Origin: a virus | Taxonomy: Duplodnaviria; Heunggongvirae; Uroviricota; Caudoviricetes | IMG/VR virus record: IMGVR_UViG_2622736468_000005 | Strand: one strand, 5' to 3' | Length of the DNA stretch: 56,715 bases | In this document: piece after piece, positions 1 to 56,715 of the stretch | How the letters are laid out: each line of letters opens with the position of its first letter | How positions within the stretch are numbered: the first letter of the stretch is position 1 | Position numbers and translations under genes: made by a program | The notes under the pieces: model-generated | What the model was told of the DNA's origin: nothing | The model's input: only the letters and a program-made list of their open reading frames with translations | Database searches by the model: none

Positions 1-558
1 ATGAATACAGCTATAACTTTTTTTAACGAGTCACCAAAAGTCTTTTTCAAAGATGGTCGCCTGGTTACCACCTCTCAAGCTGTTGCCGACTACTTCGATA
101 AACAACATAAACACGTTTTAGCTAAGATTGACACACTCGACTGCTCTCCCGAATTTACATCAGCCAACTTTTCGGCCGATGTTCAGACTGTCGAAATTGG
201 CAACGGCGCAGAACGTGAATCACGATGCTACCTGATCACAAAAGACGGCTTCATGTTCCTCGTAATGGGATTTACTGGCAAAAAAGCAGCCAGACTAAAA
301 GAAGCTTACATTGAAAAATTTAACGCAATGGAAGAAGAACTCCACAAACGTCCTCCTGCAGCACAAAACTCCCCCGCCCCAAATAATGGATGCGCATTAC
401 TGATCCACTTCGATAAACACGGTCAGGTCGAGTTCACAGAAAAAGTCCCCGCCGATGCGATGGTATGCACTCTGGAACGGTTTAAATTTTATCTGGAGCA
501 ACATGGGTGGATCGTTGCCCGTAAAGAACAATTGGTGGAAAGGTTGATGCGGTTTTAA
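1..558 (+). CDS. Rha-family phage regulatory protein (antirepressor-like)
   Basis: 185-aa ORF from track; N-terminal region resembles Rha/phage regulatory protein family; hairpin plus T-run terminator just downstream (~570-600). Starts at window edge so true start uncertain. Confidence 0.5.
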   Translation: MNTAITFFNESPKVFFKDGRLVTTSQAVADYFDKQHKHVLAKIDTLDCSPEFTSANFSADVQTVEIGNGAERESRCYLITKDGFMFLVMGFTGKKAARLKEAYIEKFNAMEEELHKRPPAAQNSPAPNNGCALLIHFDKHGQVEFTEKVPADAMVCTLERFKFYLEQHGWIVARKEQLVERLMRF

Positions 559-684
559 TGAATGCAAAACCCCGGATGATCACCGGGGTTAATTTTATCG
601 AGCGTGATTGCCGCTAATCGCCATCGCTCTGATTGAGCGTAAATCATTCAGGTTATTCAGTTCTTCCTTCTGCTCTCGCTGACG

Positions 685-831
685 TCAATAAATCCCATCA
701 TTGCGATCAACCTCATCCTTAACCATTGATGCGAGCAGTTCTTCCAGTTTCTGCGCTGACAGCTTTACCTGGTGATCTTCAGCATCTTCCCGGGCTATTG
801 TGGTTCGCGCAGTGGCTGATTTTGCTGACAT
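685..831 (-). CDS. hypothetical small protein (48 aa from internal Met of track ORF 685..966)
   Basis: Only the distal part of the 93-aa track ORF lies outside the tfa-remnant; weak RBS; no recognisable motif. Confidence 0.15.
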   Translation of the reverse strand: MSAKSATARTTIAREDAEDHQVKLSAQKLEELLASMVKDEVDRNDGIY

Positions 832-919
832 CACCACAGGGGGCAGACGGACCATTGAACCATGGCCTCCGGAACAAATAAGGGCAAAAATAACAACCAC
901 TATCGAAAGCTCACAAACT

Positions 920-1135
920 AACCGCAGCACGTTCCTGCATACGACGTGTCTGCGGCATAATCCCAATGATTACTCCCTGACAGGATTTGCAGGCCACTCA
1001 ATATCAGGTGCAGTTGATGTATCAACACGATTCAACAATACCCGATATTTATTCCATGCCTCCAGCAACGATCTTTCTTCCGCCGTTGCGATTTCCAGAT
1101 CTACAGCATCCTGCAGTGGCGCAATATACTCACTG
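920..1135. repeat. direct repeat copy 1 (~216 bp) of the 3' end of tfa plus its terminator hairpin
   Basis: Near-identical by eye to 1971..2187; contains imperfect hairpin ccgcagcacg...cgtgtctgcgg. Confidence 0.8.
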
Positions 1136-1146
1136 AATTCCTAGAT
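964..1146 (-). pseudogene. tail fibre assembly protein C-terminal remnant (tfa fragment, no start codon)
   Basis: Minus-strand translation [60 protein letters not shown] closely matches the C-terminus of Tfa at 2019..2603; an in-frame stop lies immediately upstream. Confidence 0.7.
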
Positions 1147-1295
1147 GTGGAACTGTGTGGTGACGGTCTTCCAGCCATTCGGCTCCTGCTGTATCGAAGC
1201 ATACCAGGCTATTTCAATATCGCTATGCTGCGGCAGCATTTAACCCCTTGTAATTCATCGCCATAATTGATTTAATTAACAAATAAAACTATAAC

Positions 1296-1964
1296 ATGGT
1301 GAAATTAATGAAAAAAAACACAGATGATGGGGCTAAAATTTACACACCACTTACCCTAAAGCTTTATGACTGGTGGGTTTTGGGAGTATCAAATCGGCTT
1401 GCATGGGGATGTCCTACAAAGGAACACCTTCTTCCACACTTTCTGGAACATTTAGGTAACAACCATCTGGATATTGGTGTTGGAACTGGGTTTTACCTTA
1501 CTCACGTACCTGAGAGTAGTCTGATATCTTTAATGGATTTGAACGAAGCTAGCCTGAACGCGGCATCTACAAGGGCTGGGGAATCAAAAATTAAACATAA
1601 AATTAGCCATGATGTTTTTGAACCTTATCCCGCGGCGTTACATGGTCAATTTGATTCCATTTCCATGTTTTACCTTCTTCACTGCCTGCCTGGAAATATA
1701 TCTACAAAAAGCTGTGTAATACGCAATGCGGCGCAGGCCTTAACTGACGATGGAACTCTATACGGAGCCACAATTCTTGGCGATGGAGTTGTGCACAATA
1801 GCTTCGGTCAAAAACTGATGCGCATTTACAATCAGAAAGGCATCTTTTCAAACACAAAAGATTCCGAAGAAGGCTTAACACATATACTCTCAGAGCATTT
1901 CGAGAATGTTAAAACCAAGGTTCAAGGTACTGTAGTAATGTTTTCCGCTTCAGGGAAAAAATAG
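1296..1964 (+). CDS. class I SAM-dependent methyltransferase (moron; substrate unknown)
   Basis: 222-aa ORF; glycine-rich motif I LDIGVGTGFY typical of Rossmann-fold SAM methyltransferases; gene is AT-rich relative to flanking tail genes and on the opposite strand. Confidence 0.6.
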   Translation: MVKLMKKNTDDGAKIYTPLTLKLYDWWVLGVSNRLAWGCPTKEHLLPHFLEHLGNNHLDIGVGTGFYLTHVPESSLISLMDLNEASLNAASTRAGESKIKHKISHDVFEPYPAALHGQFDSISMFYLLHCLPGNISTKSCVIRNAAQALTDDGTLYGATILGDGVVHNSFGQKLMRIYNQKGIFSNTKDSEEGLTHILSEHFENVKTKVQGTVVMFSASGKK

Positions 1965-1970
1965 CATCCA

Positions 1971-2187
1971 ACCGCAGCACGTTCTTGCTTAAGACGTGCT
2001 GCGGCATAATCCCAATGATTACTCCCTGACAGGGTTCGTAGGCCACTCAATATCAGGTGCAGTTGATGTATCAACACGGTTCAGCAACACCCGATACTTT
2101 TTCCAGGCTTCCAGCAATGAGGTTTCTTCCTCCGTTGCGATTTCCAGATCTACAGCATCCTGAAGTGGCGCAATATGCTCACTGGCT
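1971..2187. repeat. direct repeat copy 2 (3' end of intact tfa plus terminator hairpin)
   Basis: Matches 920..1135; perfect hairpin ccgcagcacg(ttcttgcttaaga)cgtgctgcgg immediately after tfa stop. Confidence 0.8.
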
Positions 2188-2603
2188 ACCTGCATCAGGC
2201 TGTTTTTTGTTTCTTCCGCCTCCCGGATCCGGAACAGTTTTTCTGCTTCCGTATCCTTCACCCAGGCTGTGCCGTTCCACTTCTGAAACTCCCCTTCCGG
2301 GGATAACCAGGTAACATTTTCCGGTAACGGACCGAGTTCAGAAATAAATAACGCGTCGCCGGAAGCCACGTCATAAACCGTTTTACCCCGATGATCTTCA
2401 ACGAGATGCCACGATGACTCATCACTGTTGAAAACGGCCACAAAGCCAGCCGGAATATCTGGCGGTGCAATATCGGTACTGTTTGCTGGCAGACCTGTAT
2501 GAGGCGGAATATATGCGTCACCTTCACCAATAAACTCATTGGTTCCAGCCAGTAGATTATAAATTTTTATGGTCCGTGATTGTTCACTCATTCTGAATAC
2601 CAT
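2019..2603 (-). CDS. tfa: tail fibre assembly protein (lambda Tfa-like chaperone)
   Basis: 194-aa ORF directly downstream of stf with overlapping start/stop (2603); position and size as in lambda stf-tfa. Confidence 0.8.
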
Positions 2604-5600
2604 TATGCAAGCCTCACAATATAGTTAAATGCGATGTTTTTGACGGTGTTTTCCGCGTTACCAGCAGCGTTAACGGTGATGGTGTGTCCATGTGAACCAA
2701 TCGCAACCGAGTGCGTATGCGCACCAATACCTACAGTATGTGCGTGTGCACCTGCGCTTGCAGCAGTACCCGATACAGAGTGCGTATGAGCGCCTGCAGA
2801 AGAAGTGTTAACACTGTATTTAGAATAATCAGGTGATCCACTTCCCGGAGCACCTTTGGTGCCACCTGAAACAAATGTTATCGAATGGGTATGTGCACCG
2901 GCTGAAGCAGCCGTACCGCTAACACTATGGGTATGCGCCCCGGTGTTATTCGTGGATTTAGTGCCGTAATCAAACGACGATGTGGTTTTCGTCCCCAAAT
3001 CCGTACTGGATGCGCTGGCGCTGTGGGTGTGCGATTTAATGCCGTCCTGTTCCTGAGACAATACGGCCCGACCACTGGCAGGTTTGCCCTTAATCGTCCA
3101 GCCACGCATATCAGGGATCACGCCTGACGGATAAGCGGCTGCAAGTTTCGGGTATGCAGATTTGTCAAAAGTCTGCCCCTGCATCAGGGCATAACCAGAC
3201 GGAACGGTATCTGATGGCCACGGGATTGGTGCGCCGACTGGGTAGCTTTCTGGTGGAAGATTTTTCGAGGTATAAACTTCTGCCCAGTCTTCCTCAAAAC
3301 CATAGCCATCTCTTGAGGAACGGTAGAACAGACCTCCATTTCTGTAATGCGCCTTCATCCGCAGGGTCCGGCAACTTCCGACTCCGGTATAGAAGTTAAC
3401 CAGAATATAGCTGTTGCCAGAGCGGGTGACATTGTAAGCGCCTGATTCGGCATTCCATGGAACGCCACCATCCGCATCGGCATATGTATCCGTTGCCCTT
3501 CTGGCAAAAGCAGCCACATGCGCGGCGGTTAAAGTAATATCTTTTGAACCATCAAACTCAACCCCAGAAACCCGTCTTGGCGTTTGCAGCTTTGTTGCTG
3601 TCAATGCGTTACCGTTCAGACTTGCAGACAGCTTGGTTCCAATAACCAGTTCGCCGGTTGCGTTATCAATAGCAAACGGTCTTAATGTATTCCATCCACC
3701 ATAAACATCACCTTGATTGGTAAGCAGCAGGTAAGTTTTAGCGCCATCATTACGCCATAATGCCCCATACTCCCCACCTATCATTCGAATCTGATTACCA
3801 CCACGCGCTACAATTTCGTCTGTGGCAAAAAGTTTTTTGCACGACAAGTTATCGTTAACGATTAACGAATGGGACTCATAAAAACCACGCCCACTCTTAA
3901 AATCAAGGATAACGTCCGCCGCGATACATTCAGTCGCCGGATTTGTTGCCCCAAACTTATAGGTCGTATCATTAACAACGAGATCAGCACCAGGTGCGGA
4001 TATTGACAGGCCATCTTCGATAAACGCAAAAACAGGGAAAGCAGCGCCATCAACATAGAACACAGAGCGCAAATCATCGCCCTTATTACTCATCATTATT
4101 GAGTGGATGGCTCGTTCATTGTTTTGATATTGCCAGAACATTCCATAAGCATAACGCCCCCTGTCAGTCCAGCCACCAGGCATAACAAATCCGTTAAACT
4201 CGCAGTTATTCATCGGATCGCCTGCGGTTCGCGTTGCCGTGGTGATAATGACCCTTGATGCCAGTTCGCTTACTGAGCCAGCAGAACGCATAACAACAAC
4301 AGGATAATATTTTCCAGATGTTGCACCTGCAGGAGCGTTAACCCGCACATAACGCATACCACGTTTATCAGCAAAGTCTGTTTTACTGACCGCGTTAATG
4401 TTGTTCAGGAAGCGTCCCTTATCGGGTATATCAGCGCCGTTCTGGTCTTTCTGCAGACGTTTCTCTGCATTGTCATAGGCTGCTTTTACTGCCTTTGGCG
4501 TTGCCGCCAGCGTTTCAGACGTGCTGTTGGTCGCGCTGCTGAGCTGTACTATCCCCTTTTTCGTCGTGCTCGCATCCTCAAGCGCCACGGCGGATGCAAT
4601 ATCCTCTGCCCGTTTTGCCGCTGTCTCGGCGCGCGTTGCCGCGGATTCCGCCGTACTTTTGCTCTGAGCTGCCGCCGTCGCACTGCCAGCTGCCTCTGTC
4701 GCCTTCGTGGATGCCGTCGTGGCGCTGCCCTTTGCTGCTGACGCCTGTCTGGTCGCCTCATCTTTTGAAGCAGACGCAGATGATGCCGATGACGCCGCCG
4801 AACTGGCGGACGATGCGGCAGCCGTTTTTGAGGATTCTGCGCTGGTTTCCGAGGCTTTCGCGTTCGTTTCGGATGTCTTCGCTGCCTCTTTTGAGGCCGC
4901 CGCATCCCGTGCTGAAGTGGCTGCTTCTGACGCTTTCGTGGTCGCGGTGGATGCAGAAGTGGCTGCTGATTGTTGTGACGCTGCCGCATTCGTTTCTGAC
5001 GTTTTCGCCGCACCGGCACTGGTAGCCGCCGCGCTTTTTGAGGACTCTGCAGCGGCAGCACTTTTTGATGTTTCAGTAGCCTTTGTTGATGCCGTTCCTG
5101 CGCTGGAAGACGCTGACTGAGCCGACATCGCGGCCTGCCCGGCTGATGTGCTGGCTGCACGTGCTGAGCCTGCAGCATCAGTCGCATGGGTTGCCGCCTC
5201 ACTGGCAGATATGCTGGCATCGCTGGCTGACTTCTTCGCGGCTGCCGTGTTCTGTGCCACCGCGGACGCGTTACGCGCCACCTCTTCCACCATCAGTTCA
5301 AAACGGCGCAGTGCCTCAGGACGGGCATCATCCTCCGTCATGGCACCGAGAAAATCATTCAGCGTACCTGGTCTGGAACCTTCATAGACGGTAATGGTCC
5401 CGGCATGTGAAGGCGGAAAACCTTCAACCAGCAGGGTGACGCTGTACTGACCATGCTCAACATCCATGCTGTAACGTCCGGCTTCATCCGGATTTTCAGA
5501 GGCCACCGTGTTCACCACCACCGTGCTGCTGGTTCGTCTGGCCTTCAGCACAATGGTGCAGTTCTGTACTGGTTTTCCTGTGCCATCTTTAAGCACGCCA

Positions 5601-5629
5601 GAAATTTTTACTGTCATACTTTCCACCAA
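2603..5629 (-). CDS. stf: side tail fibre protein (lambda Stf-like)
   Basis: 1008-aa ORF; N-terminus [26 protein letters not shown]... and C-terminus ...[31 protein letters not shown] match lambda Stf as I recall it; central Ala/Ser/Thr-rich low-complexity region. Confidence 0.85.
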
Positions 5630-5767
5630 TAAAAAAAGCCCGCAGCAGTGACGCTACGGGCTTCAGGACAGTGTAACTTTACGTTTCCTCAAATGCAGTT
5701 CACCCCATAAGGTGGATGAACCTGCGTATCATAACAATATTTACAGAAGATAAATCGGCGTCTGTTG

Positions 5768-6367
5768 TCAGAAACGGTATCCGATACCAACAATAAATGC
5801 ATCCGTTCGCCAGTCGCCACTACCGGAACCTTCATAAGCAAGGTCAACGGCCACGGATTCGGTCGGGTTAAACTGCACGCCAGCTCCCCACGCCAGAGAC
5901 GTGTTGCTGTGGCGACCGTCATCACTTCCGGTCAGCACGTCGTGCGTTTTCCCCTTGTTGTCAGTTACGCGGAGATAATCCCCGGAGAAAGTCGACACAC
6001 GGCTGTAAGCCACACCCGCCATCGAATACGCGCTGAACCATTCATTCACGCGTACAGACGGCCCCGCCATCACGCTGAACCAGCGGTTACGCACGGAATC
6101 TTCATGCCAGCGGGTATCGCTGTAGCGCGTTTTTTGCTCATCCTCAGCATTGGCATAACTGAAGGACGTAATCAGCCCCAGCGCGTCCGTAAACTCATAA
6201 CGGTATTTCACGTTAATCCCGTTCAGATCATCACTACCGGGAACGTTCGTCGAGGCATGGAGATACCCCGCGCTCAGCGTGGACTGATGTTCTGCTGCAC
6301 TCGCTGGCGTAGCAGCGGCGACCTGCCAGACTACTGCGGACAAAATAACAGCACATAATTTACGCAT
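5768..6367 (-). CDS. lom: Lom/Ail/PagC-family outer membrane beta-barrel protein
   Basis: 199-aa ORF with signal peptide (AAATPASA-AE), ends in aromatic residue (GYRF); located between J and stf as in lambda. Confidence 0.8.
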   Translation of the reverse strand: MRKLCAVILSAVVWQVAAATPASAAEHQSTLSAGYLHASTNVPGSDDLNGINVKYRYEFTDALGLITSFSYANAEDEQKTRYSDTRWHEDSVRNRWFSVMAGPSVRVNEWFSAYSMAGVAYSRVSTFSGDYLRVTDNKGKTHDVLTGSDDGRHSNTSLAWGAGVQFNPTESVAVDLAYEGSGSGDWRTDAFIVGIGYRF

Positions 6368-6434
6368 AATTACCTCTCGCTTTTCTGCAATAAAAAAGGC
6401 GCCATTTCTGGCGCCCGTATCTGGGTTATAAAAT

Positions 6435-9400
6435 TCAGCTAATCGTGATGCCTGCAGTGGCTTTCTTCATCACCACAACCAGCAAATCGCTGATACTTGC
6501 TGTGGGATACCAGTTATTTACCAGCCATGCTGACACCGAAAACTCCAGTGTCATGTGACCGTGACCGGCAGGCATATCAATAACACCACTGTAAATCAGC
6601 GTATTATCCAGCGCGGTACGGTTATAAATTTCAGCACCGTTTTTCCGCACTATCAGACGGCATGAGGAGTAAATATCAGTATGCTCTTTCTCATGTTTAG
6701 CGCCGCTGAATGCCACCGCCGGAATAACAATCTGCCGGTCAAACGGCTGATCGTCATAAACCCTGACGGTAATGGTTCCTGATGGCCACCGCTCCGGTGC
6801 ACGGGAGTCCCGGGGGAAAGCTTTGCCCACTGTTTTAACGAGATCGCCTTCAATCTGGTTCGCGGACAATTTTCCCAGAACCCGACAGTTCTCGTTAATC
6901 GTGACGTTGTTGAGCGTCCCGGAGTTCGCATTCACGTTACCGCTGATATCGGCATTTTTCGCCGTCAGCCGCCCGTCCGGTGTCAGGGAAAATGCCGGAG
7001 GATTACCGCCGCTGGTAATGGTGGGAGCCGTCAGATATTTCAGGAACACTTCATTCATAAATATCTGATCGCCCTGACCAACAAACATCGGCTTTGTGTT
7101 GCCATTCGCAGGATTAATCATCGCAATCCTGTCTGCCGCCAGCAGCACCTGACTCTGCATTCCTGCTGGCGTATTCTCAATACCGGCACCGATACCCGCA
7201 ATATAAAGGCGTCCGTCCTGCATCTGCTGCAGTTTCACGGCCCACATGCTGTTCAGGTTATTATTTGTATCAACCTGAACTTTCTGTATCTGCTGGATTG
7301 CCGCACTCTGATTTTCCAGTTTTTTATTGACGGTCTGCGTGATTTCATTGCTGACATTCGTAATGGACGTCCTGATTTCAGCCAGGTCCGGCGCAAGCTG
7401 ACCGTTATCAATCTGCGTCCACAGCTCCTGGGCCAGATGTGTTTTCCCGATTTCTCCTTTGAAAAAATCCAGGTAACCTTCCGCATCATCGCTCGCCCGA
7501 CCGACAGCCTCCACGAATGCCGATTTGCCAACAGTATTCACACTGCGGATATAAAAATAATAATCATGGCCCGGCTTGATATTGATACTGGCAGCTATCC
7601 AGTACAGCGCCGAGCCAAGATAGCGGGCTGCGGTTTCAACCTGCCTGATATCCGCAATCCGCTTTTCTGAGAACCAGAACTCAAACTGTACCGTCGGATC
7701 ATAAACGGCAAGATACGGCGTGGCGGTTATCTGAAAATAGCCCGGCGTCAGCTCAATCCGCGACGGCGCTGCCGGTGCGGCAATCCGGAAGGTGGTGGTG
7801 GCAGGTTCACCCTGCTGGCCATAGCTGTTTATCGCCCGCACCGTCAGGGTGTATTCCCCGAGCGGCAGGCCGCTGAAACGGTGCTCCGTGTCTGCGGTGA
7901 TGGCGGTGGTCACCAGTCTGGCATCCGTTCCCTTACCACTGGTCAGGCGCAGACTGAAGCGCACACCCTTCACCACCCGCGGCGTGTCCCATTTCGCCTG
8001 CGCCAGATACTGGCCGTCAGCTGCGCTCACCTCCACCGTCAGGTGCTGCACTGCCGGTGGGATGACGCTGTTCAGGGAACCTGACTGCGGCTCAAAGCGG
8101 GCACCGTTATCCACGATGGCTTCTTTTTCCGGTACGTGCTGCACCGCCGTGATGGCAAAGGTGCCGTCCGTGTTTTCCCGGACGGAGACACAGCGGAACA
8201 GGCGACGGCGCAGTGACGGCAGGGAGAGTCCCCACACCCCGTATGTCTCCACACCATCAGGCAGGGTACTGACCTGTATCCGGTCCGGCGCGGGGTGTTC
8301 GGTGATGTCCACACTCACCGGCTTACCGCTGCCGTTAATCAGGTTCACCGTGGCGGCACCGGTCTCCGGAAGTGTCACTTCACGGTCCAGCGTCAGGGTG
8401 CGGGTGGCAGCATCAATGGACAGGACACGTCCGCCGGTCAGGGTCCCGGCATAGTCGTTATCACAGATTTCAATGATGTCACCGGGTGTGTGCCGCAGCC
8501 CCTGAGACCCGAGCGTGAAATCCACCGTCTGCGTTTCCAGCAGTTCGGTCTTTATCACCCACAGTCCGGCACGGTGGGCCTGACCGCGGCTGGTACAGCC
8601 GAACGCGTCCATCTTCAGCAGGTTGCGTCCGTAGCGCAGTATGGCTTCCGGGTCTTCCACCAGTTCCGTGGAGGTCTGCCAGCCGTTCTGCGGGTCGGTG
8701 TAATTCACCTCCACCGCCGTGTGCCGGTCCTTCAGGGCACTGAAGCTGTAGCGGAATCCCACGCCGTTATCATCCACCACCACATCGCTGTTGGTGTACG
8801 GCCACACCACATCCGACGGGCGGTCCTGAACGAACGTCAGCGTCTGACCGTTCCATACCGGCATACAGCGCATCGCAGAGCAGAAATCACTGAGAACGTC
8901 CCACGCCTTACGCTGTTGTGCCAGGTACGCATTAAAGGTCATCCGCGGCTCGGTCCCCCCGAAACCATCCGGGACCGTCTGATCGCAGTACTGCCCGATG
9001 GCATACAGCGCCCACTTGTCCACATCCGCCGCCCCCAGACGTTTTCCCATGCCGTAGCGCGGGTGAGTCAGCATGTCCCACAGGCACCAGGCCGGGTTGT
9101 TGCTGTATGCCGGTTTCAGACTGCCGTCCCAGATACCACTGTACGTGCGTTTTTCCGGGTCATAGTTTGACGGCACCTGGATGATGCGACCGCGGATATG
9201 GTAGTTCACCGTCATCTGCTGGCCGCCGAACTGCTCCGCATCCACCTGCAGCCCCACAATGGCCGTGTTCGGGTAGCACTGTTTCACATCGATGATTTCG
9301 GTGTATGACGACCACAGCGTCTTATTCTGCAGCTGGTCCGTGGTGCTGTCCGCCGTCTCCCTGACCATCCGGATGTTAAAGGGCCGGGGAGGCAGATTAT

Positions 9401-9908
9401 CCAGAATCACCGAGGCCAGGAACTGTGAGGTGGTCTTGCCGTTAATGGTGACGTCCTTTTCCGTCACCCAGCGGCCATTACGCTGTAACTGAATCAGAAT
9501 CCGGACAGAGGAAGGATTACGGTCGCCCTTTGACGTGGTCTGCACCAGTGACTGCACCCCGAAGGTAACCCGCAGGCGGTCAATGTTCGCGGACGTAATG
9601 GTGCGCGTCACCGGTTTTGCCTTCGTCACTTCCACGCCCAGTCCGGTTTCAGCTCCGGAGGACTCAAAGCCTTCCGGTGGTGTCTGCTCCTGCTCCCCGG
9701 CGCGCCAGACCGCCGTCACACCGTGTATCACGGGATTGCCGTCCGTGTCCGTCAGTGGGGTTTTGTTCACCAGAATACTCTGCAGTCCCTTCACCGGACC
9801 TTCTATCGGTCCCTCACCAATCGCATCAATCACACTCATCATCTGCGTGGATTTGAGATTATCCTTCGCCTCACGAGGCGTGTGTGCCTTACCGCCACCT
9901 TTTCCCAT
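6435..9908 (-). CDS. J: tail tip host-specificity protein J
   Basis: 1157-aa ORF; long N-terminal and internal stretches collinear with lambda gpJ (e.g. [22 protein letters not shown]..., [25 protein letters not shown]...). Confidence 0.9.
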
Positions 9909-10016
9909 ACAGCCTTCCCCTGAATAAATTAACCGCCACTTGCCATTCCGTACAGAAGTCGGATATCCTTCGCCCGAAAAGCATGAAACACATTTCTGCC
10001 ATGCTAAAGAGAAACC

Positions 10017-10048
10017 CCGGTATCAGCAGATACCGGGGTTTTCTTTCA
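10017..10048 (+). terminator. intrinsic terminator-like hairpin (ccccggtatc-agca-gataccgggg + T-run) in I-J intergenic region
   Basis: Perfect 10-bp stem followed by ttttcttt on plus strand; weaker in minus orientation. Confidence 0.45.
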
Positions 10049-10147
10049 TGCCCACCGATAATCCTGTTGGTTAAAACCGGTAATGGCATAAAAATTCTGA
10101 ATATCTTCACATTTTCACACACTGACTGTGGCGCTTATAATTTCGCT

Positions 10148-10246
10148 GCGTTAGTGTTTTTTTGCCCGAGTAACAAAAACAACTCCTTAACATTGATCTT
10201 CATTTGTCTGTCCCCGCAGCTCCGCGATCACTGCGGGATTTTTTTA
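10148..10246 (+). ncRNA. candidate small RNA antisense to the tail operon (promoter at 10114..10141, terminator at 10212..10245)
   Basis: -35 TTCACA / 16 bp / -10 TATAAT on plus strand, then about 100 nt with no good ORF, ending in hairpin cccgcag...ctgcggg + T7. Confidence 0.3.
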
Positions 10247-10250
10247 TGTT

Positions 10251-10931
10251 TTATCCCTGTCGCCCGATAACCACGACCTTTCCGCCCCCGCCTTCATCAC
10301 GGGTGCTGATGTCCTGGGATATACGGCGGGAGCCAACCAGCATTTCCCCGTAAGGCACCGGCATCGGGTTCCCCTGGGCAATCATGTTATCCAGCGAGGA
10401 AAAGTACGTGTTCTGTCTGCCGTTATCCGTTGCGCGGTAATCCGGTGTTTTTGCCTTCGGGGCCAGCATCTGGGCCACTCCGCCCAGAATCATGCTGGCT
10501 CCAAGTGAAAACAGCATCGTGGTGGCAGAAAAACCACCGGCTGCCAGGGCTGAACCCCATAACGCCATTGATGCCCCGGCAGTGAAGAAAGAGCCCACGA
10601 TGGCTGCCGCCCCCAGCACAATCTGCAGTCCACCCTTTCCGGCCCCGGCCAGTCGCGGCACAATGTGGATGACCGTTCCCTCACCCAGCTGTTCGTGAAG
10701 ACGGGCGTACACCGCCTCCGGTGCCGTGTCATAACCGGCAATACGTATCTGGTACCAGCCTTCGTTCATCTGACGGCGAAAGCCCGGCATCTGCATCGAC
10801 AGGGCGCGAATGGCTTCCGCTGCCGTGTTCACATACAGGCTGAGGCGGCGGCCAAATCGTTGTAAATCCCCGTGAAGGCAGATGCGTGCCAGTGGCGGTG
10901 ACGCCAGACTGAATGCGTTCGTCGTTGCCAT
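10251..10931 (-). CDS. I: tail assembly protein I
   Basis: 226-aa ORF; N-terminus ...LASPPLARICLHGDLQRFGRR... and glycine-rich hydrophobic middle match lambda gpI. Confidence 0.85.
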   Translation of the reverse strand: MATTNAFSLASPPLARICLHGDLQRFGRRLSLYVNTAAEAIRALSMQMPGFRRQMNEGWYQIRIAGYDTAPEAVYARLHEQLGEGTVIHIVPRLAGAGKGGLQIVLGAAAIVGSFFTAGASMALWGSALAAGGFSATTMLFSLGASMILGGVAQMLAPKAKTPDYRATDNGRQNTYFSSLDNMIAQGNPMPVPYGEMLVGSRRISQDISTRDEGGGGKVVVIGRQG

Positions 10932-11572
10932 TTTTCGGAATACCTCTCCCGTTTACTCAGTTGTTCAGGCAGATGGTGAAGCAGCTCACCGTTGCCGCAG
11001 TAAATGGCGGCATGGTTCGGTACCGAAGCACCAAAGCAGCACAGCAGAATATCGCCCGCCTGTGCAGAGGACAGGGGCACCCGGTAAAAGCCGGTGACCG
11101 CCATATTGTCCAGGTACAGGTTCTGGCCGTTGCGCCACCAGTCATCCTCGCGATGAAAATCCGGCATATCAATTCCCGCCAGATGGTATGCATCCCGGAA
11201 CAGCGTGTAACAGTCCGTCACCCCGTGCTCAAAGCGCCGTCCTGTCAGATGTGGCACACAGCGGAATTTATGAATTTCCCCCCGGCAGACCAGCCACCAG
11301 GGCAGTGCGCTTTTTATCTGCAGCCGCCGGTCAGCCTCGCTCAGCCAGGGCAGCTCACCGGGATGACTGTGGACCAGTGCCACAATCTCCCCCTGCATCT
11401 CTGCCCGCAGCCAGTCTTCCGGTGCGATACGAAAATACGCCTCCGGCTCTGCGGAAATATTCACACAAGGGATATACCGCTCCCCCTCCGGCGTGCTTAT
11501 CACGAAGCCGCACGACTCCGCAGGCGCACACCGCCGGGCATGTGCCAGAATCGCTGATTCAGTCTGTGTCAT
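10829..11572 (-). CDS. K: tail assembly protein K (JAB/MPN + NlpC/P60-like)
   Basis: 247-aa ORF; HSHP metal-binding motif and Cys-containing C-terminal half as in lambda gpK; 103-bp overlap with I suggests 3' end uncertain. Confidence 0.8.
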   Translation of the reverse strand: MTQTESAILAHARRCAPAESCGFVISTPEGERYIPCVNISAEPEAYFRIAPEDWLRAEMQGEIVALVHSHPGELPWLSEADRRLQIKSALPWWLVCRGEIHKFRCVPHLTGRRFEHGVTDCYTLFRDAYHLAGIDMPDFHREDDWWRNGQNLYLDNMAVTGFYRVPLSSAQAGDILLCCFGASVPNHAAIYCGNGELLHHLPEQLSKRERYSEKWQRRTHSVWRHRHWHASAFTGIYNDLAAASACM

Positions 11573-11577
11573 TGGAT

Positions 11578-12275
11578 TTACTGCGAAAGTTTGTTAATGG
11601 AAAGGAAACCGCCAAAATTAGCCACCATGCCGCGCATCTCACACCCGCGCATGCACTTGCTGCATCTGTCCTTACGGATATCCGTGGTGGGGTTGTCGAA
11701 CTCATCCGCCACCGCAGGACCGTTATACCCGCATTCATCTCCCCGGTAATCCCACATACAGGTGTTCGCCAGCATGATGCGACCAGGAAACAGCGCCCCG
11801 TCCGTCTCGGTCGGTGTCGCCAGCACAAACGAGGCCGTCATGGCCGTCAGCTCTGACATCTGCTCCACCACCCAGCGGTCGCTCAGCTCCTGCTCCGGGT
11901 CTGCCTCCGGATTGCCCGCAACGAAATTCACCGCATCCAGAAAACGCCCATACACCCGACGGCGGACCACCGTGGCCCCACCAGACTCTGCAGGTCTTCC
12001 GCCATCCCGGTGACCAGACCGAACAGATTGGACACCGTCAGCAACGGTCTGGCACTGCTGCCCTTCCCGCTCATCTGAAAACCGCTGCCGTCAATCGGGT
12101 ATGCCTGATATTGCCGCCCCTGCCAGGTGACCGGCTCCCCTTTTTCATTCAGCTCATTACAGAAAAAATACCGCTCACCGCCCTGCACCGTCAGGTCAAT
12201 TTCCCAGAGCACCACCCGCGGTGACTGCTCTGATTTAACCGACTCGTTCAGACTTTCTTCGTGGATCTCCTGCAT
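11578..12275 (-). pseudogene. L: tail tip protein L, interrupted by a 1-bp frameshift (track ORFs 11928..12275 and 11578..11970)
   Basis: N-terminal ORF matches lambda gpL up to ...GMAEDLQSLVG, C-terminal ORF matches the rest (VRRRVYGRFLDAVNF...FGGFLSINKLSQ); frames differ by one base at a C4 run at 11976..11979. Confidence 0.8.
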
Positions 12276-12284
12276 AAACTTCCA

Positions 12285-12473
12285 CCCATAAAAAAGGGGC
12301 GCAATGCGCCCCGAACAAAAAAGTTCAATTAAAAATCGAAAGCAATGAAGGTAATAAAATGAAAATTAAATCGGCTAATTGCCGTTTGCAGTGACCGGTG
12401 AAAACTATACTTTCACCGATACAGACCATCTGTGAGGGCAGATGGTCTGTATTTGTTCACTCACCAGTTATCA
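12285..12473 (-). ncRNA. candidate 3'UTR-derived sRNA (IpeX-like) downstream of prophage porin gene
   Basis: About 190-nt untranslated segment after porin stop containing a 12-bp perfect hairpin (acagaccatctg...cagatggtctgt) and ending in a strong intrinsic terminator (ggggcgca-ttg-cgcccc + T-run). Confidence 0.3.
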
Positions 12474-13610
12474 TCAGAACTGATAAGTCATACCAACGGC
12501 AACGATATTATCCGTTGCAACACCTGCATCCTGGGTAAACTGACTTTCATCAATCAGATTGATTTTATAATCAACATAGGTGGACATATTTTTATTAAAA
12601 TAATATGTTGTACCCACATCAATATATTTAACCAGATCCTGATTGCCATAGTTTTTACCACCGACAATTATATCCTGAGCACGAGACTGCAGGAACGCCA
12701 GAGATGGACGCAAACCGAAATCAAACTGATACTGTAATACCGCTTCAAAGTTCTGGGCTTTATCTGCCACCCCTTTGTCGCCAAAGGTCGTCATATTCTG
12801 AGTCTCAGAATATATTGTCGCCAGATAAATGTTGTTGGCATCATATTTAAGCCCGGTGCCCCACATCTCAGCGTGTTTACCTTTTGCAACACTGCCGGAA
12901 TCAACAACTGTTTGAGTACCGTTTACTGTTTGCGTACCATTCAGGCCTTTCACCTGATTGTTGGTACGGTCTGCGTTAGTATATGCAGCCACGATACCAA
13001 AACCTTCATATTCATAACTGGCAGAGAAACCATAACCATCACCATTAGCTTCCTGAAGGTCATCACGTTCATTCTTGCCCTGATACTGAGCTGCAAAATT
13101 CAGGCCATCAACAAGTCCAAAGAAATCAGTATTACGGTAAGTCGCCACACCAGAAGTACGGGCAGTCATGAAGTTATCGGTCTGAGTCCAGCCATCACCA
13201 CCAAACTCTGGTAATACGTCGGTATAAGCACCAACATCATACGCAATACCATAGTTACGACCATAATCAATGCTGCCAAAGTCACCGAACTTCAGACCTG
13301 CAAACGCCAGACGAGTCTTATTACCCGCAGCACCGTCTGATTCAGTTTTATTACCAGAGAACTGATATTCCCACTGACCAAAACCGGTCAGTTGATCATT
13401 AATCTGAGTTTCACCTTTAAAGCCCAGACGTGCATATGTCCGATCACCATCATTTCCCTTATCGCTGGAGAAATAATGCAGTGCCGTTACACGTCCATAC
13501 AGATCAAGCTTATTGCTATCTTTGTTATATACTTCCGCAGCCTGCGCACCAGCTGCAAAAATCACAGCCGCAGCCACGGCTGAAAGTGCCACTGTCATTT
13601 TTTTCATCAT
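12474..13610 (-). CDS. general bacterial porin of the OmpC/OmpF/PhoE family (prophage moron)
   Basis: 378-aa ORF with signal peptide ([12 protein letters not shown]), porin signature stretches ([23 protein letters not shown]-terminal ...VAVGMTYQF); AT-rich flanks; inserted between tail genes L and M. Confidence 0.85.
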
Positions 13611-13699
13611 TTGTTCCTTATTTTAATTGAACTATTCATGAATTGGGCTGTCATGAACGCCAGTTAAAATATTTTACTACAAATTCTGAATTCAATTCA

Positions 13700-13735
13700 T
13701 TAAATGCAACAAAATGTAAACAAGAGACAAGTTTC
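13700..13735 (-). promoter_or_regulatory. putative OmpR-binding box in porin promoter region
   Basis: Minus-strand sequence TGAAACTTGTCTCTTGTTTACATTTTGTTGCATTT resembles OmpR sites of ompC/ompF (GTTTACATTTTG, TGAAAC). Confidence 0.35.
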
Positions 13736-13812
13736 ACACTTTCTGTTAAGACGACAAAAAATAATTTTGCATGAAACAATAAAGATTAATTTATAATACA
13801 ATTCTTGGAAAT

Positions 13813-14154
13813 CTATGAGATTACCTGCTCAATCGTGCAACTGAAATCACTGTACCGGGCATTATCCGTGACACTCCACTCACGGCACACAACCCTCACC
13901 GTTCGGTTATGTTTCGGCGGTCGCCACAAAAAGGCACGGTAACCACCATGCCACGATAAAAACTCTTCCAGCCATCGCCGGGTCGCCTCATCCGTCACCC
14001 GGAACACCGCCTGAAACGTCTTCAGTCGGGCATTAAGTCCCGTCGGGCGGCGCTGTTCATAACCGTCACCAAACCGTACCCTCGCCACCGACGGTTTCTC
14101 ACTCACCTGCATCCCTTCACGCGGGACCAGATGCAGCGTTTTTATCTCAGCCAC
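13813..14154 (-). CDS. M: minor tail protein M
   Basis: 113-aa ORF with VRFGDGYEQR...GLNA motif as in lambda gpM; position between H and L. Confidence 0.8.
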   Translation of the reverse strand: MAEIKTLHLVPREGMQVSEKPSVARVRFGDGYEQRRPTGLNARLKTFQAVFRVTDEATRRWLEEFLSWHGGYRAFLWRPPKHNRTVRVVCREWSVTDNARYSDFSCTIEQVIS

Positions 14155-17100
14155 TCAGCATTCCTCCGTCACGTCGCATGGACAGCATCACCGCCTGCAC
14201 CCGCTGGTCAATCAGTTGCACAAGGCTGCCCGCAGCTTCCGGCCCTATCTGGCCATTAGTCCCGTCATTCTGAATGGCGATATGGTAGACCGGGGAATAC
14301 ACCAGACCCGCACTGCCGTTCATACTGCCCACCGCTCGCACACCCAGCGAGCCATCCGCCGCCCGGGTCAGGGGCATAATGGCTTCAGGACCGGCCTCCC
14401 CCATAAGTCCCGCCCCTTTTGCAAAGGCAAAGTACGTGGGCGTATCCACAATACTGTTGCTGTACGCACTCAGGTTTGCCGAGGTAAACACGCCGCCTTT
14501 TGCATTGGCCACCGCCCCGCCCAACCAGTCACCAATGCTGCCGAGAAATCCTCCTGCACCGGACATACTATTTGCCGCCGTCCTGATCCCGTTGACAATC
14601 GCGGCATTCATAAGAACTTTTGATATTTCCTGCAGCACTGATGAGGCCCAGCTGCGCCATTCCACTTTATTCCCGTTCAGCACCTCCGTGATGTTATTCA
14701 CCATCCCTGAGATACCCTCCGTCGCAAGTTGTGCTGCCTGTGAGGCGTAATCGGACGCATTATCCACCCAGTTACTGAACCCCTCCTGCAGCCCTTTCTG
14801 CCAGTCCGCACGCTGCACATCCGATTCGGCATAAAAGGCTGCCTGGTCCTTAAGGCGTTCGCTCAGATACTGCGCGTTCTGTGCCCGTGCCTGTCTGTAA
14901 AAATCCTCACTGATATCCCCGGTCTGATACTGAGACTGAAGGTCCGCATCCTTCTGGCGGAAGCTGTCGCGGATCTGCTGCAACTCCCGCATGCGTTCCC
15001 TGGCTCGTTCTCCCTGCCCGTACCCCAGCAGTTCGGCTTCATTTGATGCACGCGCAGCCACATTATCATTCTTCAGGGTCTCTTCCCGGTACCGTAACTG
15101 CTCCCGGATTTTTTGCTGGTCAATCAGGGCCGCATTGCGCAGCAGTTCCTGCTTCTGTATCTCCGTCAGGGTTTTCAGTTCGCCCTGCGCTGTCTGGTAC
15201 TTCAGCTTCGCCAGTTCTGTATTCTGACCCGCCAGTGCCAGTTGCTCTTTCTGCTGCTTCAGTAGCCGGGAAAAACTGTCTTCCGCTTTTTCCGTCTCTG
15301 ATTTTCCACCCCGGGATTTGGGTTTATTCGCCTCGTTATTGCGCCAGGCTTCCAGGGCATTACTGATATAACGTTGTCTCGCCTCCTGATACGGATCACC
15401 CACAAAACCGAGGTCATCCGCCGCATACCCCAGCCGGGCACGCTCTTTTTCTTCCCCTTTCAGTCTGGACAGGGCCAGCTCACGCTCTGTTTTTGTCAGG
15501 GCACTCTGCTGTTTATCATCCAGAGTGGCCTGTGGCAGCCGTAACGGCACATTCACCAGTCCCTGCCGCTGCTGAAGCAGTTCATTACCCTGCCCCAGCA
15601 GACGGTTGAATTCCGTATGCTGACCGTTCATAACCAGCATGGACTGGTACACCTTATTCTGCTCTGCCGCCTGCTGACGAATTAACGCCACACGACGGTC
15701 TTCCAGCCCGGCAAGCACATCCTGAATGGACTGCGCTTTTTCCTGCATCTGTGCCAGACGGGACTGCTCAACGGCAAGCTGCTCTGTTGCCTGAGCAAGC
15801 CCTTCCGTTACGGTCTTCACCGAGGTCAGATGGTTTATCATGAATCCGTCACCGGTCGTCCAGCCCGGGTTCGCCAGAACATACTGATATCCTGCGATTT
15901 TTTCCTGCAGGGATTTCACCCGACTGGCCTGTTCATCAATCAGCCGGTTCTGCTCTGTCAGCGCCGCCCGTGTTCGTCCTTCATTATCTGAGGCTTCAGG
16001 CAAAGACATTGACGGCGTTTTATGCGCGATTTCATCTATCGTCAGTGCATACTGGCGCGCAGACTCCCTGGCCTGCTCCTGATTCTGGTACAGCGTGTAC
16101 CATGCTGCAGCCCCCAGCATCACCAGTCCGGGTACGCCACCAACCAGCCCCAGCGCACCGCTCATCAGACGTGAGCCCACCGCCGTTGTACTGTTCAGCG
16201 CATTCTGGGCGGCGCTTCTGGCAGCAATATTTCTGTTCAGGCGTTCCTGTGTGGCCGCCAGACGGGCCTCTGCAGCAATCTGCATCTCCGTCCCGCGGGC
16301 TGCCGCCACGGCCTGCTGAGCACGGTACACGGCTGCCCTTGCCCGCGCCGTGGCAATCTGCGTTCCCCTGAACTGTGCTTCCGCCAGTGCAACTTCATTA
16401 CGTGCAGCCGTCACAAGTCCTGCCGTGGCAGACATCGCTCCGGAGGCCATATTGCCAAAGTACCGGGCCACCCCGACGGCAACCAGCGCACCCACAGCTG
16501 TTGCCACATTATCAATCTGTCCGGCAACACCGTTCAGCATGCCGGAGAGCGTTTTTGTCACCCCGCTGGCCTCATTCGCACCGCCCACCCAGGCCATAAA
16601 GGCGTTTTCCACCTTTGTGATCCCGTCAGAGACCGTTTCTGGCATGGCGGCATATTCATCACGCAATGTCCCCAGCTGGCTGATTAACGCGGGCACGACT
16701 TTATCCGCCGTCAGTTGACCATCGTCCGCCATCGCCTTCAGATCTTTACGGGCCACGCCCATGCCTGCAGCCAGTGCACGAATGATCCGGTCACCACTTT
16801 CATTGACCGAATTAAATTCCTCACCGCGCAACACACCCTGTGCCAGCGCCTGGCTGAACTGGGTGATCACCGAACCCGCCTCAGCCGTACTGGCACCGGA
16901 GATTTTCAGCCCCGTGGAAATGGCCTCCGTCACCTTCAGTACATCACCGGCACTGTAACCATATTCACGCATCGAGGCAGCCGAACGGGCAAACAGGGCC
17001 GCATTATCCGAAAAAGCGGTACCTGTCCGCTGACTGATATCCATCAGCACTTTCTGTGATGACGAAAATTCATCGGATGACTGTGATGCCTGTTTCAGAC

Positions 17101-17389
17101 GGGCATTCACGGAACTCCACTCATCAGCCAGTGAAATCAGGTGTCCGGTGGCAAAGGCACCGGCAAATGCGCCAGCCATTCCGACAGCCGAAGCGCGGAT
17201 TTCCGTCAACTGGCTGTTCAGTTCTGCCAGGGCACGTCGCTGCTCCCGGGCTGCCGCAGCGGCCTGACGCCCGCCATTCTGCAGGGTCCGGTAATATTCA
17301 CTGCCCATACGGGAAGCCCGCTGGATCTCCGACTGGAATGACTGTGAATTTGCCGAAATTTTGATAATCAGTTCACGTAACGTCGCCAT
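14147..17389 (-). CDS. H: tail tape measure protein H
   Basis: 1080-aa ORF, coiled-coil rich, C-terminus ...NDGTNGQIGPEAA...RRDGGMLSG matches lambda gpH end. Confidence 0.85.
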   Translation of the reverse strand: MATLRELIIKISANSQSFQSEIQRASRMGSEYYRTLQNGGRQAAAAAREQRRALAELNSQLTEIRASAVGMAGAFAGAFATGHLISLADEWSSVNARLKQASQSSDEFSSSQKVLMDISQRTGTAFSDNAALFARSAASMREYGYSAGDVLKVTEAISTGLKISGASTAEAGSVITQFSQALAQGVLRGEEFNSVNESGDRIIRALAAGMGVARKDLKAMADDGQLTADKVVPALISQLGTLRDEYAAMPETVSDGITKVENAFMAWVGGANEASGVTKTLSGMLNGVAGQIDNVATAVGALVAVGVARYFGNMASGAMSATAGLVTAARNEVALAEAQFRGTQIATARARAAVYRAQQAVAAARGTEMQIAAEARLAATQERLNRNIAARSAAQNALNSTTAVGSRLMSGALGLVGGVPGLVMLGAAAWYTLYQNQEQARESARQYALTIDEIAHKTPSMSLPEASDNEGRTRAALTEQNRLIDEQASRVKSLQEKIAGYQYVLANPGWTTGDGFMINHLTSVKTVTEGLAQATEQLAVEQSRLAQMQEKAQSIQDVLAGLEDRRVALIRQQAAEQNKVYQSMLVMNGQHTEFNRLLGQGNELLQQRQGLVNVPLRLPQATLDDKQQSALTKTERELALSRLKGEEKERARLGYAADDLGFVGDPYQEARQRYISNALEAWRNNEANKPKSRGGKSETEKAEDSFSRLLKQQKEQLALAGQNTELAKLKYQTAQGELKTLTEIQKQELLRNAALIDQQKIREQLRYREETLKNDNVAARASNEAELLGYGQGERARERMRELQQIRDSFRQKDADLQSQYQTGDISEDFYRQARAQNAQYLSERLKDQAAFYAESDVQRADWQKGLQEGFSNWVDNASDYASQAAQLATEGISGMVNNITEVLNGNKVEWRSWASSVLQEISKVLMNAAIVNGIRTAANSMSGAGGFLGSIGDWLGGAVANAKGGVFTSANLSAYSNSIVDTPTYFAFAKGAGLMGEAGPEAIMPLTRAADGSLGVRAVGSMNGSAGLVYSPVYHIAIQNDGTNGQIGPEAAGSLVQLIDQRVQAVMLSMRRDGGMLSG

Positions 17390-17436
17390 TCACCTTTCTC
17401 CGGGCGTAAAAAAACCGCCTCAGCGGTTCTCATCAT

Positions 17437-17750
17437 TCATGACTGTGCTGCAAAGCTCAGCGCGTCTTCCAGCGCCGCAAACGGATCCACCTCCGGCTTA
17501 TCCTCATCCTCGCCCCAGCAGAGCATGGCGTCCTTCAGTGCAACATTCATCCCCTGTGCCCCGAAAACCGCTTTCACGATCTGTGCATTACGGATATCCC
17601 GCGCTCATCACCCAGCGGGGACACCCTGTCAAACTCCATCCACATCATCGCCTCGCTCGCACTCAGGCTGTGCCGCAGTTCGGATAAGGTGCGCCCCAGA
17701 CGGAGCGCAAGTCGCATCAGAAAGCGAATTTCCGGGCGGGCTACTTTTTT
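17437..17750 (-). CDS. T: tail assembly chaperone T portion of the G-T fusion (reached by -1 frameshift), itself interrupted by an extra 1-bp frameshift near 17598..17600
   Basis: Reading in -1 frame from the slippery site gives KKVARPEIRFLMRLALRLGRTLSELRHSLSASEAMMWMEFDRVSPLGDERG then a premature stop at 17574..17576; a third frame continues QIVKAVFGAQGMNVALKDAMLCWGEDEDKPEVDPFAALEDALSFAAQS-stop. Confidence 0.55.
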
Positions 17751-18115
17751 CTGGCCGACTCTGCATCAGCGATCAGTTCCAGTGCCTGACGCAGCAACCG
17801 GGCATGTACCGGACCATAGACGGCCAGCACCTGCTCACGGTCGTCCGGAGTGAACACCCGTTGCAGGTCAGTATCACACAGGACATCGCAGAACAGCGTC
17901 ACATCCGCTTCCAGGTTACGGCGGGTTTTCGCCACCACCGACAGGGTATCGTCATCCTCTCCATCACCATTGAGCACTTCCTGCCACAGATACCAGGCCT
18001 CTGCCGAAGGCTCCCGCAGCACCACGCTGACATTTCCCCATTCCGGCACCTTCACCGTTTTATGACGGAACCCTGACAGTCTGGCCAGCGCCAGTGTTTT
18101 CAGATCTTTTGCCAT
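17741..18115 (-). CDS. G: tail assembly chaperone G
   Basis: 124-aa ORF between V and H ending ...AESARKK-stop with slippery heptamer at its 3' end. Confidence 0.7.
   Translation of the reverse strand: MAKDLKTLALARLSGFRHKTVKVPEWGNVSVVLREPSAEAWYLWQEVLNGDGEDDDTLSVVAKTRRNLEADVTLFCDVLCDTDLQRVFTPDDREQVLAVYGPVHARLLRQALELIADAESARKK
17744..17750 (-). promoter_or_regulatory. programmed -1 ribosomal frameshift site (A AAA AAG) for the G-T fusion
   Basis: Minus-strand AGA AAA AAG TAG at end of G; classic X XXY YYZ heptamer; -1 frame is open and encodes a gpT-like sequence. Confidence 0.65.
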
Positions 18116-18120
18116 AAGCC

Positions 18121-18837
18121 TTATCCGCCCGCACCATTAACCGTTACTGTACACGCATCAGAGGTAATGCTCTGCGGCTGTTCTGCAGAATCCGTTACCT
18201 CGCAGGTATAAGCCCCCTTATCACCTGACTGCGTATTGGCTTTACTGAAAGTGTCAGTAGTCTGTCCCTCTACCGGCTGACCATCCTTCTTCCAGGCGTG
18301 TTTATAAGGCGGCGTTCCCCCGTTGACACTGACTGACATTGTCAGCAGCGCACCGGTATTCACGGTAAGTGTCTTCTCCAGATTTTTCACAAACGCCAGC
18401 GGTACCACATAGGACACCGGTTTACCCTTCAGGCGAAGTGAAAACGTTGCAGCCACCACGCCGTTGGTACCGGATGACCAGGTGTGCTGACGCACTTCCG
18501 CCAGGAACTTAAAGCCCTTACCGGACGGAAACTGCACCTTAAACGCATACACCGTGTCATTGTCATAGGCATCACGCAGGGCGTTCTGGGCCTGATTCAG
18601 ATAAAAATTACCCGACATGGAAATCTCGGACGACGCCCCCAGACCGTTGATGTTCTCCTGCTCTGTGGAGCAGAGCGTGGTCACATCAATATCCTGTTTC
18701 TGCCCGGCGGTGAACTGGACTTCCTTGATGGTGCAGTCCAGGCGCAGATATTCCGCCTTATCCATAGTTTCAGCAGTCGCCGGGGCAGATGAAATCATCA
18801 CCTGCGTCAGCTGTGAGCGTTCATACAAAGCAGACAT
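18121..18837 (-). CDS. V: major tail protein with C-terminal Ig-like domain (gpV-like)
   Basis: 238-aa ORF immediately upstream of G; C-terminal ~80 aa Ig-like (GAYTCEVTDSAEQP) as in many major tail proteins. Confidence 0.7.
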   Translation of the reverse strand: MSALYERSQLTQVMISSAPATAETMDKAEYLRLDCTIKEVQFTAGQKQDIDVTTLCSTEQENINGLGASSEISMSGNFYLNQAQNALRDAYDNDTVYAFKVQFPSGKGFKFLAEVRQHTWSSGTNGVVAATFSLRLKGKPVSYVVPLAFVKNLEKTLTVNTGALLTMSVSVNGGTPPYKHAWKKDGQPVEGQTTDTFSKANTQSGDKGAYTCEVTDSAEQPQSITSDACTVTVNGAGG

Positions 18838-18903
18838 TCTGCCTCCTGATAATAAAAAACCCGCACGCGGCGGGGTATGGGTTTTGTAGAAAAAAAGAAA
18901 AAG

Positions 18904-19248
18904 TCACACCGTGACCTGAAACTCCAGGGTTGCACGGTAACAGCGGTTTTCCGGAATATAGTCCTGCATTTCACTGACGGATCCCGGGGCCAGCAGCATT
19001 ATGGCTTCACGGGCGTCCTGACGTATCTGACGCGCCTGCGTCACAGTCCCGGCATAAACGTCTATCTGCACCGACACTGAGGACTCCGCCTGCCCGCCCA
19101 TCACGTCCGCAGACACCGATGAAATCAGGCTGAAAACCACCCACGGAAGCGCCACCGACGGCCTGCCATCCAGCAGGGGGACCACATACGGGTACACCTG
19201 CCCGCCGGCAAGATGCGCCAGATGAGGATACAAATCCGCCTCCGTCAT
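18904..19248 (-). CDS. tail terminator-like protein (gpU functional analogue)
   Basis: 114-aa ORF directly upstream of major tail gene; overlapping stop/start with next gene. Confidence 0.45.
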   Translation of the reverse strand: MTEADLYPHLAHLAGGQVYPYVVPLLDGRPSVALPWVVFSLISSVSADVMGGQAESSVSVQIDVYAGTVTQARQIRQDAREAIMLLAPGSVSEMQDYIPENRCYRATLEFQVTV

Positions 19249-19691
19249 CGTCTCAGTACCTCATCAATGGCCCGGTTCATCCGAGCAATCGCCACCTGCG
19301 CTGCCTGTTCACTGCGCACATCAAATGCCGGACGCACAAACGGGTGCGGTGGCATATTCACGGTCCCCATTTCCACAAACCGCCAGTAGAAAGCATTGCG
19401 CGGGTTATCCGCCTTCATGGTGTTATCGCTGTTACCGGTGTCCGGATTAACACCACGGATATGGACACCGGATTCCATCCCGCCATCGCGGGAGCGCCGG
19501 GAAAGGACCACCACATTGCGGCGCAGTTTCCCCCTGCGTACCGGTGCCCGTGACACCACTTCTTCTTTCAGCACATTCGCCCCCGCACGGGTTGCCTCAC
19601 GCAGCACCCGGTTATTTTCCGCACCACTCAGAAGCTGCAAATCGCGGCTGATGTCCTCCAGCCCCGAAAAATCCAGCAGGGTTTCGATCAT
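19245..19691 (-). CDS. tail completion protein (HK97 gp10-like)
   Basis: 148-aa ORF in head-tail joining block; translationally coupled neighbours. Confidence 0.45.
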   Translation of the reverse strand: MIETLLDFSGLEDISRDLQLLSGAENNRVLREATRAGANVLKEEVVSRAPVRRGKLRRNVVVLSRRSRDGGMESGVHIRGVNPDTGNSDNTMKADNPRNAFYWRFVEMGTVNMPPHPFVRPAFDVRSEQAAQVAIARMNRAIDEVLRR

Positions 19692-20038
19692 TTTTCCCCT
19701 CCCAGCCGACAGAGAATTTCCAGACGCCCACCAGTCGCATCCGGCACGGGCAGCCCGACAACGTTCAGGATCCGGTCACGCCATGGACCACTCAGCACAT
19801 GAAGTCGTGACGCTGCCGTGATTTCCCGGCCGGACTGACCGCGCACCCAGATGCGGATTTCCGCCTGCGCCATTTCCGCACCGGACTGCATCCGCTCCCG
19901 GCTGCTCCTGCCACGGATATCCGCATGAATTTTCCCGCATGACACCCATTCTTCCGTCATTTCTCCGGCAGCATTACGGGTTAACACCGGGTTCAGAACA
20001 CTTATCATCTGTGTCAGACGACCTGCAGATATTGCCAT
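19688..20038 (-). CDS. head-tail adaptor / head closure protein
   Basis: 116-aa ORF in conserved position. Confidence 0.45.
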   Translation of the reverse strand: MAISAGRLTQMISVLNPVLTRNAAGEMTEEWVSCGKIHADIRGRSSRERMQSGAEMAQAEIRIWVRGQSGREITAASRLHVLSGPWRDRILNVVGLPVPDATGGRLEILCRLGGEK

Positions 20039-20047
20039 TCCCCCTCC

Positions 20048-20374
20048 TCATAACACCGTCGGACAACGCAAATCGTAAATCAGCACGGAAACAGAAAACG
20101 GCAGCTCCCCCTGAATCAGTTCTTCCCGCTCCGCAAGATCCGGATTCCGGTACAGCATCCCGGTCAGTCGCATGGCAGCCCCCTTCATCCGGGTTAATGC
20201 CTCGCCCGGGATCAGTTCACCGTCCTCACGAATCACTTTATCCCGGCTGCCCTGAATGTAGGCCAGCAGCACGGCGGTAGCCTGACGAACCTTGTCCATC
20301 AGCATGTCATCATCCGCGTCATGGTCGACACGCAGATGTGCCTTGATCTCTTCCAGTGTCAGTAATGCCGTCAT
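20048..20374 (-). CDS. head-tail connector protein (gp6-like)
   Basis: 108-aa ORF immediately after portal; stop of portal overlaps its start. Confidence 0.45.
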   Translation of the reverse strand: MTALLTLEEIKAHLRVDHDADDDMLMDKVRQATAVLLAYIQGSRDKVIREDGELIPGEALTRMKGAAMRLTGMLYRNPDLAEREELIQGELPFSVSVLIYDLRCPTVL

Positions 20375-30375: not shown

Positions 30376-30480
30376 GGATATTTATCAGGATTTATCGGTT
30401 TCTGAGCCCTGGATATGTTTATCAGTTCCAGCCTGTTGCCTCAGGCTGCTAACAGGTCAATACAATCATGAGGATTATTT

Positions 30481-30753
30481 ATGGACAATAACACCATTTC
30501 TCTACAGGAGTTGCTCGACAGCATTTCCAGGCTTCGGGAAGACGTGAATACCCTTACCGTCGCCTTCTCATATCTGGCATTCTCAATTCCAAGGGAACAG
30601 ATGCAATCAACGCTGGCATCAATCCAGTTTGAATCATGCAATCCCAAATGGTCTCAGGAACAACAAGACTCTTTCAGGCGGCTTGCTGTATTACTGGATG
30701 AAAAATATGCTGGTAAAATTACCATTTCGGCGGACTCTTCAGAGAACCCGTAA
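30481..30753 (+). CDS. hypothetical protein (opposite-strand gene inside lysis cassette)
   Basis: 90-aa ORF with GAGGA RBS 7 nt upstream; convergent with 30719..31063. Confidence 0.4.
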   Translation: MDNNTISLQELLDSISRLREDVNTLTVAFSYLAFSIPREQMQSTLASIQFESCNPKWSQEQQDSFRRLAVLLDEKYAGKITISADSSENP

Positions 30754-31063
30754 TTATTCCCGGTAGTTTTCCTCTGTAGGTTATCAACACATCCTGCGCC
30801 TCTAAAATTACGGGGCGCTTTTCCGGCGACTGCTCATCCCCTTCACATAACCCGGCAGCAACATCCAGGAAGACCTGTCTGATGCTCCTTCTGGCTGCTG
30901 CCTCATAAAACTCCAGCGCGGCACCTTCAACACGGTCCAGCGAGATGTCCAGGTCAAAAATTTCACCGTCAAAGCGTTTTTTGTCCCGTAACGCTAAAGT
31001 TACCGTAACTTTATTCTCAAAATTGCGGATCCCTTTCACAATCAGTTCATAGTTTTGAGTCAT
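30719..31063 (-). CDS. hypothetical protein between holin and endolysin
   Basis: 114-aa ORF with GGAGAG RBS; starts 4 nt after holin stop. Confidence 0.4.
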   Translation of the reverse strand: MTQNYELIVKGIRNFENKVTVTLALRDKKRFDGEIFDLDISLDRVEGAALEFYEAAARRSIRQVFLDVAAGLCEGDEQSPEKRPVILEAQDVLITYRGKLPGIITGSLKSPPKW

Positions 31064-31067
31064 TGAA

Positions 31068-31283
31068 TTACTCTCCCCGTGCCGCCTTACGACGGTCCTC
31101 TCTGATTTTGAAATACAGGTTAGTCAGATATGTCAGCAGCCCAAACAGCAGACTCCCCAGCACGCCTATTGCCGCCCACTGAGACGGGGAAACCCTGTCC
31201 AGCAACTGCAGGAACCAGTAGCCCGTTCCCACCGCTGACGTGGTGTATGACACACCTGTTGTGATTTTTTCCATCTGGTACAT
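31068..31283 (-). CDS. S: pinholin (phage 21 S-like class II holin)
   Basis: Start taken at Met27 of the track ORF 31068..31361 ([10 protein letters not shown]..., dual-start motif); two TM segments; C-terminus ...[22 protein letters not shown] matches S21. Confidence 0.8.
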
Positions 31284-31433
31284 ACCCCGTCTCCCGTTAT
31301 CCGGAAGCTGACAACAATAAAAAAAGCCACCAGTTAAGTACTGATGGCTCTGATAACTCATGCAGGCGTCTCAGACGACCCACTGACACTACCGGTGAGT
31401 TTAACGATACCTTCCATTTGACTGGCTCACTTT

Positions 31434-33302
31434 TTATGATGATGCCGGTGCATTTATCTCCAGCACCAGACTTTCTATCTCAACGCCATACGCTGCATTT
31501 TTTGTAACATCCGTCAGCGTCAGCGCATTCAGCCCCAGTGTCAGACTGTCTTTTATGACCTGGAATGCCGGGCCAACCAGTCCATTCAGTTTCGGAGTAA
31601 CCGTGGCACTGCCGGCGGTGAACACCAGCTCCAGCGTCTGCCAGTCGTTACTGTAATTCCCGAACTCGCCCAACTTTGTGTTTCCGGCTTTCTTGTGATG
31701 CATCAGATTCAGTTTGCCGTCTGTGGTCTGGGTGAAGAACGACATCAGGAACGGGTTACCAGTCCCGGTCATCGCCACGACGTCAGGTAACGCTACATCG
31801 GTATACAGATAAATTCCCAGACCGAACTGGTTGTTGGTCAGTGCGCCTGACAGTCGAAACTTACAGCTCAGTCTGCCACCCCGTGTCAGCAGGGAGACTG
31901 CGTCATCCACCGGGCGCGTCAGGGACCAGGCTTTATTGCTCTGCTTGGCGATCTTAAATACACCATCTGACAACTGAATTCCGCCATTCTTAATGCTCCA
32001 GCCCTGCGCAGCAGCATCTCCGGCTGTCGGCAACAGGGAGATTGTGCGTACGGATGCATCTTCAGACGGCCCCGATGGCGTGTCGCCGCCGGGCGAGGGT
32101 TTGATTTCCGGTGCCTTACCACTGATGAAGGCTGAGGTGCGACCGGCTACGTTCAGAATAGCAGTTGCCATACGATCCGGAATAATGCTCCTGCGCGCCC
32201 ATGAACTGAAATGTGTCGGGCGGTTTGATGATACCTGGTTTCCATTCGTTCTCGATGCCGCACCGTAATATCCTGATGCCGGAATATCCGGATCTTCTGC
32301 CGGTGCGTTAGTGGCGGTATTGACGCCGTTACCGTCTGTCATGAAGGGCACAAAATAAACGCCCTCACTCTCCCTGTTTTTATACCCTCCGTACACGGTG
32401 TCGTACTGGGTAGCGTATGTATTTTTCCAGTAATACGTCGTGTCACCACAAATCCACGGCACATCTGCAGCACTGCCACCATGACACTGCGCGTTAAACA
32501 CAGTGAGGTCAGCACGAAACTGCTTCAGCATGGCTGTAAACAGCGCAGGTTGCTGTGCGTAGGTGGCGGCGCTCATGTCAAACTCTCCCTGCATCCAGCA
32601 CACCGCCAGCAACACATTTTTCGGGTTCTTCTGTAATGCAGCTTTAGTGCGCGCAATCAGGTCCTGATATAACGGTTTACCCACACCCCAGCGTGCCGAA
32701 TCCTGGCTGGCCCCCGTGTCCGCACTGAATGTCCCCTCCGCGCCCTGGGTGAATGCCGAACCACCACGACAGCATGGTACCAGCAGGATCCCCGCGTTAT
32801 TCGGGATATACGGAAGCAGTTTTTTGGCAATATGTAAGCCCTGGCCGACACAGCCGTACTGCCCTTTGCTCAGGTCTGCCTTCGGATGATTCAGCGTACT
32901 CATATCCTGCACATCATGCAGGCAGTGGTCGGCCGGAATAATATCGTTATATCTGCAGGCAGCCCCACCCGGCGTCACTGTACTGCGGCGCGCCAGCTGT
33001 TTAATGCGCGGATCCGGAGCATCGTATGAATCCGGCAGCGGAAGCCCTTCACCGTAAGCCATGGCATTGGACTGCCCGGCCAGTACGATGACGTAGTACC
33101 ACTCCGGCTCAGTTGCACCACTGACGACCACATCACCTTCTGCTGCAATCGCCTGCATCAGGGTATAAGGGGTTATGGCCACCGGACTACCAAACGGCTG
33201 CCAGCCCTCTTTCAGTTTATGTGTCAGCTTTTCCGCAAGATCTGACGGCGACGCCGCCCTGACAACATCATAGTGTTTAAATGCCATGGTTCTTTCCACC
33301 AT
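31434..33302 (-). CDS. prophage-encoded sialate O-acetylesterase-like protein (NanS-p / YjhS family, SGNH-type)
   Basis: 622-aa ORF with VIVLAGQSNAMAYG esterase motif; located between tRNA/Q region and lysis genes, as nanS-p is in Stx-type prophages. Confidence 0.65.
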   Translation of the reverse strand: MVERTMAFKHYDVVRAASPSDLAEKLTHKLKEGWQPFGSPVAITPYTLMQAIAAEGDVVVSGATEPEWYYVIVLAGQSNAMAYGEGLPLPDSYDAPDPRIKQLARRSTVTPGGAACRYNDIIPADHCLHDVQDMSTLNHPKADLSKGQYGCVGQGLHIAKKLLPYIPNNAGILLVPCCRGGSAFTQGAEGTFSADTGASQDSARWGVGKPLYQDLIARTKAALQKNPKNVLLAVCWMQGEFDMSAATYAQQPALFTAMLKQFRADLTVFNAQCHGGSAADVPWICGDTTYYWKNTYATQYDTVYGGYKNRESEGVYFVPFMTDGNGVNTATNAPAEDPDIPASGYYGAASRTNGNQVSSNRPTHFSSWARRSIIPDRMATAILNVAGRTSAFISGKAPEIKPSPGGDTPSGPSEDASVRTISLLPTAGDAAAQGWSIKNGGIQLSDGVFKIAKQSNKAWSLTRPVDDAVSLLTRGGRLSCKFRLSGALTNNQFGLGIYLYTDVALPDVVAMTGTGNPFLMSFFTQTTDGKLNLMHHKKAGNTKLGEFGNYSNDWQTLELVFTAGSATVTPKLNGLVGPAFQVIKDSLTLGLNALTLTDVTKNAAYGVEIESLVLEINAPASS

Positions 33303-33547
33303 CTGAAAAATGATTCTTTAAAATACCTGACATGTAATACAGAAAAAACACAAAACCATACCTTAAATAAAAACCTCATCATCAAGCAGATATGCATGGA
33401 TAAACTACAAGACGAGATATAAACCACCCTGCATTTAAATAAACAATAAACAACATCAGAAAAATAATTCTGCTCTATGGTTTACAATCAAAAATATCAT
33501 TTATACTTTTCAGAACATCACCAGCAAGGCATAAACAAGGAAACTAA

Positions 33548-33883
33548 ATGAAGTGGATTGTGATTGATACAGTTATCCAGCCATCATGCGGAATATCTTT
33601 TTCAGTCATATGGAGTAAAATAAAATTAATAATCTGGTATCAATCGGATGCTTTCTTACCTCCTGAAAGTATATTTACACTGACTCACACAGGCATCATG
33701 CTCAATAACAAAGTGCTACCTGTAACCATTTACAACGTAGTACCATTCAATAAAACATTCTGGAATTTAATCAAAAACAGCCAGGAATGCCCTACAAATA
33801 CAGATAACGTATTGAATGAATGCTTTAATAACCGTTGCACTCTGCAAATATGTCCTTATGGGCTAAAACAACAAAGTCCATAA
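33548..33883 (+). CDS. hypothetical Cys-containing protein, very AT-rich orphan gene
   Basis: 111-aa ORF; upstream TTTACA-17 bp-TATACT promoter-like sequence and AAGGA RBS; no recognisable family. Confidence 0.35.
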
Positions 33884-33918
33884 GCAGTTTACTCACATCT
33901 GACAAAATCAATATAAAC

Positions 33919-34140
33919 AGCCCCTCCGGAGAGGGGCTGGAGAGTGGCGCTATGTGCCATTGCATGGTGCCGGGTGCCTCCCGGTGAATTCAGTACCAGC
34001 ACCTGAATCCGCGATTATCCCATATACCTACTCGCTGATTACCCCTCCGCACAGGGGGATTCACCATGCGAAATTTTTTAACAAACTTCCCGCCGGCCAG
34101 ACAATAATCGCCAGCCTGAATTATGAGCAACGTGGCATTT
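33919..34140. repeat. repeat element copy A (~220 bp) beginning with perfect 20-bp palindrome agcccctccggagaggggct
   Basis: Shares palindrome and several conserved blocks (gcatggtgcc..cctcccggt.aattcag, gggggattcaccatgcga, ttttaacaaa, cagacaat) with copy B; compensatory changes in stems. Confidence 0.55.
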
Positions 34141-34381
34141 TACGGGAAAACTGTTTTCTGCAGTAAAAAGGCCCGCCGGAGCGAGCCTGGAAGGATAGCG
34201 GTCATGTGATGCCGGTTTCCCGGTAACTCAGCATCGGTATCTGAGTCAACGTTTTCTCTACTGGGTCATTTCCGATACGTTCCGCCTTCCGGCAGACTTT
34301 CATCACGTCAGAAAATATAGCACCCTGAGTAACAGGACAGTACTCAGAATTCAGGAAACTGTGACACATCCTGCACAGAAA

Positions 34382-34600
34382 AGCCCCTCCGGAGAGGGGC
34401 TGAAGTATAGCCTAATTTCTGTCTGTCGCATGGTGCCAGGGGCCTCCCGGTAAATTCAGCCTGTCTACTGAATTTGCATGTTCTCTGGATCATACACTTT
34501 GCCAGATGCCCCGCCGCTGAGGGGGATTCACCATGCGATGTAATTTTTAACAAATTCTCCGGCAGCCAGACAATCATCAAGCTGTGGAATTGTGAGGTAT
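34382..34600. repeat. repeat element copy B (paralog of 33919..34140)
   Basis: Same palindrome and conserved blocks; hairpin aaattcag-cctgtcta-ctgaattt. Confidence 0.55.
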
Positions 34601-34749
34601 TTAAAAATTTCAACGGGTAACTGATACCCTGCTAATCGCCTGATGCTTTCTTTTTCAGCAACGGGAAAGCAACAACCACACACCCGCCACCAAAACACCA
34701 TCAGACAGCACCGACATTATCCGGCTGCTGAAGTCCACCATCACCACCA

Positions 34750-34826
34750 GAAACAACAGGAGTGCAACCACAGCTGCTTAGAAGGCAATTGCTCTGTCCG
34801 GCTGAGCTAACAACGCATGATGCAGA
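34750..34826 (-). other. degenerate tRNA-Arg(UCU)-like remnant
   Basis: 5' half has tRNA-like D-arm and CCTTCTAAG anticodon loop; T-arm and acceptor 3' strand do not pair. Confidence 0.3.
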
Positions 34827-34829
34827 TAA

Positions 34830-34906
34830 TGGACCGCCATCGGGGACTTGAACCCCGCGCAGCCAGCTTCGAAGGCTGGCGCTCTATCCCGATGAGCTAA
34901 TGGCGG
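34830..34906 (-). tRNA. tRNA-Arg (anticodon read as TCG)
   Basis: 77-nt cloverleaf on minus strand: acceptor CCGCCAT/ATGGCGG, D-arm GCTCATCGGGATAGAGC, anticodon loop CTTCGAA, T-arm CGGGGTTCAAGTCCCCG, 3' TCCA. Confidence 0.7.
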
Positions 34907-34913
34907 TATGTGA

Positions 34914-34989
34914 TGGTGGCCCTTGCTGGATTTGAACCAGCGACCTGGCGATTATGAGTCGCTCGCTCTCACCACTGAGCTAAAGGGCC
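34914..34989 (-). tRNA. tRNA-Ile2 (anticodon CAT, ileX/ileZ-like) or tRNA-Met
   Basis: 76-nt minus-strand sequence GGCCCTTTAGCTCAGTGGTGAGAGCGAGCGACTCATAATCGCCAGGTCGCTGGTTCAAATCCAGCAAGGGCCACCA; 7-bp acceptor stem, CTCATAA loop. Confidence 0.8.
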
Positions 34990-35038
34990 GGAAGCAGAAT
35001 AATAATGGTGCGTAATTAATTCTGCAATCTCATCCGTT

Positions 35039-36088
35039 TCAAACGATTAAATCCTGAACTTCCCTGACTGTCTGCTCAAAACGTCCGGTCTCCAGTTCAA
35101 CGCCAATCGCACGACGCCCGAGCGCCAGTGCAGCTTTTACCGTTGAACCTGAGCCCATAAAAAAATCTGCAACCAGGTCACCCGGACGACTGCTTGCGCT
35201 GATTATCTGCTGCAGCATTTCTGCCGGTTTTTCGCACGGATGTTTCCCGGGATAGAACTGCACCGGTTTATGTGTCCACACATCCGTGTACGGCACCTGC
35301 GCCGTCACACCAAAATACCGCCGCAGATGCTTATATTCACTCTGCAGCTCCACATACTGCCGGTTCAGTGACGTATACGTATCCACCAGCTGGTGGTGGG
35401 GCTTTTCCAGTTCACCGCGCTGATGTTTCTCTTCTGCCACCCGGGCAAACAGCGACTGTAATTTCAGATAATCGCTTTCGTTCGGTAGCTGCCACTGACT
35501 GGCACTGAACCAGTGCGACACCATGTTTTTCTTTCCTGTGGCATCTGCAATCTGTTTTGCCGTTATCCCCAGGGCCGCGCGCGCATCACGAAAGTAAGAA
35601 ATCAGCGGGGCCATCACATGCTGTTTCAGTGCACTGCCCTTCGCCGCATACCCGGCATCTTTCGGACGATACGGCCCCTGATAATGTTCCGCGAACAGAA
35701 TGCGCTCTGTGGCGGGGAAATACGCCCGCAGGCTTTCCTTGTTGCATCCGTTCCAGCGTCCGGACGGCTTCGCCCAGATAATATGGTTCAGCACACTGAA
35801 GCGTTCACGCATCATGATTTCGATATCAGATGCCAGGCGATGACCACAGAACAGGTAAAGACTTCCGGCAGGTTTCAGCACCCGCCAGAACTGCGCCAGA
35901 CACTGGTCCAGCCACTTCAGGTAATCATCGTCGCCCTTCCACTGGTTATCCCAGCCCTCAGGCTTCACTTTAAAGTACGGCGGGTCCGTGACTATCAGGT
36001 CAACAGAATTTTCGGGTAACGACCGGATAAATTCCAGGCAGTCGGCGTTGATTAACTCACAACTGGATATTTTTACAGTATTAAGCAT
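35039..36088 (-). CDS. orphan DNA methyltransferase (N6-adenine/N4-cytosine type, DPPY motif)
   Basis: 349-aa ORF with catalytic DPPY (LIVTDPPYF) and C-terminal SAM-binding FxGxG (FFMGSGST); no adjacent restriction enzyme. Confidence 0.8.
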   Translation of the reverse strand: MLNTVKISSCELINADCLEFIRSLPENSVDLIVTDPPYFKVKPEGWDNQWKGDDDYLKWLDQCLAQFWRVLKPAGSLYLFCGHRLASDIEIMMRERFSVLNHIIWAKPSGRWNGCNKESLRAYFPATERILFAEHYQGPYRPKDAGYAAKGSALKQHVMAPLISYFRDARAALGITAKQIADATGKKNMVSHWFSASQWQLPNESDYLKLQSLFARVAEEKHQRGELEKPHHQLVDTYTSLNRQYVELQSEYKHLRRYFGVTAQVPYTDVWTHKPVQFYPGKHPCEKPAEMLQQIISASSRPGDLVADFFMGSGSTVKAALALGRRAIGVELETGRFEQTVREVQDLIV

Positions 36089-36224
36089 GGATCATTAAGC
36101 CTGTCTCTGATAGGCTCATTCTGCTTTTGCGCAAAGCAGTGGGCCTGAGGTTTGCTTGTGAACCCAACGCATGAGCAGATGGCTGGTGGGTGCCCCTAAC
36201 ACCCACCAGCCGCCCATTTACCAC

Positions 36225-36255
36225 AAATAAAAAAGCCTTCACTGCGGAAGGCGTC
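36225..36255 (-). terminator. intrinsic terminator (gccttc-cgcagt-gaaggc + T6)
   Basis: Minus-strand hairpin followed by ttttttatttg, between small ORF and methyltransferase gene. Confidence 0.5.
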
Positions 36256-36436
36256 TGTAACAACCGAACTGATAGTCTGCCAGACCCGCCATAACCAGCT
36301 GGGTCAGTATTAACTGGCAGCGTTCGCGTGAAAGGTAAGTATTCTGCGCTATCTCCCCGACTGTCGCCGGTTCGGTAACGCTTAATTCATTAAACACCAC
36401 TCTGGCGGTTTCTGTCATATCCTGCTGTTTTAGCAT
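36239..36436 (-). CDS. hypothetical small protein downstream of Q (start at internal Met)
   Basis: About 65 aa (MLKQQDMTETARVVFNELSV...); may instead be non-coding late leader. Confidence 0.25.
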   Translation of the reverse strand: MLKQQDMTETARVVFNELSVTEPATVGEIAQNTYLSRERCQLILTQLVMAGLADYQFGCYRRLPQ

Positions 36437-36564
36437 GTCTTTTTCCCTTTTCCGGTTAACGTGACACACCAATAACTCTTGTCGAAAAAGCCAGCAAGCT
36501 GAAAGACAGGTATTCACCGCCACCAGCGCGTTTACTGTACTGACGCGATTTCAGTCATAAAAAA

Positions 36565-36590
36565 CCCGCCAGGCGGCGGGGTGTAAAAAA
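36565..36590 (-). terminator. candidate tR'-like intrinsic terminator just downstream of Q
   Basis: Minus-strand cccgcc-gcctg-gcggg followed by tttttta about 75-100 nt after Q stop; upstream TTGATT...TAAATT promoter-like sequence could be pR'. Confidence 0.4.
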
Positions 36591-36662
36591 TCTTCTAACG
36601 TCAGGCATAAAACGCCCATCGTTAGAGCAAATTTACCACAGATTCGGGAAAAATCAACAACA

Positions 36663-37484
36663 CTATCGCGTTACCCTCTTTAACTGCCGCTCCGCCCATG
36701 CCTCTTCAATGTCAAACCGAACCACCAACGTATCGTAAAAGCGTTTCACTGATTTTTTCCACGTATCAAGCGTGATAGCACTCGTCACTTTGCATATGGC
36801 ATTAAATGCCTCCGTTGATGGCAGCCTTTCACAGCCACGACCACCACAACGCTGGCAATCTCTGATAACAGGCATACCACGTTTTACCGACTCTTCACGA
36901 TGAATGGCGACACCACGCCCACGGCAATCCTTACAGGCGGTGGAAACCTCACCCTTTCCGCCACACTCCGGACAGGCAACTTTTACCACCTCCCTGACTT
37001 TTTTCCATTCTTCCCAGTAAGACGGATACACGCCTTTTGTGCACTTTGCCCACACTGGTGGCTTACCATCCGGATACTGGATCTTGTTTGTAAAAACCTC
37101 GCTTTCAATAAATTTTTTTCCGTGACAGCAGGGGCACTGTTTTTTGCTCGCCGCGCTACGGGCATAATCTTCAAACGCATACGAAGCCATAATGCGCATC
37201 ACTACCGGTTTTATTTCTGCCGGAAGTTTTCTCAACGCCGCCACACGATCGCACCGACTGAGTGCATAATCTGCCAGTAATTCTGTTGCCCGCGCCCTGT
37301 CATTCATACTGATGCCCATTTTCCCCAGGAACGCAGAAACCCCCATCTCAGCCCGATTCTGTGTCATGCCCTGCGCGGCCATCACATCAGTGATACTCAG
37401 CGCATCTTTTGACGTTGAGGCCGATGCATCGGTCAGGCCAGGGGATTTTGGGGAGTAGTATTTCGGTAAATCTTCCAGTTTCAT
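36663..37484 (-). CDS. Q: late-gene antiterminator Q (zinc-binding type)
   Basis: 273-aa ORF with multiple CxxC pairs (CPCCHGK, CPECGGKG, CKDCRGRG, CQRCGGRG); positioned after rusA and before late operon. Confidence 0.7.
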   Translation of the reverse strand: MKLEDLPKYYSPKSPGLTDASASTSKDALSITDVMAAQGMTQNRAEMGVSAFLGKMGISMNDRARATELLADYALSRCDRVAALRKLPAEIKPVVMRIMASYAFEDYARSAASKKQCPCCHGKKFIESEVFTNKIQYPDGKPPVWAKCTKGVYPSYWEEWKKVREVVKVACPECGGKGEVSTACKDCRGRGVAIHREESVKRGMPVIRDCQRCGGRGCERLPSTEAFNAICKVTSAITLDTWKKSVKRFYDTLVVRFDIEEAWAERQLKRVTR

Positions 37485-37855
37485 TTTTTGACCTGCTCTT
37501 CATGCATTATGGGGTAAATCTTCACCCCCATACGTCCACCAGATACTGGCTGACCACGAACGATATTGATTTCATCAAACTGCTCATCGTCCATTAACAC
37601 TCCCGCATGCGTCAGCGCATCCAGCGGTGCTTTCAGGATATTGTCCAGGTCGCGACGACGCTTATCCGGTGGCTCTGCAATCACCTTTATCGCCAGCCTT
37701 CCGGACAGGCTTAATTTCAGCCGCTGCTGGCGAACAATAAGCGCCACAGCCCGGCGATAACGCTTTCCCTCCTCCGAGATAAAATATGTGCTGCCACGGC
37801 GTCGCCAGTAAGTGTTCACCGTCGGCGGGTAAGGTAAAACCAAATCTATGAGCAT
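37481..37855 (-). CDS. rusA: Holliday junction resolvase RusA
   Basis: 124-aa ORF; N-terminus MLIDLVLPYPPTVNTYWRRRG and RRRDLDNILKAPLDAL match RusA family. Confidence 0.85.
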   Translation of the reverse strand: MLIDLVLPYPPTVNTYWRRRGSTYFISEEGKRYRRAVALIVRQQRLKLSLSGRLAIKVIAEPPDKRRRDLDNILKAPLDALTHAGVLMDDEQFDEINIVRGQPVSGGRMGVKIYPIMHEEQVKK

Positions 37856-38132
37856 CAGTCACCTCTTTTACCCAAGCACGCCAGTTGCAAAGGCGTGATC
37901 AAGAAAACGAAAAATTAAATCAACCTGAGAACCATGCTTTTCTTCGAACGCCAGAGGATCCGCATGAAGCTCGTTGTGATGCTCCCGACACAGCGGTAGC
38001 GTGAAAATATCGTGAGATTTTGTCCCCATTCCGCCCTGACCATGACCAATCAGGTGATGGGGATCGTCGGCTGGCTTATGAACCGCCCCGGGAATCCTGG
38101 AGACTAAACTTCCTGAGAAAGAGGTAAACAGG

Positions 38133-38459
38133 ATGACTAAAAATACTCGTTTTTCCCCCGAAGTCCGTCAACGGGCAGTCCGTATGGTTCTGGAAAGTCA
38201 GAGCGAATATGACTCACAATGGGCGACAATTTGTTCCATTGCTCCAAAGATTGGCTGTACGCCGGAGACTCTGCGTGTCTGGGTTCGCCAGCATGAGCGG
38301 GATACCGGGGGCGGTGATGGAGGGCTCACCACCGCTGAACGTCAGCGTCTGAAAGAGCTGGAGCGTGAAAATCGTGAACTGCGCCGCAGTAACGATATCC
38401 TTCGCCAGGCTTCCGCTTATTTTGCGAAGGCGGAGTTCGACCGCCTCTGGAAAAAATGA
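38133..38459 (+). CDS. IS629 transposase OrfA (HTH)
   Basis: 108-aa [25 protein letters not shown]...; slippery A AAA AAT at its end. Confidence 0.85.
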
Positions 38460-39346
38460 TGCCACTGCTGGATAAGCTGCGTGAGCAGTACGGGGTCGGA
38501 CCGCTATGCAGCGAACTGCATATTGCCCCGTCAACGTATTACCACTGTCAGCAACAGCGACATCATCCGGATAAACGCAGTGCCCGTGCGCAGCGCGATG
38601 ACTGGCTGAAGAAAGAGATACAGCGCGTATACGATGAAAATCACAAGGTATACGGTGTGCGTAAAGTCTGGCGTCAGTTGTTACGGGAAGGTATCAGAGT
38701 GGCCAGATGCACTGTGGCACGTCTCATGGCGGTTATGGGACTTGCCGGTGTTCTCCGGGGTAAAAAGGTCCGTACGACCATCAGCCGGAAAGCCGTTGCC
38801 GCAGGCGACCGCGTAAACCGTCAGTTCGTGGCAGAACGACCTGACCAGCTGTGGGTGGCTGATTTTACTTACGTCAGCACATGGCAGGGCTTCGTCTATG
38901 TGGCGTTCATCATTGATGTGTTTGCCGGATACATCGTGGGGTGGCGGGTCTCATCGTCCATGGAAACGACATTCGTGCTGGATGCACTGGAGCAGGCGTT
39001 ATGGGCCCGTCGACCGTCCGGCACGGTCCATCACAGTGATAAAGGTTCTCAGTATGTATCGCTGGCCTACACACAGCGGCTTAAGGAAGCCGGATTACTG
39101 GCATCAACAGGAAGTACAGGCGACTCGTATGACAACGCGATGGCGGAGAGCATCAATGGTCTTTACAAAGCGGAGGTAATACACCGTAAGAGCTGGAAAA
39201 ACCGTGCAGAAGTGGAACTGGCCACACTCACGTGGGTGGACTGGTATAACAATCGACGATTGCTGGAAAGGCTGGGCCATACTCCTCCGGCAGAAGCAGA
39301 AAAAGCTTATTATGCTTCCATCGGAAACGATGATCTGGCAGCCTGA
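38456..39346 (+). CDS. IS629 transposase OrfB (DDE integrase domain)
   Basis: 296-aa ORF overlapping orfA in -1 frame; DDE-type catalytic core. Confidence 0.85.
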
Positions 39347-40229
39347 GTTCACAGATAAAACACTCTCCAGGAAACCCGGGGCGGTTCACTTACCACAACA
39401 CGCACACGGCTGTGTCTTCACCCAGCGTGTGTATTTCTCGTTAACCCAGCGGCGACGTTTAGGTCGTTTCATGAAAGATTCCGGAGACTCAGGATCAACG
39501 GCAATGCTGACCACCGTCTCTTCCTGTGGCGGGTTTTGCTGGTGGGCGTGAGGCAGCGGCGCAAGATTTTTTGTGCGCTGCTTCAGTATGCTGGTGGCGG
39601 TCTGCTCTCCCGGTACGATGTCGCTTTCACGGTACATTGAGCGGATTTTTTCCGCACGCAACCCCAGCGAACGACGTAATACCGCTTCCGGTAGCGCGTC
39701 CGCCACCTGATTGCGGACCGCCCACCAGGATAATTCAGCCAGCGATAATTCCCGTTCCTGCGAGCCATTCATTGCATGGCGTATGACGTCAATCATCCAT
39801 GCAGACAGGTTTTGGTGAGCAAGTTGCCCGAGTGATTCGGAGGTCTGGTCGCGCAGCTGGTTGTCGCAGTGCCAGCACAACACCATTGCGCCGGTACCAT
39901 AACGGTGAATGACGGTTTCACTGTGGTGATAATCGCCGTGTGGCCACTGGCAGGATTTAACATGGCGCAGTAACCAATCAGACAATGCGCCAGCGCCACC
40001 AGCAGCACGAATCACTCGTTCGTCGCTGAAAAATGGCAGTAATGATTTATCCTCCGCCAGCGGCTGGCGAACGGCAGGAACGACCCCGGACGGCAGATTA
40101 CGCATGCTTTTCGGTTCCGGCTCCACCAGTACCCGGGTATTGTGGAATACCGGCATGGATTCACGGCCCGGCTTAACGATCACCAGCCCGAGTTCCGGTA
40201 CCAGAACAGGTCGAAGTAATACCCGCACG

Positions 40230-40514
40230 TTACCTCCAGATGCGTTGCTGGAATGTGCGGGACGGACGCGGTGGGCGTTCGGAATAAGGGAGTCTGACGT
40301 AGATTATCCAGTGACGATAATCGAGGGTGAGGGCTTTCCTAAACTCATATCCACGTCTGCGGTAGTTATGAATCAGCCATTCGGCCTGTTCTTCAGTACA
40401 GGGATCGTGCTGATACCAGTCATATTTGAATGCGTGAGAACGCCACCCGTGCCTGCTGGCAAAGGCAGAATCAGAATTGCGAAATTTGAAATTATGCGCC
40501 ATTGTCATCTCCAA
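40230..40514 (-). CDS. hypothetical protein
   Basis: 94-aa track ORF; probable start at internal MAHNFKF; unknown family. Confidence 0.3.
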   Translation of the reverse strand: MEMTMAHNFKFRNSDSAFASRHGWRSHAFKYDWYQHDPCTEEQAEWLIHNYRRRGYEFRKALTLDYRHWIIYVRLPYSERPPRPSRTFQQRIWR

Positions 40515-40558
40515 TGGCGCTGCAGGTTGCCAGTTGTTCAGGCTGGCTCACGTATTAT

Positions 40559-40735
40559 AACTTATTCCCGAACTACCTTGAAACCGAGTCTTTCCAAGTA
40601 TTCAATGAATGCCTCAACAGATAACACTACATGATCATCAGGAATTAACGCTGTGTAGGTAATACCCCCATTCTCAACGCGCACAGCATAGAGGCCATCT
40701 TCACTAAAAATTTCACGTAATTCTTCGATTTTCAT
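40559..40735 (-). CDS. hypothetical small protein (58 aa)
   Basis: Minus-strand ORF MKIEELREIFSEDGLYAVRVENGGITYTALIPDDHVVLSVEAFIEYLERLGFKVVRE, below track length cutoff. Confidence 0.3.
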
Positions 40736-40865
40736 CAACAGAATCCTTCCAGATAAATAGCACTCCCCTGTTCGGGGTCCATCCCTCTTCTCCCTGCGCG
40801 CTACTTAAGTATTTTTGATTCTATTCTGGCACCGTCCAAAACTTCAAACACGTTGAAAATAAAAA

Positions 40866-40886
40866 CAAAAAACCCGCCGAAGCGGG
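40866..40886 (-). terminator. intrinsic terminator after HTH-peptidase gene (cccgc-ttcg-gcggg + T-run)
   Basis: Minus-strand acccgcttcggcgggttttttgtttttatttt immediately after stop at 40892. Confidence 0.6.
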
Positions 40887-40891
40887 TATAC

Positions 40892-41998
40892 TCAAACAAT
40901 CTGGAAAATATTTCTTGGATTTGTAATAGGTCTGTTGATGGAGAACAACTCACGAATTAAATCTTGGCTCAAGCCAGTTTTCATAAGAATTCTTAGCCAG
41001 GTTGCATCATCCAGCATTTCAATCGCCTCGGCCAGCATGCCGGGTTCTTCAGGGCGCAAAAGTTCATCACCAGGTTCAACTCTCGTATACCCTCTGGAAT
41101 TAAGATGCATATAGCCAGTTCTTGCCTGTTCCTGGGTCAATAAGCCTAATGCGCTGGCTCGATAAATACACATTTTAAGGCTGATTTTCCATCTAAGTTT
41201 AAATTCAACCAGAGCATTCCAGTCGAATTGCTTACCTCGTATTCGTGGAAATTCTTTAATGAAAGATAACCTGGGAACTAATAAGGCGCTCGAAAAGTGA
41301 TCGGCTTGTGATTCCGTAAGTTTATCACCTGTCGTTATGCCCTCATGCATTACTAAATGCCCTAATTCATGACCTAAATCAGAGCGAAATCTACATATGC
41401 TTTTTTTAACATTGTTCCTGATGATAACAGGCCTGTTATTGTGAACAGTAAAAGCATCAACACGATCATCGACTCCCGTAACATGCGCAACGATTACCCC
41501 TAAACTCTCCGCCAATTTAACCATTGATGATATAGGGCCAAGACCTAAATTCCAGGCACGGCGACAATCTTCTGCCACTCGCTCAATATCATTCGGAGTA
41601 AGTAATTCAGCCCCTGGGTGCTCCGGTATGTTAACGTCAGGAAATTCGATTTCACCTTCAACAGCAGAAATTATAATATTAAGAATCTCAGCCCTGGCCA
41701 ATACACTATTAGTCAGCGTTTGAGTCCTGGACTTCTTACTCCGAAAATGGCAGACATCACTTTCCAGAGCGTATTTTCGTTCAGTAAAAAGAAAACTGGA
41801 CTTAATCATAAGCGCTGAAGATATTAACTCAAGACATTGCTCCGATGGCCTGCACCCCTTCTCCAGTTTGCTAACGAATTGCTTTGTCTTGCCAATTTTT
41901 TCGGCTAACTCTTCACAAGAAAGCCCAACAGCCATTCTCGCTAGTTTGAGCTTATCACCCCGATACTCAGTGAAGTTATTCACCTGATGTTCCATCAC
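40892..41998 (-). CDS. HTH-XRE DNA-binding domain fused to ImmA/IrrE-family zinc metallopeptidase (M78, HEXXH)
   Basis: 368-aa ORF; N-terminal HTH (LKLARMAVGLSCEELAEKIGKTKQFVSKLEKG), central HEXXH (SDLGHELGHLVMHEG); AT-rich gene. Confidence 0.7.
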   Translation of the reverse strand: MMEHQVNNFTEYRGDKLKLARMAVGLSCEELAEKIGKTKQFVSKLEKGCRPSEQCLELISSALMIKSSFLFTERKYALESDVCHFRSKKSRTQTLTNSVLARAEILNIIISAVEGEIEFPDVNIPEHPGAELLTPNDIERVAEDCRRAWNLGLGPISSMVKLAESLGVIVAHVTGVDDRVDAFTVHNNRPVIIRNNVKKSICRFRSDLGHELGHLVMHEGITTGDKLTESQADHFSSALLVPRLSFIKEFPRIRGKQFDWNALVEFKLRWKISLKMCIYRASALGLLTQEQARTGYMHLNSRGYTRVEPGDELLRPEEPGMLAEAIEMLDDATWLRILMKTGLSQDLIRELFSINRPITNPRNIFQIV

Positions 41999-42626
41999 TG
42001 CTCACATCCAAATCTTTATCCTTCGTACGCCGACGAAGAGGCACCTTATTAATCTCCGCTTCGTCAGGGAGTGTGTTATAATCAAGAGGCATAAGCGGCA
42101 TCGATGCTGTAGATTGATGAGAAACTATACTAATCTGAGCACCATAAGTATTAAATCCAACAAGAGCTACCTCCCAACGAGGCAGTGTGGACTCTAATTC
42201 ACCATCGCCCTCTTCGGATAAAAAAGGCTCAGCTATGACTCGCCATGTAATATCTTGCTCAGCCTCAACATCACCAAACAATGAGAGCTGCTCATACTCT
42301 ACTTTATTTCGACGCAGACGATGTTTCTTTTTGGGGTTATTAATGCAATCTTTGGTAAATTGTAGCGGAACTTTATTTAAAGCAACTACATAGTCCAACC
42401 CCTTGGAAATCATCTCAAGGCCAGGAATTGCATCTTCATTTTGAATAAGATGATTTCTGACCCAATCATAAGCCCTTACACCTTCAGACCAGTTGCTGTC
42501 TAATGCGTGCTTATGATAGTACAGCTGCTCAAGTACGTTAGCGATCTCCGCCAACAAGTGGCGAACATAGTTTTCAGCAAGATAAGGTTGAAATTCCCAA
42601 CAAGGAGCTAACTGATTTTCATTCAT
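41976..42626 (-). CDS. hypothetical protein, upstream partner of HTH-ImmA/IrrE gene (unknown family)
   Basis: 216-aa ORF overlapping the next gene by 23 bp (operon); promoter-like TTGACA...TATGTG upstream; AT-rich. Confidence 0.5.
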   Translation of the reverse strand: MNENQLAPCWEFQPYLAENYVRHLLAEIANVLEQLYYHKHALDSNWSEGVRAYDWVRNHLIQNEDAIPGLEMISKGLDYVVALNKVPLQFTKDCINNPKKKHRLRRNKVEYEQLSLFGDVEAEQDITWRVIAEPFLSEEGDGELESTLPRWEVALVGFNTYGAQISIVSHQSTASMPLMPLDYNTLPDEAEINKVPLRRRTKDKDLDVSSDGTSGE

Positions 42627-42701
42627 TTCAAGTTTCGCTTTTTTTAGAATTCGTAAACCACATATTTTCGCATTTTTCTATTTTTGTCAACCAGACTAAT
42701 G

Positions 42702-42722
42702 CAAAAACCCGCCGAAGCGGGT
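42702..42722 (-). terminator. intrinsic terminator after hokD; same hairpin sequence as 40866..40886
   Basis: Minus-strand aacccgcttcggcgggttttt; identical stem-loop to the downstream copy. Confidence 0.55.
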
Positions 42723-42791
42723 TAAGTGCGGGTGCGTTGAGGATGCCTGGCACATCAGAGGTGGCGGGAGATTACTCCCCCGCCGGGTCTC

Positions 42792-42947
42792 TTACTCCTC
42801 AGGTTCGTAAGCTGTGAAGACAGCGACCTCCGTCTGGCCGGTTCGGATTCGTACCTCGCAGAGGTCTTTCCTCGTTACCAGTGCCGTCACAATGACGGTT
42901 AAACAGATGACGATCAGGGCGATTAGCATCGCCTTTTGCTGCTTCAT
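42792..42947 (-). CDS. hokD: Hok/Gef-family small membrane toxin (HokD/RelF-like)
   Basis: 51-aa ORF MKQQKAMLIALIVICLTVIVTALVTRKDLCEVRIRTGQTEVAVFTAYEPEE with AAGGAG RBS; track ORF 42792..43004 carries an in-frame N-terminal extension. Confidence 0.8.
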   Translation of the reverse strand: MKQQKAMLIALIVICLTVIVTALVTRKDLCEVRIRTGQTEVAVFTAYEPEE

Positions 42948-43238
42948 AGCCTGCTTCTCCTTGCCTTTCGGCACGTAAGAGGCTAACCTACGTGTGTAGA
43001 GCATAGATATGGCCTCAGATTAATGTTAAGCGTCTTGCCGGACGCGTAATGTTAACTGGGGCTTTTCTCTATCTGCCTTTTGGTGTTCATGCCTGAGACA
43101 GATAGCCTCAAGCACCCGCTGCAATTCTACTTAACTCTCCTTTTCCCGCAAACCGTTTTTATCCCCAGCGGCAAATCGAATACACCACCAGCGCCACCGC
43201 CATCGCAATTCCTACCGTTGTTAATGCTTCAGGCCAGG

Positions 43239-43583
43239 TCATCGTAAAATATCCTCCACGCTTATCAGTCCGTTCCGCTCCAGATAACTCATCGCCTTAT
43301 CCGGTAATTTGCAGTCTGGCTTCGCTTTCCTCAGTTGCCAGGTTAACTGCTTTACCAGCATGGTTAACTCATCGACCAGACGCTGATATCCCACTGGTTT
43401 GTATTCATGCAATTTACCGGCTGGCTCTGCTGCCAGCGATACCAGTGCGATTTCCAGAACAGCAATATCCATCTTATATGTGCGGATGATGTCATGGTCG
43501 ATTGTGCCCGGTATGCACAGTCTCTGTGCTTCAATAGTCTCCTCTGCGTGAGCTATTAACTGCTCTCTGGTAAAAGTCGTCAT
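43239..43583 (-). CDS. hypothetical protein (nin-region)
   Basis: 114-aa ORF; N-terminus MTTFTREQ... is paralogous to next small ORF. Confidence 0.4.
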
Positions 43584-43750
43584 GCCGTAGCCCCTTCTTG
43601 ATATTTTTCAAACCAGAACACAACCGGCTCTGCTTCCAGCGATGCCAGCGCAATCCGTGCCAGTTCCATTTGTTCACCACGGGTAAGCCCGTTTTCAAGC
43701 GGGTTTTTAATGAACAATTCAATACGTTCTTTGGTAATAGTGGTCATGTG
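43583..43750 (-). CDS. hypothetical small protein (55 aa)
   Basis: [62 protein letters not shown]; shares MTT-T...IA.ASLEAEP pattern with 43239..43583. Confidence 0.3.
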
Positions 43751-43757
43751 TTACTCC

Positions 43758-44021
43758 TTAACCCGCAGTGCTTTCAACTGATGAGGGGAACAAAATCTTT
43801 TCATCAAACCCTGCATTCATATCATGGACAGCAACACACCAATCCATTGACGAACGATTATCAAGAGCCTCCATGATTTCATCCATGCGGCGCAGGTCAT
43901 ACAGGTAAATGCTTTTATCGCCAATGGTGTAAAAACCAATTTTTTTCGGTGATGGACAGCGATCAAGAACGTCCTGTAATTCGTTCAACCATGCCTGTTC
44001 TTTTTTTGTCAAAGTTGCCAT
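43758..44021 (-). CDS. hypothetical protein
   Basis: 87 aa from internal Met (MATLTKKEQAWLNELQD...) of track ORF 43758..44111; AAGGA RBS. Confidence 0.35.
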   Translation of the reverse strand: MATLTKKEQAWLNELQDVLDRCPSPKKIGFYTIGDKSIYLYDLRRMDEIMEALDNRSSMDWCVAVHDMNAGFDEKILFPSSVESTAG

Positions 44022-44022
44022 A

Positions 44023-44241
44023 TCAGTTTTCCTTATACGGATTAATTTTATTGTGCAGTGTGTTGAACGGAGCCCATACCACGTCGTTATACAATTCAAT
44101 AACTGGCTCAATTATTTTTCCGATTCCCCATACCAGAATTAACGGGGATATCGGTATCATCAACACGATAAACAGAATGAGAAACAAAAATTCTGTCGCT
44201 CTACTTTTTCGCGGATATTCTTTTCTGAATAATGTAGGCAC
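44023..44241 (-). CDS. hypothetical small membrane protein
   Basis: 72-aa ORF with one strongly hydrophobic segment (FLFLILFIVLMIPISPLILVWGIG). Confidence 0.35.
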   Translation of the reverse strand: MPTLFRKEYPRKSRATEFLFLILFIVLMIPISPLILVWGIGKIIEPVIELYNDVVWAPFNTLHNKINPYKEN

Positions 44242-44242
44242 A

Positions 44243-44458
44243 TCACTCTCCTTTGTTGCTCCTCAAAATTTTATGCCCTGGCGCAAAAGCACGCGTTTTG
44301 TCGGCACTTATTCGCCACCCATCTTTACGTGCCTCTTTTGCACAGCCAGCCCATGACGTACCGATATACTCACCAAAATCTGGCGACTGATATTTGCCAT
44401 CCGTACACTGGCGGCAATCACAATAGAGATGCATGGTATAACTTGCGGCAATACCCAT
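44243..44458 (-). CDS. hypothetical Cys-rich small protein
   Basis: 71-aa ORF, CDCRQCTDG motif. Confidence 0.3.
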   Translation of the reverse strand: MGIAASYTMHLYCDCRQCTDGKYQSPDFGEYIGTSWAGCAKEARKDGWRISADKTRAFAPGHKILRSNKGE

Positions 44459-44818
44459 TCAGCCTCCTTTGATGCCCGTGTTTACAACCAGGCAGGCCTC
44501 CTTGAGTACCCAGTCAATAGCGTCTTTCCATGCTCCGGTTTCAACTGGCGGATCCTCACGCCGTACCTGTTCATAAAAGCGCACAGCTTTAACCAGTCCT
44601 TCTGATGTCACCGAAGCTGGCGGGGCCGTGAATAACGCCTGAATTTCATAGTTTGGTCTGTCGTTACAATCCTCTTTTGTCGGGACATATTTCCAGTCAC
44701 CAACCCACTGCTTCCCCTGAAAGTCTGTAACGCCTTTTTTCACGTAGCGATATCGCCATGCCACTGGTTTTGCCTGCCCTACCTTTTCATGCCCTTCCTG
44801 ATAATTAATCTCGCTCAT
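44459..44818 (-). CDS. hypothetical protein
   Basis: 119-aa ORF, translationally coupled to neighbours. Confidence 0.35.
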   Translation of the reverse strand: MSEINYQEGHEKVGQAKPVAWRYRYVKKGVTDFQGKQWVGDWKYVPTKEDCNDRPNYEIQALFTAPPASVTSEGLVKAVRFYEQVRREDPPVETGAWKDAIDWVLKEACLVVNTGIKGG

Positions 44819-45261
44819 TCATCGCCCCACTCATCACAATATGCTTCGACCGGTGTTTTCCCTGCTTCATAATCATCACGCCATGCTTCAGCATCAGCGG
44901 CACTTCCACCGCGTAACTCTGCATAATCCATTAACAGTTCATGCCATTCTTCAAAACTGGCGTTATATTTAGTTGAACCAAAATCAGCCATTTTGTTCTT
45001 CCTCTTCGTCTTTTATTTCGTGGTATGAGTAATTGCAGTAGTTAAAGAAAATATCTTTAGCTTCATCCTGTATTTCATCTGGTGTTGCATCATCATCCAC
45101 TTCGAATTCATCCTCGAAATCTCCACCGGCTATTCCCGTTTCAATAATTATTTTGAATTTTCGCATTTCACTACCGCCCTTTCGGACGGCCTCCTGATGT
45201 TCTGAGGGTGCAGAAATCCCTCCGGTTAAGGATTTGATTTTATTTACAGTGCTAAATTTAA

Positions 45262-45618
45262 TTATTCAGTTCTGGATTTTGTCGCCCTGCATATCCGCGC
45301 TTTCGCGTTACGCTCAATCTGAATTAACTTTTCTATATTTTTCCGCCTTTCCTGTTCCTCCTGGCGCAATAGCCTTACATCATCTGCCAGTCTGGTTTCT
45401 CTTTTCGCCACAGAGAGCATCCAGTCAAACGGCTCCACAACTGCACCGCAGATTTTACAGCGGACCTGACGCTCTTTTTCGTCAACCCGAACAGAGGCGT
45501 GATGACAATATGGTCTTTCCGATGGCTCATAAAGAAAATTAACCTGATTACGAGGGTCATCCTCTTTTACCGGAAATAAAACGATATTGCTTAACTCATC
45601 CTCTGGTTTTATTTCCAT
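45262..45618 (-). CDS. hypothetical protein with zinc-ribbon-like Cys/His pattern
   Basis: 118-aa ORF (CHH...CKIC). Confidence 0.3.
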   Translation of the reverse strand: MEIKPEDELSNIVLFPVKEDDPRNQVNFLYEPSERPYCHHASVRVDEKERQVRCKICGAVVEPFDWMLSVAKRETRLADDVRLLRQEEQERRKNIEKLIQIERNAKARICRATKSRTE

Positions 45619-46057
45619 GCTCCTCTCCTTTGATGCGAATGCCAGCGACGCGTAATGCGTGTTCTAAGTCAATCAGGTAAAGCCAACTGCCATTTTCTTT
45701 AGGTATCATGACATGTCGCTCATCTGCATTTATCGGGTGTCCATATCGAAGGTCGTAGCGAGTCGGTAATTGAACTTCCCGCGCTTCCAGTTCAGCAATA
45801 CGCTTGCTCCCATCAGAGATAACGCCTTCGTAATACTCACGCTGCTCTTTGAGTTGTGATTTTGCTTCTTCCAGTCCATCCAGCAAATCAGCGATAATAT
45901 CCGCTTCCCGATGACGGATGTGACGCTTAAACGCAGCAAGAGCCGCATCACAATCCCGTTCAGCATTTGGGCTGTCCGGGATAGCCTGATACCACGCCAG
46001 CGTCGACTGATAGTTTTGTGCTGCCTCACGAAGCGCCTCATAGTTAACCTCTCTCAT
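45596..46057 (-). CDS. hypothetical protein
   Basis: 153-aa ORF. Confidence 0.35.
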   Translation of the reverse strand: MREVNYEALREAAQNYQSTLAWYQAIPDSPNAERDCDAALAAFKRHIRHREADIIADLLDGLEEAKSQLKEQREYYEGVISDGSKRIAELEAREVQLPTRYDLRYGHPINADERHVMIPKENGSWLYLIDLEHALRVAGIRIKGEEHGNKTRG

Positions 46058-46419
46058 TGAGCCACCTCCTGATAAATCACTGCATGCCCCAGTTTCTCCG
46101 CCAGTGCCAGCTCTGCCTTAGCGCCCGCTGACCGCTGCCAGCCATTCAGCATGTAAATCGCATCCACACAACGAATCATTGCCATGCAAATATCCATGTA
46201 GTGCGGCTGTGTCAGCCCGTCCGGAAGTACTGCCGGGTTTAAGACGGTATGCCCTTCCCGTTTCAGTTCCTCTTCCGCCTTGTGAAACGCCTCACGGTTG
46301 AAATTTTCATATCCCGTCATTGGACCGGCAATATAAACTCTGACCCTCACTCCATCACCTCCTGAAAGTTTCCCCGATAGAACGCCAGCACACGCTGCAT
46401 AACTTCGCTCTGGCGGCAC
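46054..46419 (-). CDS. DUF4406-like (nucleoside 2-deoxyribosyltransferase-like) protein; start probably downstream of track start
   Basis: VRVRVYIAGPMTGYENFNREAF motif; 73-bp overlap with upstream ORF suggests shorter true N-terminus. Confidence 0.4.
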   Translation of the reverse strand: MPPERSYAACAGVLSGKLSGGDGVRVRVYIAGPMTGYENFNREAFHKAEEELKREGHTVLNPAVLPDGLTQPHYMDICMAMIRCVDAIYMLNGWQRSAGAKAELALAEKLGHAVIYQEVAQ

Positions 46420-46754
46420 TCACGACAAATTATGTTCTGCCGTCTGTTGTAACGACGTATTTCTCCGTCAGGTAACTTTCGAATCAGTGTCGGGTCAGCA
46501 GCCTTCTCCGGTGTCTTACGCCATACGCGATACGCCTGCTCTGATGGAAATACCCCGCAACCAGAGAGCCAGACATCACCACTGGCCGCAAGCGCACCAG
46601 ATAAACGACGAATAGCGGTCTTACTGACACCCGTTTTATCTGCCAGTTGTCGAAAAGTTTCTCGTCCGCTCAGGCGCACGAATTCCACAATGCGCGCCTT
46701 CACTTCTTCCCGCTCTTCTGGTGTAAATACTTTTGCCATAAGCGCCTCCGGCAA
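46347..46754 (-). CDS. hypothetical protein with HTH-like segment
   Basis: 135-aa ORF. Confidence 0.3.
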   Translation of the reverse strand: MPEALMAKVFTPEEREEVKARIVEFVRLSGRETFRQLADKTGVSKTAIRRLSGALAASGDVWLSGCGVFPSEQAYRVWRKTPEKAADPTLIRKLPDGEIRRYNRRQNIICRECRQSEVMQRVLAFYRGNFQEVME

Positions 46755-47543
46755 TCACTTTTCCGATACAACACGGCGGGAAGAATCAGTAATCTGTCGA
46801 ACAATATCCCGGTGCTTGTTCACCTCCCGCAGCGCGGCGCAGACTCGCTCCCACTTCTGAACATCACTTTTCGCCCTGCGCAGCGCCAGGTTTGCCCTGC
46901 GAAGGGACGGAAAAATCAGCTCATCTGCTTGCGTTTCGGTAAACGATGGCAACGGCTGCACAATGTCCGCCACAGTTTCTGTTTTAATTTCTTCCTGTGT
47001 TGCGGCTTCCCGGACTGGTAACGCAGCACCTGCTGGCTGAGGAAAGGCCTTACCATCACTTTCCGTTACCAGCGCGGCTTTCGGCTCTGCTGGTAAATTA
47101 TCGCCCGGCATGCAGTAACGAAATTTATCGTTCTGATTAACGCGTGCCAGCCGCCCCGTTGCGGTTACCACCGCCAGCGTGGAGGCAACCTTGCGAGTAC
47201 TGACGCCGAACTTACCCGCCAGTTCCTCACACGTTTTAGCACCATCCTGACCGATAAACTCAATCATCATGTCTGCGGTAACTTTTTGTTCGACCTCCCC
47301 GGTCAGCATATCCTGTGCTTCAGATTTTACTGGCCGCTCTTCGGTTACCCGGGATTCACCTTCGCCAGCCAGAAACCAGGTGTGACCAGTTTTATCAACG
47401 ACGCCATTTCTTTTGAGTTCCCACAGCTCGTTGAGAACCTCTTCACGACTGATATCAAGTCGCGCGGCCAGTTCTACCGATGTGGCTTTTCCCATTGCTT
47501 TCAGTGCGTCAAATACGGTTTCCATTAAAATTTCCTCCGACAA
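46755..47543 (-). CDS. hypothetical protein with winged-helix-like repeats
   Basis: 262-aa ORF. Confidence 0.35.
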
Positions 47544-47558
47544 AATCGTTTCTCAGAT

Positions 47559-48224
47559 TCAAATAAAACCAGCTGCCTTCCGGCGTTCGTATTCCTGTTT
47601 CAGCCGTTCAATTGGCGTTGGCCCTTGCGGGTGTTTCGCCCCTTCCAGTTGTCGTCGCACTGGCGGAACACTCATCCCGTTACCAACATGCTTTGCCCAT
47701 TTCGTCAGTTGCCGTTCCGCAAGTCGTTTTAACTCACCCTGCGTCATCTGGCGCTCAATCCCTCTGGTACGCATTTCGAGGCAGATGTGGTACAGCACAG
47801 GCTGAGGCCACGGATATTTGTCGCTTCCGTCATATCGCCAGGACTCATCACGCCAGCGGCGGTACTCCTCCATCACAGCATCCACCGTCAGGCCAAATGG
47901 ATTGGCCCCGCTTTCTGAAATCAGCGCCACAAACTCAGCCAGGTCCGGAGGCCATGTTTCACCCGCCCGGCAGCGGTCCATGCACTGGCGGCAGACCTGT
48001 CGGATTTGCTGCTCAGTCATCGCGCCAATCTGTGCAATCCAGAGCTTCGAAGGTGCGGCCCCGTTCTTCTGGGTCCAGCGGTTCGAATAAACCTCCCCCA
48101 TGAGTTCCCACAGCTTCCAGACCGTTTCCGTCGCTGATAAATCCGTTTTCACGTTCCCACTGCTCACGTGCTGCCCGAATTTCCTGAACTGCCCGTGATG
48201 CGGTGCCACCTGGTGCTGCTGCAT
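47559..48224 (-). CDS. replication protein P-like (helicase loader); start uncertain
   Basis: 221-aa ORF; C-terminal half resembles lambda P (…YPWPQPVLYHICLEMR…, C-terminal basic tail); 211-bp overlap with upstream ORF. Confidence 0.55.
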   Translation of the reverse strand: MQQHQVAPHHGQFRKFGQHVSSGNVKTDLSATETVWKLWELMGEVYSNRWTQKNGAAPSKLWIAQIGAMTEQQIRQVCRQCMDRCRAGETWPPDLAEFVALISESGANPFGLTVDAVMEEYRRWRDESWRYDGSDKYPWPQPVLYHICLEMRTRGIERQMTQGELKRLAERQLTKWAKHVGNGMSVPPVRRQLEGAKHPQGPTPIERLKQEYERRKAAGFI

Positions 48225-49028
48225 GGTTTACCCCCTTGCTGACTGGCTTAACCTGCGCCCTGACGTGATTTACGTGACGGGCGAATTTCTGCTCCCACTG
48301 AACCTGCGTGAAAACTTTCCCCTCCGCTGCCCAGTAGTCCCGGAAAGCGGCAAGTTCAGCAGGTGTAAATTCCGGCTCCGGCAAAGCCATCCCCCACAAC
48401 GCAGCCCGTCGTCGAAAATCCGGCGACGGATGCCAGTCATCGACCATCGGAAATTTCCCGATGGGTTCGCTCAGTCCATCCAGGGATGCAGGTTCTGCTG
48501 CCTGCAACGGCGTACCACTCGACTCACTGGTCGGAGCACTCTCGCGCACGTGCGCGTTATGTGTGGGGTTTAATTCTTTATCTGTATCTTTATCTGTCGT
48601 GACTCGTCGTGACACCCCTCATTCTGTTTTCGTAATTTTTCCCTCTCGCGCTGCGCTCTCTTGCGCTCTGCCGGGGATTTCGCGGTTTGTGAAACGTTGC
48701 CATTGTCCTCTTTCAGTACCTGGCGTTTTTCCCATCCGGTGATTAAATCTCCATCAAGTACCCGCCCCTGCATTGCCTGTAAAATTGAATCAATTACTTC
48801 TTCCGTCACATCAAGCGCACTTGCTAAATCTTCCGTCGTGACATCAATGTGACCACGTAGTGACACGCCGTGACATGTCGTGACATTTCGTGACGCGCTC
48901 ACCAGAAGGTGGATATACACTGCCATCACTGTTGCAATTGGCTGCCCTGACACCCTGGCAATTGTTCGCCACTTAGGGTCATTTGGCATGTCATGCCATA
49001 ATCTGAGCCAGGCGTTAGCCATACTCAC
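48013..49028 (-). CDS. replication initiator (O-like) carrying origin iterons; two track ORFs probably one gene separated by a 1-bp homopolymer frameshift at 48615..48618
   Basis: N-terminal ORF (48570..49028) ends ...KQNEGCHDESRQIKIQIKN-stop; adding one G in the G4 run gives ...KQNEGVSRRVTTDKDTDKELNP... continuous with 48013..48615 (which starts on GTG right after a stop). Confidence 0.45.
48849..48898. repeat. iterons: five ~10-bp direct repeats TGACAnnnCG (origin of replication inside O-like gene)
   Basis: gtgaccacgtag tgacacgccg tgacatgtcg tgacatttcg tgacgcgctc at 10-bp period; two more copies at ~48595..48615. Confidence 0.6.
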
Positions 49029-49093
49029 CTCTTCTGATACCGAATCTTTTTACTCACAAATTGCCGGAAGTGATCCGGTATGAATATTGCGAG

Positions 49094-49519
49094 TCAATGC
49101 ACAGCCACAATATTTCCTGCAGGGCCACCACGATTCATCTGGTTGAAACCAGCGATCGCCACTGCGACAAAATCATCAGCGTCTCTCACCAGTCGTTCCC
49201 GCGTCTCCACCAGCTCCCGAAAATAAGCTGAACTGTGGCTGCGCATTCGGGCCACCAGCAGAGGCGGCATTGCTTTTTCGATCGCTGGTAACAACGCCTG
49301 AATTTTTTTAACCGCATCAGGAGTGTCTTTCTCCACCCAGCGGAAAATTTTCTGGGTATTGCGAGCCAGGGCTTCCGGATGGCTGTCGTCATATAATTCC
49401 GGGAACGTCATACCAAGCTCAAAATAAGCCCGGGTTATTTCAGCTGCCGGAACTTTTTCACCGTCCGGATGCGCCCAGGCATTCATCGCCATGCGGATGT
49501 GCTCATGCCTGATTTTCAT
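49094..49519 (-). CDS. YdaT-like / phage CII-like regulatory protein
   Basis: 141-aa ORF MKIRHEHIRMAMNAWAHPDGEKVP... immediately downstream of cro-like gene. Confidence 0.55.
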   Translation of the reverse strand: MKIRHEHIRMAMNAWAHPDGEKVPAAEITRAYFELGMTFPELYDDSHPEALARNTQKIFRWVEKDTPDAVKKIQALLPAIEKAMPPLLVARMRSHSSAYFRELVETRERLVRDADDFVAVAIAGFNQMNRGGPAGNIVAVH

Positions 49520-49777
49520 GAATCAACTCCGATGCATTTGGTGTGTTAGCCTTGAATCCAACAGGTAAGCCGTCGGTTGGATTCGGGTAAATATCAGGCC
49601 GGAGTTCATGAGGTGTAACCTCGAAATTCGTTACTTCAGCAACACGTAATGCTTTTTCAGGGCTGAATCTTTCATAGCCCCCAGCACTCGACTTACATGC
49701 ACCTGAGATAAACCCGTTAGCTTCCCAAACTGTAGCTGGGTGATATGTTTCTCTTTTAAATAGTCTCTTAAGTTCAT
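49503..49777 (-). CDS. Cro-like / YdaS-like HTH protein, apparently frameshifted at a C5 run at 49678..49682
   Basis: Frame 1: MNLRDYLKEKHITQLQFGKLTGLSQVHVSRVLG...; adding one G gives ...VLGGYERFSPEKALRVAEVTNFEVTPHELRPDIYP... with the expected HTH-then-LRPD layout; divergent from repressor gene. Confidence 0.45.
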
Positions 49778-49884
49778 AGCCAACCTTCTACGTTATGCCT
49801 CGAGCAAATATTAGCCCCGCTAATTTTAAAGATCAATAGCCAGACTATCTTTGATAATATTGGTAAAACAAATAAACTCTATGT

Positions 49885-50346
49885 ATGAAAAAAACACGCG
49901 AAGTGATTGCAACTCCAGAAGCGAGCAAGAATTTAAAAGCCGCATGGAATGCAAGAAAAAAAGAGCTGAAGCTGACTCAAGAGCTGGCGGCTGAGTTGTT
50001 GGGATTCGAATCTCAAGGCACCGTTAGCCAGTATCTGAACGGCAAGATACCGGTAAATACCGACGCTGCGCTAAAATTTGCGGCTCTGTTAAAGGTAAAA
50101 CCAGAGGACATTCGAGAAGACCTTAAAGACTTAATGAATTATGTAAGATCATCAGATACTTATGATGATAACTTTTCAGGCAAAGGATGGAGGCTGGTCA
50201 ATGAAGAACAGGCAGAGTTACTTAACCTCTTCGAGATTCTACCTGCGTCAGAAAAAGCCAAACTCCTTAACCAGCTACGTGGACTAAACAAGCTCTACGA
50301 GGAAGCCTTCGAGAACATGCTGGCACTAAAGAAACGTAACCAGTAG
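49885..50346 (+). CDS. prophage repressor, DicA/RacR-like HTH protein (no S24 peptidase domain)
   Basis: 153-aa ORF; HTH (LTQELAAELLGFESQGTVSQYLNGK); C-terminus resembles DicA; divergent from cro-like gene. Confidence 0.6.
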   Translation: MKKTREVIATPEASKNLKAAWNARKKELKLTQELAAELLGFESQGTVSQYLNGKIPVNTDAALKFAALLKVKPEDIREDLKDLMNYVRSSDTYDDNFSGKGWRLVNEEQAELLNLFEILPASEKAKLLNQLRGLNKLYEEAFENMLALKKRNQ

Positions 50347-50377
50347 CCACCGCTCACTACCCCATCCACAACAAAAA

Positions 50378-50410
50378 AACCGACGTCTTAGTCGGTTTTT
50401 TTGTGCCATA
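50378..50410 (+). terminator. intrinsic terminator after repressor gene
   Basis: aaaaaaaccgac-gtctta-gtcggttttttt. Confidence 0.55.
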
Positions 50411-50493
50411 ACTTCTGCAAATCAGCTGTATAACTAATATTTTTCCCTTGAAAAAACATTTACATAGTTACCAAATCAAAAATATCATACGCC

Positions 50494-50525
50494 ATACTGT
50501 TGACTTAAAACATCCGCGTTACTAA
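50494..50525 (+). promoter_or_regulatory. candidate early-left promoter (TTGACT-17 bp-TAATAT)
   Basis: Near-consensus sigma70 elements upstream of ydfA-like gene. Confidence 0.4.
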
Positions 50526-50599
50526 TATTTCTATCAAGAACAGCACGGCGCTGTAGGTTTTAGTTCCGCCACCCGGCGTTAAGGGGAAATGAGGTCAGC

Positions 50600-50755
50600 A
50601 TGGATACTATCGAGCTTGGCAACAACGAATCTCTGGTGTACGGCGTGTTTCCCAACCAGGACGGCACATTCACCGCGATGACGTATACCAAAAGCAAAAC
50701 GTTTAAAACCGAAAATGGTGCCCGTCGCTGGCTGGAAAGAAACTCAGGTGAGTGA
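50600..50755 (+). CDS. ydfA: YdfA-like small protein
   Basis: 51-aa ORF MDTIELGNNESLVYGVFPNQDGTFTAMTYTKSKTFKTENGARRWLERNSGE; strong RBS AAGGGG; below track cutoff. Confidence 0.55.
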   Translation: MDTIELGNNESLVYGVFPNQDGTFTAMTYTKSKTFKTENGARRWLERNSGE

Positions 50756-50756
50756 T

Positions 50757-50885
50757 ATGGATTTCGACACAATCATGGAAAAGGCTTACGAAGAATACTT
50801 CGATGGTCTTGCCGAAGGCGAAGAAGCTCTCAGCTTCAGTGAATTTAAACAGGCGCTTTCCAGTTCGGGAAAATCTAACGGCTGA
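50757..50885 (+). CDS. ydfB: YdfB-like small protein
   Basis: 42-aa ORF MDFDTIMEKAYEEYFDGLAEGEEALSFSEFKQALSSSGKSNG immediately after ydfA. Confidence 0.5.
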   Translation: MDFDTIMEKAYEEYFDGLAEGEEALSFSEFKQALSSSGKSNG

Positions 50886-50914
50886 TAAGCGAAACAGCAC
50901 CGCGAGGAATCAGT

Positions 50915-51133
50915 ATGCAGAAACGAGAACCCGTCATCATCGCGCCAGACTATACCGATGATGAACTTTATGAGTGGATGCGCCAGAAAATTAATGCAGT
51001 GCAGGATCTGAAATGGGCCAATGAAGCCAGGACTAAGCAGGCTGAAAATCTGTCCGCTCTGGAGCAGGATATCACCAGGCTGGAAAAAGCAGCGGCATTA
51101 AGCATTGCCAGAATGGTTACATACCCACGTTAA
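50915..51133 (+). CDS. ydfC: YdfC-like protein
   Basis: 72-aa ORF MQKREPVIIAPDYTDDELYEWMRQKINAVQDLKWANEA... Confidence 0.55.
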   Translation: MQKREPVIIAPDYTDDELYEWMRQKINAVQDLKWANEARTKQAENLSALEQDITRLEKAAALSIARMVTYPR

Positions 51134-51155
51134 TAGCTAACCAACGAGGCTAATA

Positions 51156-51557
51156 ATGGAATTTAAAGATTTACCAATGCCATTCCAGGAAATGGCAGCG
51201 AATGTGGTTCGCTCTCAACTGGCGACTCTTGACCTGAGTACTGTAGAAAAGGAAACCATCGATACTATATCCGGTAACGTGCGTCGTGCCTTTATAGGTC
51301 TGTATGAAGAGAAGCGCCTATTCGGCGGACAGAATTCGCCTGAAAACAAGAATCAAGCAAATGATGAGAAGCTGAAACACATTATCGCCTTACTTTTGGA
51401 AGACGCAAAACGTCTACAGCAACTGGAACCAAATGCAGGCACAGAGGCCCGCATTTGGATTGCCATGAAATCACTCAAATGTGAAAGCAGTGATTATTTC
51501 AAAACAACAATTAAAACTACTCAACTTTCGGGAGAGCTACTGAAGAAATTGCCATAA
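51156..51557 (+). CDS. hypothetical protein
   Basis: 133-aa ORF with RBS; not part of the K-12 Qin dicBF operon as I recall it. Confidence 0.4.
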   Translation: MEFKDLPMPFQEMAANVVRSQLATLDLSTVEKETIDTISGNVRRAFIGLYEEKRLFGGQNSPENKNQANDEKLKHIIALLLEDAKRLQQLEPNAGTEARIWIAMKSLKCESSDYFKTTIKTTQLSGELLKKLP

Positions 51558-51795
51558 GAGCATGGTCTTTCTCTTGTTCTGCAAGATGAGCATTAATACC
51601 TGGTATGGTTTTTTCAAATTTATCTATCTGTTGAATAACAACTTCGCGGTATACGTTTGTTTTTGTACCACCAAGCGCAGCCGTTAATGCAGAAAGCATA
51701 TTTAGTATCATATCAGTGCGATATGAAAGAATCCTGATAGCTTCATCTTGTTTTTCAATAATAGATTGCAGGGCCTCAATTTGCTTTTTATCCAT
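51517..51795 (-). CDS. hypothetical protein (coiled-coil), opposite strand within early-left region
   Basis: 93 aa from Met at 51795 (MDKKQIEALQSIIEKQDEAIRIL...) with AGGAGGG RBS; AT-rich. Confidence 0.4.
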   Translation of the reverse strand: MDKKQIEALQSIIEKQDEAIRILSYRTDMILNMLSALTAALGGTKTNVYREVVIQQIDKFEKTIPGINAHLAEQEKDHALMAISSVALPKVE

Positions 51796-52126
51796 TTCAC
51801 CCTCCTGAGGGTTGGTAATTAAGGAGTTCTCCACGGGTCAGGTGGAGTGCGTGCGCCGGACACGGGTGAGCATCCGGCACTGACAGTTTACTGAAAGGAT
51901 ATGTCCCTGAAAAGTCAGGGCATAACGCGAAAGCGCACGGCGAAATTGGTCTCTCTGTACGGTGTCGTTAAATTTAGTTCGACCGTGCGCTTCCGGTTGT
52001 GGCAATCCGCGAAATGGCGCGGCGGTAAGTATGGCGGGGTTATTCCTTCCCCGCTGAGGACACCGGGTTGTCAGGTTGACCATACGCTTAAGTGACAACC
52101 CCGCTGCAACGCCCTCTGTTATCAAT

Positions 52127-52184
52127 TTTCTGGTGACGTTTGGCGGTATCAGTTTTACTCCGTGACTGCTCTGCCGCCCTTTTT
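52127..52184 (+). ncRNA. dicF: DicF small RNA (cell-division-inhibitor sRNA)
   Basis: Sequence tttctggtgacgtttggcggtatcagttttactccgtgactgctctgccgccc + T-run matches DicF as I recall it; immediately upstream of dicB. Confidence 0.6.
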
Positions 52185-52353
52185 AAAGTGAATTTTGTGA
52201 TGTGGTGAATGCGGCTGAGCGCACGCGGAACAGTTAAAACCAAAAACAGTGTTATGGGTGGATTCTCTGTATCCGGCGTTAATTGTTAACTGGTTAACGT
52301 CACCTGGAGGCACCAGGCACCGCATCACAAAATTCATTGTTGAGGACGCGATA

Positions 52354-52542
52354 ATGGAAACGTTATTACCAAACGTTAATACGTCTGAAGGTTGTTTTGA
52401 TATTGGTGTTCTGCTCAGTAACCGGGAGTTTACTGAAGATGCCATTAATATGAGGAAATATGAGCCTTATCTGCTCAATTATAATTCCATACTTTCCCGA
52501 ATTGCTCTTCTTGAACTTGGTATTTTCGGAGAACGTCAATGA
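52354..52542 (+). CDS. dicB: cell division inhibitor DicB
   Basis: 62-aa ORF METLLPNVNTSEGCFDIGVLLSNREFTEDAINMRKYEP... resembles K-12 DicB; RBS GAGGA. Confidence 0.7.
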   Translation: METLLPNVNTSEGCFDIGVLLSNREFTEDAINMRKYEPYLLNYNSILSRIALLELGIFGERQ

Positions 52543-52727
52543 CTTCAGCATTTGCACTGATGATGACGGTTTTTCTTATAACGGGTGAATCACAGAATGT
52601 GATTACCGGAATTTATGCAAGTAAAGAATCCTGCCTCCAGGCAAGAGACGAGCAAAAAATTTCTGGTGAATGCCTCCCGCTAAAAAAAGTATCGCTGTAC
52701 CTGAATAACGAAACACCGGCTGGATAA
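52539..52727 (+). CDS. ydfD: YdfD-like small membrane protein
   Basis: 62-aa ORF MTSAFALMMTVFLITGESQNV... overlapping dicB stop. Confidence 0.5.
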   Translation: MTSAFALMMTVFLITGESQNVITGIYASKESCLQARDEQKISGECLPLKKVSLYLNNETPAG

Positions 52728-52822
52728 CCCTCCAGCCATATTAACACCATACCAACGGATTAAAAATGCCAGCAATGGCAGGGATTCGTTCACCCTGAAA
52801 TCTGTAATGAGGTTAAAACAAA

Positions 52823-55294
52823 ATGAGTAAGGTCTTTATTTGCGCTGCTATTCCTGACGAACTGGCAACAAGGGAAGAAGGCGCTGTGGCTGTAGCCACA
52901 GCCATTGAAGCTGGCGACGAACGCCGTGCTCGAGCAAAATTTCACTGGCAATTCCTGGAACATTATCCGGCTGCTCAGGACTGCGCTTATAAATTTATTG
53001 TCTGCGAGGATAAACCTGGCATACCCCGCCCTGCCCTCGATTCATGGGATGCTGAATATATGCAGGAAAACCGCTGGGATGAGGAGTCTGCTTCCTTTGT
53101 CCCGGTTGAGACTGAATCAGATCCGATGAACGTCACTTTTGACAAGCTGGCCCCTGAAGTACAGAACGCTGTCATGGTTAAGTTCGACACATGTGAAAAC
53201 ATCACCGTTGATATGGTTATTAGCGCACAGGAATTGTTGCAGGAAGACATGGCAACATTCGACGGACATATCGTTGAAGCGTTGATGAAAATGCCAGAAG
53301 TTAACGCCATGTATCCGGAGCTTAAGCTGCATGCCATCGGGTGGGTTAAGCATAAATGTAAGCCTGGTGCCAAATGGCCCGAAATTCAGGCAGAGATGCG
53401 CATCTGGAAAAAACGTCGCGAAGGTGAACGCAAGGAAACCGGAAAATACACGTCTGTTATTGATCTCGCCCGCGCCAGAACCAATCAACAGCACAGTGAA
53501 AATTCAACAGGAAAAATCAGCCCGGTCATTGCTGCCATTCATCGCGAATACAAGCAGACATGGAAAACACTGGATGACGAACTGGCCTACGCTCTCTGGC
53601 CTGGTGATGTGGATGCCGGAAACATTGACGGCAGCATCCATCGCTGGGCAAAAAATGAAGTTATCGACAACGACCGCGAAGACTGGAAGCGTATCTCGGC
53701 ATCAATGCGCAAACAGCCTGATGCCCTTCGCTACGACCGCCAAACTATTTTTGGCCTTGTCCGTGAGCGTCCGATCGACATTCACAAAGATCCCATAGCA
53801 CTGAACAAATATATCTGCGAATACCTGACGACAAAGGGCGTGTTTGAGAATGAAGAAACAGACCTGGGCACTGTTGATGTTCTCCAGTCATCAGAAACAC
53901 AAACTGATGCAGTGGAAACTGAGGTATCTGATATCCCAAAAAATGAAACCGCGCCGGAAGCTGAACCATCTGTAGAGCGTGAGGGGCCGTTCTATTTCCT
54001 CTTCGCAGATAAGGACGGAGAAAAATGCGGTCGCGCAAACAAACTTTCTGGTCTGGATAAGGCACTGGCTGCTGGCGCCACTGAAATCACAAAAGAAGAA
54101 TATTTTGCCCGAAAAAATGGCACATACACGGGCTTACCGCAAAATGTAGATACCGCTGAAGATTCAGAACAACCAGAGCCGATAAAAGTTACCGCTGACG
54201 AAGTAAACAAAATTATGCAGGCAGCCAATATCAGCCAGCCTGACGCCGATAAGTTGCTTGCTGCATCACGTGGTGAATTTGTTGAAGGGATTAGTGACCC
54301 GAATGATCCGAAATGGGTTAAGGGGATCCAGACCCGCGATTCTGTGAACCAGAACCAGCATGAATCGGAACGGAACTACCAAAAAGCGGAACAAAACAGC
54401 CCAAATGCGTTACAAAACGAGCCAGAAACGAAACAGCCTGAACCAGTGGCGCAACAGGAAGTGGAAAAAGTCTGCACCGCCTGCGGTCAGACCGGCGGCG
54501 GCAACTGCCCTGATTGTGGCGCGGTGATGGGCGACGCAACATACCAGGAAACATTCGATGAAGAGTATCAGGTTGAAGTTCAGGAAGATGATCCGGAGGA
54601 AATGGAAGGCGCTGAACATCCACACAAGGAGAACACTGGCGGCAATCAGCATCACGATAGCGATAATGAAACTGGCGAGACGGCAGATCGCTCAATTAAG
54701 GTGAACGGTCATCACGAAATCACATCCACCAGCAGGACGTGTGACCATCTAATGATCGACCTTGAAACCATGGGAAAAAATCCTGATGCCCCGATCATCT
54801 CAATAGGTGCAATATTTTTCGATCCGCAAACCGGAGATATGGGACCGGAATTTAGTAAGACTATCGATCTGGAAACTGCTGGCGGAGTCATTGATCGGGA
54901 CACCATTAAATGGTGGCTTAAGCAATCACGCGAAGCGCAATCTGCCATTATGACCGATGAAATCCCGTTAGATGATGCACTGTTACAATTGCGGGAATTT
55001 ATCGACGAAAACTCCGGTGAATTTTTTGTTCAGGTTTGGGGAAATGGAGCCAACTTCGACAACACGATTTTGCGCCGTTCATACGAACGGCAGGGGATCC
55101 CCTGCCCGTGGCGTTACTACAACGATCGCGATGTACGCACAATCGTTGAGCTGGGGAAAGCCATAGACTTCGATGCCAGAACGGCTATTCCATTCGAAGG
55201 TGAGCGCCATAATGCACTTGATGACGCCCGTTACCAGGCAAAATACGTTTCAGCTATCTGGCAAAAACTGATCCCAAATCAGGCTGATTTTTAA
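52823..55294 (+). CDS. large phage exonuclease (YdfE-like N-terminus, zinc ribbon, C-terminal DEDDh 3'-5' exonuclease domain)
   Basis: 823-aa ORF; C-terminal ~180 aa with DEDD exonuclease motifs (MIDLETMG, FDNTIL, HNALDDA); CxxC...CxxC ribbon. Confidence 0.65.
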   Translation: MSKVFICAAIPDELATREEGAVAVATAIEAGDERRARAKFHWQFLEHYPAAQDCAYKFIVCEDKPGIPRPALDSWDAEYMQENRWDEESASFVPVETESDPMNVTFDKLAPEVQNAVMVKFDTCENITVDMVISAQELLQEDMATFDGHIVEALMKMPEVNAMYPELKLHAIGWVKHKCKPGAKWPEIQAEMRIWKKRREGERKETGKYTSVIDLARARTNQQHSENSTGKISPVIAAIHREYKQTWKTLDDELAYALWPGDVDAGNIDGSIHRWAKNEVIDNDREDWKRISASMRKQPDALRYDRQTIFGLVRERPIDIHKDPIALNKYICEYLTTKGVFENEETDLGTVDVLQSSETQTDAVETEVSDIPKNETAPEAEPSVEREGPFYFLFADKDGEKCGRANKLSGLDKALAAGATEITKEEYFARKNGTYTGLPQNVDTAEDSEQPEPIKVTADEVNKIMQAANISQPDADKLLAASRGEFVEGISDPNDPKWVKGIQTRDSVNQNQHESERNYQKAEQNSPNALQNEPETKQPEPVAQQEVEKVCTACGQTGGGNCPDCGAVMGDATYQETFDEEYQVEVQEDDPEEMEGAEHPHKENTGGNQHHDSDNETGETADRSIKVNGHHEITSTSRTCDHLMIDLETMGKNPDAPIISIGAIFFDPQTGDMGPEFSKTIDLETAGGVIDRDTIKWWLKQSREAQSAIMTDEIPLDDALLQLREFIDENSGEFFVQVWGNGANFDNTILRRSYERQGIPCPWRYYNDRDVRTIVELGKAIDFDARTAIPFEGERHNALDDARYQAKYVSAIWQKLIPNQADF

Positions 55295-55358
55295 TGTTCA
55301 ACCCCGGTCGTTGCCCACCAGCTATAGTGGCGGCGACCATGATTAGCGAACGACGCTC

Positions 55359-55607
55359 ATGGCAAGACTTATTCTGCTCACTGAGTGGGCAAAAGAGGAA
55401 TTCAGTGAACCGGTCCCTACTCCGAGTACGTTAAGTAAATACGCTAAAGCCGGAATGATATTTCCTCTCCCCAAAAAAGTTGGAAGACGCTGGCGAGTGG
55501 ATCCGCAAGCTCGCTTTGTCGGAATGGTAAACAAGCCGGAGGTGATCGCCACAGATCACCCTGCTTTGAAGAGGATACTGGAAGATGGCGCGCCCGCGAA
55601 AATATAA
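55359..55607 (+). CDS. xis: excisionase (Xis-like)
   Basis: 82-aa ORF immediately upstream of and overlapping integrase; MARLILLTEWAKEEF...KVGRRWRV motif. Confidence 0.6.
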   Translation: MARLILLTEWAKEEFSEPVPTPSTLSKYAKAGMIFPLPKKVGRRWRVDPQARFVGMVNKPEVIATDHPALKRILEDGAPAKI

Positions 55608-56715
55608 AACCGATGTTCCGGGATTATCTCCGTATTTTGACAAAAGAAATAACAAAGTTTACTGGCGTTACAGGCATCCCATAACAGGCAAAAATCACGG
55701 TCTCGGCAGTATTGACCAGAAACTGGCAGAAACTATTGCAGCAGAAGCGAACAGCCGTCTTGCCCGGCAGCAAATGGAACAAATGCTCAGTCTGCAGGAG
55801 AAAATTATTAGTGATACCGGCGGTTCATCAACCGTTACCATTTTTCTGAATAATTACAGAAAAATTCAACAGGAAAGATATGAAAACGGCGAGATCAAAC
55901 TCAACACGCTGAAACAGAAAGCGGCCCCTCTCAGGGTATTTGATGAACGTTTTGGCACCAGACCGTTAGATGCCATAACCGTAAAAGATGTGGTATCAGT
56001 ACTGGAAGAGTACAAGGCCAGAGGACATAACAGAATGGGACAAATTTTCAGGAAAGTACTGATCGATGTTTTCCGGGAAGCTCAGCAAACGGGCGATGTC
56101 CCGCCAGGCTTTAACCCTGCAGAATCGGCAAAAAAACCGCAGGTGCGGATATCAAGACAGCGACTGACTTTTGATGAGTGGATGATGATTTATAACGCAG
56201 CGGAAAAGAATGGTTACTTTTTACAGCGCGGTATGCTGCTGGCACTGATGACAGGCCAGCGCCTTTCAGATATTTGCAAAATGCAATTTTCGGATATCCG
56301 GGATGGTTATCTTCATGTCGAACAGCAAAAAACAGGAACCCGGATTGCCATCCCTCTGGCTCTGCGTTGCGATAAATTAAATCTCACCCTGGATGATGTA
56401 GTGTCATCCTGCCGCGATTGCGTTCTTAGTCCGTGGCTATTGCACCACCATCACGCGAAAGGGACAGCTAAGCGCGGCGGGATGGTTAAGCCAGCAACAT
56501 TAACCGTTGCATTTAAAAAAGCCCGGGATTCTGTGGATTACAACTGGCGTGCTAATGGCACCCCACCCTCTTTCCATGAGCAGAGATCTTTATCAGAGCG
56601 ATTGTTCAGAGAGCAGGGGGTTGATACCAAAATTTTGCTAGGCCATTCGAATCAAAAAATGACCGATATTTACAACGATGTACGCGGTAAGGAGTGGAAA
56701 AAACTGGTCATTTGA
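55585..56715 (+). CDS. int: tyrosine site-specific integrase (lambda Int family)
   Basis: 376-aa ORF; N-terminal MARPRKYK arm-binding region; C-terminal catalytic region with R...HxxR...Y (LLGHSNQKMTDIY). Confidence 0.85.
   Translation: MARPRKYKTDVPGLSPYFDKRNNKVYWRYRHPITGKNHGLGSIDQKLAETIAAEANSRLARQQMEQMLSLQEKIISDTGGSSTVTIFLNNYRKIQQERYENGEIKLNTLKQKAAPLRVFDERFGTRPLDAITVKDVVSVLEEYKARGHNRMGQIFRKVLIDVFREAQQTGDVPPGFNPAESAKKPQVRISRQRLTFDEWMMIYNAAEKNGYFLQRGMLLALMTGQRLSDICKMQFSDIRDGYLHVEQQKTGTRIAIPLALRCDKLNLTLDDVVSSCRDCVLSPWLLHHHHAKGTAKRGGMVKPATLTVAFKKARDSVDYNWRANGTPPSFHEQRSLSERLFREQGVDTKILLGHSNQKMTDIYNDVRGKEWKKLVI

Follow-up and report, generated by a model that had tools for sequence, protein, structure and literature searches.

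The open reading frame at 33548-33883 is iraL, an already known, named and experimentally studied gene, and we hold it very probable that the full reading applies to this copy, namely that it is a prophage moron encoding an RssB anti-adaptor that stabilises RpoS. The DNA analysed, called the window throughout, is the whole 56,715-nt stretch of virus record IMGVR_UViG_2622736468_000005. The original prediction for this frame, an AT-rich orphan gene with its own promoter at the stx-equivalent locus, concerned a feature that was already known, and as an observation it is largely correct apart from the promoter spacer.

Identity of the gene

33548-33883, + strand: iraL coding sequence, 111 aa plus stop, RssB anti-adaptor of the IraM family (from the ORF list and identity to CFT073 IraL)

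The reading frame begins with ATG, encodes five cysteines at positions 14, 81, 92, 97 and 102, and lies, as had been described, on the strand opposite to the late operon, where Q, the esterase, the holin and the lysozyme are all on the - strand. When the translations are compared, the protein is identical at 111 of 111 positions to IraL of E. coli CFT073 (c1429), and the window protein and the CFT073 potB-prophage protein have the RefSeq accession WP_000871291.1 in common. By a criterion of at least 95% nucleotide identity to CFT073 iraL, together with the iraL promoter and transcription start, the gene is classed as the iraL allele and not as iraM. Because the protein is identical to the characterised CFT073 IraL, the gene is not an orphan. 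The NCBIfam model NF007393 / PRK09919 (IraM) gives it a score of 162 bits, above the cutoff of 121 (E 4.7e-48), covering residues 1-110 and profile positions 1-113 of 114 and thus the full length of the family, and residues 1-78 align to the IraM chain of PDB entry 8TWD (8twd_A) with an E value of 9e-32.

Other searches agree on the family. An exact-sequence look-up assigns the product to a cluster of 1045 members under the name 'anti-adapter protein IraM', which is also the label RefSeq uses for it throughout, and the homologue search returned 20 clusters, every displayed source name being Escherichia. BLASTP, which had been proposed as a check, found K-12 IraM with 62% identity over 107 residues, and a 111-column global alignment gives 59.5%; the published identity of IraL and IraM, 58.9%, is in line with these values (Hryckowian et al. 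2014, mBio, PMC4045071). Neither IraL nor K-12 IraM nor the phage 1717 allele described below had a match in Pfam hmmscan, even at E values up to 10, in contrast to the PF11183 label precomputed for IraM-family members in a large protein database, and the PHROGs match for the product is phrog_4407, annotated only as 'unknown function'.

Position in the late region and relation to stx

The features of the late region around iraL are as follows.

31068-31361, - strand: P21-type holin (Pfam)
31434-33302, - strand: NanS-p-like sialate O-acetylesterase (DUF1737 + SASA + DUF6645), the first late gene downstream of the cassette (Pfam)
33289-33918, no strand assigned: AT-rich iraL cassette, 630 bp, about 32% GC (BLAST against an iraL-less O157:H7 prophage, and composition)
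33909-34097, - strand: STnc100 sRNA copy 1, convergent with iraL (Rfam RF02076, 132.5 bits, E 9e-30)
33918-33939, - strand: GC-rich hairpin, the STnc100 intrinsic terminator (terminator scan and RNA fold)
34162-34337, - strand: degenerate STnc100-like copy (Rfam, 30 bits against a gathering score of 47; repeat family D1)
34373-34566, - strand: STnc100 sRNA copy 2 (Rfam, 138 bits, E 3.5e-31)
34830-34989, - strand: tRNA pair, tRNA-Arg(TCG) and a CAT-anticodon tRNA (ARAGORN, Rfam and the RefSeq annotation of NCTC86)
35039-36088, - strand: DNA methylase (ORF list/Pfam)
36663-37484, - strand: late antiterminator Q (Pfam PF03589, E 1.3e-49)

The order in the window is Q, then iraL, then the esterase (RefSeq name 'SASA family carbohydrate esterase'), then the holin, which puts iraL between Q and the lysis genes. 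CFT073 carries iraL in the same slot, in the order Q, tRNAs, STnc100, iraL (opposite strand), DUF1737/esterase and holin. The two prophages differ in detail: in CFT073, Q is followed by IS200C, the tRNAs number three, STnc100 is present once and the esterase is truncated, whereas in the window Q is followed by a DNA methylase, the tRNAs number two, STnc100 is present in two strong copies and a degenerate one, and the esterase is intact. The location of iraL was published as the 'potB genomic island' (PMC4045071), whereas we describe it here as a slot in a lambdoid late region.

Several smaller features of this region were noted in passing. The two full STnc100 copies and the degenerate one form a tandem array (33909-34566, - strand) with a repeat period of about 466 bp; STnc100 is single-copy in CFT073, FDAARGOS_536, O157:H7 and the Stx phage loci examined. 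The window has two tRNAs as against Ile-Arg-Arg in related prophages, and its CAT-anticodon tRNA is called Met by ARAGORN and Ile by the RefSeq annotation.

The placement of the gene at the stx-equivalent locus holds for the region, from Q to lysis, but not for the exact slot. In an Stx1 phage the late-strand order is Q, pR', stx1AB, STnc100, esterase, holin; in an unannotated Stx2a phage record about 1.4 kb separate the tRNAs from STnc100 downstream of them, enough room for stx2; and in the Stx2c phage 1717 stx2cAB, on the late strand, follows Q and the tRNAs and precedes STnc100, after which come an IraM-family gene in the opposite orientation, the esterase and the holin. Thus stx occupies a position one slot upstream, between Q/tRNAs and STnc100, an interval that in the window contains only a 38-aa DUF3927 ORF, while iraL lies between STnc100 and the esterase on the opposite strand. 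Since stx2cAB and the IraM-family gene are side by side in phage 1717, the two slots are adjacent, not alternative, and both cargoes can co-occur.

The IraM-family gene of phage 1717 is a third allele, distinct from iraL and K-12 iraM.

5001-5324 of locus L008 (NC_011357.1 26252-26575), antisense to the late operon: phage 1717 IraM-family allele, gp43 (phage record)

In phage 1717 and in phage 2851 this allele occupies the same antisense slot as iraL, between STnc100 and the nanS-p esterase; in phage 1717 it adjoins stx2cAB downstream, after STnc100, and it is also present in some Stx2a phages. Its protein is 72% identical to IraL and 65% identical to K-12 IraM and ends in the same tail with four cysteines (Cys4), but it is 107 aa long and has two extra cysteines, and its core promoter has diverged, with TATAAT as the -10 hexamer. 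In the literature available to us, which is incomplete and so gives weak evidence of novelty, we found no report linking IraM with Stx2c and no experimental study of the allele.

The AT-rich cassette

The cassette that contains iraL is bounded by the start of the esterase and the STnc100 terminator and comprises the upstream region, the promoter and the gene. In a collinear O157:H7 prophage that lacks iraL, BLAST homology to the window stops at 33288 and restarts at 33919, and the intervening position is occupied by an unrelated 232-bp segment of ordinary composition (locus L004). The base composition is indeed far below the prophage average, as had been noted, with 34.8% GC in the iraL ORF and 32.4% in 33303-33917 as against 51.6% in the whole window; only 0.8% of 336-bp segments are as AT-rich as the ORF, and within the late region the stretch that holds the ORF has the highest AT content.

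The cassette is therefore a discrete insert that is absent from a collinear phage, deviates in GC content and brings its own promoter, as is characteristic of a moron. What it does not bring is a terminator: the only hairpin downstream of iraL is the one at 33918-33939, whose U-tract is solely on the - strand, and thus iraL has no canonical terminator of its own. Taken together, these observations support the conclusion that iraL is a self-contained AT-rich moron that carries its own promoter and is inserted between Q and the lysis genes of a lambdoid prophage. Of the proposal that it is a recently acquired cargo gene, the discrete AT-rich cargo with its own promoter stands but the recency is not supported, because the family has three alleles among which dS is 1.1-2.0, near saturation.

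Elsewhere in the window, a second AT-rich island at 12474-13610 (- strand) carries the gene for a full-length porin of the Gram-negative type (Pfam Porin_1, E 3e-142), and since this island is AT-rich and inserted among tail genes, the porin is another lysogenic-conversion cargo. An Ail/Lom gene is present at 5768-6367. An IS3-family element with an ALIL frameshift pseudoknot and an rve-domain transposase lies upstream of the Q region at 38414-39346 (+ strand); the prophage of NCTC86, near-identical in other respects, has no element of this kind in its annotation.

Promoter and regulation

The elements upstream of iraL, together with a repeat from the phage 1717 allele, are listed here.

33436-33452, - strand: candidate PhoP-box-like direct repeat TGTTTA-N5-TATTTA, 63-79 bp upstream of the transcription start
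33481-33486, + strand: -35-like hexamer TTTACA, with a 15-bp spacer to the -10 (sequence)
33502-33507, + strand: -10 hexamer TATACT, 7 nt upstream of the mapped transcription start
33515, + strand: transcription start site, inferred from the published CFT073 5'-RACE, which matches 33515-33546 in 31/32 nt
33537-33541, + strand: Shine-Dalgarno sequence AAGGA, 6 nt before the ATG (sequence)
4889-4905 of locus L008, - strand: PhoP-box-like repeat of the phage 1717 allele, in the same position and with one mismatch

The 5' terminus of the iraL transcript in CFT073 was determined by RACE (Hryckowian et al. 2014, PMC4045071), and because the corresponding start in the window is 7 nt downstream of TATACT, this hexamer is validated as the -10. 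The region from -100 to +33, which in the case of CFT073 is the fragment that was used for complementation (PMC4045071), is identical to that of CFT073 at 133 of 136 nt, and the differences are three single bases, one of which falls within the spacer and another immediately upstream of the transcription start. Thus, both hexamers of the predicted promoter TTTACA-17 bp-TATACT are present, but they are separated by 15 bp and not 17; the ribosome-binding site that had been predicted with it is the AAGGA listed above. The 15-bp spacer is also the reason that a sigma-70 consensus scan with 16-18-bp spacers did not report the iraL promoter, and as the spacing is non-canonical, promoter strength is not predictable from sequence.

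Expression of iraL in CFT073 is reported to rise by 1.6 log2 on a shift from 23 to 37 C and to be up in a delta-fur strain. Scanning 33289-33560 for a Fur box (19-mer, up to 6 mismatches) returned none, and for this reason the published increase of IraL in delta-fur is probably indirect.

An alternative view of the regulation is that iraL is an anti-adaptor induced mainly by PhoP/PhoQ in low Mg2+, like K-12 iraM, through the repeat at 33436-33452, and is not constitutive in log phase. K-12 IraM is indeed described as the Mg2+-starvation anti-adaptor, but the upstream regions of iraL and K-12 iraM are not alignable, and the same scan finds at K-12 iraM no box that is better than chance. The repeat in the window is the sole match to a PhoP box with at most one mismatch in 56.7 kb, although chance alone would yield about 0.6 such matches and 46% of shuffled sequences contain at least one, so that the match is not significant alone, and the region is very AT-rich. 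It speaks for PhoP that iraL and the Stx2c-phage allele both have the repeat at the same distance from the start codon, 96-112 bp upstream, in the latter with one mismatch, although the promoter sequence around it is only about 60% identical. Against this, the published expression from the iraL promoter was in log phase in LB. We regard control mainly by PhoP as unlikely, and favour transcription of iraL from its mapped promoter during growth.

Distribution among E. coli genomes and phages

We counted IraM-family genes in 5426 complete E. coli genomes. The iraL DNA is present in 1446 of them, in 1-3 copies each; the junction between esterase and iraL is kept in 1383 genomes and that between iraL and STnc100 in 1399, so the slot is conserved in about 96-97% of carriers. 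The Stx2c-phage allele was found in 236 of the 5426 genomes, mostly O157:H7. When phage genomes were searched by tblastn, IraL-type sequences (98% identity) were found in four E. coli phage records and the distinct allele (about 72-74% identity) in 41, most of which are Stx2c- or Stx2a-converting phages.

K-12-type iraM is present in 3937 of the 5426 genomes. We observe that the counts for iraM and iraL add up to nearly the total, which hints that the two genes are almost complementary across strains, as has been observed for CFT073 and K-12 (PMC4045071).

The K-12 gene differs from iraL in its surroundings. Its upstream region is unrelated to that of iraL, and it occupies a chromosomal locus next to e14/icdC; RefSeq places it just outside e14, beyond the icdC pseudogene (6414-7004 of locus L002, which is MG1655 1211413-1212003), unlike the IraL paper, which puts it 'on the e14 prophage' (PMC4045071). 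A reading of the K-12 locus as a recognisable leftover of the phage slot of iraL was dropped, as no remnant of STnc100, a tRNA or the esterase was found in the flanks of K-12 iraM.

RssB binding and RpoS stabilisation

IraL was described as a fourth RssB anti-adaptor, one that makes RpoS more stable during log phase (Hryckowian et al. 2014, mBio, PMC4045071). In that work, which concerns a protein identical to that of the window and a near-identical promoter, delta-iraL strains of CFT073 or S. sonnei had lower log-phase RpoS, the half-life of RpoS was about 5 min in the wild type and about 2.5 min in delta-iraL, iraL complemented from its own promoter at attTn7, and plasmid-borne iraL raised log-phase RpoS in K-12 (PMC4045071). 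IraL co-purified with RssB, and in two-hybrid assays it bound only the N-terminal receiver domain of RssB, whereas IraM bound both domains (PMC4045071).

IraM and IraL belong to the same family and length class (the K-12 gene is also called YcgW), and the crystal structure of IraM(1-78) with RssB (8TWD) shows a PmrD-like beta-barrel that packs against the alpha4-beta5-alpha5 face of the receiver as well as the helical linker of RssB, blocking engagement of sigma-S (Brugger et al. 2023). We mapped the RssB-contact residues of clusters I-III given there onto IraL. All five contacts to the RssB N-terminal domain in cluster I (I4, I6, W22, K26 and I42) are identical between K-12 IraM and IraL; cluster II is identical at 3/5 positions with two conservative changes, and cluster III, taken with P66, at 3/5. 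Substitutions in the clusters that contact the C-terminal domain and linker of RssB are T13S, L75I, H63N and I64V. Thus, the RssB-contact residues of the IraM family are conserved in IraL, and as read from the sequence the pattern would fit the published preference of IraL for the N-terminal domain. By analogy with IraM in 8TWD, IraL would bind the 4-5-5 face of RssB.

The AF2 model of IraL, built from a 12-sequence alignment, has a mean pLDDT of 59.7, falling below 50 in the tail, and an rmsd of 5.3 A to 8TWD. Despite its low confidence the model has the strands and the helix in the right order, and a structural search with it returns 8twd_A first and 2jso second, an antimicrobial resistance protein that we take to be PmrD. 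Because the model is poor, the assignment of IraL to a PmrD-like beta-barrel fold rests on sequence homology to IraM.

PmrD, the PhoP-activated connector, is a small beta-barrel, the fold also predicted for IraL, and like IraL it binds the receiver domain of a response regulator; its similarity in fold to IraM was reported in the 8TWD work. No sequence similarity between PmrD and IraL is detectable, and their identity in a structural alignment is 15%. The two also differ in what they act on, as PmrD protects phospho-PmrA whereas IraL targets RssB and so inhibits an adaptor.

With its protein and promoter so close to those of CFT073, the window copy is predicted to be expressed and to act like CFT073 IraL. 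In a lysogen, iraL would be transcribed from its own sigma-70 promoter, starting at 33515, antisense to the silent late operon, and IraL, as a small PmrD-like beta-barrel, would bind the N-terminal receiver domain of the adaptor RssB. RssB bound in this way would no longer hand RpoS to ClpXP, the half-life of RpoS would rise, and the general stress regulon would be partly on in exponential growth.

Selection on the protein and the Cys4 tail

When iraL is compared with the two diverged alleles, dN/dS is 0.10-0.17, i.e., the protein is under strong purifying selection. This bears on a phage-centred role in which the protein would be secondary and convergent iraL transcription into STnc100 and the late operon would act by interference or as an antisense brake. 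The arrangement itself would suit such a brake: the 3' end of STnc100 is convergent with iraL and 25 bp from its stop, iraL has no U-tract terminator on the + strand, and the antisense orientation and slot are kept not only in 96-97% of iraL carriers but also for the Stx2c-phage allele. However, selection has acted on the protein, its RssB contacts are conserved, and the gene alone, in K-12 or at attTn7, reproduces the effect on RpoS, all of which makes a transcriptional role of this kind very improbable and favours the anti-adaptor as the function of iraL. That the ORF is spurious or non-functional in AT-rich intergenic DNA, as its empty Pfam search and uninformative PHROGs family might suggest, and as would have followed from a lack of conservation in related genomes, can be dismissed with near certainty, since an identical protein has been characterised experimentally, over 1400 genomes keep it at full length (the same DNA occurs in 1446 complete E. 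coli genomes), dN/dS lies far under 1, and the structure of a homologue has been solved by crystallography.

Within the C-terminal tail the best-conserved part is the Cys4 motif (IraL residues 81-106, encoded at 33788-33865), in which the residues C81-P82...C92...C97...I101-C102-P103...G105 are invariant across all family members retrieved, the Cys4 motif of K-12 IraM being identical to that of IraL. Y104 is conserved in at least 90% of members, and C14 is not invariant. In the crystallographic study the tail of IraM was removed and was described as less conserved and flexible (Brugger et al. 2023). The four cysteines may form a metal-binding or disulfide module.

Discussion

As a lysogenic-conversion gene iraL is already known: it raises RpoS in growing cells, has been linked to uropathogenic and Shigella lineages, and shows how a prophage can rewire a core stress pathway of its host with one small protein. 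Three points go beyond the literature available to us, namely that the conserved iraL slot is one step downstream of stx, that a third allele lies beside stx2c in O157:H7 phages, and that the Cys4 motif is the best-conserved part of the tail left out of the crystal; we consider them modest leads and not discoveries. From these leads we tentatively propose, as a possibility that we judge somewhat improbable as a whole, that IraM-family genes fill a fixed antisense cargo slot of lambdoid phages just past stx/STnc100, and that the third allele, carried with stx2c in O157:H7 phages, might be an RssB inhibitor that is tuned by PhoP or temperature and depends on its Cys4 tail. If the third allele does inhibit RssB, Stx2c lysogeny would bring its own stabiliser of RpoS, and carriage of a toxin phage would be linked to the general stress response of the host.

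Follow-up and report, generated by a model that had tools for sequence, protein, structure and literature searches.

The tRNA locus described here is very probably the ileZ–argN–argO cluster of lambdoid Stx-type prophages, in which ileZ and argN are intact and argO has been inactivated by a deletion of ~0.66 kb. It lies in a stretch of 56,715 nt (56.7 kb), the whole of which will be referred to as the window. The order of the genes and their position between the gene for antiterminator Q and the slot occupied by stx or other cargo agree with those of phage Stx2a_F723 (AP012533.1) and with the published description of stx regions (PMC7366253), whereas not all three tRNA genes are intact, as argO stops after nucleotide 42. 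The cluster has been recognised in Stx-type lambdoid prophages ever since the first genomes of Stx2 phages, and it is thus already known; this type of locus is already annotated, the exact junction occurs in RefSeq annotation too, and the significance of the findings outside correct annotation is small. What is added is that the third, unannotated element is pinned as a clean deletion junction between nucleotide 42 of argO and codon 8 of tciB, and that this junction delimits the stx-equivalent cargo slot on the left, which makes it usable as a lineage marker for the slot variant. A limited literature search on ileZ, argN and argO, DUF3927, TciB, and the tRNA genes of 933W and rare codons revealed nothing relevant.

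Two Intact tRNA Genes

tRNA genes were called with ARAGORN and with the Rfam model RF00005 (gathering score 29 bits). Across the 56.7-kb window ARAGORN called exactly two tRNA genes, both on the minus strand. The cluster comprises the following features.

34914-34989, minus strand: ileZ, tRNA-Ile2 with anticodon CAT, 76 nt, CCA encoded, discriminator A (ARAGORN, Rfam)
34830-34906, minus strand: argN, tRNA-Arg(UCG), 77 nt, CCA encoded, discriminator U, beginning 7 nt after ileZ
34775-34816, minus strand: argO′ remnant, nucleotides 1-42 of a tRNA-Arg(UCU), 41/42 match to argO of Stx2a_F723
34774-34775, minus strand: deletion junction, argO nucleotide 42 to tciB codon 8 (blastn against phage Evi)
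34655-34771, minus strand: ′tciB, small hydrophobic DUF3927/TciB-like ORF, 38 codons in RefSeq ("DUF3927 family protein")

The preliminary description had proposed two intact cloverleaves on the minus strand, to be checked with tRNAscan-SE or ARAGORN. ARAGORN was run, and its calls together with those of Rfam confirmed strand, coordinates and the anticodons CAT and TCG of both genes. The ileZ gene matches the tRNA model over its full length (model positions 1-71) with 72.5 bits (E = 5.6e-14), and its predicted fold is more stable than that of shuffled sequences (z = −4.0). Its assignment as tRNA-Ile2, which had likewise been proposed, was borne out by several comparisons. All 76 nucleotides are identical to those of the gene annotated as ileZ in Stx2a_F723, RefSeq labels the identical loci tRNA-Ile, and at loci with 100% identity the RefSeq annotation reads tRNA-Ile, tRNA-Arg, DUF3927 family protein and DNA-methyltransferase. 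The body of the tRNA is 68/76 identical to K-12 ileX and 54/78 to metT/metU, and the acceptor stem (GGCCCUU/AAGGGCC) carries the pairs C4-G69 and C5-G68 as in ileX, unlike metT. These two pairs are reportedly determinants for TilS. With its CAU anticodon, the ileZ transcript would require lysidinylation by the host TilS in order to read AUA. The label tRNA-Met, which ARAGORN and several GenBank phage records give to this tRNA from the anticodon alone, would turn it into an elongator tRNA-Met. We consider this reading to have next to no chance of being correct, as the ileX-like body and acceptor pairs speak against it, RefSeq/PGAP assigns tRNA-Ile in thousands of genomes and the curated records of Stx phages name the gene ileZ.

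The argN gene is also a full-length match to RF00005 (model positions 1-71; 58.4 bits, E = 4.3e-10), and its minimum free energy fold is a perfect cloverleaf (z = −2.4 versus shuffled sequences). The anticodon, which had been given with some reserve as TCG, was read as tcg at position 35 by ARAGORN and is also TCG in argN of Stx2a_F723, to which the gene is identical in 75 of 77 positions (97%); RefSeq uses the label tRNA-Arg. Read from the sequence, the D-loop AUCGGGAUA places an A at position 20, so that the gene combines A20 with C35 and G36 of the UCG anticodon in an intact cloverleaf, consistent with a tRNA-Arg(UCG). To our knowledge, the tRNA set of K-12 includes no tRNA-Arg(UCG) counterpart of argN, and argN thus represents extra decoding capacity for CGA and CGG.

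The argO Remnant and the Deletion Junction

The third element had been described as a degenerate tRNA-Arg(UCU)-like remnant that retains the 5′ half and the anticodon loop and has lost the T-arm and acceptor pairing. These losses and retentions were confirmed, but the element proved to end at a sharp deletion junction rather than to be degenerate. It is also real yet shorter than described: the minus strand from 34816→34775 reads GCGTTGTTAGCTCAGCCGGACAGAGCAATTGCCTTCTAAGCA, and bases 34750-34774 belong to the neighbouring DUF3927 ORF and lie outside the tRNA remnant. The only difference from nucleotides 1-42 of Stx2a_F723 argO is G37A, and the similarity ends abruptly at 34775, where megablast matches to intact argO (from about 2400 genomes) end as well. 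Kept are the 5′ strand of the acceptor stem, the D-arm and, of the anticodon arm, the 5′ strand, the CUUCUAA loop and 3-4 nt from the 3′ strand; nothing is left of the variable loop, the T-arm, the 3′ strand of the acceptor stem and the CCA. As a tRNA, the element was not called by ARAGORN and gave only a partial match to RF00005 (14.2 bits, model positions 10-42, E = 5.6), below what membership of the family demands. The 77-nt stretch at this position folds no better than shuffled sequences (z = +0.26) and forms neither an acceptor nor a T stem. Decay of argO by point mutation was considered and rejected, since the identity is 41/42 up to nucleotide 42 and random beyond it.

Alignment by blastn with phage Evi (LR597642.1) located the breakpoints. 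Window positions 35027→34775 align with Evi 1556-1802 (ileZ to nucleotide 42 of argO) and positions 34774→34647 with Evi 2462-2589 (from tciB codon 8 onwards); in the window nothing separates these blocks, whereas 659 bp lie between them in Evi. Relative to Evi, whose identity to the window is only 81-85% on both sides of the junction and which serves as a model of the ancestral layout, not as the parent, the junction corresponds to one clean 659-bp deletion. What the window lacks in comparison to Evi is the 3′ part of argO, an ORF of 143 aa and 21 nt from the start of tciB, and the breakpoints in Evi show no visible microhomology. A deletion of ~0.66 kb took the 3′ 35 nucleotides of argO, the neighbouring ORF and the start of tciB, and fused nucleotide 42 of argO to codon 8 of tciB. 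The 3′ half of argO was not found anywhere in the 56.7-kb window when up to 3 mismatches were allowed, and a search of the window for the T-loop motif returned ileZ and two chance matches only.

On the other side of the junction, RefSeq lets the truncated tciB ORF start with a GTG located 4 nt past the junction. The ORF scores 42.6 bits against Pfam PF13064 (cut-off 25), placing it in the DUF3927/TciB family of small membrane proteins, although the match covers only profile positions 11-39 of 53. Full-length relatives have 52 aa (TciB of phage 434) and 55 aa (TciB of phage Evi). In the alignment the first codon of the ORF corresponds to codon 8-9 of the Evi gene, so that the first ~7 codons are gone; the native start codon and ribosome-binding site are missing, and the ORF also ends early. 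With 38 codons and homology to Evi from codon 8 onwards, it is not a full-length DUF3927/TciB gene with its own start and N-terminus. We infer that the argO remnant is without function.

Frequency among E. coli Genomes

Frequencies were determined among 5426 complete E. coli genomes.

ileZ, always full length: 3057/5426 genomes, 7527 places
argO at ≥80% coverage: 2256/5426 genomes
argN: 959/5426 genomes
80-nt junction, full coverage: at least 325/5426 genomes
501-nt region at ≥80% coverage, which takes in the variant with a degenerate argN: 823/5426 genomes

That ileZ is kept far more widely across E. coli than argO or argN suggests that, within the cluster, decoding of AUA is under the most consistent selection.

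Alternative Readings of the Junction

Instead of a deletion, the junction might reflect an integrase-type event in which a mobile cassette (tciB–STnc100–iraM) entered argO at its anticodon region and thereby created the remnant. tRNA genes are classical targets of integration, and mosaic sequence, including both STnc100 copies and the AT-rich iraM-like gene, follows downstream of the junction. Nevertheless, the 3′ half of argO is absent from the window, even with 3 mismatches allowed, so that insertion of an element into the tRNA gene is unlikely. The sequence to the right of the junction is moreover the interior of an ORF (tciB codon 8) and not the end of an element, there is no integrase nearby, and Evi and mEp460 possess an intact argO with tciB further downstream, so that a simple deletion suffices. 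Taken together, these points leave the insertion reading with a very small probability.

It is similarly improbable that the retained 5′ half of argO is functional, be it as a structured leader or an RNase P/E processing site for the shortened TciB, or as a tRNA-half small RNA. If this were the case, processing at argO′ could provide a new 5′ end and a translation start for a shortened TciB-like peptide, and, instead of a neutral scar, the junction would be a functional gene fusion that has spread to hundreds of E. coli prophages. In its favour, at least 325 complete E. coli genomes share the junction, which occurs in two cluster backgrounds, with argN intact as in the window or degenerate as in vB_EcoS-813R8, and an ORF called by RefSeq begins 4 nt after it. 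The spread can, however, be explained by identity by descent and recombination, no Shine-Dalgarno sequence precedes the GTG, the remnant folds no better than shuffled sequences (z = +0.26), there is too little variation for an analysis of covariation and the ORF lacks either end of the family profile. A scar left by deletion, neutral in its effect, is hence the reading that we retain for the argO′::′tciB junction.

The stx-Equivalent Slot

The tRNA genes belong to the late region and are embedded in the following features.

36663-37484, minus strand: antiterminator Q (Pfam Antiterm, 166.7 bits)
36580→36565, minus strand: terminator-like hairpin after Q (terminator scan)
35039-36088, minus strand: N6/N4 DNA methyltransferase (Pfam N6_N4_Mtase, 152 bits), directly upstream of the tRNAs
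34373-34566, minus strand: STnc100 copy 1 (Rfam RF02076, 138 bits), apparent downstream edge of the cargo slot
33909-34097, minus strand: STnc100 copy 2 (Rfam RF02076, 132.5 bits)
33548-33883, plus strand: iraM-like anti-adapter gene (NCBIfam NF007393 IraM, 162 bits, cut-off 121), 35% GC
31434-33302, minus strand: nanS-p-type SASA carbohydrate esterase (Pfam DUF1737, SASA and DUF6645; RefSeq "SASA family carbohydrate esterase")

On the minus strand the order is thus RusA, Q, the terminator-like hairpin, a 65-codon ORF, the N6/N4 methyltransferase, ileZ, argN, argO′::′tciB and two copies of STnc100. Beyond the second STnc100 follow the iraM-like gene on the plus strand, the SASA/nanS-p-type esterase, a holin, YdfR and a lysozyme. 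A DNA methylase gene also precedes the tRNAs in many Stx2 phages, whose records list it under the same match. The STnc100 copies, separated by 275 bp, fall within the interval from the tRNA cluster to the iraM-like gene, and a strong terminator hairpin ends each of them.

In Stx2a_F723 the order is Q – ileZ – argN – argO – stx2A – stx2B – STnc100 – esterase. STnc100 directly follows stxB in the Stx2a phage, where it adjoins AsxR, and it directly follows tciB in Evi and mEp460. From these gene orders in Stx2a_F723, Evi and mEp460 we conclude that the segment from argO to STnc100 is an exchangeable slot, which holds stxAB in Stx2 phages. Judged from its position in the sequence, STnc100 appears to mark the downstream edge of this slot. 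tRNA genes have been described between q and stx, in a set that varies with the stx subtype, and nanS-p has been described downstream of stx, as the gene following stx in Stx2a/c/d phages (PMC7366253). The earlier placement of the tRNA genes next to an stx-equivalent locus is therefore well supported, both by the synteny with Stx2a_F723 (tRNAs, slot, STnc100 and esterase, in this order) and by that publication.

Codon Usage and Proposed Expression of the tRNA Genes

Codon usage per 1000 codons was compared between 78 greedy ORFs of the window (16,828 codons), 39 annotated K-12 core genes and a K-12 region treated with the same ORF caller.

ATA: window 9.1; K-12 core 3.0; K-12 region 3.6
CGA: window 6.7; K-12 core 3.1; K-12 region 3.3
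CGG: window 15.3; K-12 core 3.6; K-12 region 5.7
AGA: window 6.8; K-12 core 0.8; K-12 region 2.2
AGG: window 6.4; K-12 core 0.6; K-12 region 1.5

In the prophage ORFs, ATA, CGA and CGG are enriched 2-4 fold and AGA/AGG 3-10 times. ileZ and argN would add to the scarce host tRNAs for codons that the prophage genes use in excess; argN would read CGA and CGG, and argO, when intact, would read AGA and AGG. The iraM-like gene contains 6 ATA in its 111 codons and none of CGA, CGG, AGA and AGG, and it is located on the strand opposite to the late operon. The proposal that tRNAs for rare codons support the expression of the AT-rich cargo genes thus holds for the prophage as a whole and only weakly for the AT-rich cargo: it is reasonable for ileZ and for late genes generally, and weak for Arg tRNAs serving AT-rich cargo. 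Since argO was lost although AGA and AGG remain enriched, the benefit of this codon supply is dispensable. The host possesses argU and argW.

With respect to transcription, a promoter-like element was noticed by eye.

34999-35027, minus strand: promoter-like TTGCAG-17 nt-TATTAT, ending 9 nt before ileZ

The element is situated in the 49-nt gap after the stop codon of the methylase gene. Both hexamers are kept in Stx2a_F723, the −35 hexamer is TTGCGG in vB_EcoS-813R8, and the bases of the spacer vary. A scan for consensus promoters on the minus strand near the tRNAs found nothing; TTGCAG-17-TATTAT falls below the threshold, with only 3/6 matches in the −35 hexamer. This putative element might allow basal, Q-independent expression of the tRNAs in the lysogen. 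In Stx2 phages, stx is expressed by Q-modified polymerase upon induction. As the tRNA genes are located downstream of Q and of a tR′-like terminator, Q-modified polymerase would transcribe them on induction as well. Transcription would start at the weak promoter-like element or take place within the Q-antiterminated late transcript; RNase P and 3′ exonucleases of the host would subsequently mature the tRNAs, CCA being encoded, and host enzymes would modify them.

Other Features of the Prophage

The nearest prophage, which is found in CFSAN061761, was used as a guide for annotation. The prophage in the window looks defective, with a frameshift in terL and an IS insertion. The gene for the terminase large subunit (25169-26830, minus strand) carries a 1-bp deletion at about 26567 compared to the CFSAN061761 prophage, which breaks the reading frame after about 88 codons; DNA packaging may consequently fail, unless the deletion is a sequencing error. 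An IS3-family element (about 38030-39390; orfA 38133-38459, orfB 38456-39346) interrupts a DUF968 gene and contains an ALIL frameshifting pseudoknot at 38414-38530. The IS3/DUF968 junction was found in 0/5426 complete E. coli genomes, the best match being 85.7%.

Among the tail genes, between a tape-measure/gpM-like gene and the gene for minor tail protein L, lies an OmpC-family porin gene (12474-13610, minus strand, 378 aa; Pfam Porin_1 474 bits, NCBIfam OmpC subfamily 505 bits). In 91 complete E. coli genomes the annotation shows this arrangement too. The porin represents a cargo gene of the prophage (moron) and could change the host surface or phage receptors. A hok/sok-type toxin-antitoxin locus is present at 42942-43117 (minus strand; sok RNA 117 bits), with hokD in the matching RefSeq prophage, and the small RNA DicF with dicB at 52128-52179 (plus strand); both are typical features of Qin/Rac-like immunity regions. 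An Rfam match to the "IS009" RNA (2062-2260, minus strand, 229 bits) is located inside the region of the tail-fibre assembly gene. The left end of the window, past the tail fibre genes, holds on the plus strand (1-558 and 1296-1964) a Rha-family regulator and an ORF for a SAM-dependent methyltransferase.

Comparison with Known Clusters

Among the closest counterparts are the clusters of Stx2-converting phages such as Stx2a_F723, which resembles the window in gene order, strand, spacing and position (after Q and the methylase, before the cargo slot, STnc100 and the nanS-p-type esterase), with 100% identity in ileZ and 97% in argN. It differs in that the window carries argO cut after nucleotide 42 and the truncated tciB/DUF3927 ORF instead of stx2AB; a second STnc100 copy and the iraM-like gene are present in the window. 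Phage 933W and Sakai Sp5 are further Stx2-converting phages with an ileZ–argN–argO cluster. In the stx regions of Stx2e phages, a two-tRNA variant of this cluster (Met/Ile2 and Arg) is located between q and the cargo, a likeness that is drawn from their description (PMC7366253).

Phage Evi, with the order Q – ileZ – tRNA-Lys(UUU) – argO – 143-aa ORF – tciB – STnc100 – holin, displays the layout without the deletion: its argO is intact, its TciB has the full length of 55 aa, and both flanks of the window junction align with it. In contrast to the window, it carries a tRNA-Lys gene in the place of argN, and the 659 bp between nucleotide 42 of argO and codon 8 of tciB are present. In the K-12 chromosome, ileX shares the anticodon arm and acceptor pairs 1-5 with ileZ, and argU is identical to intact argO in 55/77 positions with the same anticodon loop; ileZ and argO differ from them as phage-borne extra copies.

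The identical argO′::′tciB junction, followed by two STnc100 copies and iraM, is found in phages vB_EcoS-813R8, -640R1, -733R4 and -716R1. In these phages and in mEp460_ev081, unlike in the window, the middle of argN is replaced and the gene is no longer callable as a tRNA. The altered sites (4233-4313 of the compared vB_EcoS-813R8 sequence and 3755-3835 of that of mEp460_ev081) retain the 5′ and 3′ ends of the acceptor stem and gave no call by either ARAGORN or Rfam. Replacement of the argN core represents a second, independent route of decay of the Arg tRNAs, and ileZ is still 100% identical. In mEp460_ev081, argO is intact, with A37 as in the window remnant, and a tciB-like ORF follows some 500 bp later. 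All four combinations of an intact or degenerate argN with an intact or deleted argO are represented among the loci compared, by the window (argN intact, argO deleted), Stx2a_F723 (both intact), vB_EcoS-813R8 (argN degenerate, argO deleted) and mEp460 (argN degenerate, argO intact). This distribution fits the mosaic recombination that is usual among lambdoid phages.

Follow-up and report, generated by a model that had tools for sequence, protein, structure and literature searches.

In a prophage of Escherichia coli, a gene of the DUF968 family is broken into two pieces by an insertion sequence, and the locus raises three linked questions: which element caused the break, whether the break arose by a recent and simple insertion, and whether the element says anything about the host. 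The stretch of DNA that was analyzed (56,715 nt, here called the window) consists of prophage DNA throughout and has a Rha-family regulator on its left side and an integrase on its right. Positions 27000 to 51000 are collinear with a prophage of strain NCTC86, with 99.8% identity over about 22.7 kb, and the DUF968 gene belongs to the nin region of an E. coli prophage that is Qin/lambda-like. The NCTC86 prophage carries an intact DUF968 gene (WP_001265091.1) and the gene order hypothetical gene, DUF968, rusA, antiterminator Q. We attribute the split gene of the window, with a probability of about 95%, to the recent simple transposition of a single IS629 (IS3 family) copy into the prophage DUF968 gene. 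The features of the locus are compiled in Table 1.

Table 1. Features of the interrupted DUF968 locus and its neighborhood (positions in the window)
Feature	Position	Strand	Basis
IS629 (IS3 family), complete, 1310 bp	38079..39388	+	Boundaries, inverted repeats and sequence identity
IRL, left terminal inverted repeat, 5′-TG start	38079..38103	+	25 nt, 92% complementary to 39364-39388
IRR, right terminal inverted repeat, CA-3′ end	39364..39388	+	Repeat finder and reading-frame check
Left target-site duplication copy, CTTA	38075..38078	.	Adjoins IS left end
Right target-site duplication copy, CTTA	39389..39392	.	Adjoins IS right end
orfA, 108 aa, helix-turn-helix DNA-binding protein	38133..38459	+	Pfam HTH_Tnp_1, E 7.4e-13
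orfB, 296 aa from ATG, DDE catalytic domain	38456..39346	+	Pfam rve E 4.8e-28, HTH_21
OrfAB fusion transposase, predicted, 404 aa, via programmed -1 frameshift	38133..39346	+	Exact RefSeq match
U_UUU_G, probable slippery site	38420..38424	+	Frame arithmetic, ALIL position, annotation-style fusion, PMC5009743 architecture
ALIL pseudoknot, frameshift stimulator (predicted)	38414..38530	+	Rfam RF01497
5′ DUF968 fragment, codons 1-280, GTG start at 40228	39389..40228	-	Frame and Pfam
3′ DUF968 fragment, codons 281-348 and stop	37868..38078	-	Frame and Pfam
rusA, Holliday-junction resolvase, next downstream gene of same operon	37481..37855	-	Pfam RusA E 2.6e-17; NCTC86 annotation
Late-gene antiterminator Q, downstream of rusA	36663..37484	-	Pfam Antiterm E 1.3e-49; NCTC86 annotation

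Members of the IS3 family have imperfect terminal inverted repeats, an orfA in frame 0 followed by an orfB in frame -1, and a DDE catalytic domain. The element of the window starts with TGAACCGCCCCGGG and finishes with CCCGGGGCGGTTCA (script check; region read, 37700 to 40400), and its two 25-nt repeats, located with a repeat finder, are complementary at 23 of 25 positions (TGAACC... to ...GGTTCA). A length of 1310 bp together with imperfect repeats ending in TG...CA places it within the IS3 family (about 1.2 to 1.55 kb), as does its 4-bp CTTA duplication, since target-site duplications of 3 to 4 bp are the rule in this family. The 14-nt terminus TGAACCGCCCCGGG occurred exactly twice in the 56.7-kb window, once per end, against a chance expectation of 0.02; the window thus holds a single IS629 copy, and the ends do not represent a chance match. 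The assembly across the insertion was taken as correct. A first-pass annotation had described a complete 1310-bp IS3-family element with terminal inverted repeats and intact orfA and orfB, and this description was borne out by the boundaries, the repeats, the protein domains and the transposase profile match described below.

Both reading frames of the element are open. The orfB frame lies at -1 relative to orfA and is open from 38393, giving an overlap of the two frames at 38393-38459. Exact-sequence lookup recovered the orfA product on at least 1000 contigs and the orfB product on 68 contigs. The predicted catalytic triad of OrfB consists of D136, D195 and E231, with spacings of 59 and 36 residues (DD(36)E), and K238 follows seven residues past E231; this is the DD(35)E-type arrangement with an additional K/R that is found in the IS3 family. 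An OrfAB fusion that was built with a shift at 38420-38423 is identical to WP_375155244.1 ('IS3 family transposase'), present on 22 contigs, so that OrfA, OrfB and OrfAB of the window each exactly match a protein recorded elsewhere. In contrast, an OrfAB that was fused at the A6 run (38451-38456, just before the orfA stop) gave no record by exact-sequence lookup. A trial OrfAB with this A6-run junction scored 366.5 bits against NCBIfam NF033516 (cut-off, 160) and covered the whole profile. Because the fusion at the upstream site equals a RefSeq protein while the A6-run fusion is unrecorded, we place the -1 frameshift probably at 38420-38424, a placement based on annotation practice and published architecture. 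The A6 run is a possible second, minor shift route. Chen and Hu, who studied the frameshift products of IS629 in 2006, reportedly identified T4G as the OrfAB shift site and a second, A-rich motif as the source of a minor product.

The region around the candidate slippery site also carries the stimulatory signal expected for such a shift. Within U_UUU_G, the UUU constitutes an orfA-frame codon (38421-38423), and the motif is followed, 5 nt downstream, by stem 1 of a predicted ALIL pseudoknot. This pseudoknot matched Rfam family RF01497 over model positions 1-117 of 117, with 120.2 bits (gathering score, 50; E 5e-32). Stem 1 is formed by 38429-38433 with 38441-38445, and its apical loop (GUUCGA, 38435-38440) could base-pair with UCGGAC (38496-38501), a complementary segment of the stem-loop 2 internal loop. 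A frameshift signal of this ALIL-pseudoknot type is said to have been described for IS3411 by Mazauric et al. in 2008. The likeness to IS3411, which we drew via RF01497 and the published architecture, comprises the match over the whole model (120 bits), a shift motif 5 nt ahead of stem 1 and the complementarity between the apical loop of stem 1 and an internal loop about 55 nt downstream. Compared to the Rfam consensus, the loop-loop pairing of the window shows one compensatory exchange (C-G to U-A) and one wobble (U-A to U-G). ALIL pseudoknots stimulate -1 frameshifting in IS3411, and the same has been described for at least 27 further IS elements (PMC5009743). Two overlapping reading frames, the ALIL signal and the fusion protein matches together point to the orfA/orfB organization of the IS3 family, and with no visible defect in coding capacity, the copy is apparently transposition competent.

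The interrupted gene was reconstructed by removing the element and one CTTA in silico. This yielded a minus-strand ORF of 1047 nt and 348 codons with a single terminal stop, in agreement with the initial description of a reading frame that resumes past the element. The outer ends of the split gene are 37868-40228. In its present state, the truncated ORF spans 39386-40228 (minus strand; 280 codons) and is closed by a TGA made up of the three terminal bases of the IS, while the 3′ fragment is cut off from the promoter-proximal part of the gene. Comparison with uninterrupted alleles, which the first-pass annotation had proposed as a check, showed that the reconstituted ORF is 100% identical, ungapped and over its full length, to intact annotated DUF968 genes in at least 25 genomes, NCTC86, ABU 83972, VR50 and ML35 among many E. 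coli strains. The exact 348-aa protein was found on at least 1000 contigs by exact-sequence lookup. Since the intact alleles match the excised sequence, the empty site held exactly one CTTA and the duplication amounts to 4 bp, as had been claimed. Likewise, the complete match over 1047 nt means that neither flank has changed since the insertion. DUF968 alleles of 349 aa were considered as possible footprints of imprecise excision, in which 3 nt left behind would keep the frame; this idea was rejected, as the extra residue is a linker Gln at about position 230.

The identity of the target as a DUF968 gene is established at the level of the protein profile. The reconstituted 348-aa protein scored 256.7 bits against Pfam DUF968 (PF06147; cut-off, 27.8; E 1.4e-76), above the gathering threshold and with positions 1-171 of the 171-position profile aligned at residues 160-345. 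Pfam HNHc_6 gave 22.4 bits at residues 270-318, which is under its cut-off of 26.6. The same region contains the motif C275-x2-C278, H286-H287 and C309-x2-H312-H313-N314-x2-H317, which is invariant in five alleles. K-12 YbcO aligned to the motif region with weak pairwise similarity (E 4e-4), and this alignment spans the insertion point. A search of PDB sequences with the DUF968 protein returned no significant match, only chance zinc-finger matches. Within the His-Me finger (HNH) superfamily, DUF968 and DUF1364 have been assigned to group 7, together with YdfU of Qin and YbcO of DLP12 (PDB 3g27), and RusA and Q have been noted as usual neighbors (PMC5714182). DUF968 proteins with a C-terminal zinc-finger HNH motif have also been reported (PMC4118853). 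The earlier assignment of the gene as DUF968/HNH type is therefore upheld, with a probable HNH or His-Me finger membership that is well supported by the motif and the published classification. The order nuclease-rusA-Q of the window corresponds to ybcO-rusA-quuD in DLP12; the members of this family are putative nucleases, and the window gene differs from YdfU and YbcO in being split by the IS.

The insertion separates the parts of the predicted metal finger. The break falls after codon 280 (K280), between the CxxC pair and the His-His, so that the 5′ fragment retains C275-x2-C278 and loses the catalytic histidines, which are held, as H286-H287 along with C309...H317, by the 3′ fragment. With the break at this position, neither fragment should be able to form the metal finger, and the putative nuclease would have been lost through the insertion.

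IS629 belongs to the IS3 group of the IS3 family, with a prototype (X51586) from Shigella sonnei. For the window copy, this name is based on how depositors annotated a close copy and on the similarity to copies from Shigella. The copy differs at 4 of 1310 nt (99.69% identity) from a mobile_element that was annotated as 'IS3 family IS629' in LC567824 (Stx2a phage Stx2_499), for which the depositors recorded a 4-bp duplication of its own, CCAG. It likewise differs at 4 nt (99.69%) from the copy on S. sonnei plasmid pFORC11.1 and at 2 nt from a copy inside the int gene of phage 21. The near-identity to reference IS629 is thus indirect, given through annotated and Shigella copies, and on this basis the original designation as IS629 holds. 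None of the collections searched contained the element at 100% identity, with top matches of 99.9% (E. coli) and 99.8%, so that the genome behind the window lies outside these collections. In structure, nothing separates the window copy from IS629: the 1310-bp length, the 25-nt imperfect repeats, the TG...CA ends, the 108-aa orfA and 296-aa orfB in frames 0/-1 and a duplication within 3 to 4 bp are all shared. The differences are 1 to 4 private single-base changes relative to the closest copies found and an insertion site that was found nowhere else in the collections searched.

By convention, IS copies above about 95% nucleotide identity are treated as isoforms, and IS1203 (IS1203v) is an IS629 isoform reported from E. 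coli O157:H7 and O111. The window copy shares with IS1203 the length, the organization, the ends and the ALIL element; however, it differs from the IS1203-type copy of a pO157 plasmid at 49 of 1310 nt (96.26% identity), with 4 OrfA and 7 OrfB substitutions and a single IRL change (GGGAAT versus GGAAAT). Published work distinguishes IS1203-like, Shigella-like and O26-like sub-types of IS629 that are 4 to 5% apart, counts IS1203 and IS3411 as IS629 isoforms and reports that O157:H7 carries two of the sub-types, the IS1203-like among them (PMC3271280). Because the copy is 4 nt from the IS629 and S. sonnei copies and 49 nt from the IS1203 type, and in view of these sub-types, it is by nucleotide distance IS629 in the strict, Shigella-like sense. 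The reported duplications of IS629 are 3 to 4 bp long (PMC3271280), and six other IS629-family copies that we examined had a 3-bp duplication in five cases and a 4-bp duplication in one. The 4-bp CTTA is therefore in the normal range for IS629, though it is the rarer size.

These distances also bear on the host. The first-pass annotation had read IS629 as a hint at an EHEC/O157-like genome, and a related proposal is that the element would be better named an IS1203 or IS3411 isoform and hence marks an O157/EHEC background. Such a naming could appeal to the treatment of IS1203 and IS3411 as isoforms and to the label 'IS3-like element IS1203 family transposase', which PGAP gives to related copies in O157:H7 genomes and to the pO157 plasmid copy; furthermore, Stx-converting phages account for most IS629 matches in the phage collection. 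We consider it very unlikely, as the pO157 IS1203-type copy is much more distant than the Shigella and annotated IS629 copies and the excess of Stx phages reflects deposition. In addition, IS629-family sequences were present in 4262 of the 5426 complete E. coli genomes (full-length copies in 3043), and plasmids from Shigella, Salmonella, Klebsiella and Enterobacter carried them as well. For both halves of the prophage, the closest relatives were strains whose names in the match tables bear neither O157 nor another STEC serotype label, and the nearest prophage backgrounds came from NCTC86 and other human isolates. Being prophage DNA only, the window offers no chromosomal marker of the host. Within the stretch that is collinear with NCTC86, the annotation shows no stx gene, and iraM occupies the position between the tRNA genes and a nanS-p-like esterase. 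Given a widespread element, a Shigella-type copy, unlabelled relatives and the lack of an annotated stx, an EHEC/O157 host background is not supported. With the family spread across most E. coli, IS629 should not be used as an O157 marker.

A different objection concerns the event itself: the split DUF968 gene could be a long-standing pseudogene or could have arisen by recombination between two IS copies. This is conceivable for IS629, copies of which are often sites of rearrangement, with matching duplications kept by only 21 of 47 copies in O157 (PMC3271280). At the present locus, however, the same CTTA is found on both flanks, the rejoined flanks equal the intact alleles over their full length, the surrounding region is collinear with the NCTC86 prophage and the reading frames of the IS are undamaged. 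Mismatched flanks and lost collinearity were both tested for and neither was found, which leaves this alternative with a negligible probability. None of the results contradicts a simple insertion. The earlier reading of a relatively recent transposition agrees with the zero changes in the flanks and with the absence of the exact insertion from all 5426 complete E. coli genomes. The 30-nt left junction gave zero matches in metagenome, viral and species-representative genome contigs. Unchanged flanks and the absence of the site from the collections searched thus point to a recent, lineage-private event. Exact matches to the 280-aa product in GCA_047963285.1 and SRR12158194 were evaluated as potential instances of the same insertion and discarded, since they are partial genes at contig ends; these contigs end with ...GGTAAGC and thus have the C of the intact allele after TAAG instead of the T of the IS.

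The recent simple insertion of IS629 would have proceeded along the route described for the IS3 family, with IS911 and IS3 as examples (IEE preprint 10.1101/2023.06.07.543989). By analogy with this family, ribosomes would shift to the -1 frame at U_UUU_G (38420-38424), stimulated by the ALIL pseudoknot, and thereby make OrfAB, and the element would move by a copy-out-paste-in mechanism with a circular intermediate in which the ends are abutted. The target would be cut with a 4-bp stagger, and its repair would leave CTTA on both sides. The insertion is an already known kind of event, its components belong to well-described families and nothing deviates from expectation, so that its significance beyond annotation is small. 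In annotation, a single pseudogene with an IS629 interruption should cover the DUF968 fragments 39389-40228 and 37868-38078, and the element at 38079-39388 should be entered as a mobile element whose transposase is frameshifted. Being found in no collection searched, the insertion could help to mark the strain or its lineage, much as in IS-printing. From the intact element it also follows that an IS629 copy without visible defect is present in the host.

IS629-family copies were also detected at other positions of the same block. The best complete E. coli match to 37868-40228 was strain N25, in which the IS is located in rusA instead. A copy inside rusA was also found in O157:H7 FRIK804, and KL53 and O166:H15 JNE21-003 carry a copy inside DUF968 at a position other than that of the window. 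The copies of KL53, JNE21-003, N25 and FRIK804 are flanked by 3-bp duplications (GAT, CGG, CCA and TCC), in contrast to the 4-bp CTTA of the window, and they represent independent events. The orientation that these four insertions share with the window copy was dismissed as a signal; it is an artifact of a search that joins same-strand pieces only.

In the window, the IS is inserted in antisense orientation into the early-right operon, ahead of rusA and Q, because of which polarity on Q is possible and the expression of both genes may drop. Extending this thought, an IS in antisense orientation that separates the replication module from rusA-Q might cut Q expression and help to lock the prophage in a noninducible, domesticated state, and the recurrent DUF968-rusA insertions in the four strains would then stem from selection or from a preference for this region as a target, not from chance. 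We regard this scenario as unlikely. A scan for promoters and terminators around IS629 found no more of them than occur in shuffled sequence and was hence uninformative. The repeated insertions in the DUF968-rusA block fit the reported concentration of IS629 in prophages, which harbor 62% of the IS629 copies in O157 (PMC3271280).

Independent 1,310-bp insertions of the IS629 family were found in the DUF968-rusA block of four further complete genomes, and the target duplication measured 3 bp in all four (GAT in KL53, CGG in JNE21-003, CCA in N25, and TCC in FRIK804). These repeated hits could reflect a preference for the region, selection, or simply a bias of IS629 toward prophages. The draft contigs from GCA_047963285.1 and SRR12158194 terminate in ...GGTAAGC, 1 base beyond the insertion point of the window, and the contig-end base is that of the uninterrupted allele in both. 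Because the contigs end there, their partial products equal the 280-aa fragment of the window; the breaks may stem from a further insertion or from an assembly path that forks where DUF968 alleles are paralogous.

Of the four NCTC86-type records that match best, three (two of which bear the name NCTC86) have a different IS3-family insertion in this prophage. It is missing from the window and from CP019778, the fourth NCTC86-type record; thus, insertion sequences have targeted the prophage in at least two lineages or stocks.

Coordinates of insertions, contig ends, and neighboring features (L numbers denote comparison sequences, with local coordinates)
Feature	Sequence	Position	Remark
IS629 family	L009 (KL53)	1733-3042	in DUF968
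IS629 family	L010 (O166:H15 JNE21-003)	1501-2810	in DUF968
IS629 family	L001 (N25)	3002-4311	in rusA
IS629 family	L011 (O157:H7 FRIK804)	1001-2310	in rusA
Partial DUF968 gene	L003 (GCA_047963285.1)	4167-5007	contig end
Partial DUF968 gene	L004 (SRR12158194)	313-1152	contig end
Other IS3-family insertion	L002 (NCTC86 LT601384)	15202-16430	at about window 43500
ALIL loop GUUCGA	window	38435-38440
ALIL loop UCGGAC	window	38496-38501
DNA methyltransferase	window	35039-36088	tRNAs follow
tRNA-Arg(tcg) and CAT-anticodon tRNA	window	34830-34989	between methyltransferase and iraM
iraM	window	about 33548-33883	by homology to NCTC86
nanS-p-like SASA esterase	window	31434-33302	next after iraM
hokD	window		beyond the HTH/M78-peptidase and 216-aa genes; by homology to NCTC86
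823-aa RecE-like protein, then tyrosine-integrase-like ORF	window	52823-56715	ORF reaches window end

Within the IS629 copy of the window, all six pairs of the ALIL loop-loop interaction are kept. The Rfam consensus pairs GCUCGA with UCGAGC, whereas here GUUCGA faces UCGGAC, the differences being a double change (C-G to U-A) plus a single wobble (U-A to U-G). This preserved pairing lends a little covariation support to the pseudoknot.

Directly upstream of the DUF968 block lies a gene for a 368-aa HTH and M78-peptidase (ImmA/IrrE-like) protein, overlapped by a 216-aa gene without a family match. The stretch at 40892-42626 resembles a moron-type or accessory module within the nin region. At the right end, the 823-aa protein matched exodeoxyribonuclease VIII (RecE) only partially (285 bits versus a cutoff of 1,269), and the attachment site of the prophage and the host flank are located beyond the window. 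The region at 31434-36088 displays a layout like that of Stx phages, without toxin genes. Its CAT-anticodon tRNA was assigned to Met by ARAGORN, whereas RefSeq lists it as Ile in NCTC86.

Follow-up and report, generated by a model that had tools for sequence, protein, structure and literature searches.

The closest described systems are the Rosmer pairs, which are defined by a Zn-peptidase antitoxin and a toxin whose function is unknown and for which a ∆rmrA mutant was not obtainable (Millman 2022). RosmerTA of E. coli OLC-716 is a two-gene operon in which the toxin gene comes first and is followed by the gene for an antitoxin of about 370 aa with an XRE HTH and an M78 peptidase domain (Millman 2022). 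The Rosmer pair from Gordonia phage Kita also defends E. coli, and its toxin was found to depolarise membranes (Ernits 2023). A comparable pair, Vmi480/Vmi470, was described on the genomic island MGIVmi1 of Vibrio mimicus, where a 198-aa toxin gene of no known family precedes the gene for a 362-aa antidote composed of an HTH and a Zn-peptidase, and the two genes are served by a promoter of their own. E. coli is killed by the toxin and rescued by co-expression (Luo et al. 2015, PMC4671572). RipA/RipB (Spr1630/Spr1629) of S. pneumoniae, in which the antitoxin consists of an XRE domain and an ImmA-like domain, was placed in the Rosmer family by its authors (PMC12795458). The toxin RipA acts on the DnaN pocket that is the binding site of QL(S/D)LF motifs; mutations in this hydrophobic pocket suppress it, and ClpX is required by the antitoxin (PMC12795458). 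Where a Rosmer system is present, E. coli E101 cannot do without clpP, and Pectobacteriaceae cannot do without clpX. An M78 (COG2856) peptidase with a HEXXH site is coupled to an XRE HTH also in ImmA/ImmR of ICEBs1, IrrE/DdrO of Deinococcus and CapP/CapH of CBASS, but in these systems the protease and the repressor are separate proteins that control other genes.

We analysed a two-gene cassette within a 56,715-nucleotide stretch of virus DNA (IMG/VR record IMGVR_UViG_2622736468_000005), which is called the window here. The cassette is likely to be a RosmerTA module, that is a toxin–antitoxin and anti-phage abortive-infection system, which a Rac/Qin-like lambdoid prophage harbours in its nin region as a self-contained moron. 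Its features are, in the direction of transcription:

42703..42723, minus strand: upstream hairpin copy, the hokD intrinsic terminator and upstream boundary of the cassette (direct repeat and terminator scan)
42653..42693, minus strand: cassette promoter region with −35, −10 and two direct-repeat boxes
41976..42626, minus strand: rmrT, predicted toxin/effector of 216 aa (RefSeq WP_001004956.1, 'hypothetical protein'; PADLOC RmrT)
42276..42290, minus strand: QLSLF codons, RmrT residues 113–117, exact match to the beta-clamp-binding consensus QL(S/D)LF
40892..41998, minus strand: rmrA, predicted antitoxin and regulator (Pfam; PADLOC RmrA; WP_000401168.1)
41357..41371, minus strand: HELGH codons, the HEXXH zinc site at RmrA residues 210–214 (read from the sequence)
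40862..40887, minus strand: downstream hairpin copy and T-run, the cassette's own terminator, 5 nt past the rmrA stop codon (direct repeat and terminator scan)

The assignment to RosmerTA follows from the full-length matches of both proteins to PADLOC models. The product of the second gene matches all 14 RmrA models (best PDLC03943, E 6e-105, positions 2–342 of 370), and the 216-aa protein matches the RmrT model PDLC03929 (E 4.6e-25, covering 5–195 of 198 model positions). This search had been proposed in a preliminary description of the locus made from the sequence alone, and its outcome supports the views expressed there that the pair is a protease-controlled switch of the toxin–antitoxin or abortive-infection type and that the upstream gene encodes the effector. 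A 'hypothetical protein' and a 'helix-turn-helix domain-containing protein' thereby become a named defence/toxin–antitoxin system that about 4% of the complete E. coli genomes contain (237 of 5426), that of ABU 83972 among them; CFSAN061761 is another natural carrier. As a RosmerTA system the cassette is ordinary and its identity is already catalogued; the new lead is the conserved clamp-binding-like motif of the toxin.

The two overlapping ORFs of 216 and 368 aa reported in the preliminary description were found on the minus strand at 41976..42626 and 40892..41998, respectively. The overlap of 23 nt given there holds with the GTG start of the longer ORF; with the ATG at 41995 used in RefSeq, which shortens the protein to 367 aa (WP_000401168.1), it is 20 nt. 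The AT-richness of the cassette and its position next to hokD had also been recognised correctly. The cassette has a GC content of 41.5% compared with 51.6% across the window, and no segment of 1815 nt sampled each 50 nt over the 56.7 kb was equally AT-rich (mean 51.8% GC, sd 4.8). The hokD gene lies directly upstream of the cassette in the direction of transcription.

The fusion of an XRE HTH with an M78 peptidase that had been noticed in the 368-aa protein was recovered with Pfam as HTH_3 at residues 17–63 (41810..41950) and Peptidase_M78 at residues 177–282 (41153..41470), followed by a C-terminal extension. The catalytic HEXXH, likewise noticed before as HELGH, is intact on careful alignment: across 27 RmrA relatives, down to 32% identity, there is no variation at H210, E211, H214, H218 or E229, the last of which is a candidate third zinc ligand. 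An overlapping gene encoding HELGH is present in all 52 complete related prophage loci from IMG/VR. RmrA corresponds to PHROG 2439, and it is 29% identical to the verified RmrA of OLC-716 over residues 12–309 and 32% identical to its homologue in phage Tritos. Its alignment with the NCBIfam spr1629 model NF052239 runs end to end (E 1.5e-45), with a score of 155.9 bits that lies far below the equivalog cut-off of 335 bits, i.e. the protein is related to Spr1629 and not its equivalog. Weaker PADLOC matches of RmrA were to CapP (1.6e-14) and CapH. Unlike the ImmA, IrrE and CapP systems, RmrA combines both domains in a single chain, has an extra C-terminal region and is accompanied by a dedicated putative toxin.

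The 216-aa protein had been described as belonging to no recognised family. This holds for Pfam and NCBIfam, in which no family was found for it, but the protein does fall into PADLOC RmrT and PHROG 5786, the latter without an assigned function. Pfam scans of all 56 RmrT family members gave noise only. Of the two proteins for which HMM searches and structure prediction had been suggested, the 368-aa one yielded domains and the 216-aa one yielded no Pfam or NCBIfam family. The AF2 model of RmrT has a pLDDT of 86 (a first model was weak, pLDDT 64), and no match was obtained with this toxin in a sequence-profile search of the PDB, in a Foldseek comparison of the model with BFVD or by tblastn against sequenced phages. 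The toxin family comprises 69 representatives, all of about 200 aa. The genes of its distant members from Vibrio (28% identity) and a metagenome (21%) are followed by an HTH_3 and Peptidase_M78 gene of about 370 aa. Pairing and gene order persist, mostly with an overlap, even where toxin identity has fallen to about 20%. The likeness to Vmi480/Vmi470 is one of description; the toxin family of the window includes Vibrio proteins of about 199 aa, and the PADLOC model has 198 positions. Vmi480/Vmi470 differs from our pair in its location outside a lambdoid prophage. OLC-716 RosmerTA differs in that phage protection was shown there and in its 239-aa RmrT, which comes from another sequence family: the hhalign comparison of the RmrT family profile with this verified toxin was negative (probability 0.2). 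The same profile aligned with the phage Tritos toxin also gave a negative result, and no relatives of the Tritos toxin were detected by tblastn in plasmids and phages.

By analogy with other Rosmer pairs, RmrT would be toxic, RmrA would neutralise it, and the host ClpX/ClpP would be required to hold the toxin harmless. Infection or a loss of control would then free the toxin, and the infection would be aborted. Tentatively, we prefer a mechanism in which the QLSLF sequence of RmrT, which agrees with the bacterial clamp-binding consensus QL(S/D)LF (PMC9690074), would lodge in the protein-binding cleft of the beta sliding clamp (DnaN) and the toxin would kill in this way. Both host replication and that of any phage using the host replisome would then stall. 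We prefer this mechanism because QLSLF is conserved, because a motif of this type occurs in the OLC-716 toxin family and because the pneumococcal toxin was reported to target DnaN. Among the 216 columns of the family alignment (56 sequences), Q113 is the 12th and L116 the 15th most conserved. The motif is retained in 53 of 53 prophage loci, and its variants within the family include QMSLL, QLSLPL, QLTLF and QLCLF. Nine sequences of the OLC-716 RmrT family carry, in the same alignment position, QLKLDL, QLDLF, QLSLF, QMYLF, QLELDL or QIDLF, and the QLxLF-type motif is the only feature common to these two sequence-unrelated toxin families. The phage Tritos toxin contained no canonical clamp motif when its sequence was inspected.

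The AF2 model places the motif across the last part of the short helix 108–115 and the loop after it. The 10-residue block around it has a pLDDT of 70, among the lowest values before the C-terminal tail, and RmrT relatives have indels just past the motif. QLSLF is internal and partly within a predicted helix, and the near-invariant E110 precedes it. Because of this position, its conservation could instead be structural or catalytic. RmrT might also be an enzyme, e.g. a divergent nuclease of the restriction-endonuclease fold that kills by cutting nucleic acid, and QLSLF would then have a structural role. We consider such an enzyme unlikely.

For clamp occupation by RmrT, a parallel outside the Rosmer family is SocA/SocB, the type VI toxin–antitoxin system of Caulobacter crescentus. 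SocB, another clamp-targeting toxin, acts through a clamp-binding motif (PMC9690074) and makes ClpXP essential for survival of C. crescentus. We draw this comparison as a hypothesis, in which both toxins would block replication in the clamp cleft; in sequence and architecture the two systems have no relation, and where the cassette has an HTH-peptidase, SocAB has a small ClpXP adaptor, SocA. The comparison with RipA was likewise made by description. RipA probably lies outside the RmrT family of the window, since no named Streptococcus members of this family turned up when 5.8 billion proteins were searched with its profile. A mechanism cannot simply be transferred from one Rosmer toxin family to another because these toxins are heterogeneous, as the membrane-depolarising Kita toxin demonstrates. 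It is possible, and we put it forward with due reserve, that at least two unrelated Rosmer toxin families are clamp poisons acting through QLxLF/QLxLxL and that the hokD terminator is a recombination joint for Rosmer subtypes. If this is true, Rosmer would be a replication-arrest device for abortive infection analogous to SocAB, which would explain why ClpX/ClpP is essential in carriers. The prediction for carriers of the present cassette is that ClpX/ClpP may be conditionally essential, as reported for other Rosmer carriers. The motif shared by two toxin families offers a cheap test, and it could connect the pneumococcal RipA result with enterobacterial defence systems.

The identical hairpins flanking the cassette, which were reported in the preliminary description, are exact copies of a 20-nt direct repeat, AAAAACCCGCCGAAGCGGGT, at 40868–40887 and 42703–42722, and both were scored as minus-strand intrinsic terminators by a terminator scan. 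We estimate the chance expectation for exact 20-mer repeats in 2.2 kb at about 2e-6. It had been proposed to test whether prophages lacking the cassette have a single terminator, and in K-12 Qin and JJ1887, where the site is empty, there is indeed one hairpin, which corresponds to the upstream copy. After removal of the cassette together with one repeat copy, the remaining sequence is colinear with both. This upholds the idea of a moron at a terminator, except that the hairpin on the downstream side is part of the cassette. Its relatives in other contexts, without hok, end in a similar hairpin (CCCGC-loop-GCGGG, 8–22 nt past the stop codon, with seven different loops), so that, judged by comparison of these sequences, the downstream copy is a hok-like terminator of the cassette itself and not a simple target duplication. 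We also considered that a transposase had duplicated a 20-nt target site and rejected this: there is no transposase and there are no inverted repeats, and relatives carry their own hairpin elsewhere.

Elsewhere, other genes are found at this place. In phage Tritos it is taken by another Rosmer subtype, in strain 2015C-3905 by a split HTH and ImmA pair, and K-12 Qin has relBE in the same neighbourhood. Judged by these occupants, Rosmer subtypes and other cargo replace one another at the hokD-terminator site, a hot spot whose turnover is what one would expect of defence cargo. It represents a small, well-delimited case of cargo swapping in lambdoid prophages and could yield further defence genes on mining.

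The same neighbourhood can be read in another way. HokD is a type I toxin of the post-segregational-killing type, and with hokD adjoining the cassette and relBE nearby in K-12 Qin, the module might serve only in prophage addiction or stabilisation, or as a stress-response toxin–antitoxin system, without phage defence. Vmi480/Vmi470 was characterised only as a toxin–antitoxin pair, on a genomic island (PMC4671572), and RipAB acts in the induction of pneumococcal competence, not in defence (PMC12795458). We nevertheless find a role without phage defence quite improbable, since two Rosmer pairs protect E. coli from phages (Millman 2022; Ernits 2023), the swapping of cargo at the site is as expected of defence genes, and addiction and defence can coexist. 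A caution for the neutralisation of a toxic RmrT by RmrA is that rmrA is frameshifted in CFSAN004176 next to an intact rmrT; in addition, the A gene is truncated in one IMG/VR locus. A broken rmrA beside rmrT argues against strict addiction, unless these cases are sequencing errors or suppressor strains.

The roles of the two proteins in a RosmerTA module might also be reversed or more complex, with toxicity or effector action lying in the HTH-peptidase and inhibition or sensing in the 216-aa protein. The model for such an arrangement is PD-lambda-2, an E. coli defence operon in which a toxin-like gene is followed downstream by one for an Xre-peptidase fusion. This fusion protein is itself toxic when overexpressed alone and is rescued by the upstream HigB-like protein (Vassallo et al. 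2022). The architecture of PD-lambda-2 is different, however, with three genes and a HigB-like partner. The toxic member of the pair in Millman's Rosmer, Vmi480/Vmi470, E101 and RipAB is the partner of unknown function, with the peptidase as its antidote, and both proteins of the cassette match the RmrT and RmrA models, so a reversal is very unlikely here. An ImmR/ImmA-type switch that governs prophage induction, to which the homology of the M78 domain with ImmA and IrrE, cleavers of XRE repressors, might point, was dropped as exceedingly improbable, since HTH and peptidase are fused in a 368-aa protein with a conserved non-HTH partner, the cassette lies in the nin region away from the integrase, a separate Rac-like immunity region with an HTH repressor ORF (49885..50346) and a YdaT-like ORF (49094..49519) is found 7 kb off, and otherwise colinear prophages dispense with the cassette.

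Expression of the RosmerTA operon is apparently driven from a promoter of its own. The TTGACA hexamer of the previously suggested TTGACA/TATGTG promoter was retained as the −35 element (42685..42690), and GTTGAC is invariant in an alignment of 10 diverged cassettes; TATGTG was replaced by a better −10 element, AAATAT (42662..42667), at a spacing of 17 nt on the minus strand. A generic consensus promoter scan called no promoter at the TTGACA site of the cassette. Two direct-repeat boxes accompany these elements: TGGTTGAC at 42686..42693 lies over the −35 element, and TGGTTTAC at 42653..42660 is located just past the −10 element. The HTH of RmrA probably represses the operon, perhaps at these boxes, which we infer to be its candidate operators. 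Counted from the ATG, the boxes stand at −67 and −34 in almost every one of 53 related prophage loci, and phage Tritos and a Vibrio relative have them too.

Judged by PADLOC models, the two overlapping minus-strand genes downstream of hokD, rmrT and rmrA, are a defence and toxin–antitoxin system of an already catalogued type, RosmerTA. RmrA matched all 14 RmrA models over its full length (best 6.2e-105) and RmrT matched the RmrT model PDLC03929, also over its full length (4.6e-25), so the preliminary description had guessed rightly at a toxin–antitoxin or abortive-infection function. In PHROGs, RmrA belongs to phrog_2439 ('transcriptional regulator') and RmrT to phrog_5786 (unknown function). 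RosmerTA was defined as the pairing of a toxin of unknown function with a Zn-peptidase antitoxin, and delta-rmrA was not obtainable (Millman et al. 2022). The cassette comprises:

41976..42626, minus strand: rmrT, 216 aa (RefSeq WP_001004956.1, 'hypothetical protein')
40892..41998, minus strand: rmrA, 368 aa (RefSeq WP_000401168.1, 'helix-turn-helix domain-containing protein')
RmrA residues 17-63: HTH_3 domain
RmrA residues 177-282: Peptidase_M78 domain
41357..41371, minus strand: HELGH codons of rmrA
40868-40887 and 42703-42722: exact 20-nt direct repeat AAAAACCCGCCGAAGCGGGT, each copy a predicted intrinsic terminator on the minus strand
42685..42690, minus strand: putative −35 TTGACA
42662..42667, minus strand: putative −10 AAATAT, after a 17-nt spacer
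within 42653..42693: two boxes repeated directly at a 33-nt interval, TGGTTGAC overlapping the −35 and TGGTTTAC following the −10

The overlapping ORF pair and the fusion of an XRE-type HTH with an M78 core carrying HELGH had been described from the sequence and were both found; the overlap is 23 nt from a GTG start of rmrA and 20 nt from the RefSeq ATG at 41995. The histidines and glutamate of HEXXH, H218 and E229 are invariant in 27 relatives with identity down to 32%. Equally invariant in these relatives, the phage Tritos protein included, is H84-F85-R86 (41741..41749, minus strand) in the linker between HTH and peptidase, which may serve for regulation or self-cleavage. For comparison with the verified pair of E. 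coli OLC-716, sequences were taken from the supplement of the preprint of Millman et al. (2022). Its RmrA is 29% identical to that of the window (E 2e-35), whereas its RmrT (239 aa) is unrelated to the window toxin by profile comparison. An unrelated toxin is consistent with the ImmA-type antitoxin hub being promiscuous, as reported; the toxin gene is the first of the two in 58% of its pairs (Ernits 2023).

Where other Rosmer pairs have been studied, toxicity lies with the partner of unknown function and the peptidase protein counteracts it (Millman et al. 2022; PMC4671572), and two Rosmer pairs defend E. coli against phages (Millman et al. 2022; Ernits 2023). A reversal of these roles has to be kept in mind as a caution, since the Xre-peptidase fusion was the toxic component in PD-lambda-2 (Vassallo et al. 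2022). Because a Rac-like immunity region is present elsewhere in the prophage, the cassette is not the main lysogeny switch.

The pair is, by sequence comparison, a conserved module with its own predicted promoter and terminator. The toxin family comprised 69 representative clusters of about 200 aa each in an exhaustive HMMER search, and the sources named for its members are Vibrio, Pseudomonas, Pseudovibrio and Enterobacterales. Even for distant members (28% and 21% identity), the next gene encodes HTH_3 and Peptidase_M78 domains in a protein of about 370 aa, and every complete locus among 53 IMG/VR prophage loci has the overlapping HELGH gene. The own promoter proposed earlier stood in its TTGACA and not in its −10, TATGTG, in place of which AAATAT lies at 17 nt. 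A generic promoter scan of the window made no call at this site; comparative data support it as the probable cassette promoter. The boxes TGGTTGAC and TGGTTTAC lie at constant spacing from the start of the toxin gene in diverged cassettes (the window and the upstream regions of the 53 loci). In nearly all 53 loci, xGGTTGAC lies 67 nt and xGGTTTAC 34 nt upstream of the toxin ATG, and GTTGAC is invariant in a 10-sequence alignment including Tritos and one Vibrio relative. The RmrA HTH may use these boxes as operators. Another element, GCGAAA, is repeated as well, at about 42637..42642 and 42670..42675 (minus strand). In 44 loci, the rmrA stop is followed at no more than about 20 nt by a CCCGC-loop-GCGGG hairpin, of which seven loop variants occur; the exception is one locus where rmrA is truncated and the distance is 73 nt. 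As the hairpin also follows rmrA where no hok gene lies upstream, the terminator belongs to the cassette.

The preliminary description saw an AT-rich moron inserted at a terminator and bracketed by two copies of one hairpin. The cassette has 41.5% GC, and no sampled window was as AT-rich (1815-nt windows, 50-nt steps, whole 56.7 kb; mean 51.8%, sd 4.8). The expected single hairpin was present at the empty sites of K-12 Qin (rem, hairpin, hokD) and JJ1887 (hairpin, hokD). After in-silico removal of the cassette and one repeat copy, the window aligns with K-12 across the junction (94.3%, 459 columns, 2 gap columns), and likewise with JJ1887. Insertion at this point was thus upheld, with the refinement that the terminator is cassette-owned and recombination likely. 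Other cargo occupies the site: in phage Tritos (L005 1880..3775) it is another Rosmer subtype, laid out alike in its promoter, with an RmrA (best model PDLC03947) 32% identical to that of the window and an unrelated toxin, and in E. coli 2015C-3905 (L004 1880..3260) a split pair of HTH (119 aa) and ImmA/IrrE (147 aa) proteins. Each is bracketed by two CCCGCCGAAGCGGG hairpin copies, between hokD and a small ORF upstream of ydfU. The loop of the left copy is GAAG in the window, GTAG in CFSAN004176 and GAGG in Tritos. Recombination at or near the hairpin most likely exchanges cassettes that end in a hok-like terminator; duplication by a transposase was rejected in favour of this origin. The hokD-terminator hot spot for cargo is one of two points worth following up. 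One further strain (H33) has an ORF6N-domain gene there.

The other is a clamp-binding-type motif of the toxins. RmrT residues 113-117 are QLSLF, which fits the bacterial beta-clamp-binding consensus QL(S/D)LF (PMC9690074). In a 56-sequence family alignment, Q113 (80%) ranks 12th and L116 (75%) 15th in conservation among 216 columns, and QLSLF, QMTLF or QLTLF is kept in 53/53 prophage loci. Family variants include QMSLL, QLSLPL, QLTLF and QLCLF; MutS, Hda and the translesion polymerases of E. coli have motifs like these. Eight plasmid-borne relatives of the OLC-716 RmrT (24-39% identical), each followed by an XRE/ImmA gene, were also compared; this family has QLKLDL, QLDLF, QLSLF, QMYLF, QLELDL, QIDLF or QLFLPG at one aligned position. 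Two Rosmer toxin families without detectable sequence relationship thus have such a motif in common.

RipA is a Rosmer toxin of pneumococcus, and changes in the hydrophobic pocket of DnaN suppress it (PMC12795458). SocB binds the clamp via such a motif, and its ClpXP-dependent control resembles the Rosmer/Clp link (PMC9690074): owing to the Rosmer systems they carry, E. coli E101 cannot lose clpP, nor pneumococcus and Pectobacteriaceae clpX. Together with the conserved motif, these likenesses make clamp poisoning the favoured, if tentative, mechanism of killing by RmrT. Against an easy reading of this kind, the motif lies within the chain and partly in a helix, and the adjacent E110 is near-invariant. 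The AF2 model (pLDDT 86) shows a pair of long helices, a beta-meander, some short helices, another three strands and a charged, disordered tail. The Gordonia phage Kita toxin depolarises membranes (Ernits 2023), whereas no transmembrane segment was found in the window RmrT.

The cassette is present in 237 of 5426 complete E. coli genomes, and 224 records have at least 99% identity. KL53 has an 80%-identical copy in a different nin context without hokD. Two large non-mobilizable E. coli plasmids (NZ_AP026904.1, 200346..200993; CP088590.1, 98426..99073) carry it with a 99.5% identical toxin and may be phage-plasmids or carriers of prophage fragments. In CFSAN004176 (L012 2505..3607) rmrA is annotated as frameshifted and rmrT is intact, IS5 has inserted into the cassette of FDAARGOS_1249 (H71), and rmrA is truncated to 346 aa in one IMG/VR locus (L024). 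Such damage is odd for an addictive pair, unless sequencing errors or suppressors are involved.

Just downstream of the cassette terminator, a 58-aa ORF (40562..40738, minus strand), a pseudogene fragment in RefSeq, matches K-12 Rem over its first 26 residues only (77%) and then diverges. An IS3-family element (transposase orfB, 296 aa, 38456..39346, plus strand) interrupts a DUF968/ydfU-like gene (region 38214..40228), leaving a 280-aa N-terminal ORF (39386..40228, minus strand); the gene is intact in CFSAN061761, which is 100% identical over 40200-43300. Two adjacent prophage tRNA genes (34830..34989, minus strand) adjoin a DNA-methyltransferase gene near the Q antiterminator; ARAGORN assigns them to Arg (anticodon TCG) and Met (CAT), and RefSeq the matching genes of CFSAN061761 to tRNA-Arg and tRNA-Ile.

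Follow-up and report, generated by a model that had tools for sequence, protein, structure and literature searches.

A prophage-borne hok gene of the hokD subtype with hok/mok/sok regulatory elements in its leader

The 56.7-kb window, by which is meant the whole stretch of viral DNA that was analysed, contains a single copy of hok. With the sequence around it, this gene very probably makes up a hok/mok/sok cassette of the hokD subtype, a type I toxin-antitoxin system that is complete in itself and that a lambdoid prophage has in its early-right (nin-like) region as accessory cargo. [quoted passage not shown] It is an ordinary intact hok/mok/sok locus, and both its subtype and its kind of location are familiar. 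An earlier note on this DNA had found no Sok-like antisense unit by eye and had left the restraint of the toxin unclear, a puzzle that arose because the RNA elements are unannotated and the atypical copy of Escherichia coli K-12 served as the reference.

Toxin gene, mok frame and conserved leader

The hok coding sequence (42792-42947, on the minus strand like all of the genes noted in this region) encodes 51 amino acids and matches Pfam family PF01848 (HOK_GEF) with 82.9 bits against a cut-off of 22 (E=1.2e-23). Public sources name the exact match HokD, the protein is identical to HokD of K-12, and the equivalent gene of E. coli 042 bears the RefSeq label hokD, all in agreement with the first description of the toxin as HokD/RelF-like. 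By this match it belongs with the small Hok/Gef membrane toxins, a class defined by about 50 residues, an N-terminal transmembrane helix, a conserved cysteine and a periplasmic tail. Its SD sequence AGGAG (42961-42957) is located 9 nt before the hok ATG and overlaps the -35 element of the candidate Sok promoter, as in the R1-type locus.

A mok-equivalent ORF of 70 amino acids (42792-43004, minus strand) is in frame with hok and consists of a 19-residue extension followed by Hok. Its ATG (43004-43002), placed from the ORF list and by homologous position, has the SD sequence GAGG (43016-43013) 8 nt upstream, and both elements show conservation of at least 90%, up to invariance, in an alignment of 32 loci. 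Databases call an identical 70-residue protein 'Hok family toxin' and use 'regulatory protein MokC' for near-identical proteins of the same 90% cluster; there is also a match to PHROG 251, 'MokW-like host killing' (2.8e-33). By analogy with R1, translation of hok would be coupled to this overlapping upstream frame.

[quoted passage not shown] The sequence TACGAA is invariant in the 32 loci, and the 3-bp stem that flanks the loop covaries (C-G in 20 and U-A in 10 at one pair; G-C in 17 and A-U in 12 at another). K-12 hokD is edited by TadA at the Tyr47 site, which is thereby recoded to cysteine (PMC5630033); such editing is plausibly a further brake on full Hok activity.

The leader of the hok mRNA (42942-43117, minus strand) was recognized in an Rfam scan of the whole window as a full-length match to RF01794 ('sok antitoxin, CssrC'; model positions 1-157 of 157), with 117.1 bits (gathering score 59; E ~1e-27). 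The model is oriented along the hok-sense strand, from the mRNA 5' end GGGUGCUUGAGG to the hok AUG; therefore, despite its name, it describes the hok leader, of which Sok is a partial complement. The leader contains a tac box, a 5' hairpin, the Sok-target hairpin, the mok SD sequence and start codon, and the hok SD sequence. The search of the hok leader for mok and sok elements that the earlier note had proposed gave a mok frame and a candidate Sok unit, and this conserved, structured region speaks against the absence of a Sok-like unit.

A candidate hok promoter (43124-43151, minus strand) was read from the sequence, with a -35 element TTGCGG (43151-43146) and a -10 element TAGAAT (43129-43124) separated by 16 nt, and it would initiate transcription 6 nt downstream, at the predicted mRNA 5' end. 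In related loci a similar -10 block (GTAGAA, GTATAA or GTATAT) is found at a fixed distance ahead of GGGYGCUUGAG. The 5' end was set by the start of the Rfam model and by alignment with the R1-type locus, and the predicted full-length hok mRNA extends for about 416 nt (42702-43117, minus strand) from the conserved GGGUGCUUGAGG to the T-run of an intrinsic terminator (42702-42723, minus strand), which was found by a terminator scan as AACCCGCUUCGGCGGGUU followed by UUUG, with its hairpin at 42723-42706. Directly after the hok stop codon is a 3' stem-loop, GGCGGGGGAG-UAAU-CUCCCGCC (42763-42784, minus strand), identified by folding and covariation: its eight pairs join alignment columns 342-349 with 361-368, and one pair has a two-sided change in one locus and another in five loci. 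By analogy with R1 (PMC9841398), this conserved stem-loop would become the hairpin that ends and stabilises the processed mRNA.

Long-range pairing, the predicted Sok unit and the proposed mechanism

Closure of the 5' end on the 3' end by tac-fbi pairing is the hallmark of the inactive full-length hok mRNA (PMC9841398). The tac box of the window, GGGUGCUUGAGG (43106-43117, minus strand), is complementary to the fbi box, CCUCAACGCACCC (42730-42742, minus strand), with one bulged C. When the 416-nt mRNA is folded (minimum free energy -167.2 kcal/mol, z -6.94), its 5' end closes on its 3' end, nucleotides 1-11 pairing with the fbi box, and folding of the truncated mRNA makes a rearrangement at the 5' end visible. 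The tac-fbi duplex of the window is predicted at -21.5 kcal/mol, compared with -14.4 +/- 2.1 kcal/mol for shuffled tails, none of 200 of which reaches it.

From a sample of 53 loci encoding HokD relatives, with one genome per species, 29 whose leaders are intact (Escherichia, Kluyvera, Photorhabdus and Pantoea) were put to the same test, and in all of them the duplex is more stable than those of shuffled tails. At pair 4:403, U-A is present in 22 loci and C-G in eight, a compensatory change that separates Escherichia and Kluyvera (U-A) from Photorhabdus and Pantoea (C-G); position 12 alternates in a compensatory manner between G-C and A-U. Because the start of the VT2-Sakai locus was mis-set and one row (L048) was misaligned in the 32-locus alignment, covariation was computed instead on 31 trimmed transcripts, for which RNAalifold found 68 consensus pairs, 16 of them with two-sided changes that cover tac-fbi, the Sok-target hairpin and the 3' stem-loop. 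That the regulatory elements have been retained in different genera, with compensatory substitutions, points to purifying selection acting on the RNA structure.

On the plus strand, a candidate Sok promoter (42961-42989) was placed by positional homology, with a -35 element TTGCCT (42961-42966), a 17-nt spacer and a -10 element TAACCT (42984-42989), and aligns with TTGCGC-17-TATCCT of the R1-type plasmid locus. Its complement, AGGTTAGCCTCTTAC, is conserved in hokD-type loci, and other loci have the variant TAATCT. The predicted Sok RNA of about 76 nt (42996-43071, plus strand; 5' end +/- 3 nt) was placed by positional homology to the R1-type locus and by its fold. Its first 15 nt would be a single-stranded 5' tail that spans the mok start; a long hairpin (43011-43063) covering the mok SD sequence would follow, and then UUUUCUCU. 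The fold of this candidate, which has a U-rich tail, is predicted at -31.8 kcal/mol (z -4.65), and none of 200 shuffled sequences is as stable. On the sense strand, the Sok-target stem covaries at pairs 61:101 (A-U in 21 loci, G-C in 10) and 65:96 (G-C in 16, A-U in 13). Alignment with R1-type and hokC-type loci puts the tac box, the Sok -35 and -10 elements, the mok SD sequence and ATG, and the hok SD sequence at homologous positions, with the mok SD sequence held in an AGCCCC/GAGGC hairpin. Both the hok and the Sok promoter escaped a generic sigma-70 consensus scan. Since this rule would also miss the Sok promoter of the R1-type locus, the scan is uninformative here, and the promoter positions are those given by homology.

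With these elements in place, restraint of the toxin can be proposed along the lines established for R1. A weakly transcribed full-length hok mRNA would be locked by tac-fbi pairing, with ribosomes and Sok both shut out. Slow 3' trimming would take off the fbi box and allow the leader to refold, exposing the mok ribosome-binding site, on which hok translation would depend, together with the Sok target. Abundant but unstable Sok would pair with the mok start region and direct the mRNA to decay by RNase III. If transcription stopped, through loss of the element or through host shut-off induced by a phage, Sok would decay first, and Hok would be made and would depolarise the inner membrane. For a prophage, such a cassette may serve maintenance or phage exclusion; hok/sok of R1 is cited in a passage of PMC11951105 as excluding phage T4.

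Caution about activity is called for by promoters that depart from the consensus, by a Sok -10 element TAACCT in place of the TATCCT of the R1-type locus, and by the behaviour of chromosomal copies. According to a passage of bioRxiv 10.1101/2025.08.07.668861, Pedersen and Gerdes found that hokA, hokB and hokC of the chromosome mediated neither post-segregational nor rifampicin-induced killing, and so an intact sequence is no proof of an active killer. The cassette of the window might likewise look intact yet be functionally quiescent, either held off tightly or endowed with a weak promoter, and persist by hitch-hiking, as the off-consensus hok and Sok promoters and the need for Tyr47 to be edited before Hok has its second cysteine might suggest. 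Such quiescence seems rather unlikely, since all of the regulatory elements have been kept across genera with compensatory changes, the cassette is found almost everywhere in E. coli and in temperate phages, and, when Sok is absent, chromosomal expression of R1 hok kills the cell (PMC9841398).

The K-12 relBE-hokD arrangement and the genes around the cassette

The earlier note had held that the genes preceding hok are not RelB/RelE-like, and had named relBE remnants as evidence that would overturn its view. A tblastn search of the whole 56.7-kb window with RelB and RelE of K-12 found neither the genes nor remnants of them (best E 0.3 and 1.6). The implied baseline, that a relBE-hokD operon is the norm, turns out to be inverted. 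The K-12 gene (hokD or relF, in the cryptic prophage Qin) differs from that of the window at two of 156 nt of the coding sequence, and its 3' UTR has the same stem-loop, fbi box and terminator. Near-identity with strain MG1655 starts no more than 14 nt ahead of the hok ATG and continues through the 3' UTR; farther upstream, the K-12 sequence is the 3' end of relE, which abuts the hok SD sequence in place of the hok promoter, tac box, mok and Sok promoter. The limit of homology at -14 implies that K-12 relBE-hokD contains a truncated, leader-less copy of hok, whereas the locus of the window has the full leader, no relBE, and hence not the relBEF arrangement of K-12. On this comparison, relB-relE-hokD of K-12 reads as a rearranged exception and the window as the intact, ancestral-type cassette. 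Pedersen and Gerdes in 1999 reportedly also regarded K-12 hokD as a truncated copy. A relE-hok junction of the K-12 kind is present in one Kluyvera genome (L030) as well. In a passage of PMC5630033, the inactivity of K-12 hokD is credited to Pedersen and Gerdes.

Two small genes are located upstream of the cassette on the same strand: p114 (43239-43583, minus strand), from the ORF list, which encodes a 114-residue prophage protein matching phrog_660, and p55 (43580-43747, minus strand), which encodes 55 residues. The relationship of their N-termini, MTTFTRE in p114 and MTTITKE in p55, was noticed from the sequence at the outset and holds: the proteins are 33% identical over about 54 N-terminal residues (pairwise E=1e-5) and have phrog_660, phrog_60, phrog_5117 and phrog_3323 in common. 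Both begin with the module M(T/S)T(I/F)T(K/R)E...ALxSL(E/A)AEP that also heads DUF551 proteins, and neither possesses the C-terminal DUF551 domain (no Pfam match for either). By its similarity to EaA of phage P22 (86% identity to the N-terminus, residues 1-44), its matches to phrog_3323 and phrog_60, and its name 'Eaa protein' in UniRef, p55 is the N-terminal module of EaA/DUF551-type lambdoid proteins standing alone. The C-terminus of p114 differs, and resembles the ends of N15 gp45 and ST64B Sb31/32 (ead-like).

Between p114 and the candidate hok promoter is a hydrophobic ORF of 27 codons (43159-43242, minus strand), the start of which overlaps the p114 stop codon as ATGA, with GGAGGA, a strong SD sequence, 9 nt upstream. 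It was found at full length in 91 phage records with 55-96% identity, always starting on the last four bases of the preceding gene. The ORF mostly lacks annotation, as in five of the records that were inspected, E. coli 042 included. Many of the differences between copies are synonymous; compared with phage Av-05, nine codons differ synonymously and six non-synonymously. N15 gp45.1 was considered as an annotated homologue and rejected, its translation being unrelated. The 90% cluster that holds the 27-residue sequence has as its representative a 185-residue DUF551 protein without the peptide; this grouping was set aside as a probable artefact of clustering.

Because p55, p114 and the 27-residue peptide adjoin hok in the same orientation, and because the 27-codon ORF accompanies hok in Stx2 phages, one or more of them might be thought to take the part of RelBE, restraining or working with Hok as a protein antitoxin or modulator. 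Such a role is scarcely credible: homologues of p55 and p114 (EaA/DUF551-type) occur in many phages without hok, the 27-codon ORF is likewise present where hok is absent (as in BP-4795 and Av-05), none of the three matched any Pfam, NCBIfam or PADLOC family, toxin-antitoxin and defence families included, and a complete RNA-based control system is already there. Since hok cassettes elsewhere have different upstream genes, no functional tie of p55 or p114 to hok was seen, and their sequences mark the two as commonplace accessory ORFs of the lambdoid EaA/DUF551 type, for which no connection with hok control could be detected.

The co-orientation of hok with the upstream early genes, and a scan that found no same-strand terminator in the ~500 nt before the promoter, speak for another possibility: that hok is expressed mainly by read-through of the early-right operon on induction, as a phage-timed gene for host killing or assistance of lysis rather than as an autonomous toxin-antitoxin system. 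However, the cassette has its own promoter-like site, conserved 5' end and terminator; the same cassette in another operon context in Stx2 phages, and on plasmids, argues for autonomy; and a transcript extended at its 5' end would not have its tac box at a free end. Read-through as the main mode of expression is therefore very improbable, and the self-contained RNA-regulated cassette is the preferred explanation.

Directly downstream of the hok terminator is a RosmerTA defence pair (40892-42626), composed of RmrT (41976-42626; PADLOC E=4.6e-25) and RmrA (40892-41998; PADLOC E=6.2e-105), the latter with HTH and M78 peptidase domains; the RosmerTA system was described in bioRxiv 10.1101/2022.05.11.491447. 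It is a speculation of low probability that the 27-residue membrane peptide, hok/sok and RosmerTA, just downstream of ea-type genes, make up a functionally connected islet of defence or cargo genes. If they did, Hok/Sok and RosmerTA would be joint modules of abortive infection, and the 27-residue peptide would have been co-mobilised with hok in the prophage of the window and in Stx2 phages.

Relation to known hok systems and distribution

Among the closest known systems is hok/sok (parB) of R1, which was compared through an R1-type IncFII locus (L003) encoding a Hok identical to that of R1. Both loci match RF01794, and from the 5' end both have in the same order a GGxGCUUGAGGCU tac box, the Sok-target hairpin, and a GAGG mok SD sequence with ATG. 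They also have in common a Sok promoter over the hok SD sequence, a Hok/Gef peptide, the UACG motif, a 3' hairpin and an fbi box. They differ in that Hok of the window is only 42% identical to R1 Hok, the Sok/sokT hairpin of the window has about 18 extra nt that make an additional GC stem, and the Sok -10 element is TAACCT rather than TATCCT. The R1 system is plasmid-borne and the cassette of the window prophage-borne; post-segregational killing is at most a putative activity of the hokD subtype.

Another is the mok/hok locus of Stx2 phages (VT2-Sakai and 933W-like; 'MokW' and the gef homologue orf74), in which mok and hok are annotated. It is about 92% identical to the window over the 27-codon ORF and the whole cassette, and its Hok ends in VDYESEK rather than TAYEPEE. 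In the Stx2 phages the cassette is situated at the end of the early-left (ea) region beside DUF551/orf75 and a YgiW-family gene, in contrast to the nin-like region of the window. The hokC (gef)/mokC/sokC locus of E. coli has the same leader family, in-frame mok, tac-fbi logic and TadA site as the window, but lacks the 18-nt hairpin insertion, and its Hok is 80-82% identical.

Many E. coli chromosomes (042, ABU 83972, NCTC86 and others) contain a 1151-bp region of the window with 100% identity. In E. coli 042 it is part of a lambdoid prophage, flanked on one side by the DUF968-RusA-Q block and on the other by ea-type small genes that follow the O/P replication genes. Of 5426 complete E. coli genomes, 4212 have the leader (coverage of at least 80%), with a median of two places per genome, and no annotated features lie under it there. 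The cassette is also found on plasmids. Enrichment of hok in prophages, and toxicity of the HokD peptide, have been reported (bioRxiv 10.1101/2025.08.07.668861).

As a textbook system in a common location, the cassette has little discovery value. Its significance is in how such loci are read: PGAP labels the hokD coding sequence alone, leaving the leader, mok and Sok unannotated, and when the relBE-hokD layout of K-12 is used as the yardstick, an intact cassette can be mistaken for an orphan toxin. Comparison of the window with K-12 makes it directly visible that the reference copy of K-12 is the degenerate one.

The hok leader and reading frame

In Escherichia, Kluyvera and related genera, loci of the hokD type have an insertion of approximately 18 nt in the Sok/sokT hairpin (at about 43030-43050 on the minus strand of the window; columns ~70-90 of the multi-locus alignments A2 and A3), in contrast to hokC-type, Photorhabdus and R1-type loci, which lack it. 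The insertion forms an extra GC stem, GCGUC...GACGC, of which compensatory forms (ACGUC...GACGU) occur in other genera. The TadA A-to-I editing motif UUACGAA (42804-42810, minus strand), which contains the Tyr47 codon (42807-42809), is unchanged in 32 hok loci, and the 3-bp stem that closes its loop covaries in the hok loci alignment (C-G/U-A, G-C/A-U). The site matches the reported Tyr-to-Cys recoding site of K-12 hokC, hokD and hokE.

A search with window positions 42948-43130 found the hok leader in 4212 of 5426 complete E. coli genomes, and in none of the genomes listed from that search does RefSeq (PGAP) annotate any feature under the leader/Sok region. In Rfam, the 'sok' model follows the hok-sense strand, an orientation that can mislead strand assignment.

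The same truncated relE-hokD junction as in the Qin prophage of K-12 (locus L002) is present in a Kluyvera sp. genome (L030), with RelE 97% identical, and a degraded junction is found in another E. coli locus. Thus, the leader-less arrangement itself has spread or persisted across genera.

A small overlapping ORF

A hydrophobic ORF of 27 aa (43159-43242, minus strand) has the Shine-Dalgarno sequence GGAGGA, and its start codon overlaps the stop codon of the gene before it (ATGA). Full-length versions with 55-96% identity were found in 91 phage records, always starting in the last four bases of the upstream gene, which may be the 114-aa ORF p114, orf75, DUF551 or Av05_00123; downstream there is hok in some cases and none in others. 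The ORF is not annotated in E. coli 042, BP-4795, VT1-Sakai, Av-05 or POCJ13. Synonymous changes are common (nine synonymous versus six non-synonymous codons against Av-05). There is an open frame antisense to it as well, though without a start codon.

Prophage surroundings

An ALIL frameshift pseudoknot (Rfam; 38414-38530) and two overlapping plus-strand ORFs of 108 and 296 aa (38133-39346) indicate that an insertion sequence of the IS3 family separates the RosmerTA pair from the RusA/Q genes. Compared with E. coli 042, the tRNA and hok lie ~1.3 kb further apart here, which is consistent with an insertion, possibly in the DUF968 gene. Other Rfam matches, namely DicF sRNA (52128-52179, plus strand), two copies of STnc100 close to the late genes (33909-34097 and 34373-34566), two tRNAs (34833-34989) and an IS009 element (2062-2260), the last three on the minus strand, mark a prophage of Qin/lambdoid type.

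Directly 3' of the hok terminator lies a RosmerTA anti-phage defence pair (40892-42626, minus strand), consisting of RmrT (216 aa, 41976-42626; PADLOC E=4.6e-25) and RmrA (368 aa, HTH_3 and Peptidase_M78 domains, 40892-41998; E=6.2e-105). Therefore, hok/sok adjoins a known abortive-infection-type system in a prophage accessory region.

What the first reader, a model, noticed from the sequence alone, without database searches (positions are those of the whole stretch)
48013..49028. Replication initiator gene carrying origin iterons, probably one gene split by a homopolymer frameshift
Five 10-bp-spaced TGACAnnnCG repeats (48849..48898) and two more near 48595..48615 lie inside the coding sequence, as lambda ori lies inside O. 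The 152-aa and 200-aa track ORFs become one ~350-aa protein if the G4 run at 48615..48618 is G5. The 200-aa ORF also overlaps the P-like gene by 211 bp, so its true 3' end is unclear.
Basis: partly seen in the sequence, partly recalled or inferred. Interest (0 to 1): 0.45.

Follow-up and report, generated by a model that had tools for sequence, protein, structure and literature searches.

The report
Prophage initiator gene broken by origin-repeat deletion
This is the replication-initiator gene of a lambda-like E. coli prophage, with the phage's probable replication origin (short phased repeats) inside its coding sequence; here it is broken by a real 31-bp deletion that removed three of those repeats, not by a sequencing slip in a run of Gs.

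Summary
On the minus strand, 49022..48013 is one O-like initiator gene read as two ORFs (150/152 aa and 200 aa). It carries two arrays of 10-11-bp-phased GTCACG repeats: six units at 48838-48894 and two at 48599-48613.

The proposed cause is wrong. Intact homologues (346 aa, e.g. E. coli 118UI) have the same G4 run and are identical to the window except for 31 extra bases. The window lost three of five units by deletion between two perfect 17-nt direct repeats. The same allele occurs in six other data sets, so it is real.

The repeats act at the DNA level. The cores fall in all three codon phases. Synonymous sites inside them are frozen across 20 genera, while spacer codons vary. 43 of 61 homologous genes from different species keep two phased arrays at about the same gene positions, with lineage-specific cores. 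An A-rich tract usually follows array 2. This is the lambda ori-in-O / SPP1 oriL-in-gene-38 architecture, but origin activity is inferred.

The 212-nt overlap with the P-like gene is real. Both frames stay open and conserved in five phages, as far away as Vibrio. The initiator therefore ends at 48013 and P starts at 48224.

Verdict: an ordinary pseudogene in a new member of a known kind.

The parts
48013..49022 (-). O-like replication initiator gene, disrupted (pseudogene). Intact homologues are 1041 nt / 346 aa; this copy is 1010 nt.
   Evidence: Alignment A2: identical to the E. coli 118UI gene (annotated as WP_001262415.1) apart from a 31-nt gap. PGAP annotates a sister allele with a 10-nt deletion as 'frameshifted'. 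PHROG families annotated 'replication initiation protein' match.
48570..49022 (-). N-terminal ORF of 150 aa plus stop. Predicted winged-helix DNA-binding domain (aa 1-100), disordered stretch, basic helix (aa 117-134), then an out-of-frame tail QIKIQIKN.
48013..48615 (-). C-terminal remnant frame (200-aa ORF). It holds a DnaT-like domain (about 48253-48453) and a conserved tail EERGxxFxxLDxxDW. It has no credible start of its own.
   Evidence: Pfam DnaT PF17948, 8e-18. NCBIfam DnaT, 7e-28, below the equivalog cut-off. Tail conserved in Vibrio phage D77, Citrobacter phage Chris1 and Klebsiella phage Kp4865-4. Read from the sequence: the GTG at 48615 directly abuts the GAGGG Shine-Dalgarno-like run with no spacer.
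48838..48894 (-). Iteron array 1: six phased units with core GTCAC(G). It encodes the beta-hairpin (aa 44-63) of the winged-helix domain.
   Evidence: Codon phases are 2, 0, 1, 2, 1, 0. Most relatives have four units here. This lineage has two more, an in-frame 21 nt coding TCHGVSL.
48804..48809 (+). Single inverted copy of the core (CGTCAC on the + strand), about 30 nt downstream of array 1 in the gene.
   Evidence: GTGAC sits at the equivalent gene position (193, or 214 in genes with the 21-nt insertion) in most GTCACG-class homologues. Its significance was not tested.
48598..48614 (-). Iteron array 2, remnant: two units remaining of five. This 17-mer, TGTCACGACGAGTCACG, is the deletion junction.
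   Evidence: In the intact allele the same 17-mer occurs twice, 31 nt apart (L005 1947 and 1978). Alignment A2 columns 426-457. GTCACG-class homologues have 3-5 units here, never 2.
48615..48618 (-). It is the wild-type state.
   Evidence: The same GAGGGGTGTCACG is present in the intact genes of 118UI and FDAARGOS_1249 and in 20 of 26 IMG/VR loci.
48573..48597 (-). A-rich tract ACAGATAAAGATACAGATAAAGAAT directly after array 2. It is one of the two lowest-GC 40-nt windows of the gene (35% GC) with strong A/T strand asymmetry. Candidate DNA-unwinding element.
   Evidence: Tandem repeat period 12/6. Composition profile. A (GAYAMR)n tract follows array 2 in 33 of 61 homologous loci.
47559..48224 (-). 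P-like helicase-loader gene, 221 aa, starting at ATG 48224 with AAGGGGG 6 nt upstream. The first 212 nt overlap the initiator's 3' end in another frame.
   Evidence: phrog_109 matches residues 19-221 to profile positions 22-236 (2e-63). The overlap residues alone match at 3e-4. tblastn to Vibrio phages covers residues 1-102 at 8e-17. Both frames are open in five phages.

Best explanation
The locus is the replication module of a lambdoid (Rac/Qin-type early region) E. coli prophage. One gene encodes a modular initiator: an N-terminal winged-helix domain, a basic helix, a disordered linker, a DnaT-like C-terminal domain and a short acidic/aromatic tail.

The phage origin very probably lies inside this gene. 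It consists of two arrays of helically phased 10-11-bp iterons (core GTCACG). Array 1 lies in the hairpin-coding part of the winged-helix domain. Array 2 lies in the linker-coding part and is followed by an A-rich (GATAAA/GATACA)n tract.

By analogy with lambda O/ori-lambda and SPP1 G38P/oriL, the N-terminal domain would bind the iterons and oligomerise. The A-rich tract would melt. The C-terminal part would bring in the downstream P-like loader with host DnaB. These mechanistic steps are inferred, not shown.

In this window a 31-bp deletion between two identical 17-nt stretches of array 2 removed three of its five units. Because 31 is not a multiple of 3, translation now stops after 150 aa. 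The DnaT-like domain and tail are no longer joined to the DNA-binding domain, and array 2 is below the 3-5 units seen in any intact relative. The module is therefore most likely replication-defective, in a prophage that also carries an IS insertion.

The long overlap with the P-like gene is a conserved dual-coding arrangement, not an annotation problem.
For: Deletion (shown):
- The gene is identical to the intact 346-aa gene of E. coli 118UI except for a 31-nt gap inside array 2, and G4 is unchanged.
- A perfect 17-nt direct repeat lies 31 nt apart in the intact allele.
- The window's sequence over 47400-49600, or the part each contig covers, recurs in GCA_901482365.1 and five SRA assemblies: four identical, two with one SNP at 48247.
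- None of 5,426 complete E. coli genomes gave a match better than 96.9% (a 4-unit allele); none was 99% or more.
- All 26 IMG/VR loci of this type are intact and keep all five repeat units, one with a point change in a core.

Iterons are DNA-level elements (shown):
- Six cores occur in 53 nt, against at most 3 in simulations.
- The cores sit in all three codon phases.
- In 20 GTCACG-class genes from different species, the codons inside the cores are fixed: GTC 40/40, ACG 40/40, GGT 20/20, CAC 20/20, TCA 19/20. Usage of those codons elsewhere in the same genes is 18-51%. Spacer codons vary.
- 43 of 61 homologous loci keep two phased arrays at about the same gene positions (array 1 within nt 100-230, array 2 within nt 300-520). 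The core differs by lineage (GTCACG, GTAACG, GAACGC, GTGACGC) but is the same in both arrays of a gene. 33 of 61 have the A-rich tract.

Protein identity:
- PHROG 'replication initiation protein', with weaker matches to 'replisome organizer' and DnaD-like families.
- DnaT domain and winged-helix fold.
- A P-like loader gene lies downstream.

Precedents: ori-lambda within O, with four iterons and a high-AT region (PMC6022878). SPP1 oriL direct repeats plus an AT-rich unwinding element within gene 38 (PMC6316719).
Against: - No experiment shows that these repeats bind the protein or fire as an origin. I found no paper on this family.
- The N-terminal domain has no significant Pfam or NCBIfam hit. 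'Initiator' therefore rests on PHROG labels, fold and gene context.
- The deletion allele occurs in prophages that differ by up to about 1%. That fits inheritance of a dead gene, but also tolerance or some use of the split form.
- A P. aeruginosa prophage has a stand-alone 160-aa N-domain ORF ending just after its iterons, followed by a separate ORF. Split forms may therefore not always be dead.
Confidence: 0.8

Rival explanations
1. The gene is intact in the organism, and the split is a one-base error, or a real slip, in the G4 run at 48615-48618.
For: Adding one G does join the frames (sequence). Homopolymer errors are common in some sequencing chemistries.
Against: Intact homologues have G4. 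The window lacks 31 bases relative to them, bounded by 17-nt direct repeats. The window's sequence in this region recurs in six other assemblies from different runs.
Confidence: 0.02
2. The split form still works. Either the 150-aa origin-binding protein and a separately translated C-terminal part act together, or rare -1 slippage on ATA AAG in the A-rich tract restores some full-length protein. Alternatively, the truncated binder plus residual iterons is kept because it blocks replication of incoming phages with the same origin specificity.
For: The allele persists in slightly diverged prophages. Other truncated alleles exist (P0005, P0015, P0016, P0019), and there is a PHROG of N-terminal-only ORFs (phrog_21423). 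A P. aeruginosa prophage has N-domain and downstream part as separate ORFs. Plasmid-borne portions of the lambda replication region are reported to block plating of lambdoid phages (abstract of PMC3349717).
Against: The 200-aa frame has no spaced ribosome-binding site at its GTG (sequence). Other truncations fall at unrelated places (P0021, P0030), as expected of random decay. Iteron arrays are mutational hot spots: a separate 10-bp deletion is seen in FDAARGOS_1249. Tethering of the DNA-binding and loader-recruiting parts is thought necessary in lambda O (PMC6022878). Nearly all relatives are intact.
Confidence: 0.1
3. The repeats are binding sites for the protein, but they serve autoregulation or a transcriptional roadblock, or they are protein-level repeats. 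The true origin would lie elsewhere.
For: In-gene operator-like sites could throttle transcription of the downstream loader gene. No functional origin data exist.
Against: Protein-level repeats are excluded: the period is 10-11 nt, the cores fall in all three phases and synonymous sites are frozen. Two phased arrays plus an adjacent A-rich tract between the two domain-coding parts is the standard iteron-origin layout. No other cluster of the motif exists in the 56.7-kb window.
Confidence: 0.08

Closest known systems
Phage lambda O protein with ori-lambda inside gene O, plus P helicase loader
   Same: The origin lies inside the initiator gene, between the parts coding the DNA-binding and loader-recruiting domains. 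There are direct repeats followed by an A/T-rich unwinding tract, and a P-family loader gene lies immediately downstream. Small deletions within the in-gene origin are known (r93/r96/r98/r99; PMC6022878).
   Different: There is no significant match to the lambda O N-terminal family PF04492. The iterons are about 10-11 bp, directly repeated and helically phased, rather than four 18-bp inverted-repeat sites. There are two arrays, one inside the DNA-binding domain's own coding sequence. The C-terminal domain is DnaT-like. The initiator and loader genes overlap by 212 nt.
Bacillus phage SPP1 replisome organizer G38P with oriL inside gene 38
   Same: The origin-binding protein binds direct repeats placed within its own gene, next to an AT-rich unwinding element (PMC6316719). 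RefSeq names close relatives of the window's protein 'phage replisome organizer'. There are weak profile matches to replisome-organizer families.
   Different: Sequence similarity is marginal (Pfam PF09681 E = 0.12, below threshold). The downstream partners differ: a P-like loader using host DnaB here, versus G39P/G40P. No second distant origin copy like oriR is seen in the window.
Iteron-binding winged-helix Rep initiators of plasmids, and DnaD
   Different: The sites lie inside the coding sequence, not in an intergenic oriV. There is a single winged-helix domain plus a DnaT-like domain. Any copy-control role of the iterons is unknown.
Rac-type prophage ydaU/ydaV genes (Escherichia phage Rac-SA53 record) and E. 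coli primosomal protein DnaT
   Same: Rac-SA53 ydaU and PPompW 'phage replication protein' share the same C-terminal DnaT-like half and the same P-like gene at about 90% DNA identity. The DnaT domain match is 8e-18.
   Different: The N-terminal domains are unrelated: DUF1376 in Rac-SA53 and HTH_36 in PPompW. Similarity to those genes begins just after array 2 and the A-rich tract (about 48575-48589). The protein is not a DnaT equivalog (97 bits against a cut-off of 201).

Membership tests
In-gene iteron origin (lambda ori / SPP1 oriL type) | Three or more direct repeats of a short motif, regularly spaced, inside the initiator's coding sequence | tested here: met
   Six plus two units in the window, six plus five in the intact allele, with 10-11 nt spacing.
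In-gene iteron origin (lambda ori / SPP1 oriL type) | The repeats are constrained as DNA, independently of the encoded protein | tested here: met
   All three codon phases are used. Synonymous sites are fixed in the cores across 20 species while spacer codons vary. Lineage-specific cores occur at about the same gene positions in 43 of 61 loci.
In-gene iteron origin (lambda ori / SPP1 oriL type) | Adjacent A/T-rich unwinding element | tested here: met
   The window 48560-48599 is 35% GC, equal lowest of the gene, and A-rich on the coding strand. A (GAYAMR)n tract follows array 2 in 33 of 61 loci. Unwinding itself was not tested.
In-gene iteron origin (lambda ori / SPP1 oriL type) | The cognate initiator binds the repeats, and the segment supports initiator-dependent replication | not testable with these tools
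   Needs EMSA or footprinting and an origin-plasmid assay. No literature was found.
Lambda O family (Pfam PF04492 Phage_rep_O) | Significant match to the N-terminal O profile | tested here: not met
   No hit for the window-type protein at E up to 1. Only the PPompW-type N-terminus gives E = 0.26.
Phage replisome organizer, N-terminal domain (Pfam PF09681 / SPP1 G38P-like) | Significant match to the profile | tested here: inconclusive
   PF09681 gives E = 0.12, 12.8 bits against a cut-off of 23.3, over almost the full profile. PHROG 'replisome organizer' phrog_4880 gives 4.5e-5 and 5.5e-6. RefSeq uses the name for relatives.
DnaT DNA-binding domain (Pfam PF17948) | Domain match above the gathering score | tested here: met
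   64.4 bits against a cut-off of 25, E = 8e-18, residues 55-121 of the 200-aa frame. Not a DnaT equivalog: 97 bits against 201.
Lambda P helicase loader (Pfam PF06992 / phrog_109), for the downstream gene | Profile match covering both the N- and C-terminal parts | tested here: met
   PF06992, 59 bits against a cut-off of 26. phrog_109 positions 22-236 of 236, E = 2e-63, for the 221-aa ORF. Weak direct match to lambda P chain 8v9t_V, E = 0.0035.
Homopolymer (slipped-strand) frameshift pseudogene | Run length differs from that of intact homologues, with no other length difference | tested here: not met
   G4 is present in both the intact and the broken alleles. The only length difference is the 31-nt loss of iteron units.

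The most novel reading that the evidence does not exclude
The 212-nt stretch 48013-48224 is a conserved dual-coding region. The initiator's C-terminal tail (EERGxxFxxLDxxDW) and the N-terminal region of the P-like helicase loader are read from the same DNA in two frames. By analogy with lambda P, that N-terminal region would be the part that contacts the initiator. The arrangement has the same length and register from E. coli prophages to Vibrio phages, which implies obligatory translational or evolutionary coupling of the two partners. RefSeq-style annotation, which starts P at 48020 (153 aa), would then cut off a functional N-terminus in hundreds of genomes. Separately, and less likely, the truncated 150-aa origin binder might be retained as a replication-exclusion factor.
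Probability: 0.65. Interest if true: 0.45.

Novelty: new member of a known kind. Interest (0 to 1): 0.3.

Why it matters
For this window, the result says the prophage's own replication module is probably dead. That bears on whether the prophage can be induced and amplified.

More generally, the comparison defines an uncharacterised but widespread initiator family in gamma-, beta- and alpha-proteobacterial prophages. Its origin can be read directly from the gene: two phased arrays plus an A-rich tract. The repeat cores switch between lineages, which gives a ready-made system for studying initiator-origin specificity.

The analysis also shows two further things. In-gene iteron arrays are frameshift-prone, because their unit length is not a multiple of three. 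And current annotation trims the P-like loader at a long, conserved gene overlap.

None of this overturns current understanding. It extends the lambda/SPP1 paradigm.

Tried and rejected
- Homopolymer frameshift: rejected.
- Sequencing or assembly artefact: rejected, because the window's sequence in this region recurs in six other data sets.
- 'The 211-bp overlap is only a longest-ORF artefact and P starts at the ATGA overlap at 48020, as RefSeq annotates'. This was my first reading. I dropped it after the PHROG profile, tblastn to Vibrio, Citrobacter and Klebsiella phages, and the open-frame counts.
- Protein-level repeat: rejected on codon phases and synonymous sites.
- Pfam and NCBIfam gave nothing for the N-terminal domain.
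- Literature searches found nothing on this family: iterons with replisome organizer and prophage; oriJ with Rac; GTCACG with iteron; ydaU with ydaV; DnaT-like with phage.
- The IMG/VR scan with the P-like alignment returned only near-identical E. coli loci. It served as a copy-number survey but not for deep comparison of the overlap.
- Rfam found no RNA family in the region.
- One Python run timed out and was repeated.
- Not attempted: covariation between the residues of the putative recognition helix and the iteron core class. Any such test would need care for array 1, which encodes part of the domain itself.
Full report
**What is there**

The genes of this part of the window run on the minus strand. 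The order is:
- a repressor-like HTH gene (49885-50346, + strand);
- a YdaS/Cro-like gene;
- a YdaT-family gene (49094-49519);
- the two ORFs of the finding (48570-49028 and 48013-48615);
- a P-like ORF (47559-48224);
- a DUF1627 gene.

The region is about 99% identical to prophages of E. coli NCCP15648, 042 and others. Those prophages carry dicB, DicF, ydfA/B/C, an exonuclease, an excisionase and an integrase. The module is therefore the early-right replication module of a Rac/Qin-type lambdoid prophage.

**Check of the observation**

On the coding strand, GTCAC(G) begins at window positions 48894, 48884, 48874, 48864, 48853 and 48842, with spacings of 10, 10, 10, 11 and 11 nt. Two further units begin at 48613 and 48603.

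Six cores within 53 nt on one strand compare with at most two per 60 nt anywhere else in the 56.7-kb window. In 100 first-order Markov simulations the maximum was three. The hexamer is not enriched window-wide (27 observed, 27 expected), so the signal is the clustering and phasing.

The G4 run is at 48615-48618. One extra G would join the frames, and the overlap with the P-like ORF is 212 nt.

**One gene or two, and why it is split**

Related phages and prophages have a single gene at this position:
- Rac-SA53 ydaU, 356 aa;
- PPompW/Stx2 phages, 346 aa;
- phage vB_EcoS-689R5 'DNA replication protein O', 356 aa;
- E. coli 118UI (annotated as WP_001262415.1), 346 aa.

The 118UI gene is identical to the window's over its whole length except for 31 additional bases (alignment A2). 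In 118UI the second array reads TGTCACGACGA GTCACGCATA TGTCACGACA TGTCACGACGA GTCACGACAG. The window keeps only TGTCACGACGA GTCACGACAG.

The GGGG run directly upstream is the same in both, so the homopolymer is not the lesion. The intact allele contains the perfect 17-mer TGTCACGACGAGTCACG twice, 31 nt apart. The window has exactly one copy, at 48614-48598. This is the signature of slipped-strand or unequal-recombination deletion between direct repeats.

Because 31 = 3 x 10 + 1, the reading frame shifts and translation ends at TAA 48572-48570 after 150 aa. A sister allele in strain FDAARGOS_1249 lost a different 10 nt of the same array. PGAP flags it as 'frameshifted'.

The window's allele is not an error. 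Its exact 150-aa product is encoded on seven contigs. These include GCA_901482365.1 (99.985% identical to the window over 6.4 kb) and five independent SRA assemblies (six contigs were retrieved). Over 47400-49600, or whatever part of it each contig covers, four are identical to the window and two differ by one SNP at 48247. The flanks differ by up to about 1%.

The allele is nevertheless rare:
- None of 5,426 complete E. coli genomes has it; the best match is 96.9%.
- 144 records match the intact 181-nt segment at 99% or more.
- All 26 IMG/VR loci of this type are intact and keep all five repeat units, one with a point change in a core.

Other truncated products in the protein database arise from different lesions in or near array 2 (P0005, P0015, P0016, P0019). 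Two more arise from lesions elsewhere (P0021, P0030). The array therefore looks like a mutational hot spot among ordinary decay.

**Are the repeats DNA elements?**

Three lines of evidence say yes.

First, the period is 10-11 nt, so the cores fall in all three codon phases (2, 0, 1, 2, 1, 0 in array 1). They are translated as SR, VT or CH/GH according to phase.

Second, I compared 20 GTCACG-class homologues from different species (Shigella, Aquitalea, Serratia, Pseudomonas, Bordetella, Rahnella, Acidovorax and others). The codons that make up the cores are invariant: GTC 40/40, ACG 40/40, GGT 20/20, CAC 20/20, TCA 19/20. Elsewhere in the same genes those codons account for 18-51% of their amino acids. 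The spacer codons vary freely; for example, the Arg codon between units is CGA, CGT, CGC or CGG.

Third, I examined 61 homologous loci, one per species genome. In 43 of them there are two phased arrays of a single core at about the same gene positions (array 1 beginning within nt 100-230, array 2 within nt 300-520). The core differs between lineages:
- GTCACG;
- GTAACG (Pantoea, Enterobacter and others);
- (C)GAACGC (many beta- and alpha-proteobacteria, and some metagenome-assembled genomes labelled Acidobacteria);
- GTGACGC.

In 33 of the 61 loci, array 2 is followed within 60 nt by a (GAYAMR)n tract that is translated as DKDKD or DTDTD. Both arrays of a gene change core together. In the window the corresponding tract (48573-48597) is one of the two lowest-GC 40-nt windows of the gene (35%) and is strongly A-rich on the coding strand.

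**The protein**

The N-terminal ORF has no Pfam or NCBIfam hit. It does belong to PHROG families annotated 'replication initiation protein', with weaker matches to 'replisome organizer' and 'DnaD-like helicase loader'.

Array 1 encodes a lower-confidence beta-hairpin (aa 44-63). In this lineage the hairpin tolerates a 7-aa insertion, which corresponds to two extra units. Array 2 and the A-rich tract encode the disordered linker after a basic helix. The 200-aa frame contains a DnaT DNA-binding domain (8e-18).

The gene is mosaic. Three unrelated N-terminal domains (this one, DUF1376 in Rac-SA53, HTH_36 in PPompW) are joined to the same DnaT-like half. This N-terminal domain is also found with a different C-terminal half in 689R5. 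DNA similarity to the partners that share only one half ends or begins at about 48575-48589, immediately after array 2 and the A-rich tract.

**The 3' end and the P-like gene**

RefSeq starts the P homologue at the ATGA overlap (window 48020; 153 aa), and I first accepted that. Several results argue for the 221-aa ORF from ATG 48224, which has AAGGGGG 6 nt upstream:
- It matches the P-like loader profile phrog_109 over positions 22-236 (2e-63). The 153-aa version matches only positions 74-236.
- The 68 overlap residues alone score 3e-4.
- tblastn finds Vibrio phage homologues covering residues 1-102 at 8e-17.

In Vibrio phage D77 the O-like CDS and the P-like ORF overlap by exactly 212 nt. The DNA aligns with the window without gaps, with the same ATG column and the same TGA column. 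Both frames are conserved: the P head at 2e-13 and the initiator tail at 5e-6.

In the window, Rac-SA53, Citrobacter phage Chris1, Klebsiella phage Kp4865-4 and Vibrio D77, both frames are open across 212-215 nt. The third frame has 2-7 stops, and nucleotide identity falls as low as 47%. The initiator therefore ends at 48013, P starts at 48224, and the overlap is a conserved dual-coding stretch.

**Mechanism**

Shown:
- the anatomy of the gene and its arrays;
- the DNA-level constraint on the repeats;
- the deletion and its frame consequence;
- the domain identities.

Inferred from the lambda and SPP1 precedents (PMC6022878; PMC6316719):
- the winged-helix domain binds the phased iterons and forms a nucleoprotein complex;
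- the A-rich tract melts;
- the DnaT-like half or tail recruits P-DnaB.

In this window the tether between binding and recruiting parts is cut. Array 2 has two units, whereas 23 GTCACG-class relatives have 3-5. The likeliest state is therefore a replication-dead module. An IS3-family element inserted at about 38.1-39.4 kb points the same way.

I cannot exclude residual or altered function. A P. aeruginosa prophage has a free-standing 160-aa N-domain ORF ending right after its four iterons.

**Comparison and novelty**

The architecture is that of lambda ori-in-O and SPP1 oriL-in-gene-38. From my own knowledge, not checked here, P22 ori in gene 18 is a further example.

The protein is not a member of the lambda O Pfam family. 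It is at best a distant member of the replisome-organizer family. I found no paper describing this family's origin.

I rate the finding as a new member of a known kind, carrying an ordinary inactivating deletion. The family-wide iteron classes and the conserved overlap are the parts worth a short follow-up.

Noticed in passing
window 48013-48224 (minus strand); also L078 2001-2212, L160 1495-1709, L001 2876-3087: The initiator's 3' end and the P-like loader's 5' end overlap by 212-215 nt in different frames. Both frames are open and conserved at protein level in E. coli, Citrobacter, Klebsiella and Vibrio phages. RefSeq annotation trims P to 153 aa, starting at 48020.
   Followed up: yes
window about 38079-39388 (orfA 38133-38459, orfB 38456-39346, ALIL pseudoknot 38414-38530): An IS3-family insertion sequence (from memory, IS629/IS1203-like; not checked) is absent from the otherwise near-identical NCCP15648 prophage. 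It lies beside the DUF968-type gene region. This is a second sign of prophage decay.
   Followed up: partly
loci L006-L068, first about 600 nt of each gene: Homologous initiator genes fall into iteron classes with different cores (GTCACG, GTAACG, GAACGC, GTGACGC). Both arrays of a gene always share the core. This may reflect co-evolving initiator-origin specificities.
   Followed up: partly
L163 2501-3399 (P. aeruginosa CP065865.1 prophage): An N-terminal-domain-only ORF (160 aa) ends just after four TGTCACGCA iterons and an A-rich tract, next to C6/C5/G5 runs. A separate 135-aa ORF in another frame resembles, by eye, the C-terminal part of single-gene relatives such as P0062. A primase-helicase gene follows. 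It is either a natural split or another frameshift.
   Followed up: partly
window 48804-48809 (+ strand): A single inverted copy of the iteron core lies about 30 nt downstream of array 1. It is present at the same gene position in most GTCACG-class homologues, where it codes the DVT of ALDVTEE.
   Followed up: no
L079 1295-2167 (Vibrio phage D171): The linker of an unrelated O-like initiator reads VTESHLQKSQVTESHPEVTESHP. This is the protein-level footprint of another in-gene DNA repeat array. Its O-like tail is cut short at QEER by a stop, unlike the tail in phage D77.
   Followed up: no
window 52128-52179, 42942-43117, 33909-34566, 2062-2260, 34830-34989: Rfam hits elsewhere in the window: DicF, sok (next to hokD), two STnc100 copies and IS009. 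ARAGORN finds tRNA-Arg(TCG) and tRNA-Met inside the prophage.
   Followed up: no

Follow-up and report, generated by a model that had tools for sequence, protein, structure and literature searches.

A CI/Cro/CII-type immunity switch with a peptidase-free repressor in a Qin- and Rac-like mosaic prophage of E. coli MRE600, and a ydaS frameshift that is most likely an assembly error

The region from 49094 to 50346 and beyond in the window, i.e. the whole 56,715-nt stretch of IMG/VR record IMGVR_UViG_2622736468_000005 analysed here, is the immunity switch of a lambdoid prophage, encoding a repressor, a Cro-like YdaS and a CII-like YdaT. An initial annotation had placed an immunity region here, and all three genes could be identified, with the repressor divergent from ydaS, which is followed by ydaT. 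The coordinates it gave for the repressor and ydaS held, whereas ydaT lies mostly outside the interval 49503-50346 that it had named. Comparison with annotated relatives yields the gene context cI-cro-cII-O-P. The prophage combines Qin-like with Rac-like modules as a mosaic and is inserted beside ompW in the genome of E. coli MRE600, a laboratory strain in wide use for studies of ribosomes and tRNA; across 22,586 nt the window matches CP014197.1 with 100% identity, and CP014197 is the MRE600 sequence (PMC12851939). ABU 83972 and NCTC86 encode exactly this repressor protein, and over 1371 nt the ABU 83972 sequence shows a single difference from the window, the length of the homopolymer run in ydaS. 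The features discussed below are:

40562..40738, minus strand: Rem-like small ORF, possible antirepressor, 58 aa, far from the switch
49094..49519, minus strand: ydaT (CII analogue), 141 aa, intact
49503..49777, minus strand: ydaS (Cro analogue), 275 nt as given, frame broken
49509..49526, unstranded: candidate YdaT operator OM, TTGATT-N6-AATCAA with one mismatch, spanning the ydaT start codon and the end of ydaS
49678..49682, unstranded: C5 run (G5 on the coding strand), frameshift site, six bases in relatives, probable consensus error
49807..49827, unstranded: 21-bp near-perfect palindrome AATATTAGC-ccc-GCTAATTTT, candidate operator over the -10 element and spacer of the ydaS promoter
49851..49878, plus strand: predicted repressor promoter, -35 TTGATA, 16 nt, -10 TAAACT, 9 of 12 positions in the promoter scan
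49885..50346, plus strand: CI-analogue repressor, 153 aa, N-terminal HTH, short helical C-terminal part, no peptidase
50373..50402, plus strand: stem-loop and T-run resembling an intrinsic terminator, 3' of the repressor, read from the sequence and not listed by the scan
50431..50530, plus strand: leftward dicBp-like control region with two exact CTAATATTT copies, 50434..50442 and 50522..50530
50600..52542, plus strand: leftward operon of ydfA, ydfB, ydfC, a 133-aa ORF, DicF RNA and dicB
52128..52179, plus strand: DicF RNA (Rfam DicF, 76.7 bits)
52354..52542, plus strand: dicB, from its translation

The repressor carries a Pfam HTH_3 domain at residues 23-75 (38.6 bits, cut-off 23) and no other Pfam family, and its N-terminal HTH matches the lambda CI N-terminal domain in the PDB with an E-value of 2.6e-4. 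About 75 residues remain past the HTH. The initial annotation had called the protein DicA/RacR-like, of which only the first half can be retained, and in a qualified form. The NCBIfam DicA model NF007257 scores 35.1 bits, below its cut-off of 101, in an alignment that spans repressor residues 18-152 and model positions 7-132 of 135, while BLAST against K-12 DicA returns the C-terminal 42 aa with 38% identity (E 1e-4), which tentatively suggests a distant DicA relative of the same architecture rather than a DicA orthologue. Against K-12 RacR, BLASTP gave zero matches at E up to 10 and a MAFFT alignment 12% identity; a RacR-like identity was discarded on the BLASTP result.

That the repressor lacks a LexA-like S24 domain had also been stated, with a C-terminal peptidase domain on HMM search named as the contrary finding. 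No S24 peptidase was found in Pfam (E up to 0.1), PHROGs or NCBIfam, where the only matches were HTH families and the DicA model, and no AG or CG dipeptide, i.e. no Ala-Gly or Cys-Gly cleavage bond, occurs anywhere in the 153-aa protein. Since both the domain and the bond are missing, RecA-driven autocleavage of the repressor is unlikely, as the initial annotation had supposed, and a non-cleavable repressor agrees with what is published for DicA (bioRxiv 10.1101/2023.04.14.536235). The protein thus shares with the lambda CI/LexA type the homology of the N-terminal HTH as well as role and position in the switch, but differs in having neither S24 domain nor Ala-Gly/Cys-Gly bond and in its tail of about 75 residues, predicted to be helical at low confidence: a single-sequence AlphaFold2 model, with a mean pLDDT of only 49, predicts zero strands.

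YdaT matches PF06254 (39.1 bits, cut-off 21), PHROG 163 'CII-like transcriptional activator' (E 2.5e-45) and, in the PDB, 3C4R (E 3e-91) and 8BT1, the YdaT of CP-933P (E 4e-79); 117 of its 141 residues (83%) are identical to YdaT of a CP-933P-like locus. The YdaT operator OM has been defined (PMC9986795), and the copy at 49509..49526 is the sole match in the window at no more than one mismatch, with 0.19 expected. The CP-933P-like locus (L028) has an exact copy at the same position (4302..4319 in that locus).

The ydaS gene starts with the ATG at 49777, and three-frame translation puts the shift of frame at the C5 run 49678..49682, exactly where it had been located before, so that the first 33 residues are read in a frame that stops at 49631 and the last 58 in a different one that stops at 49503. 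As it stands in the window, the gene encodes a 50-aa product with no match to PF15943. With one G added the gene encodes the intact 91-aa WP_001053425.1, named 'YdaS family helix-turn-helix protein' in RefSeq, and the restored YdaS comes out borderline against PF15943 YdaS_toxin (30.9 bits, cut-off 30) and matches HTH_3, PHROG 35 (E 2e-25) and the PDB 'Cro' entries 8C7K and 8CO2 (E 5e-3). ABU 83972 has C6 at this run and an intact 91-aa 'YdaS family' protein, and a 71-nt test sequence revealed C6 in 178 and C5 in 2 of 180 complete E. coli genomes carrying the gene.

In the intergenic run 49778..49884, for which the initial annotation had recommended an operator search, motifs lie at both divergent promoters. 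The palindrome at 49807..49827 came up as a pair in the repeat search and as one match against 0.01 expected in the pattern search. It overlaps a putative rightward ydaS promoter, TTGATC-17-TAATAT, whose -35 element is at plus-strand positions 49831..49836 and whose -10 element is at 49808..49813; this promoter was read by eye with 8 of 12 positions matching, and the promoter scan gave no call there. Inside the predicted repressor promoter, GATAATATT at 49853..49861 is, by k-mer comparison, a variant of the 9-mer repeated in the leftward control region, where the second CTAATATTT copy overlaps the -10 element of a promoter predicted by the scan before ydfA (TTGACT-17-TAATAT, 50500..50528). The 9-mer has three occurrences in 56.7 kb, all within the immunity region, compared to 0.28 expected and to none of 100 shuffles reaching three. 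The repressor ATG at 49885 is located just 7 nt past the -10 element, and its mRNA is therefore probably leaderless, for which paaR2 and cI provide precedents (PMC8630535). Further along, the genes of the leftward operon were identified by tblastn against annotated relatives, with ydfA matching Pfam DUF1391.

Whether the broken ydaS frame belongs to the strain or to the record was assessed from the assemblies. The MRE600 assembly was built from PacBio P5-C3 reads with HGAP2 and Quiver polishing and without short-read polishing (PMC4825418). A second assembly, GCA_901482365.1, apparently of the same clone, has six bases at the ydaS run; it has in common with the window two real lesions, a deletion of 31 nt that splits the replication gene O and an insertion of the IS3 family upstream of rusA/Q. 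Over 22,586 + 18,154 nt (40.7 kb) the differences between the two sequences amount to a single SNP, an indel of 7 nt and six gaps of one base, each gap being a G/C run that is shorter in the window (11975-9, 17597-600, 26563-6, 27663-9, 40764-8 and 49678-82). The window contains 301 G/C and 640 A/T runs of at least four bases, and six gaps placed among these runs at random would all land in G/C runs with a probability of about 0.001. Other strains carry the longer run at all six sites, and four of the six contractions break genes that are intact elsewhere, namely ydaS, the terminase large subunit (TerL), tail L and tail T. Intact TerL sequence occurs on at least 1000 contigs, while the truncated product has no record in the protein collection searched, which fits a frameshift private to the assembly or, alternatively, the choice of start codon. 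The ydaS gap being one of six alike contractions, it is most likely a one-base consensus error of CP014197.1, and we infer a probably intact ydaS in the real strain. Its reading as a biological feature is thus not borne out, and neither is the suggestion that it affects inducibility, on which a very probable assembly error is uninformative.

We had at first favoured a real rare allele, given G5 in other assemblies, and dropped this reading after comparison with the second assembly. In its full form it holds that MRE600 carries a genuine cro-null mutation, which would uncouple ydaT translation and lock the switch in the repressed state as a step of domestication. An identical G5 allele does exist elsewhere, on at least four nucleotide haplotypes, its 48-aa product being found on 17-29 contigs, many of them short as in short-read assemblies, and NCTC86 has G5 in CP019778.1, B-2207 and the Logan assembly of run ERR2910149. 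[quoted passage not shown] Against this, six bases are present in the near-identical second assembly, the source was assembled from long reads only, and the gap sits among six alike contractions, three others of which hit TerL, tail L and tail T, in a comparison with one SNP in 40.7 kb; we therefore regard a real mutation in MRE600 as unlikely, though with a chance that is not negligible. The same alleles could point to the G6 run as a recurrent hot-spot of real inactivation, a reading to which we assign a small chance; cro-null prophages would then have arisen independently on four or more haplotypes, one of them in Escherich's strain NCTC86. If true, loss of one base might be favoured for locking off a switch whose repressor is non-cleavable, stabilising a domesticated dicBF prophage. 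Programmed ribosomal frameshifting or transcriptional slippage could finally yield full-length YdaS from a G5 template, considering that the break falls within a homopolymer and that the frame beyond it is conserved and open throughout. However, about 99% of copies encode YdaS in a single frame with G6, five consecutive G are few for transcriptional slippage, and by inspection no slippery heptamer with a stimulatory structure was noticed at the break, which renders this exceedingly unlikely.

A different meaning would attach to the frameshift if YdaS and YdaT formed a toxin or toxin-antitoxin module silenced by the repressor, from which the broken frame removes the toxic product. The Pfam names YdaS_toxin and YdaT_toxin suggest as much, and in K-12 the ydaS/ydaT genes of Rac are toxic when derepressed or overexpressed (PMC5700373, PMC5700377). 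Yet no toxicity was found for the CP-933P YdaT matched here at E 4e-79, and YdaS and YdaT of CP-933P behave as DNA-binding regulators in the roles of Cro and CII (PMC8630535, PMC9986795); the context at this locus is cI-cro-cII-O-P, the published YdaT operator is kept at the same position, and Jobling's letter argues likewise from genetic context (PMC5917428). A toxin role here is very unlikely, and the description of the pair as a toxin-like module in the initial annotation has been superseded by the published Cro and CII equivalence (PMC8630535, PMC9986795, PMC5917428).

Turning back to the regulatory switch, its type is already known, and the locus is another case of a well-described CI/Cro/CII switch with a non-self-cleaving repressor. 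In CP-933P of E. coli O157:H7, PaaR2, YdaS and YdaT are the CI, Cro and CII analogues (PMC8630535, PMC9986795). Common to both loci are the divergent layout of repressor and ydaS-ydaT-O, OM over the ydaT ATG (with one mismatch here), a short repressor without peptidase that is probably leaderless, and, from MAFFT alignment and inspection only, an 'ELLxLFxxLPxxE' motif at the repressor C-terminus. In contrast to CP-933P, no paaA2-parE2 toxin-antitoxin pair follows the repressor, BLAST of the repressor against the PaaR2-like protein is not significant (E 13), YdaS is only distantly related at the E-value given above for 8C7K and 8CO2, and the operator repeats are CTAATATT instead of GTTTAGTAA. 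With DicA/DicC of Qin the region shares the leftward operon ydfA-ydfB-ydfC-dicF-dicB and a repressor that aligns full-length with the DicA model, resembles DicA in the C-terminal 42 aa and has no Ala-Gly bond, although it stays at 35 bits compared to the 101-bit cut-off. The Cro-like gene here is of the YdaS family while DicC of Qin is P22-Cro-like, and the CII position is taken by a full YdaT instead of YdfX. Rac, i.e. RacR/YdaS/YdaT of K-12, has the same gene order, and the alignment proposed in the initial annotation relates YdaT (32% identity full-length, E 4e-13) and YdaS (32% over 50 aa, E 1e-5) to their K-12 counterparts, but not the repressor, which has no detectable similarity to RacR; replication genes are of the O/DnaT and lambda-P type here and ydaU/ydaV in Rac. 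Phage Rac-SA53 carries the same immunity module at 97.8% nucleotide identity.

We propose a model in which the 153-aa repressor, combining a CI-like HTH with a DicA-like helical tail and no peptidase, acts as the CI analogue, is probably translated from a leaderless transcript and probably binds AT-rich operators containing CTAATATT, of which the sites described here are candidates. These operators would overlap both the rightward (ydaS-ydaT-O-P...) and the leftward (ydfABC-dicF-dicB) promoters. YdaS would be the Cro analogue that shuts off the repressor promoter, by analogy with CP-933P YdaS, for which EMSA and footprinting showed operator binding between the divergent promoters and repression of the repressor promoter (PMC8630535). 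YdaT, as CII analogue, would recognise the TTGATT-N6-AATCAG repeat spanning the ydaT start codon and switch on a P_RE-like promoter directed at the repressor gene. We infer these pairings of protein and site, and as a whole consider it highly probable that a CI/Cro/CII-type switch working by the proposed mechanism, together with an assembly error in ydaS, explains the locus best.

With a repressor incapable of self-cleavage, derepression would depend either on an antirepressor, for which the Rem-like ORF is a candidate, or on the switch flipping spontaneously, as DicA/DicC has been shown to do (bioRxiv 10.1101/2023.04.14.536235). Rem relieves DicA repression in Qin (same source), and the 58-aa ORF occupies the equivalent place, between hokD and a DUF968 gene, but matches K-12 Rem in its first 26 aa only, at 73% identity. 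It has zero matches in the Pfam copy searched, and its label is based on the precomputed Pfam assignment PF27490 Rem to a 73-aa version in sibling loci; it may possibly be relevant to inactivating an uncleavable repressor. LexA boxes (CTGT-N8-ACAG) occur twice in the window (40386 and 41433), both within coding sequence according to the NCTC86 annotation, with 0.73 expected and 19 of 100 shuffles reaching two, which gives no evidence for an SOS-controlled antirepressor. How repressors of the DicA and PaaR2 type are inactivated, perhaps by a Rem-like antirepressor, is a question of some interest. Caution is advised with the MRE600 assembly, whose probable one-base G/C-homopolymer deletion errors create false pseudogenes (ydaS, TerL, tail L and T) and hence make a defective cro or affected inducibility unsafe to read from CP014197.1. 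The lesions truly bearing on phage production are the O deletion and the IS insertion before rusA/Q, not ydaS.

The immunity region is a known kind of system and was correctly located by the initial annotation. Open reading frames and Pfam matches give a repressor, a divergent ydaS and ydaT in surroundings that are lambdoid by annotation, tblastn and Rfam. What set the locus apart was the break in ydaS, and a sequencing error is the best explanation for it. Left of the switch lie the repressor, ydfA-ydfB-ydfC, DicF RNA, dicB, exonuclease, xis and int, and right of it ydaS, ydaT, O, P, nin-type genes, hok/sok, rusA, Q, lysis genes, and head and tail genes.

49885..50346, plus: repressor (CI analogue), 153 aa, HTH_3 at residues 23-75 (38.6 bits)
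49503..49777, minus: ydaS (Cro analogue), Cro-like HTH, ATG at 49777, first frame stop 49631, second frame stop 49503
49094..49519, minus: ydaT (CII analogue), 141 aa, after ydaS, PF06254 (39 bits)
52128..52179: DicF small RNA, downstream of ydfABC, as in Qin
52354..52542: dicB, intact, downstream of ydfABC, as in Qin

Translation of the window shows a conserved peptide, …YERFSPEKALRVAEVTNFEVTPHELRPDIYP…, in the second ydaS frame up to stop 49503. The 1371 nt around the immunity region have 99.9% matches in 138 complete E. coli genomes. Against ABU 83972 the sole difference is C5 in the window at 49678..49682 versus C6 in ABU 83972 (G5 and G6 on the coding strand), so that the frameshift coordinates first proposed are exact. 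The C6 version encodes an intact 91-aa protein, named 'YdaS family helix-turn-helix protein' in RefSeq. The restored protein scores 30.9 bits on the Pfam YdaS model, barely over the cut-off of 30; it also matches PHROG 35 (E 2e-25) and, in the PDB, two Cro entries (E 5e-3).

Over 10371..32956 the window is 100% identical to CP014197.1, reached through its portal protein, which is the chromosome of E. coli MRE600 (PMC12851939). For this assembly PacBio P5-C3 reads were put through HGAP2 and Quiver, and no short reads were used for polishing; the strain MRE600 has also been deposited under the number NCTC 8164 (PMC4825418). The prophage is also present in another assembly, GCA_901482365.1, where it shares both the IS insertion and the 31-nt deletion in gene O. 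It differs from window 10373..32954 by four one-base gaps and no SNP, while over 38564..56715 the differences are two one-base gaps, a single SNP and, at the IS junction, a 7-nt indel; a shorter locus agrees with the latter comparison. Through the SNP, at 52480, residue 43 of DicB is either Tyr or Asp. All six one-base gaps are shortened G/C runs in the window, and the longer version of each is that of unrelated strains.

11975-9: C5 to C4, breaks tail gene L
17597-600: C4 to C3, breaks tail gene T
26563-6: G4 to G3, breaks the terminase large subunit
27663-9: C7 to C6, intergenic
40764-8: C5 to C4, start of a Rem-like ORF
49678-82: C6 to C5, breaks ydaS

When relatives' proteins are compared with the window by tblastn, ydaS, tail L, tail T and the terminase large subunit are the only genes split by one-base gaps. 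Runs of four or more bases in the window number 301 for G/C versus 640 for A/T, and six gaps out of six that fall in G/C runs and are all contractions are unlike random mutation between two stocks. Contraction of G/C runs is a familiar residual error of long-read consensus. Judged from this comparison, the five further contractions look like consensus errors of CP014197.1, the ydaS break is most likely an artefact, and in the real strain ydaS is very probably intact. A further homopolymer varies between records in ydfC, which is intact in the window with an A5 run (51083-51084), is A6 in ABU 83972 and some other loci, and is marked as frameshifted in ABU 83972 by RefSeq.

The break could instead be read as one instance of a recurrent, possibly selected locking of such prophages by loss of one G. 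Among 180 complete genomes carrying ydaS, a 71-nt probe gave six bases in 178 and five in two, namely B-2207 and NCTC86 CP019778.1; the other NCTC86 assembly, LR217818.1, has six bases and an intact ydaS. In a large protein collection the 48-aa truncated YdaS lies on 17-29 contigs and the intact protein on at least 1000, the immunity regions with the five-base allele fall into four or more nucleotide haplotypes, and a +1 allele (seven bases) was found once. By these genome, contig and haplotype counts the five-base allele occurs in nature, at roughly the 1% level; recurrent, possibly selected locking is unlikely, and a sequencing error remains our reading of the break in the window. The two NCTC86 assemblies, with five versus six G, also differ by a SNP located downstream of the run, about 67 nt away, and the Logan assembly of run ERR2910149 sides with the five-G version of this strain, which is Escherich's.

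With the break a probable assembly error, the proposal that the cro frameshift may affect inducibility loses its ground, and the real lesions lie elsewhere, in O and DUF968. A 31-nt deletion between CGTGAC iteron-like repeats (about 48597-48614), common to both assemblies, splits a 346-aa O/DnaT-like replication protein into ORFs of 150 and 200 aa. Since other strains, in which the neighbouring genes differ, also have it on several short-read contigs, this deletion is real; it may have arisen repeatedly or have been spread by recombination. An IS3-family element, which looks like IS629, splits the DUF968 (ydfU-like) gene that immediately precedes rusA and the Q antiterminator; at its right junction (39390) the two assemblies differ by 7 nt. 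Limits on phage production, if any, come from the O deletion and the IS insertion, not from ydaS.

48570..49028 and 48013..48615: split O/DnaT-like ORFs
38079..39388: IS3-family element, 1310 bp, orfA/orfB, common to both assemblies
38414..38530: ALIL frameshift pseudoknot, marking the IS3-family element

The only Pfam matches of the repressor are Cro/CI-type HTH families, and at its N-terminus it is homologous to the lambda CI N-terminal domain (E 2.6e-4). Of the initial description as DicA/RacR-like, the DicA part is weakly supported: the whole protein aligns with the NCBI DicA model at 35 bits, far below the family cut-off of 101, and its last 42 residues match K-12 DicA at 38% identity (E 1e-4), while no similarity to RacR was found. 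When aligned by MAFFT, the repressor shares the motif ELLxLFxxLPxxE near the C-terminus with both DicA and PaaR2; the BLAST comparison with PaaR2 was not significant. No S24 domain was found in any library searched, Ala-Gly and Cys-Gly dipeptides are absent from the 153 residues, and a low-confidence structure model contains helices only. The repressor had been described as lacking a LexA-like S24 domain, which stands because a recognisable C-terminal peptidase domain was looked for and not found.

Qin DicA has no cleavage bond, is unresponsive to mitomycin C or RecA and is relieved by the antirepressor Rem, and spontaneous flipping of the Qin switch, which depends on DicC, is seen in about 1% of cells (bioRxiv 10.1101/2023.04.14.536235). 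By analogy with Qin DicA/DicC, we would expect derepression through an antirepressor or stochastic flipping, not through RecA. No convincing LexA box was found in the window, and a Rem-like ORF (40562..40738) occupies the same relative position as rem in Qin. This ORF adjoins a gene for a 368-aa HTH and Peptidase_M78 (ImmA/IrrE-type) protein in a cassette (40562..42626) that also holds a 216-aa partner of the M78 gene and is very widespread in E. coli prophages (M78 protein in 13,803 collection blocks); the cassette could bear on repressor inactivation.

YdaS and YdaT had been regarded as toxin-like modules, a view we do not retain. The Pfam toxin names come from toxin-antitoxin prediction and toxicity on overexpression in K-12 (PMC5700373, PMC5700377); in CP-933P no YdaT toxicity is seen and both proteins act as regulators (PMC8630535), as Jobling also argued from genetic context (PMC5917428). 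YdaT matches PDB 3C4R (E 3e-91) and 8BT1, the CP-933P YdaT (E 4e-79), and is 83% identical (117/141 residues) to YdaT of a CP-933P-like locus. CP-933P YdaT is a tetrameric DNA-binding protein of the POU type with TTGATT-N6-AATCAA as its recognition sequence; it activates a P_RE-like promoter and is thus a functional CII (PMC9986795, PMC8630535). A candidate site with one mismatch lies astride the ydaT ATG at 49509..49526; the 56.7 kb contain no other match of this quality (0.19 expected), and the CP-933P-like locus has an exact copy in the same place.

The operator search proposed for 49778..49884 yielded candidates. The 9-mer CTAATATTT has three copies in the 56.7-kb window, all in the immunity region (0.28 expected; no shuffle reaches three); at 49806 and 50522 a predicted early promoter has its -10 hexamer within the 9-mer.

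49806..49814, minus: at the -10 of a ydaS promoter, TTGATC-17-TAATAT
50434..50442: upstream of the leftward promoter
50522..50530: at the -10 of the promoter preceding ydfA, TTGACT-17-TAATAT

A 21-bp palindrome at 49807..49827 has the first copy as one of its halves, and the predicted repressor promoter (49851..49878) has a variant, GATAATATT, overlapping its -35. We regard the CTAATATTT sites, the palindrome and GATAATATT as candidate operators or half-sites, for which the pairing of protein and site is inferred. Since the -10 of the repressor promoter ends 7 nt before the ATG and there is no Shine-Dalgarno sequence, the arrangement suggests a leaderless repressor mRNA; the cI and paaR2 mRNAs are leaderless (PMC8630535). 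Rfam matches elsewhere in the window (33909..34566, 34833..34989, 42942..43117, 2062..2260) comprise two copies of the sRNA STnc100, two tRNA genes, the sok antisense RNA adjoining hok, and an IS009 RNA within the tail-fibre end of the prophage.
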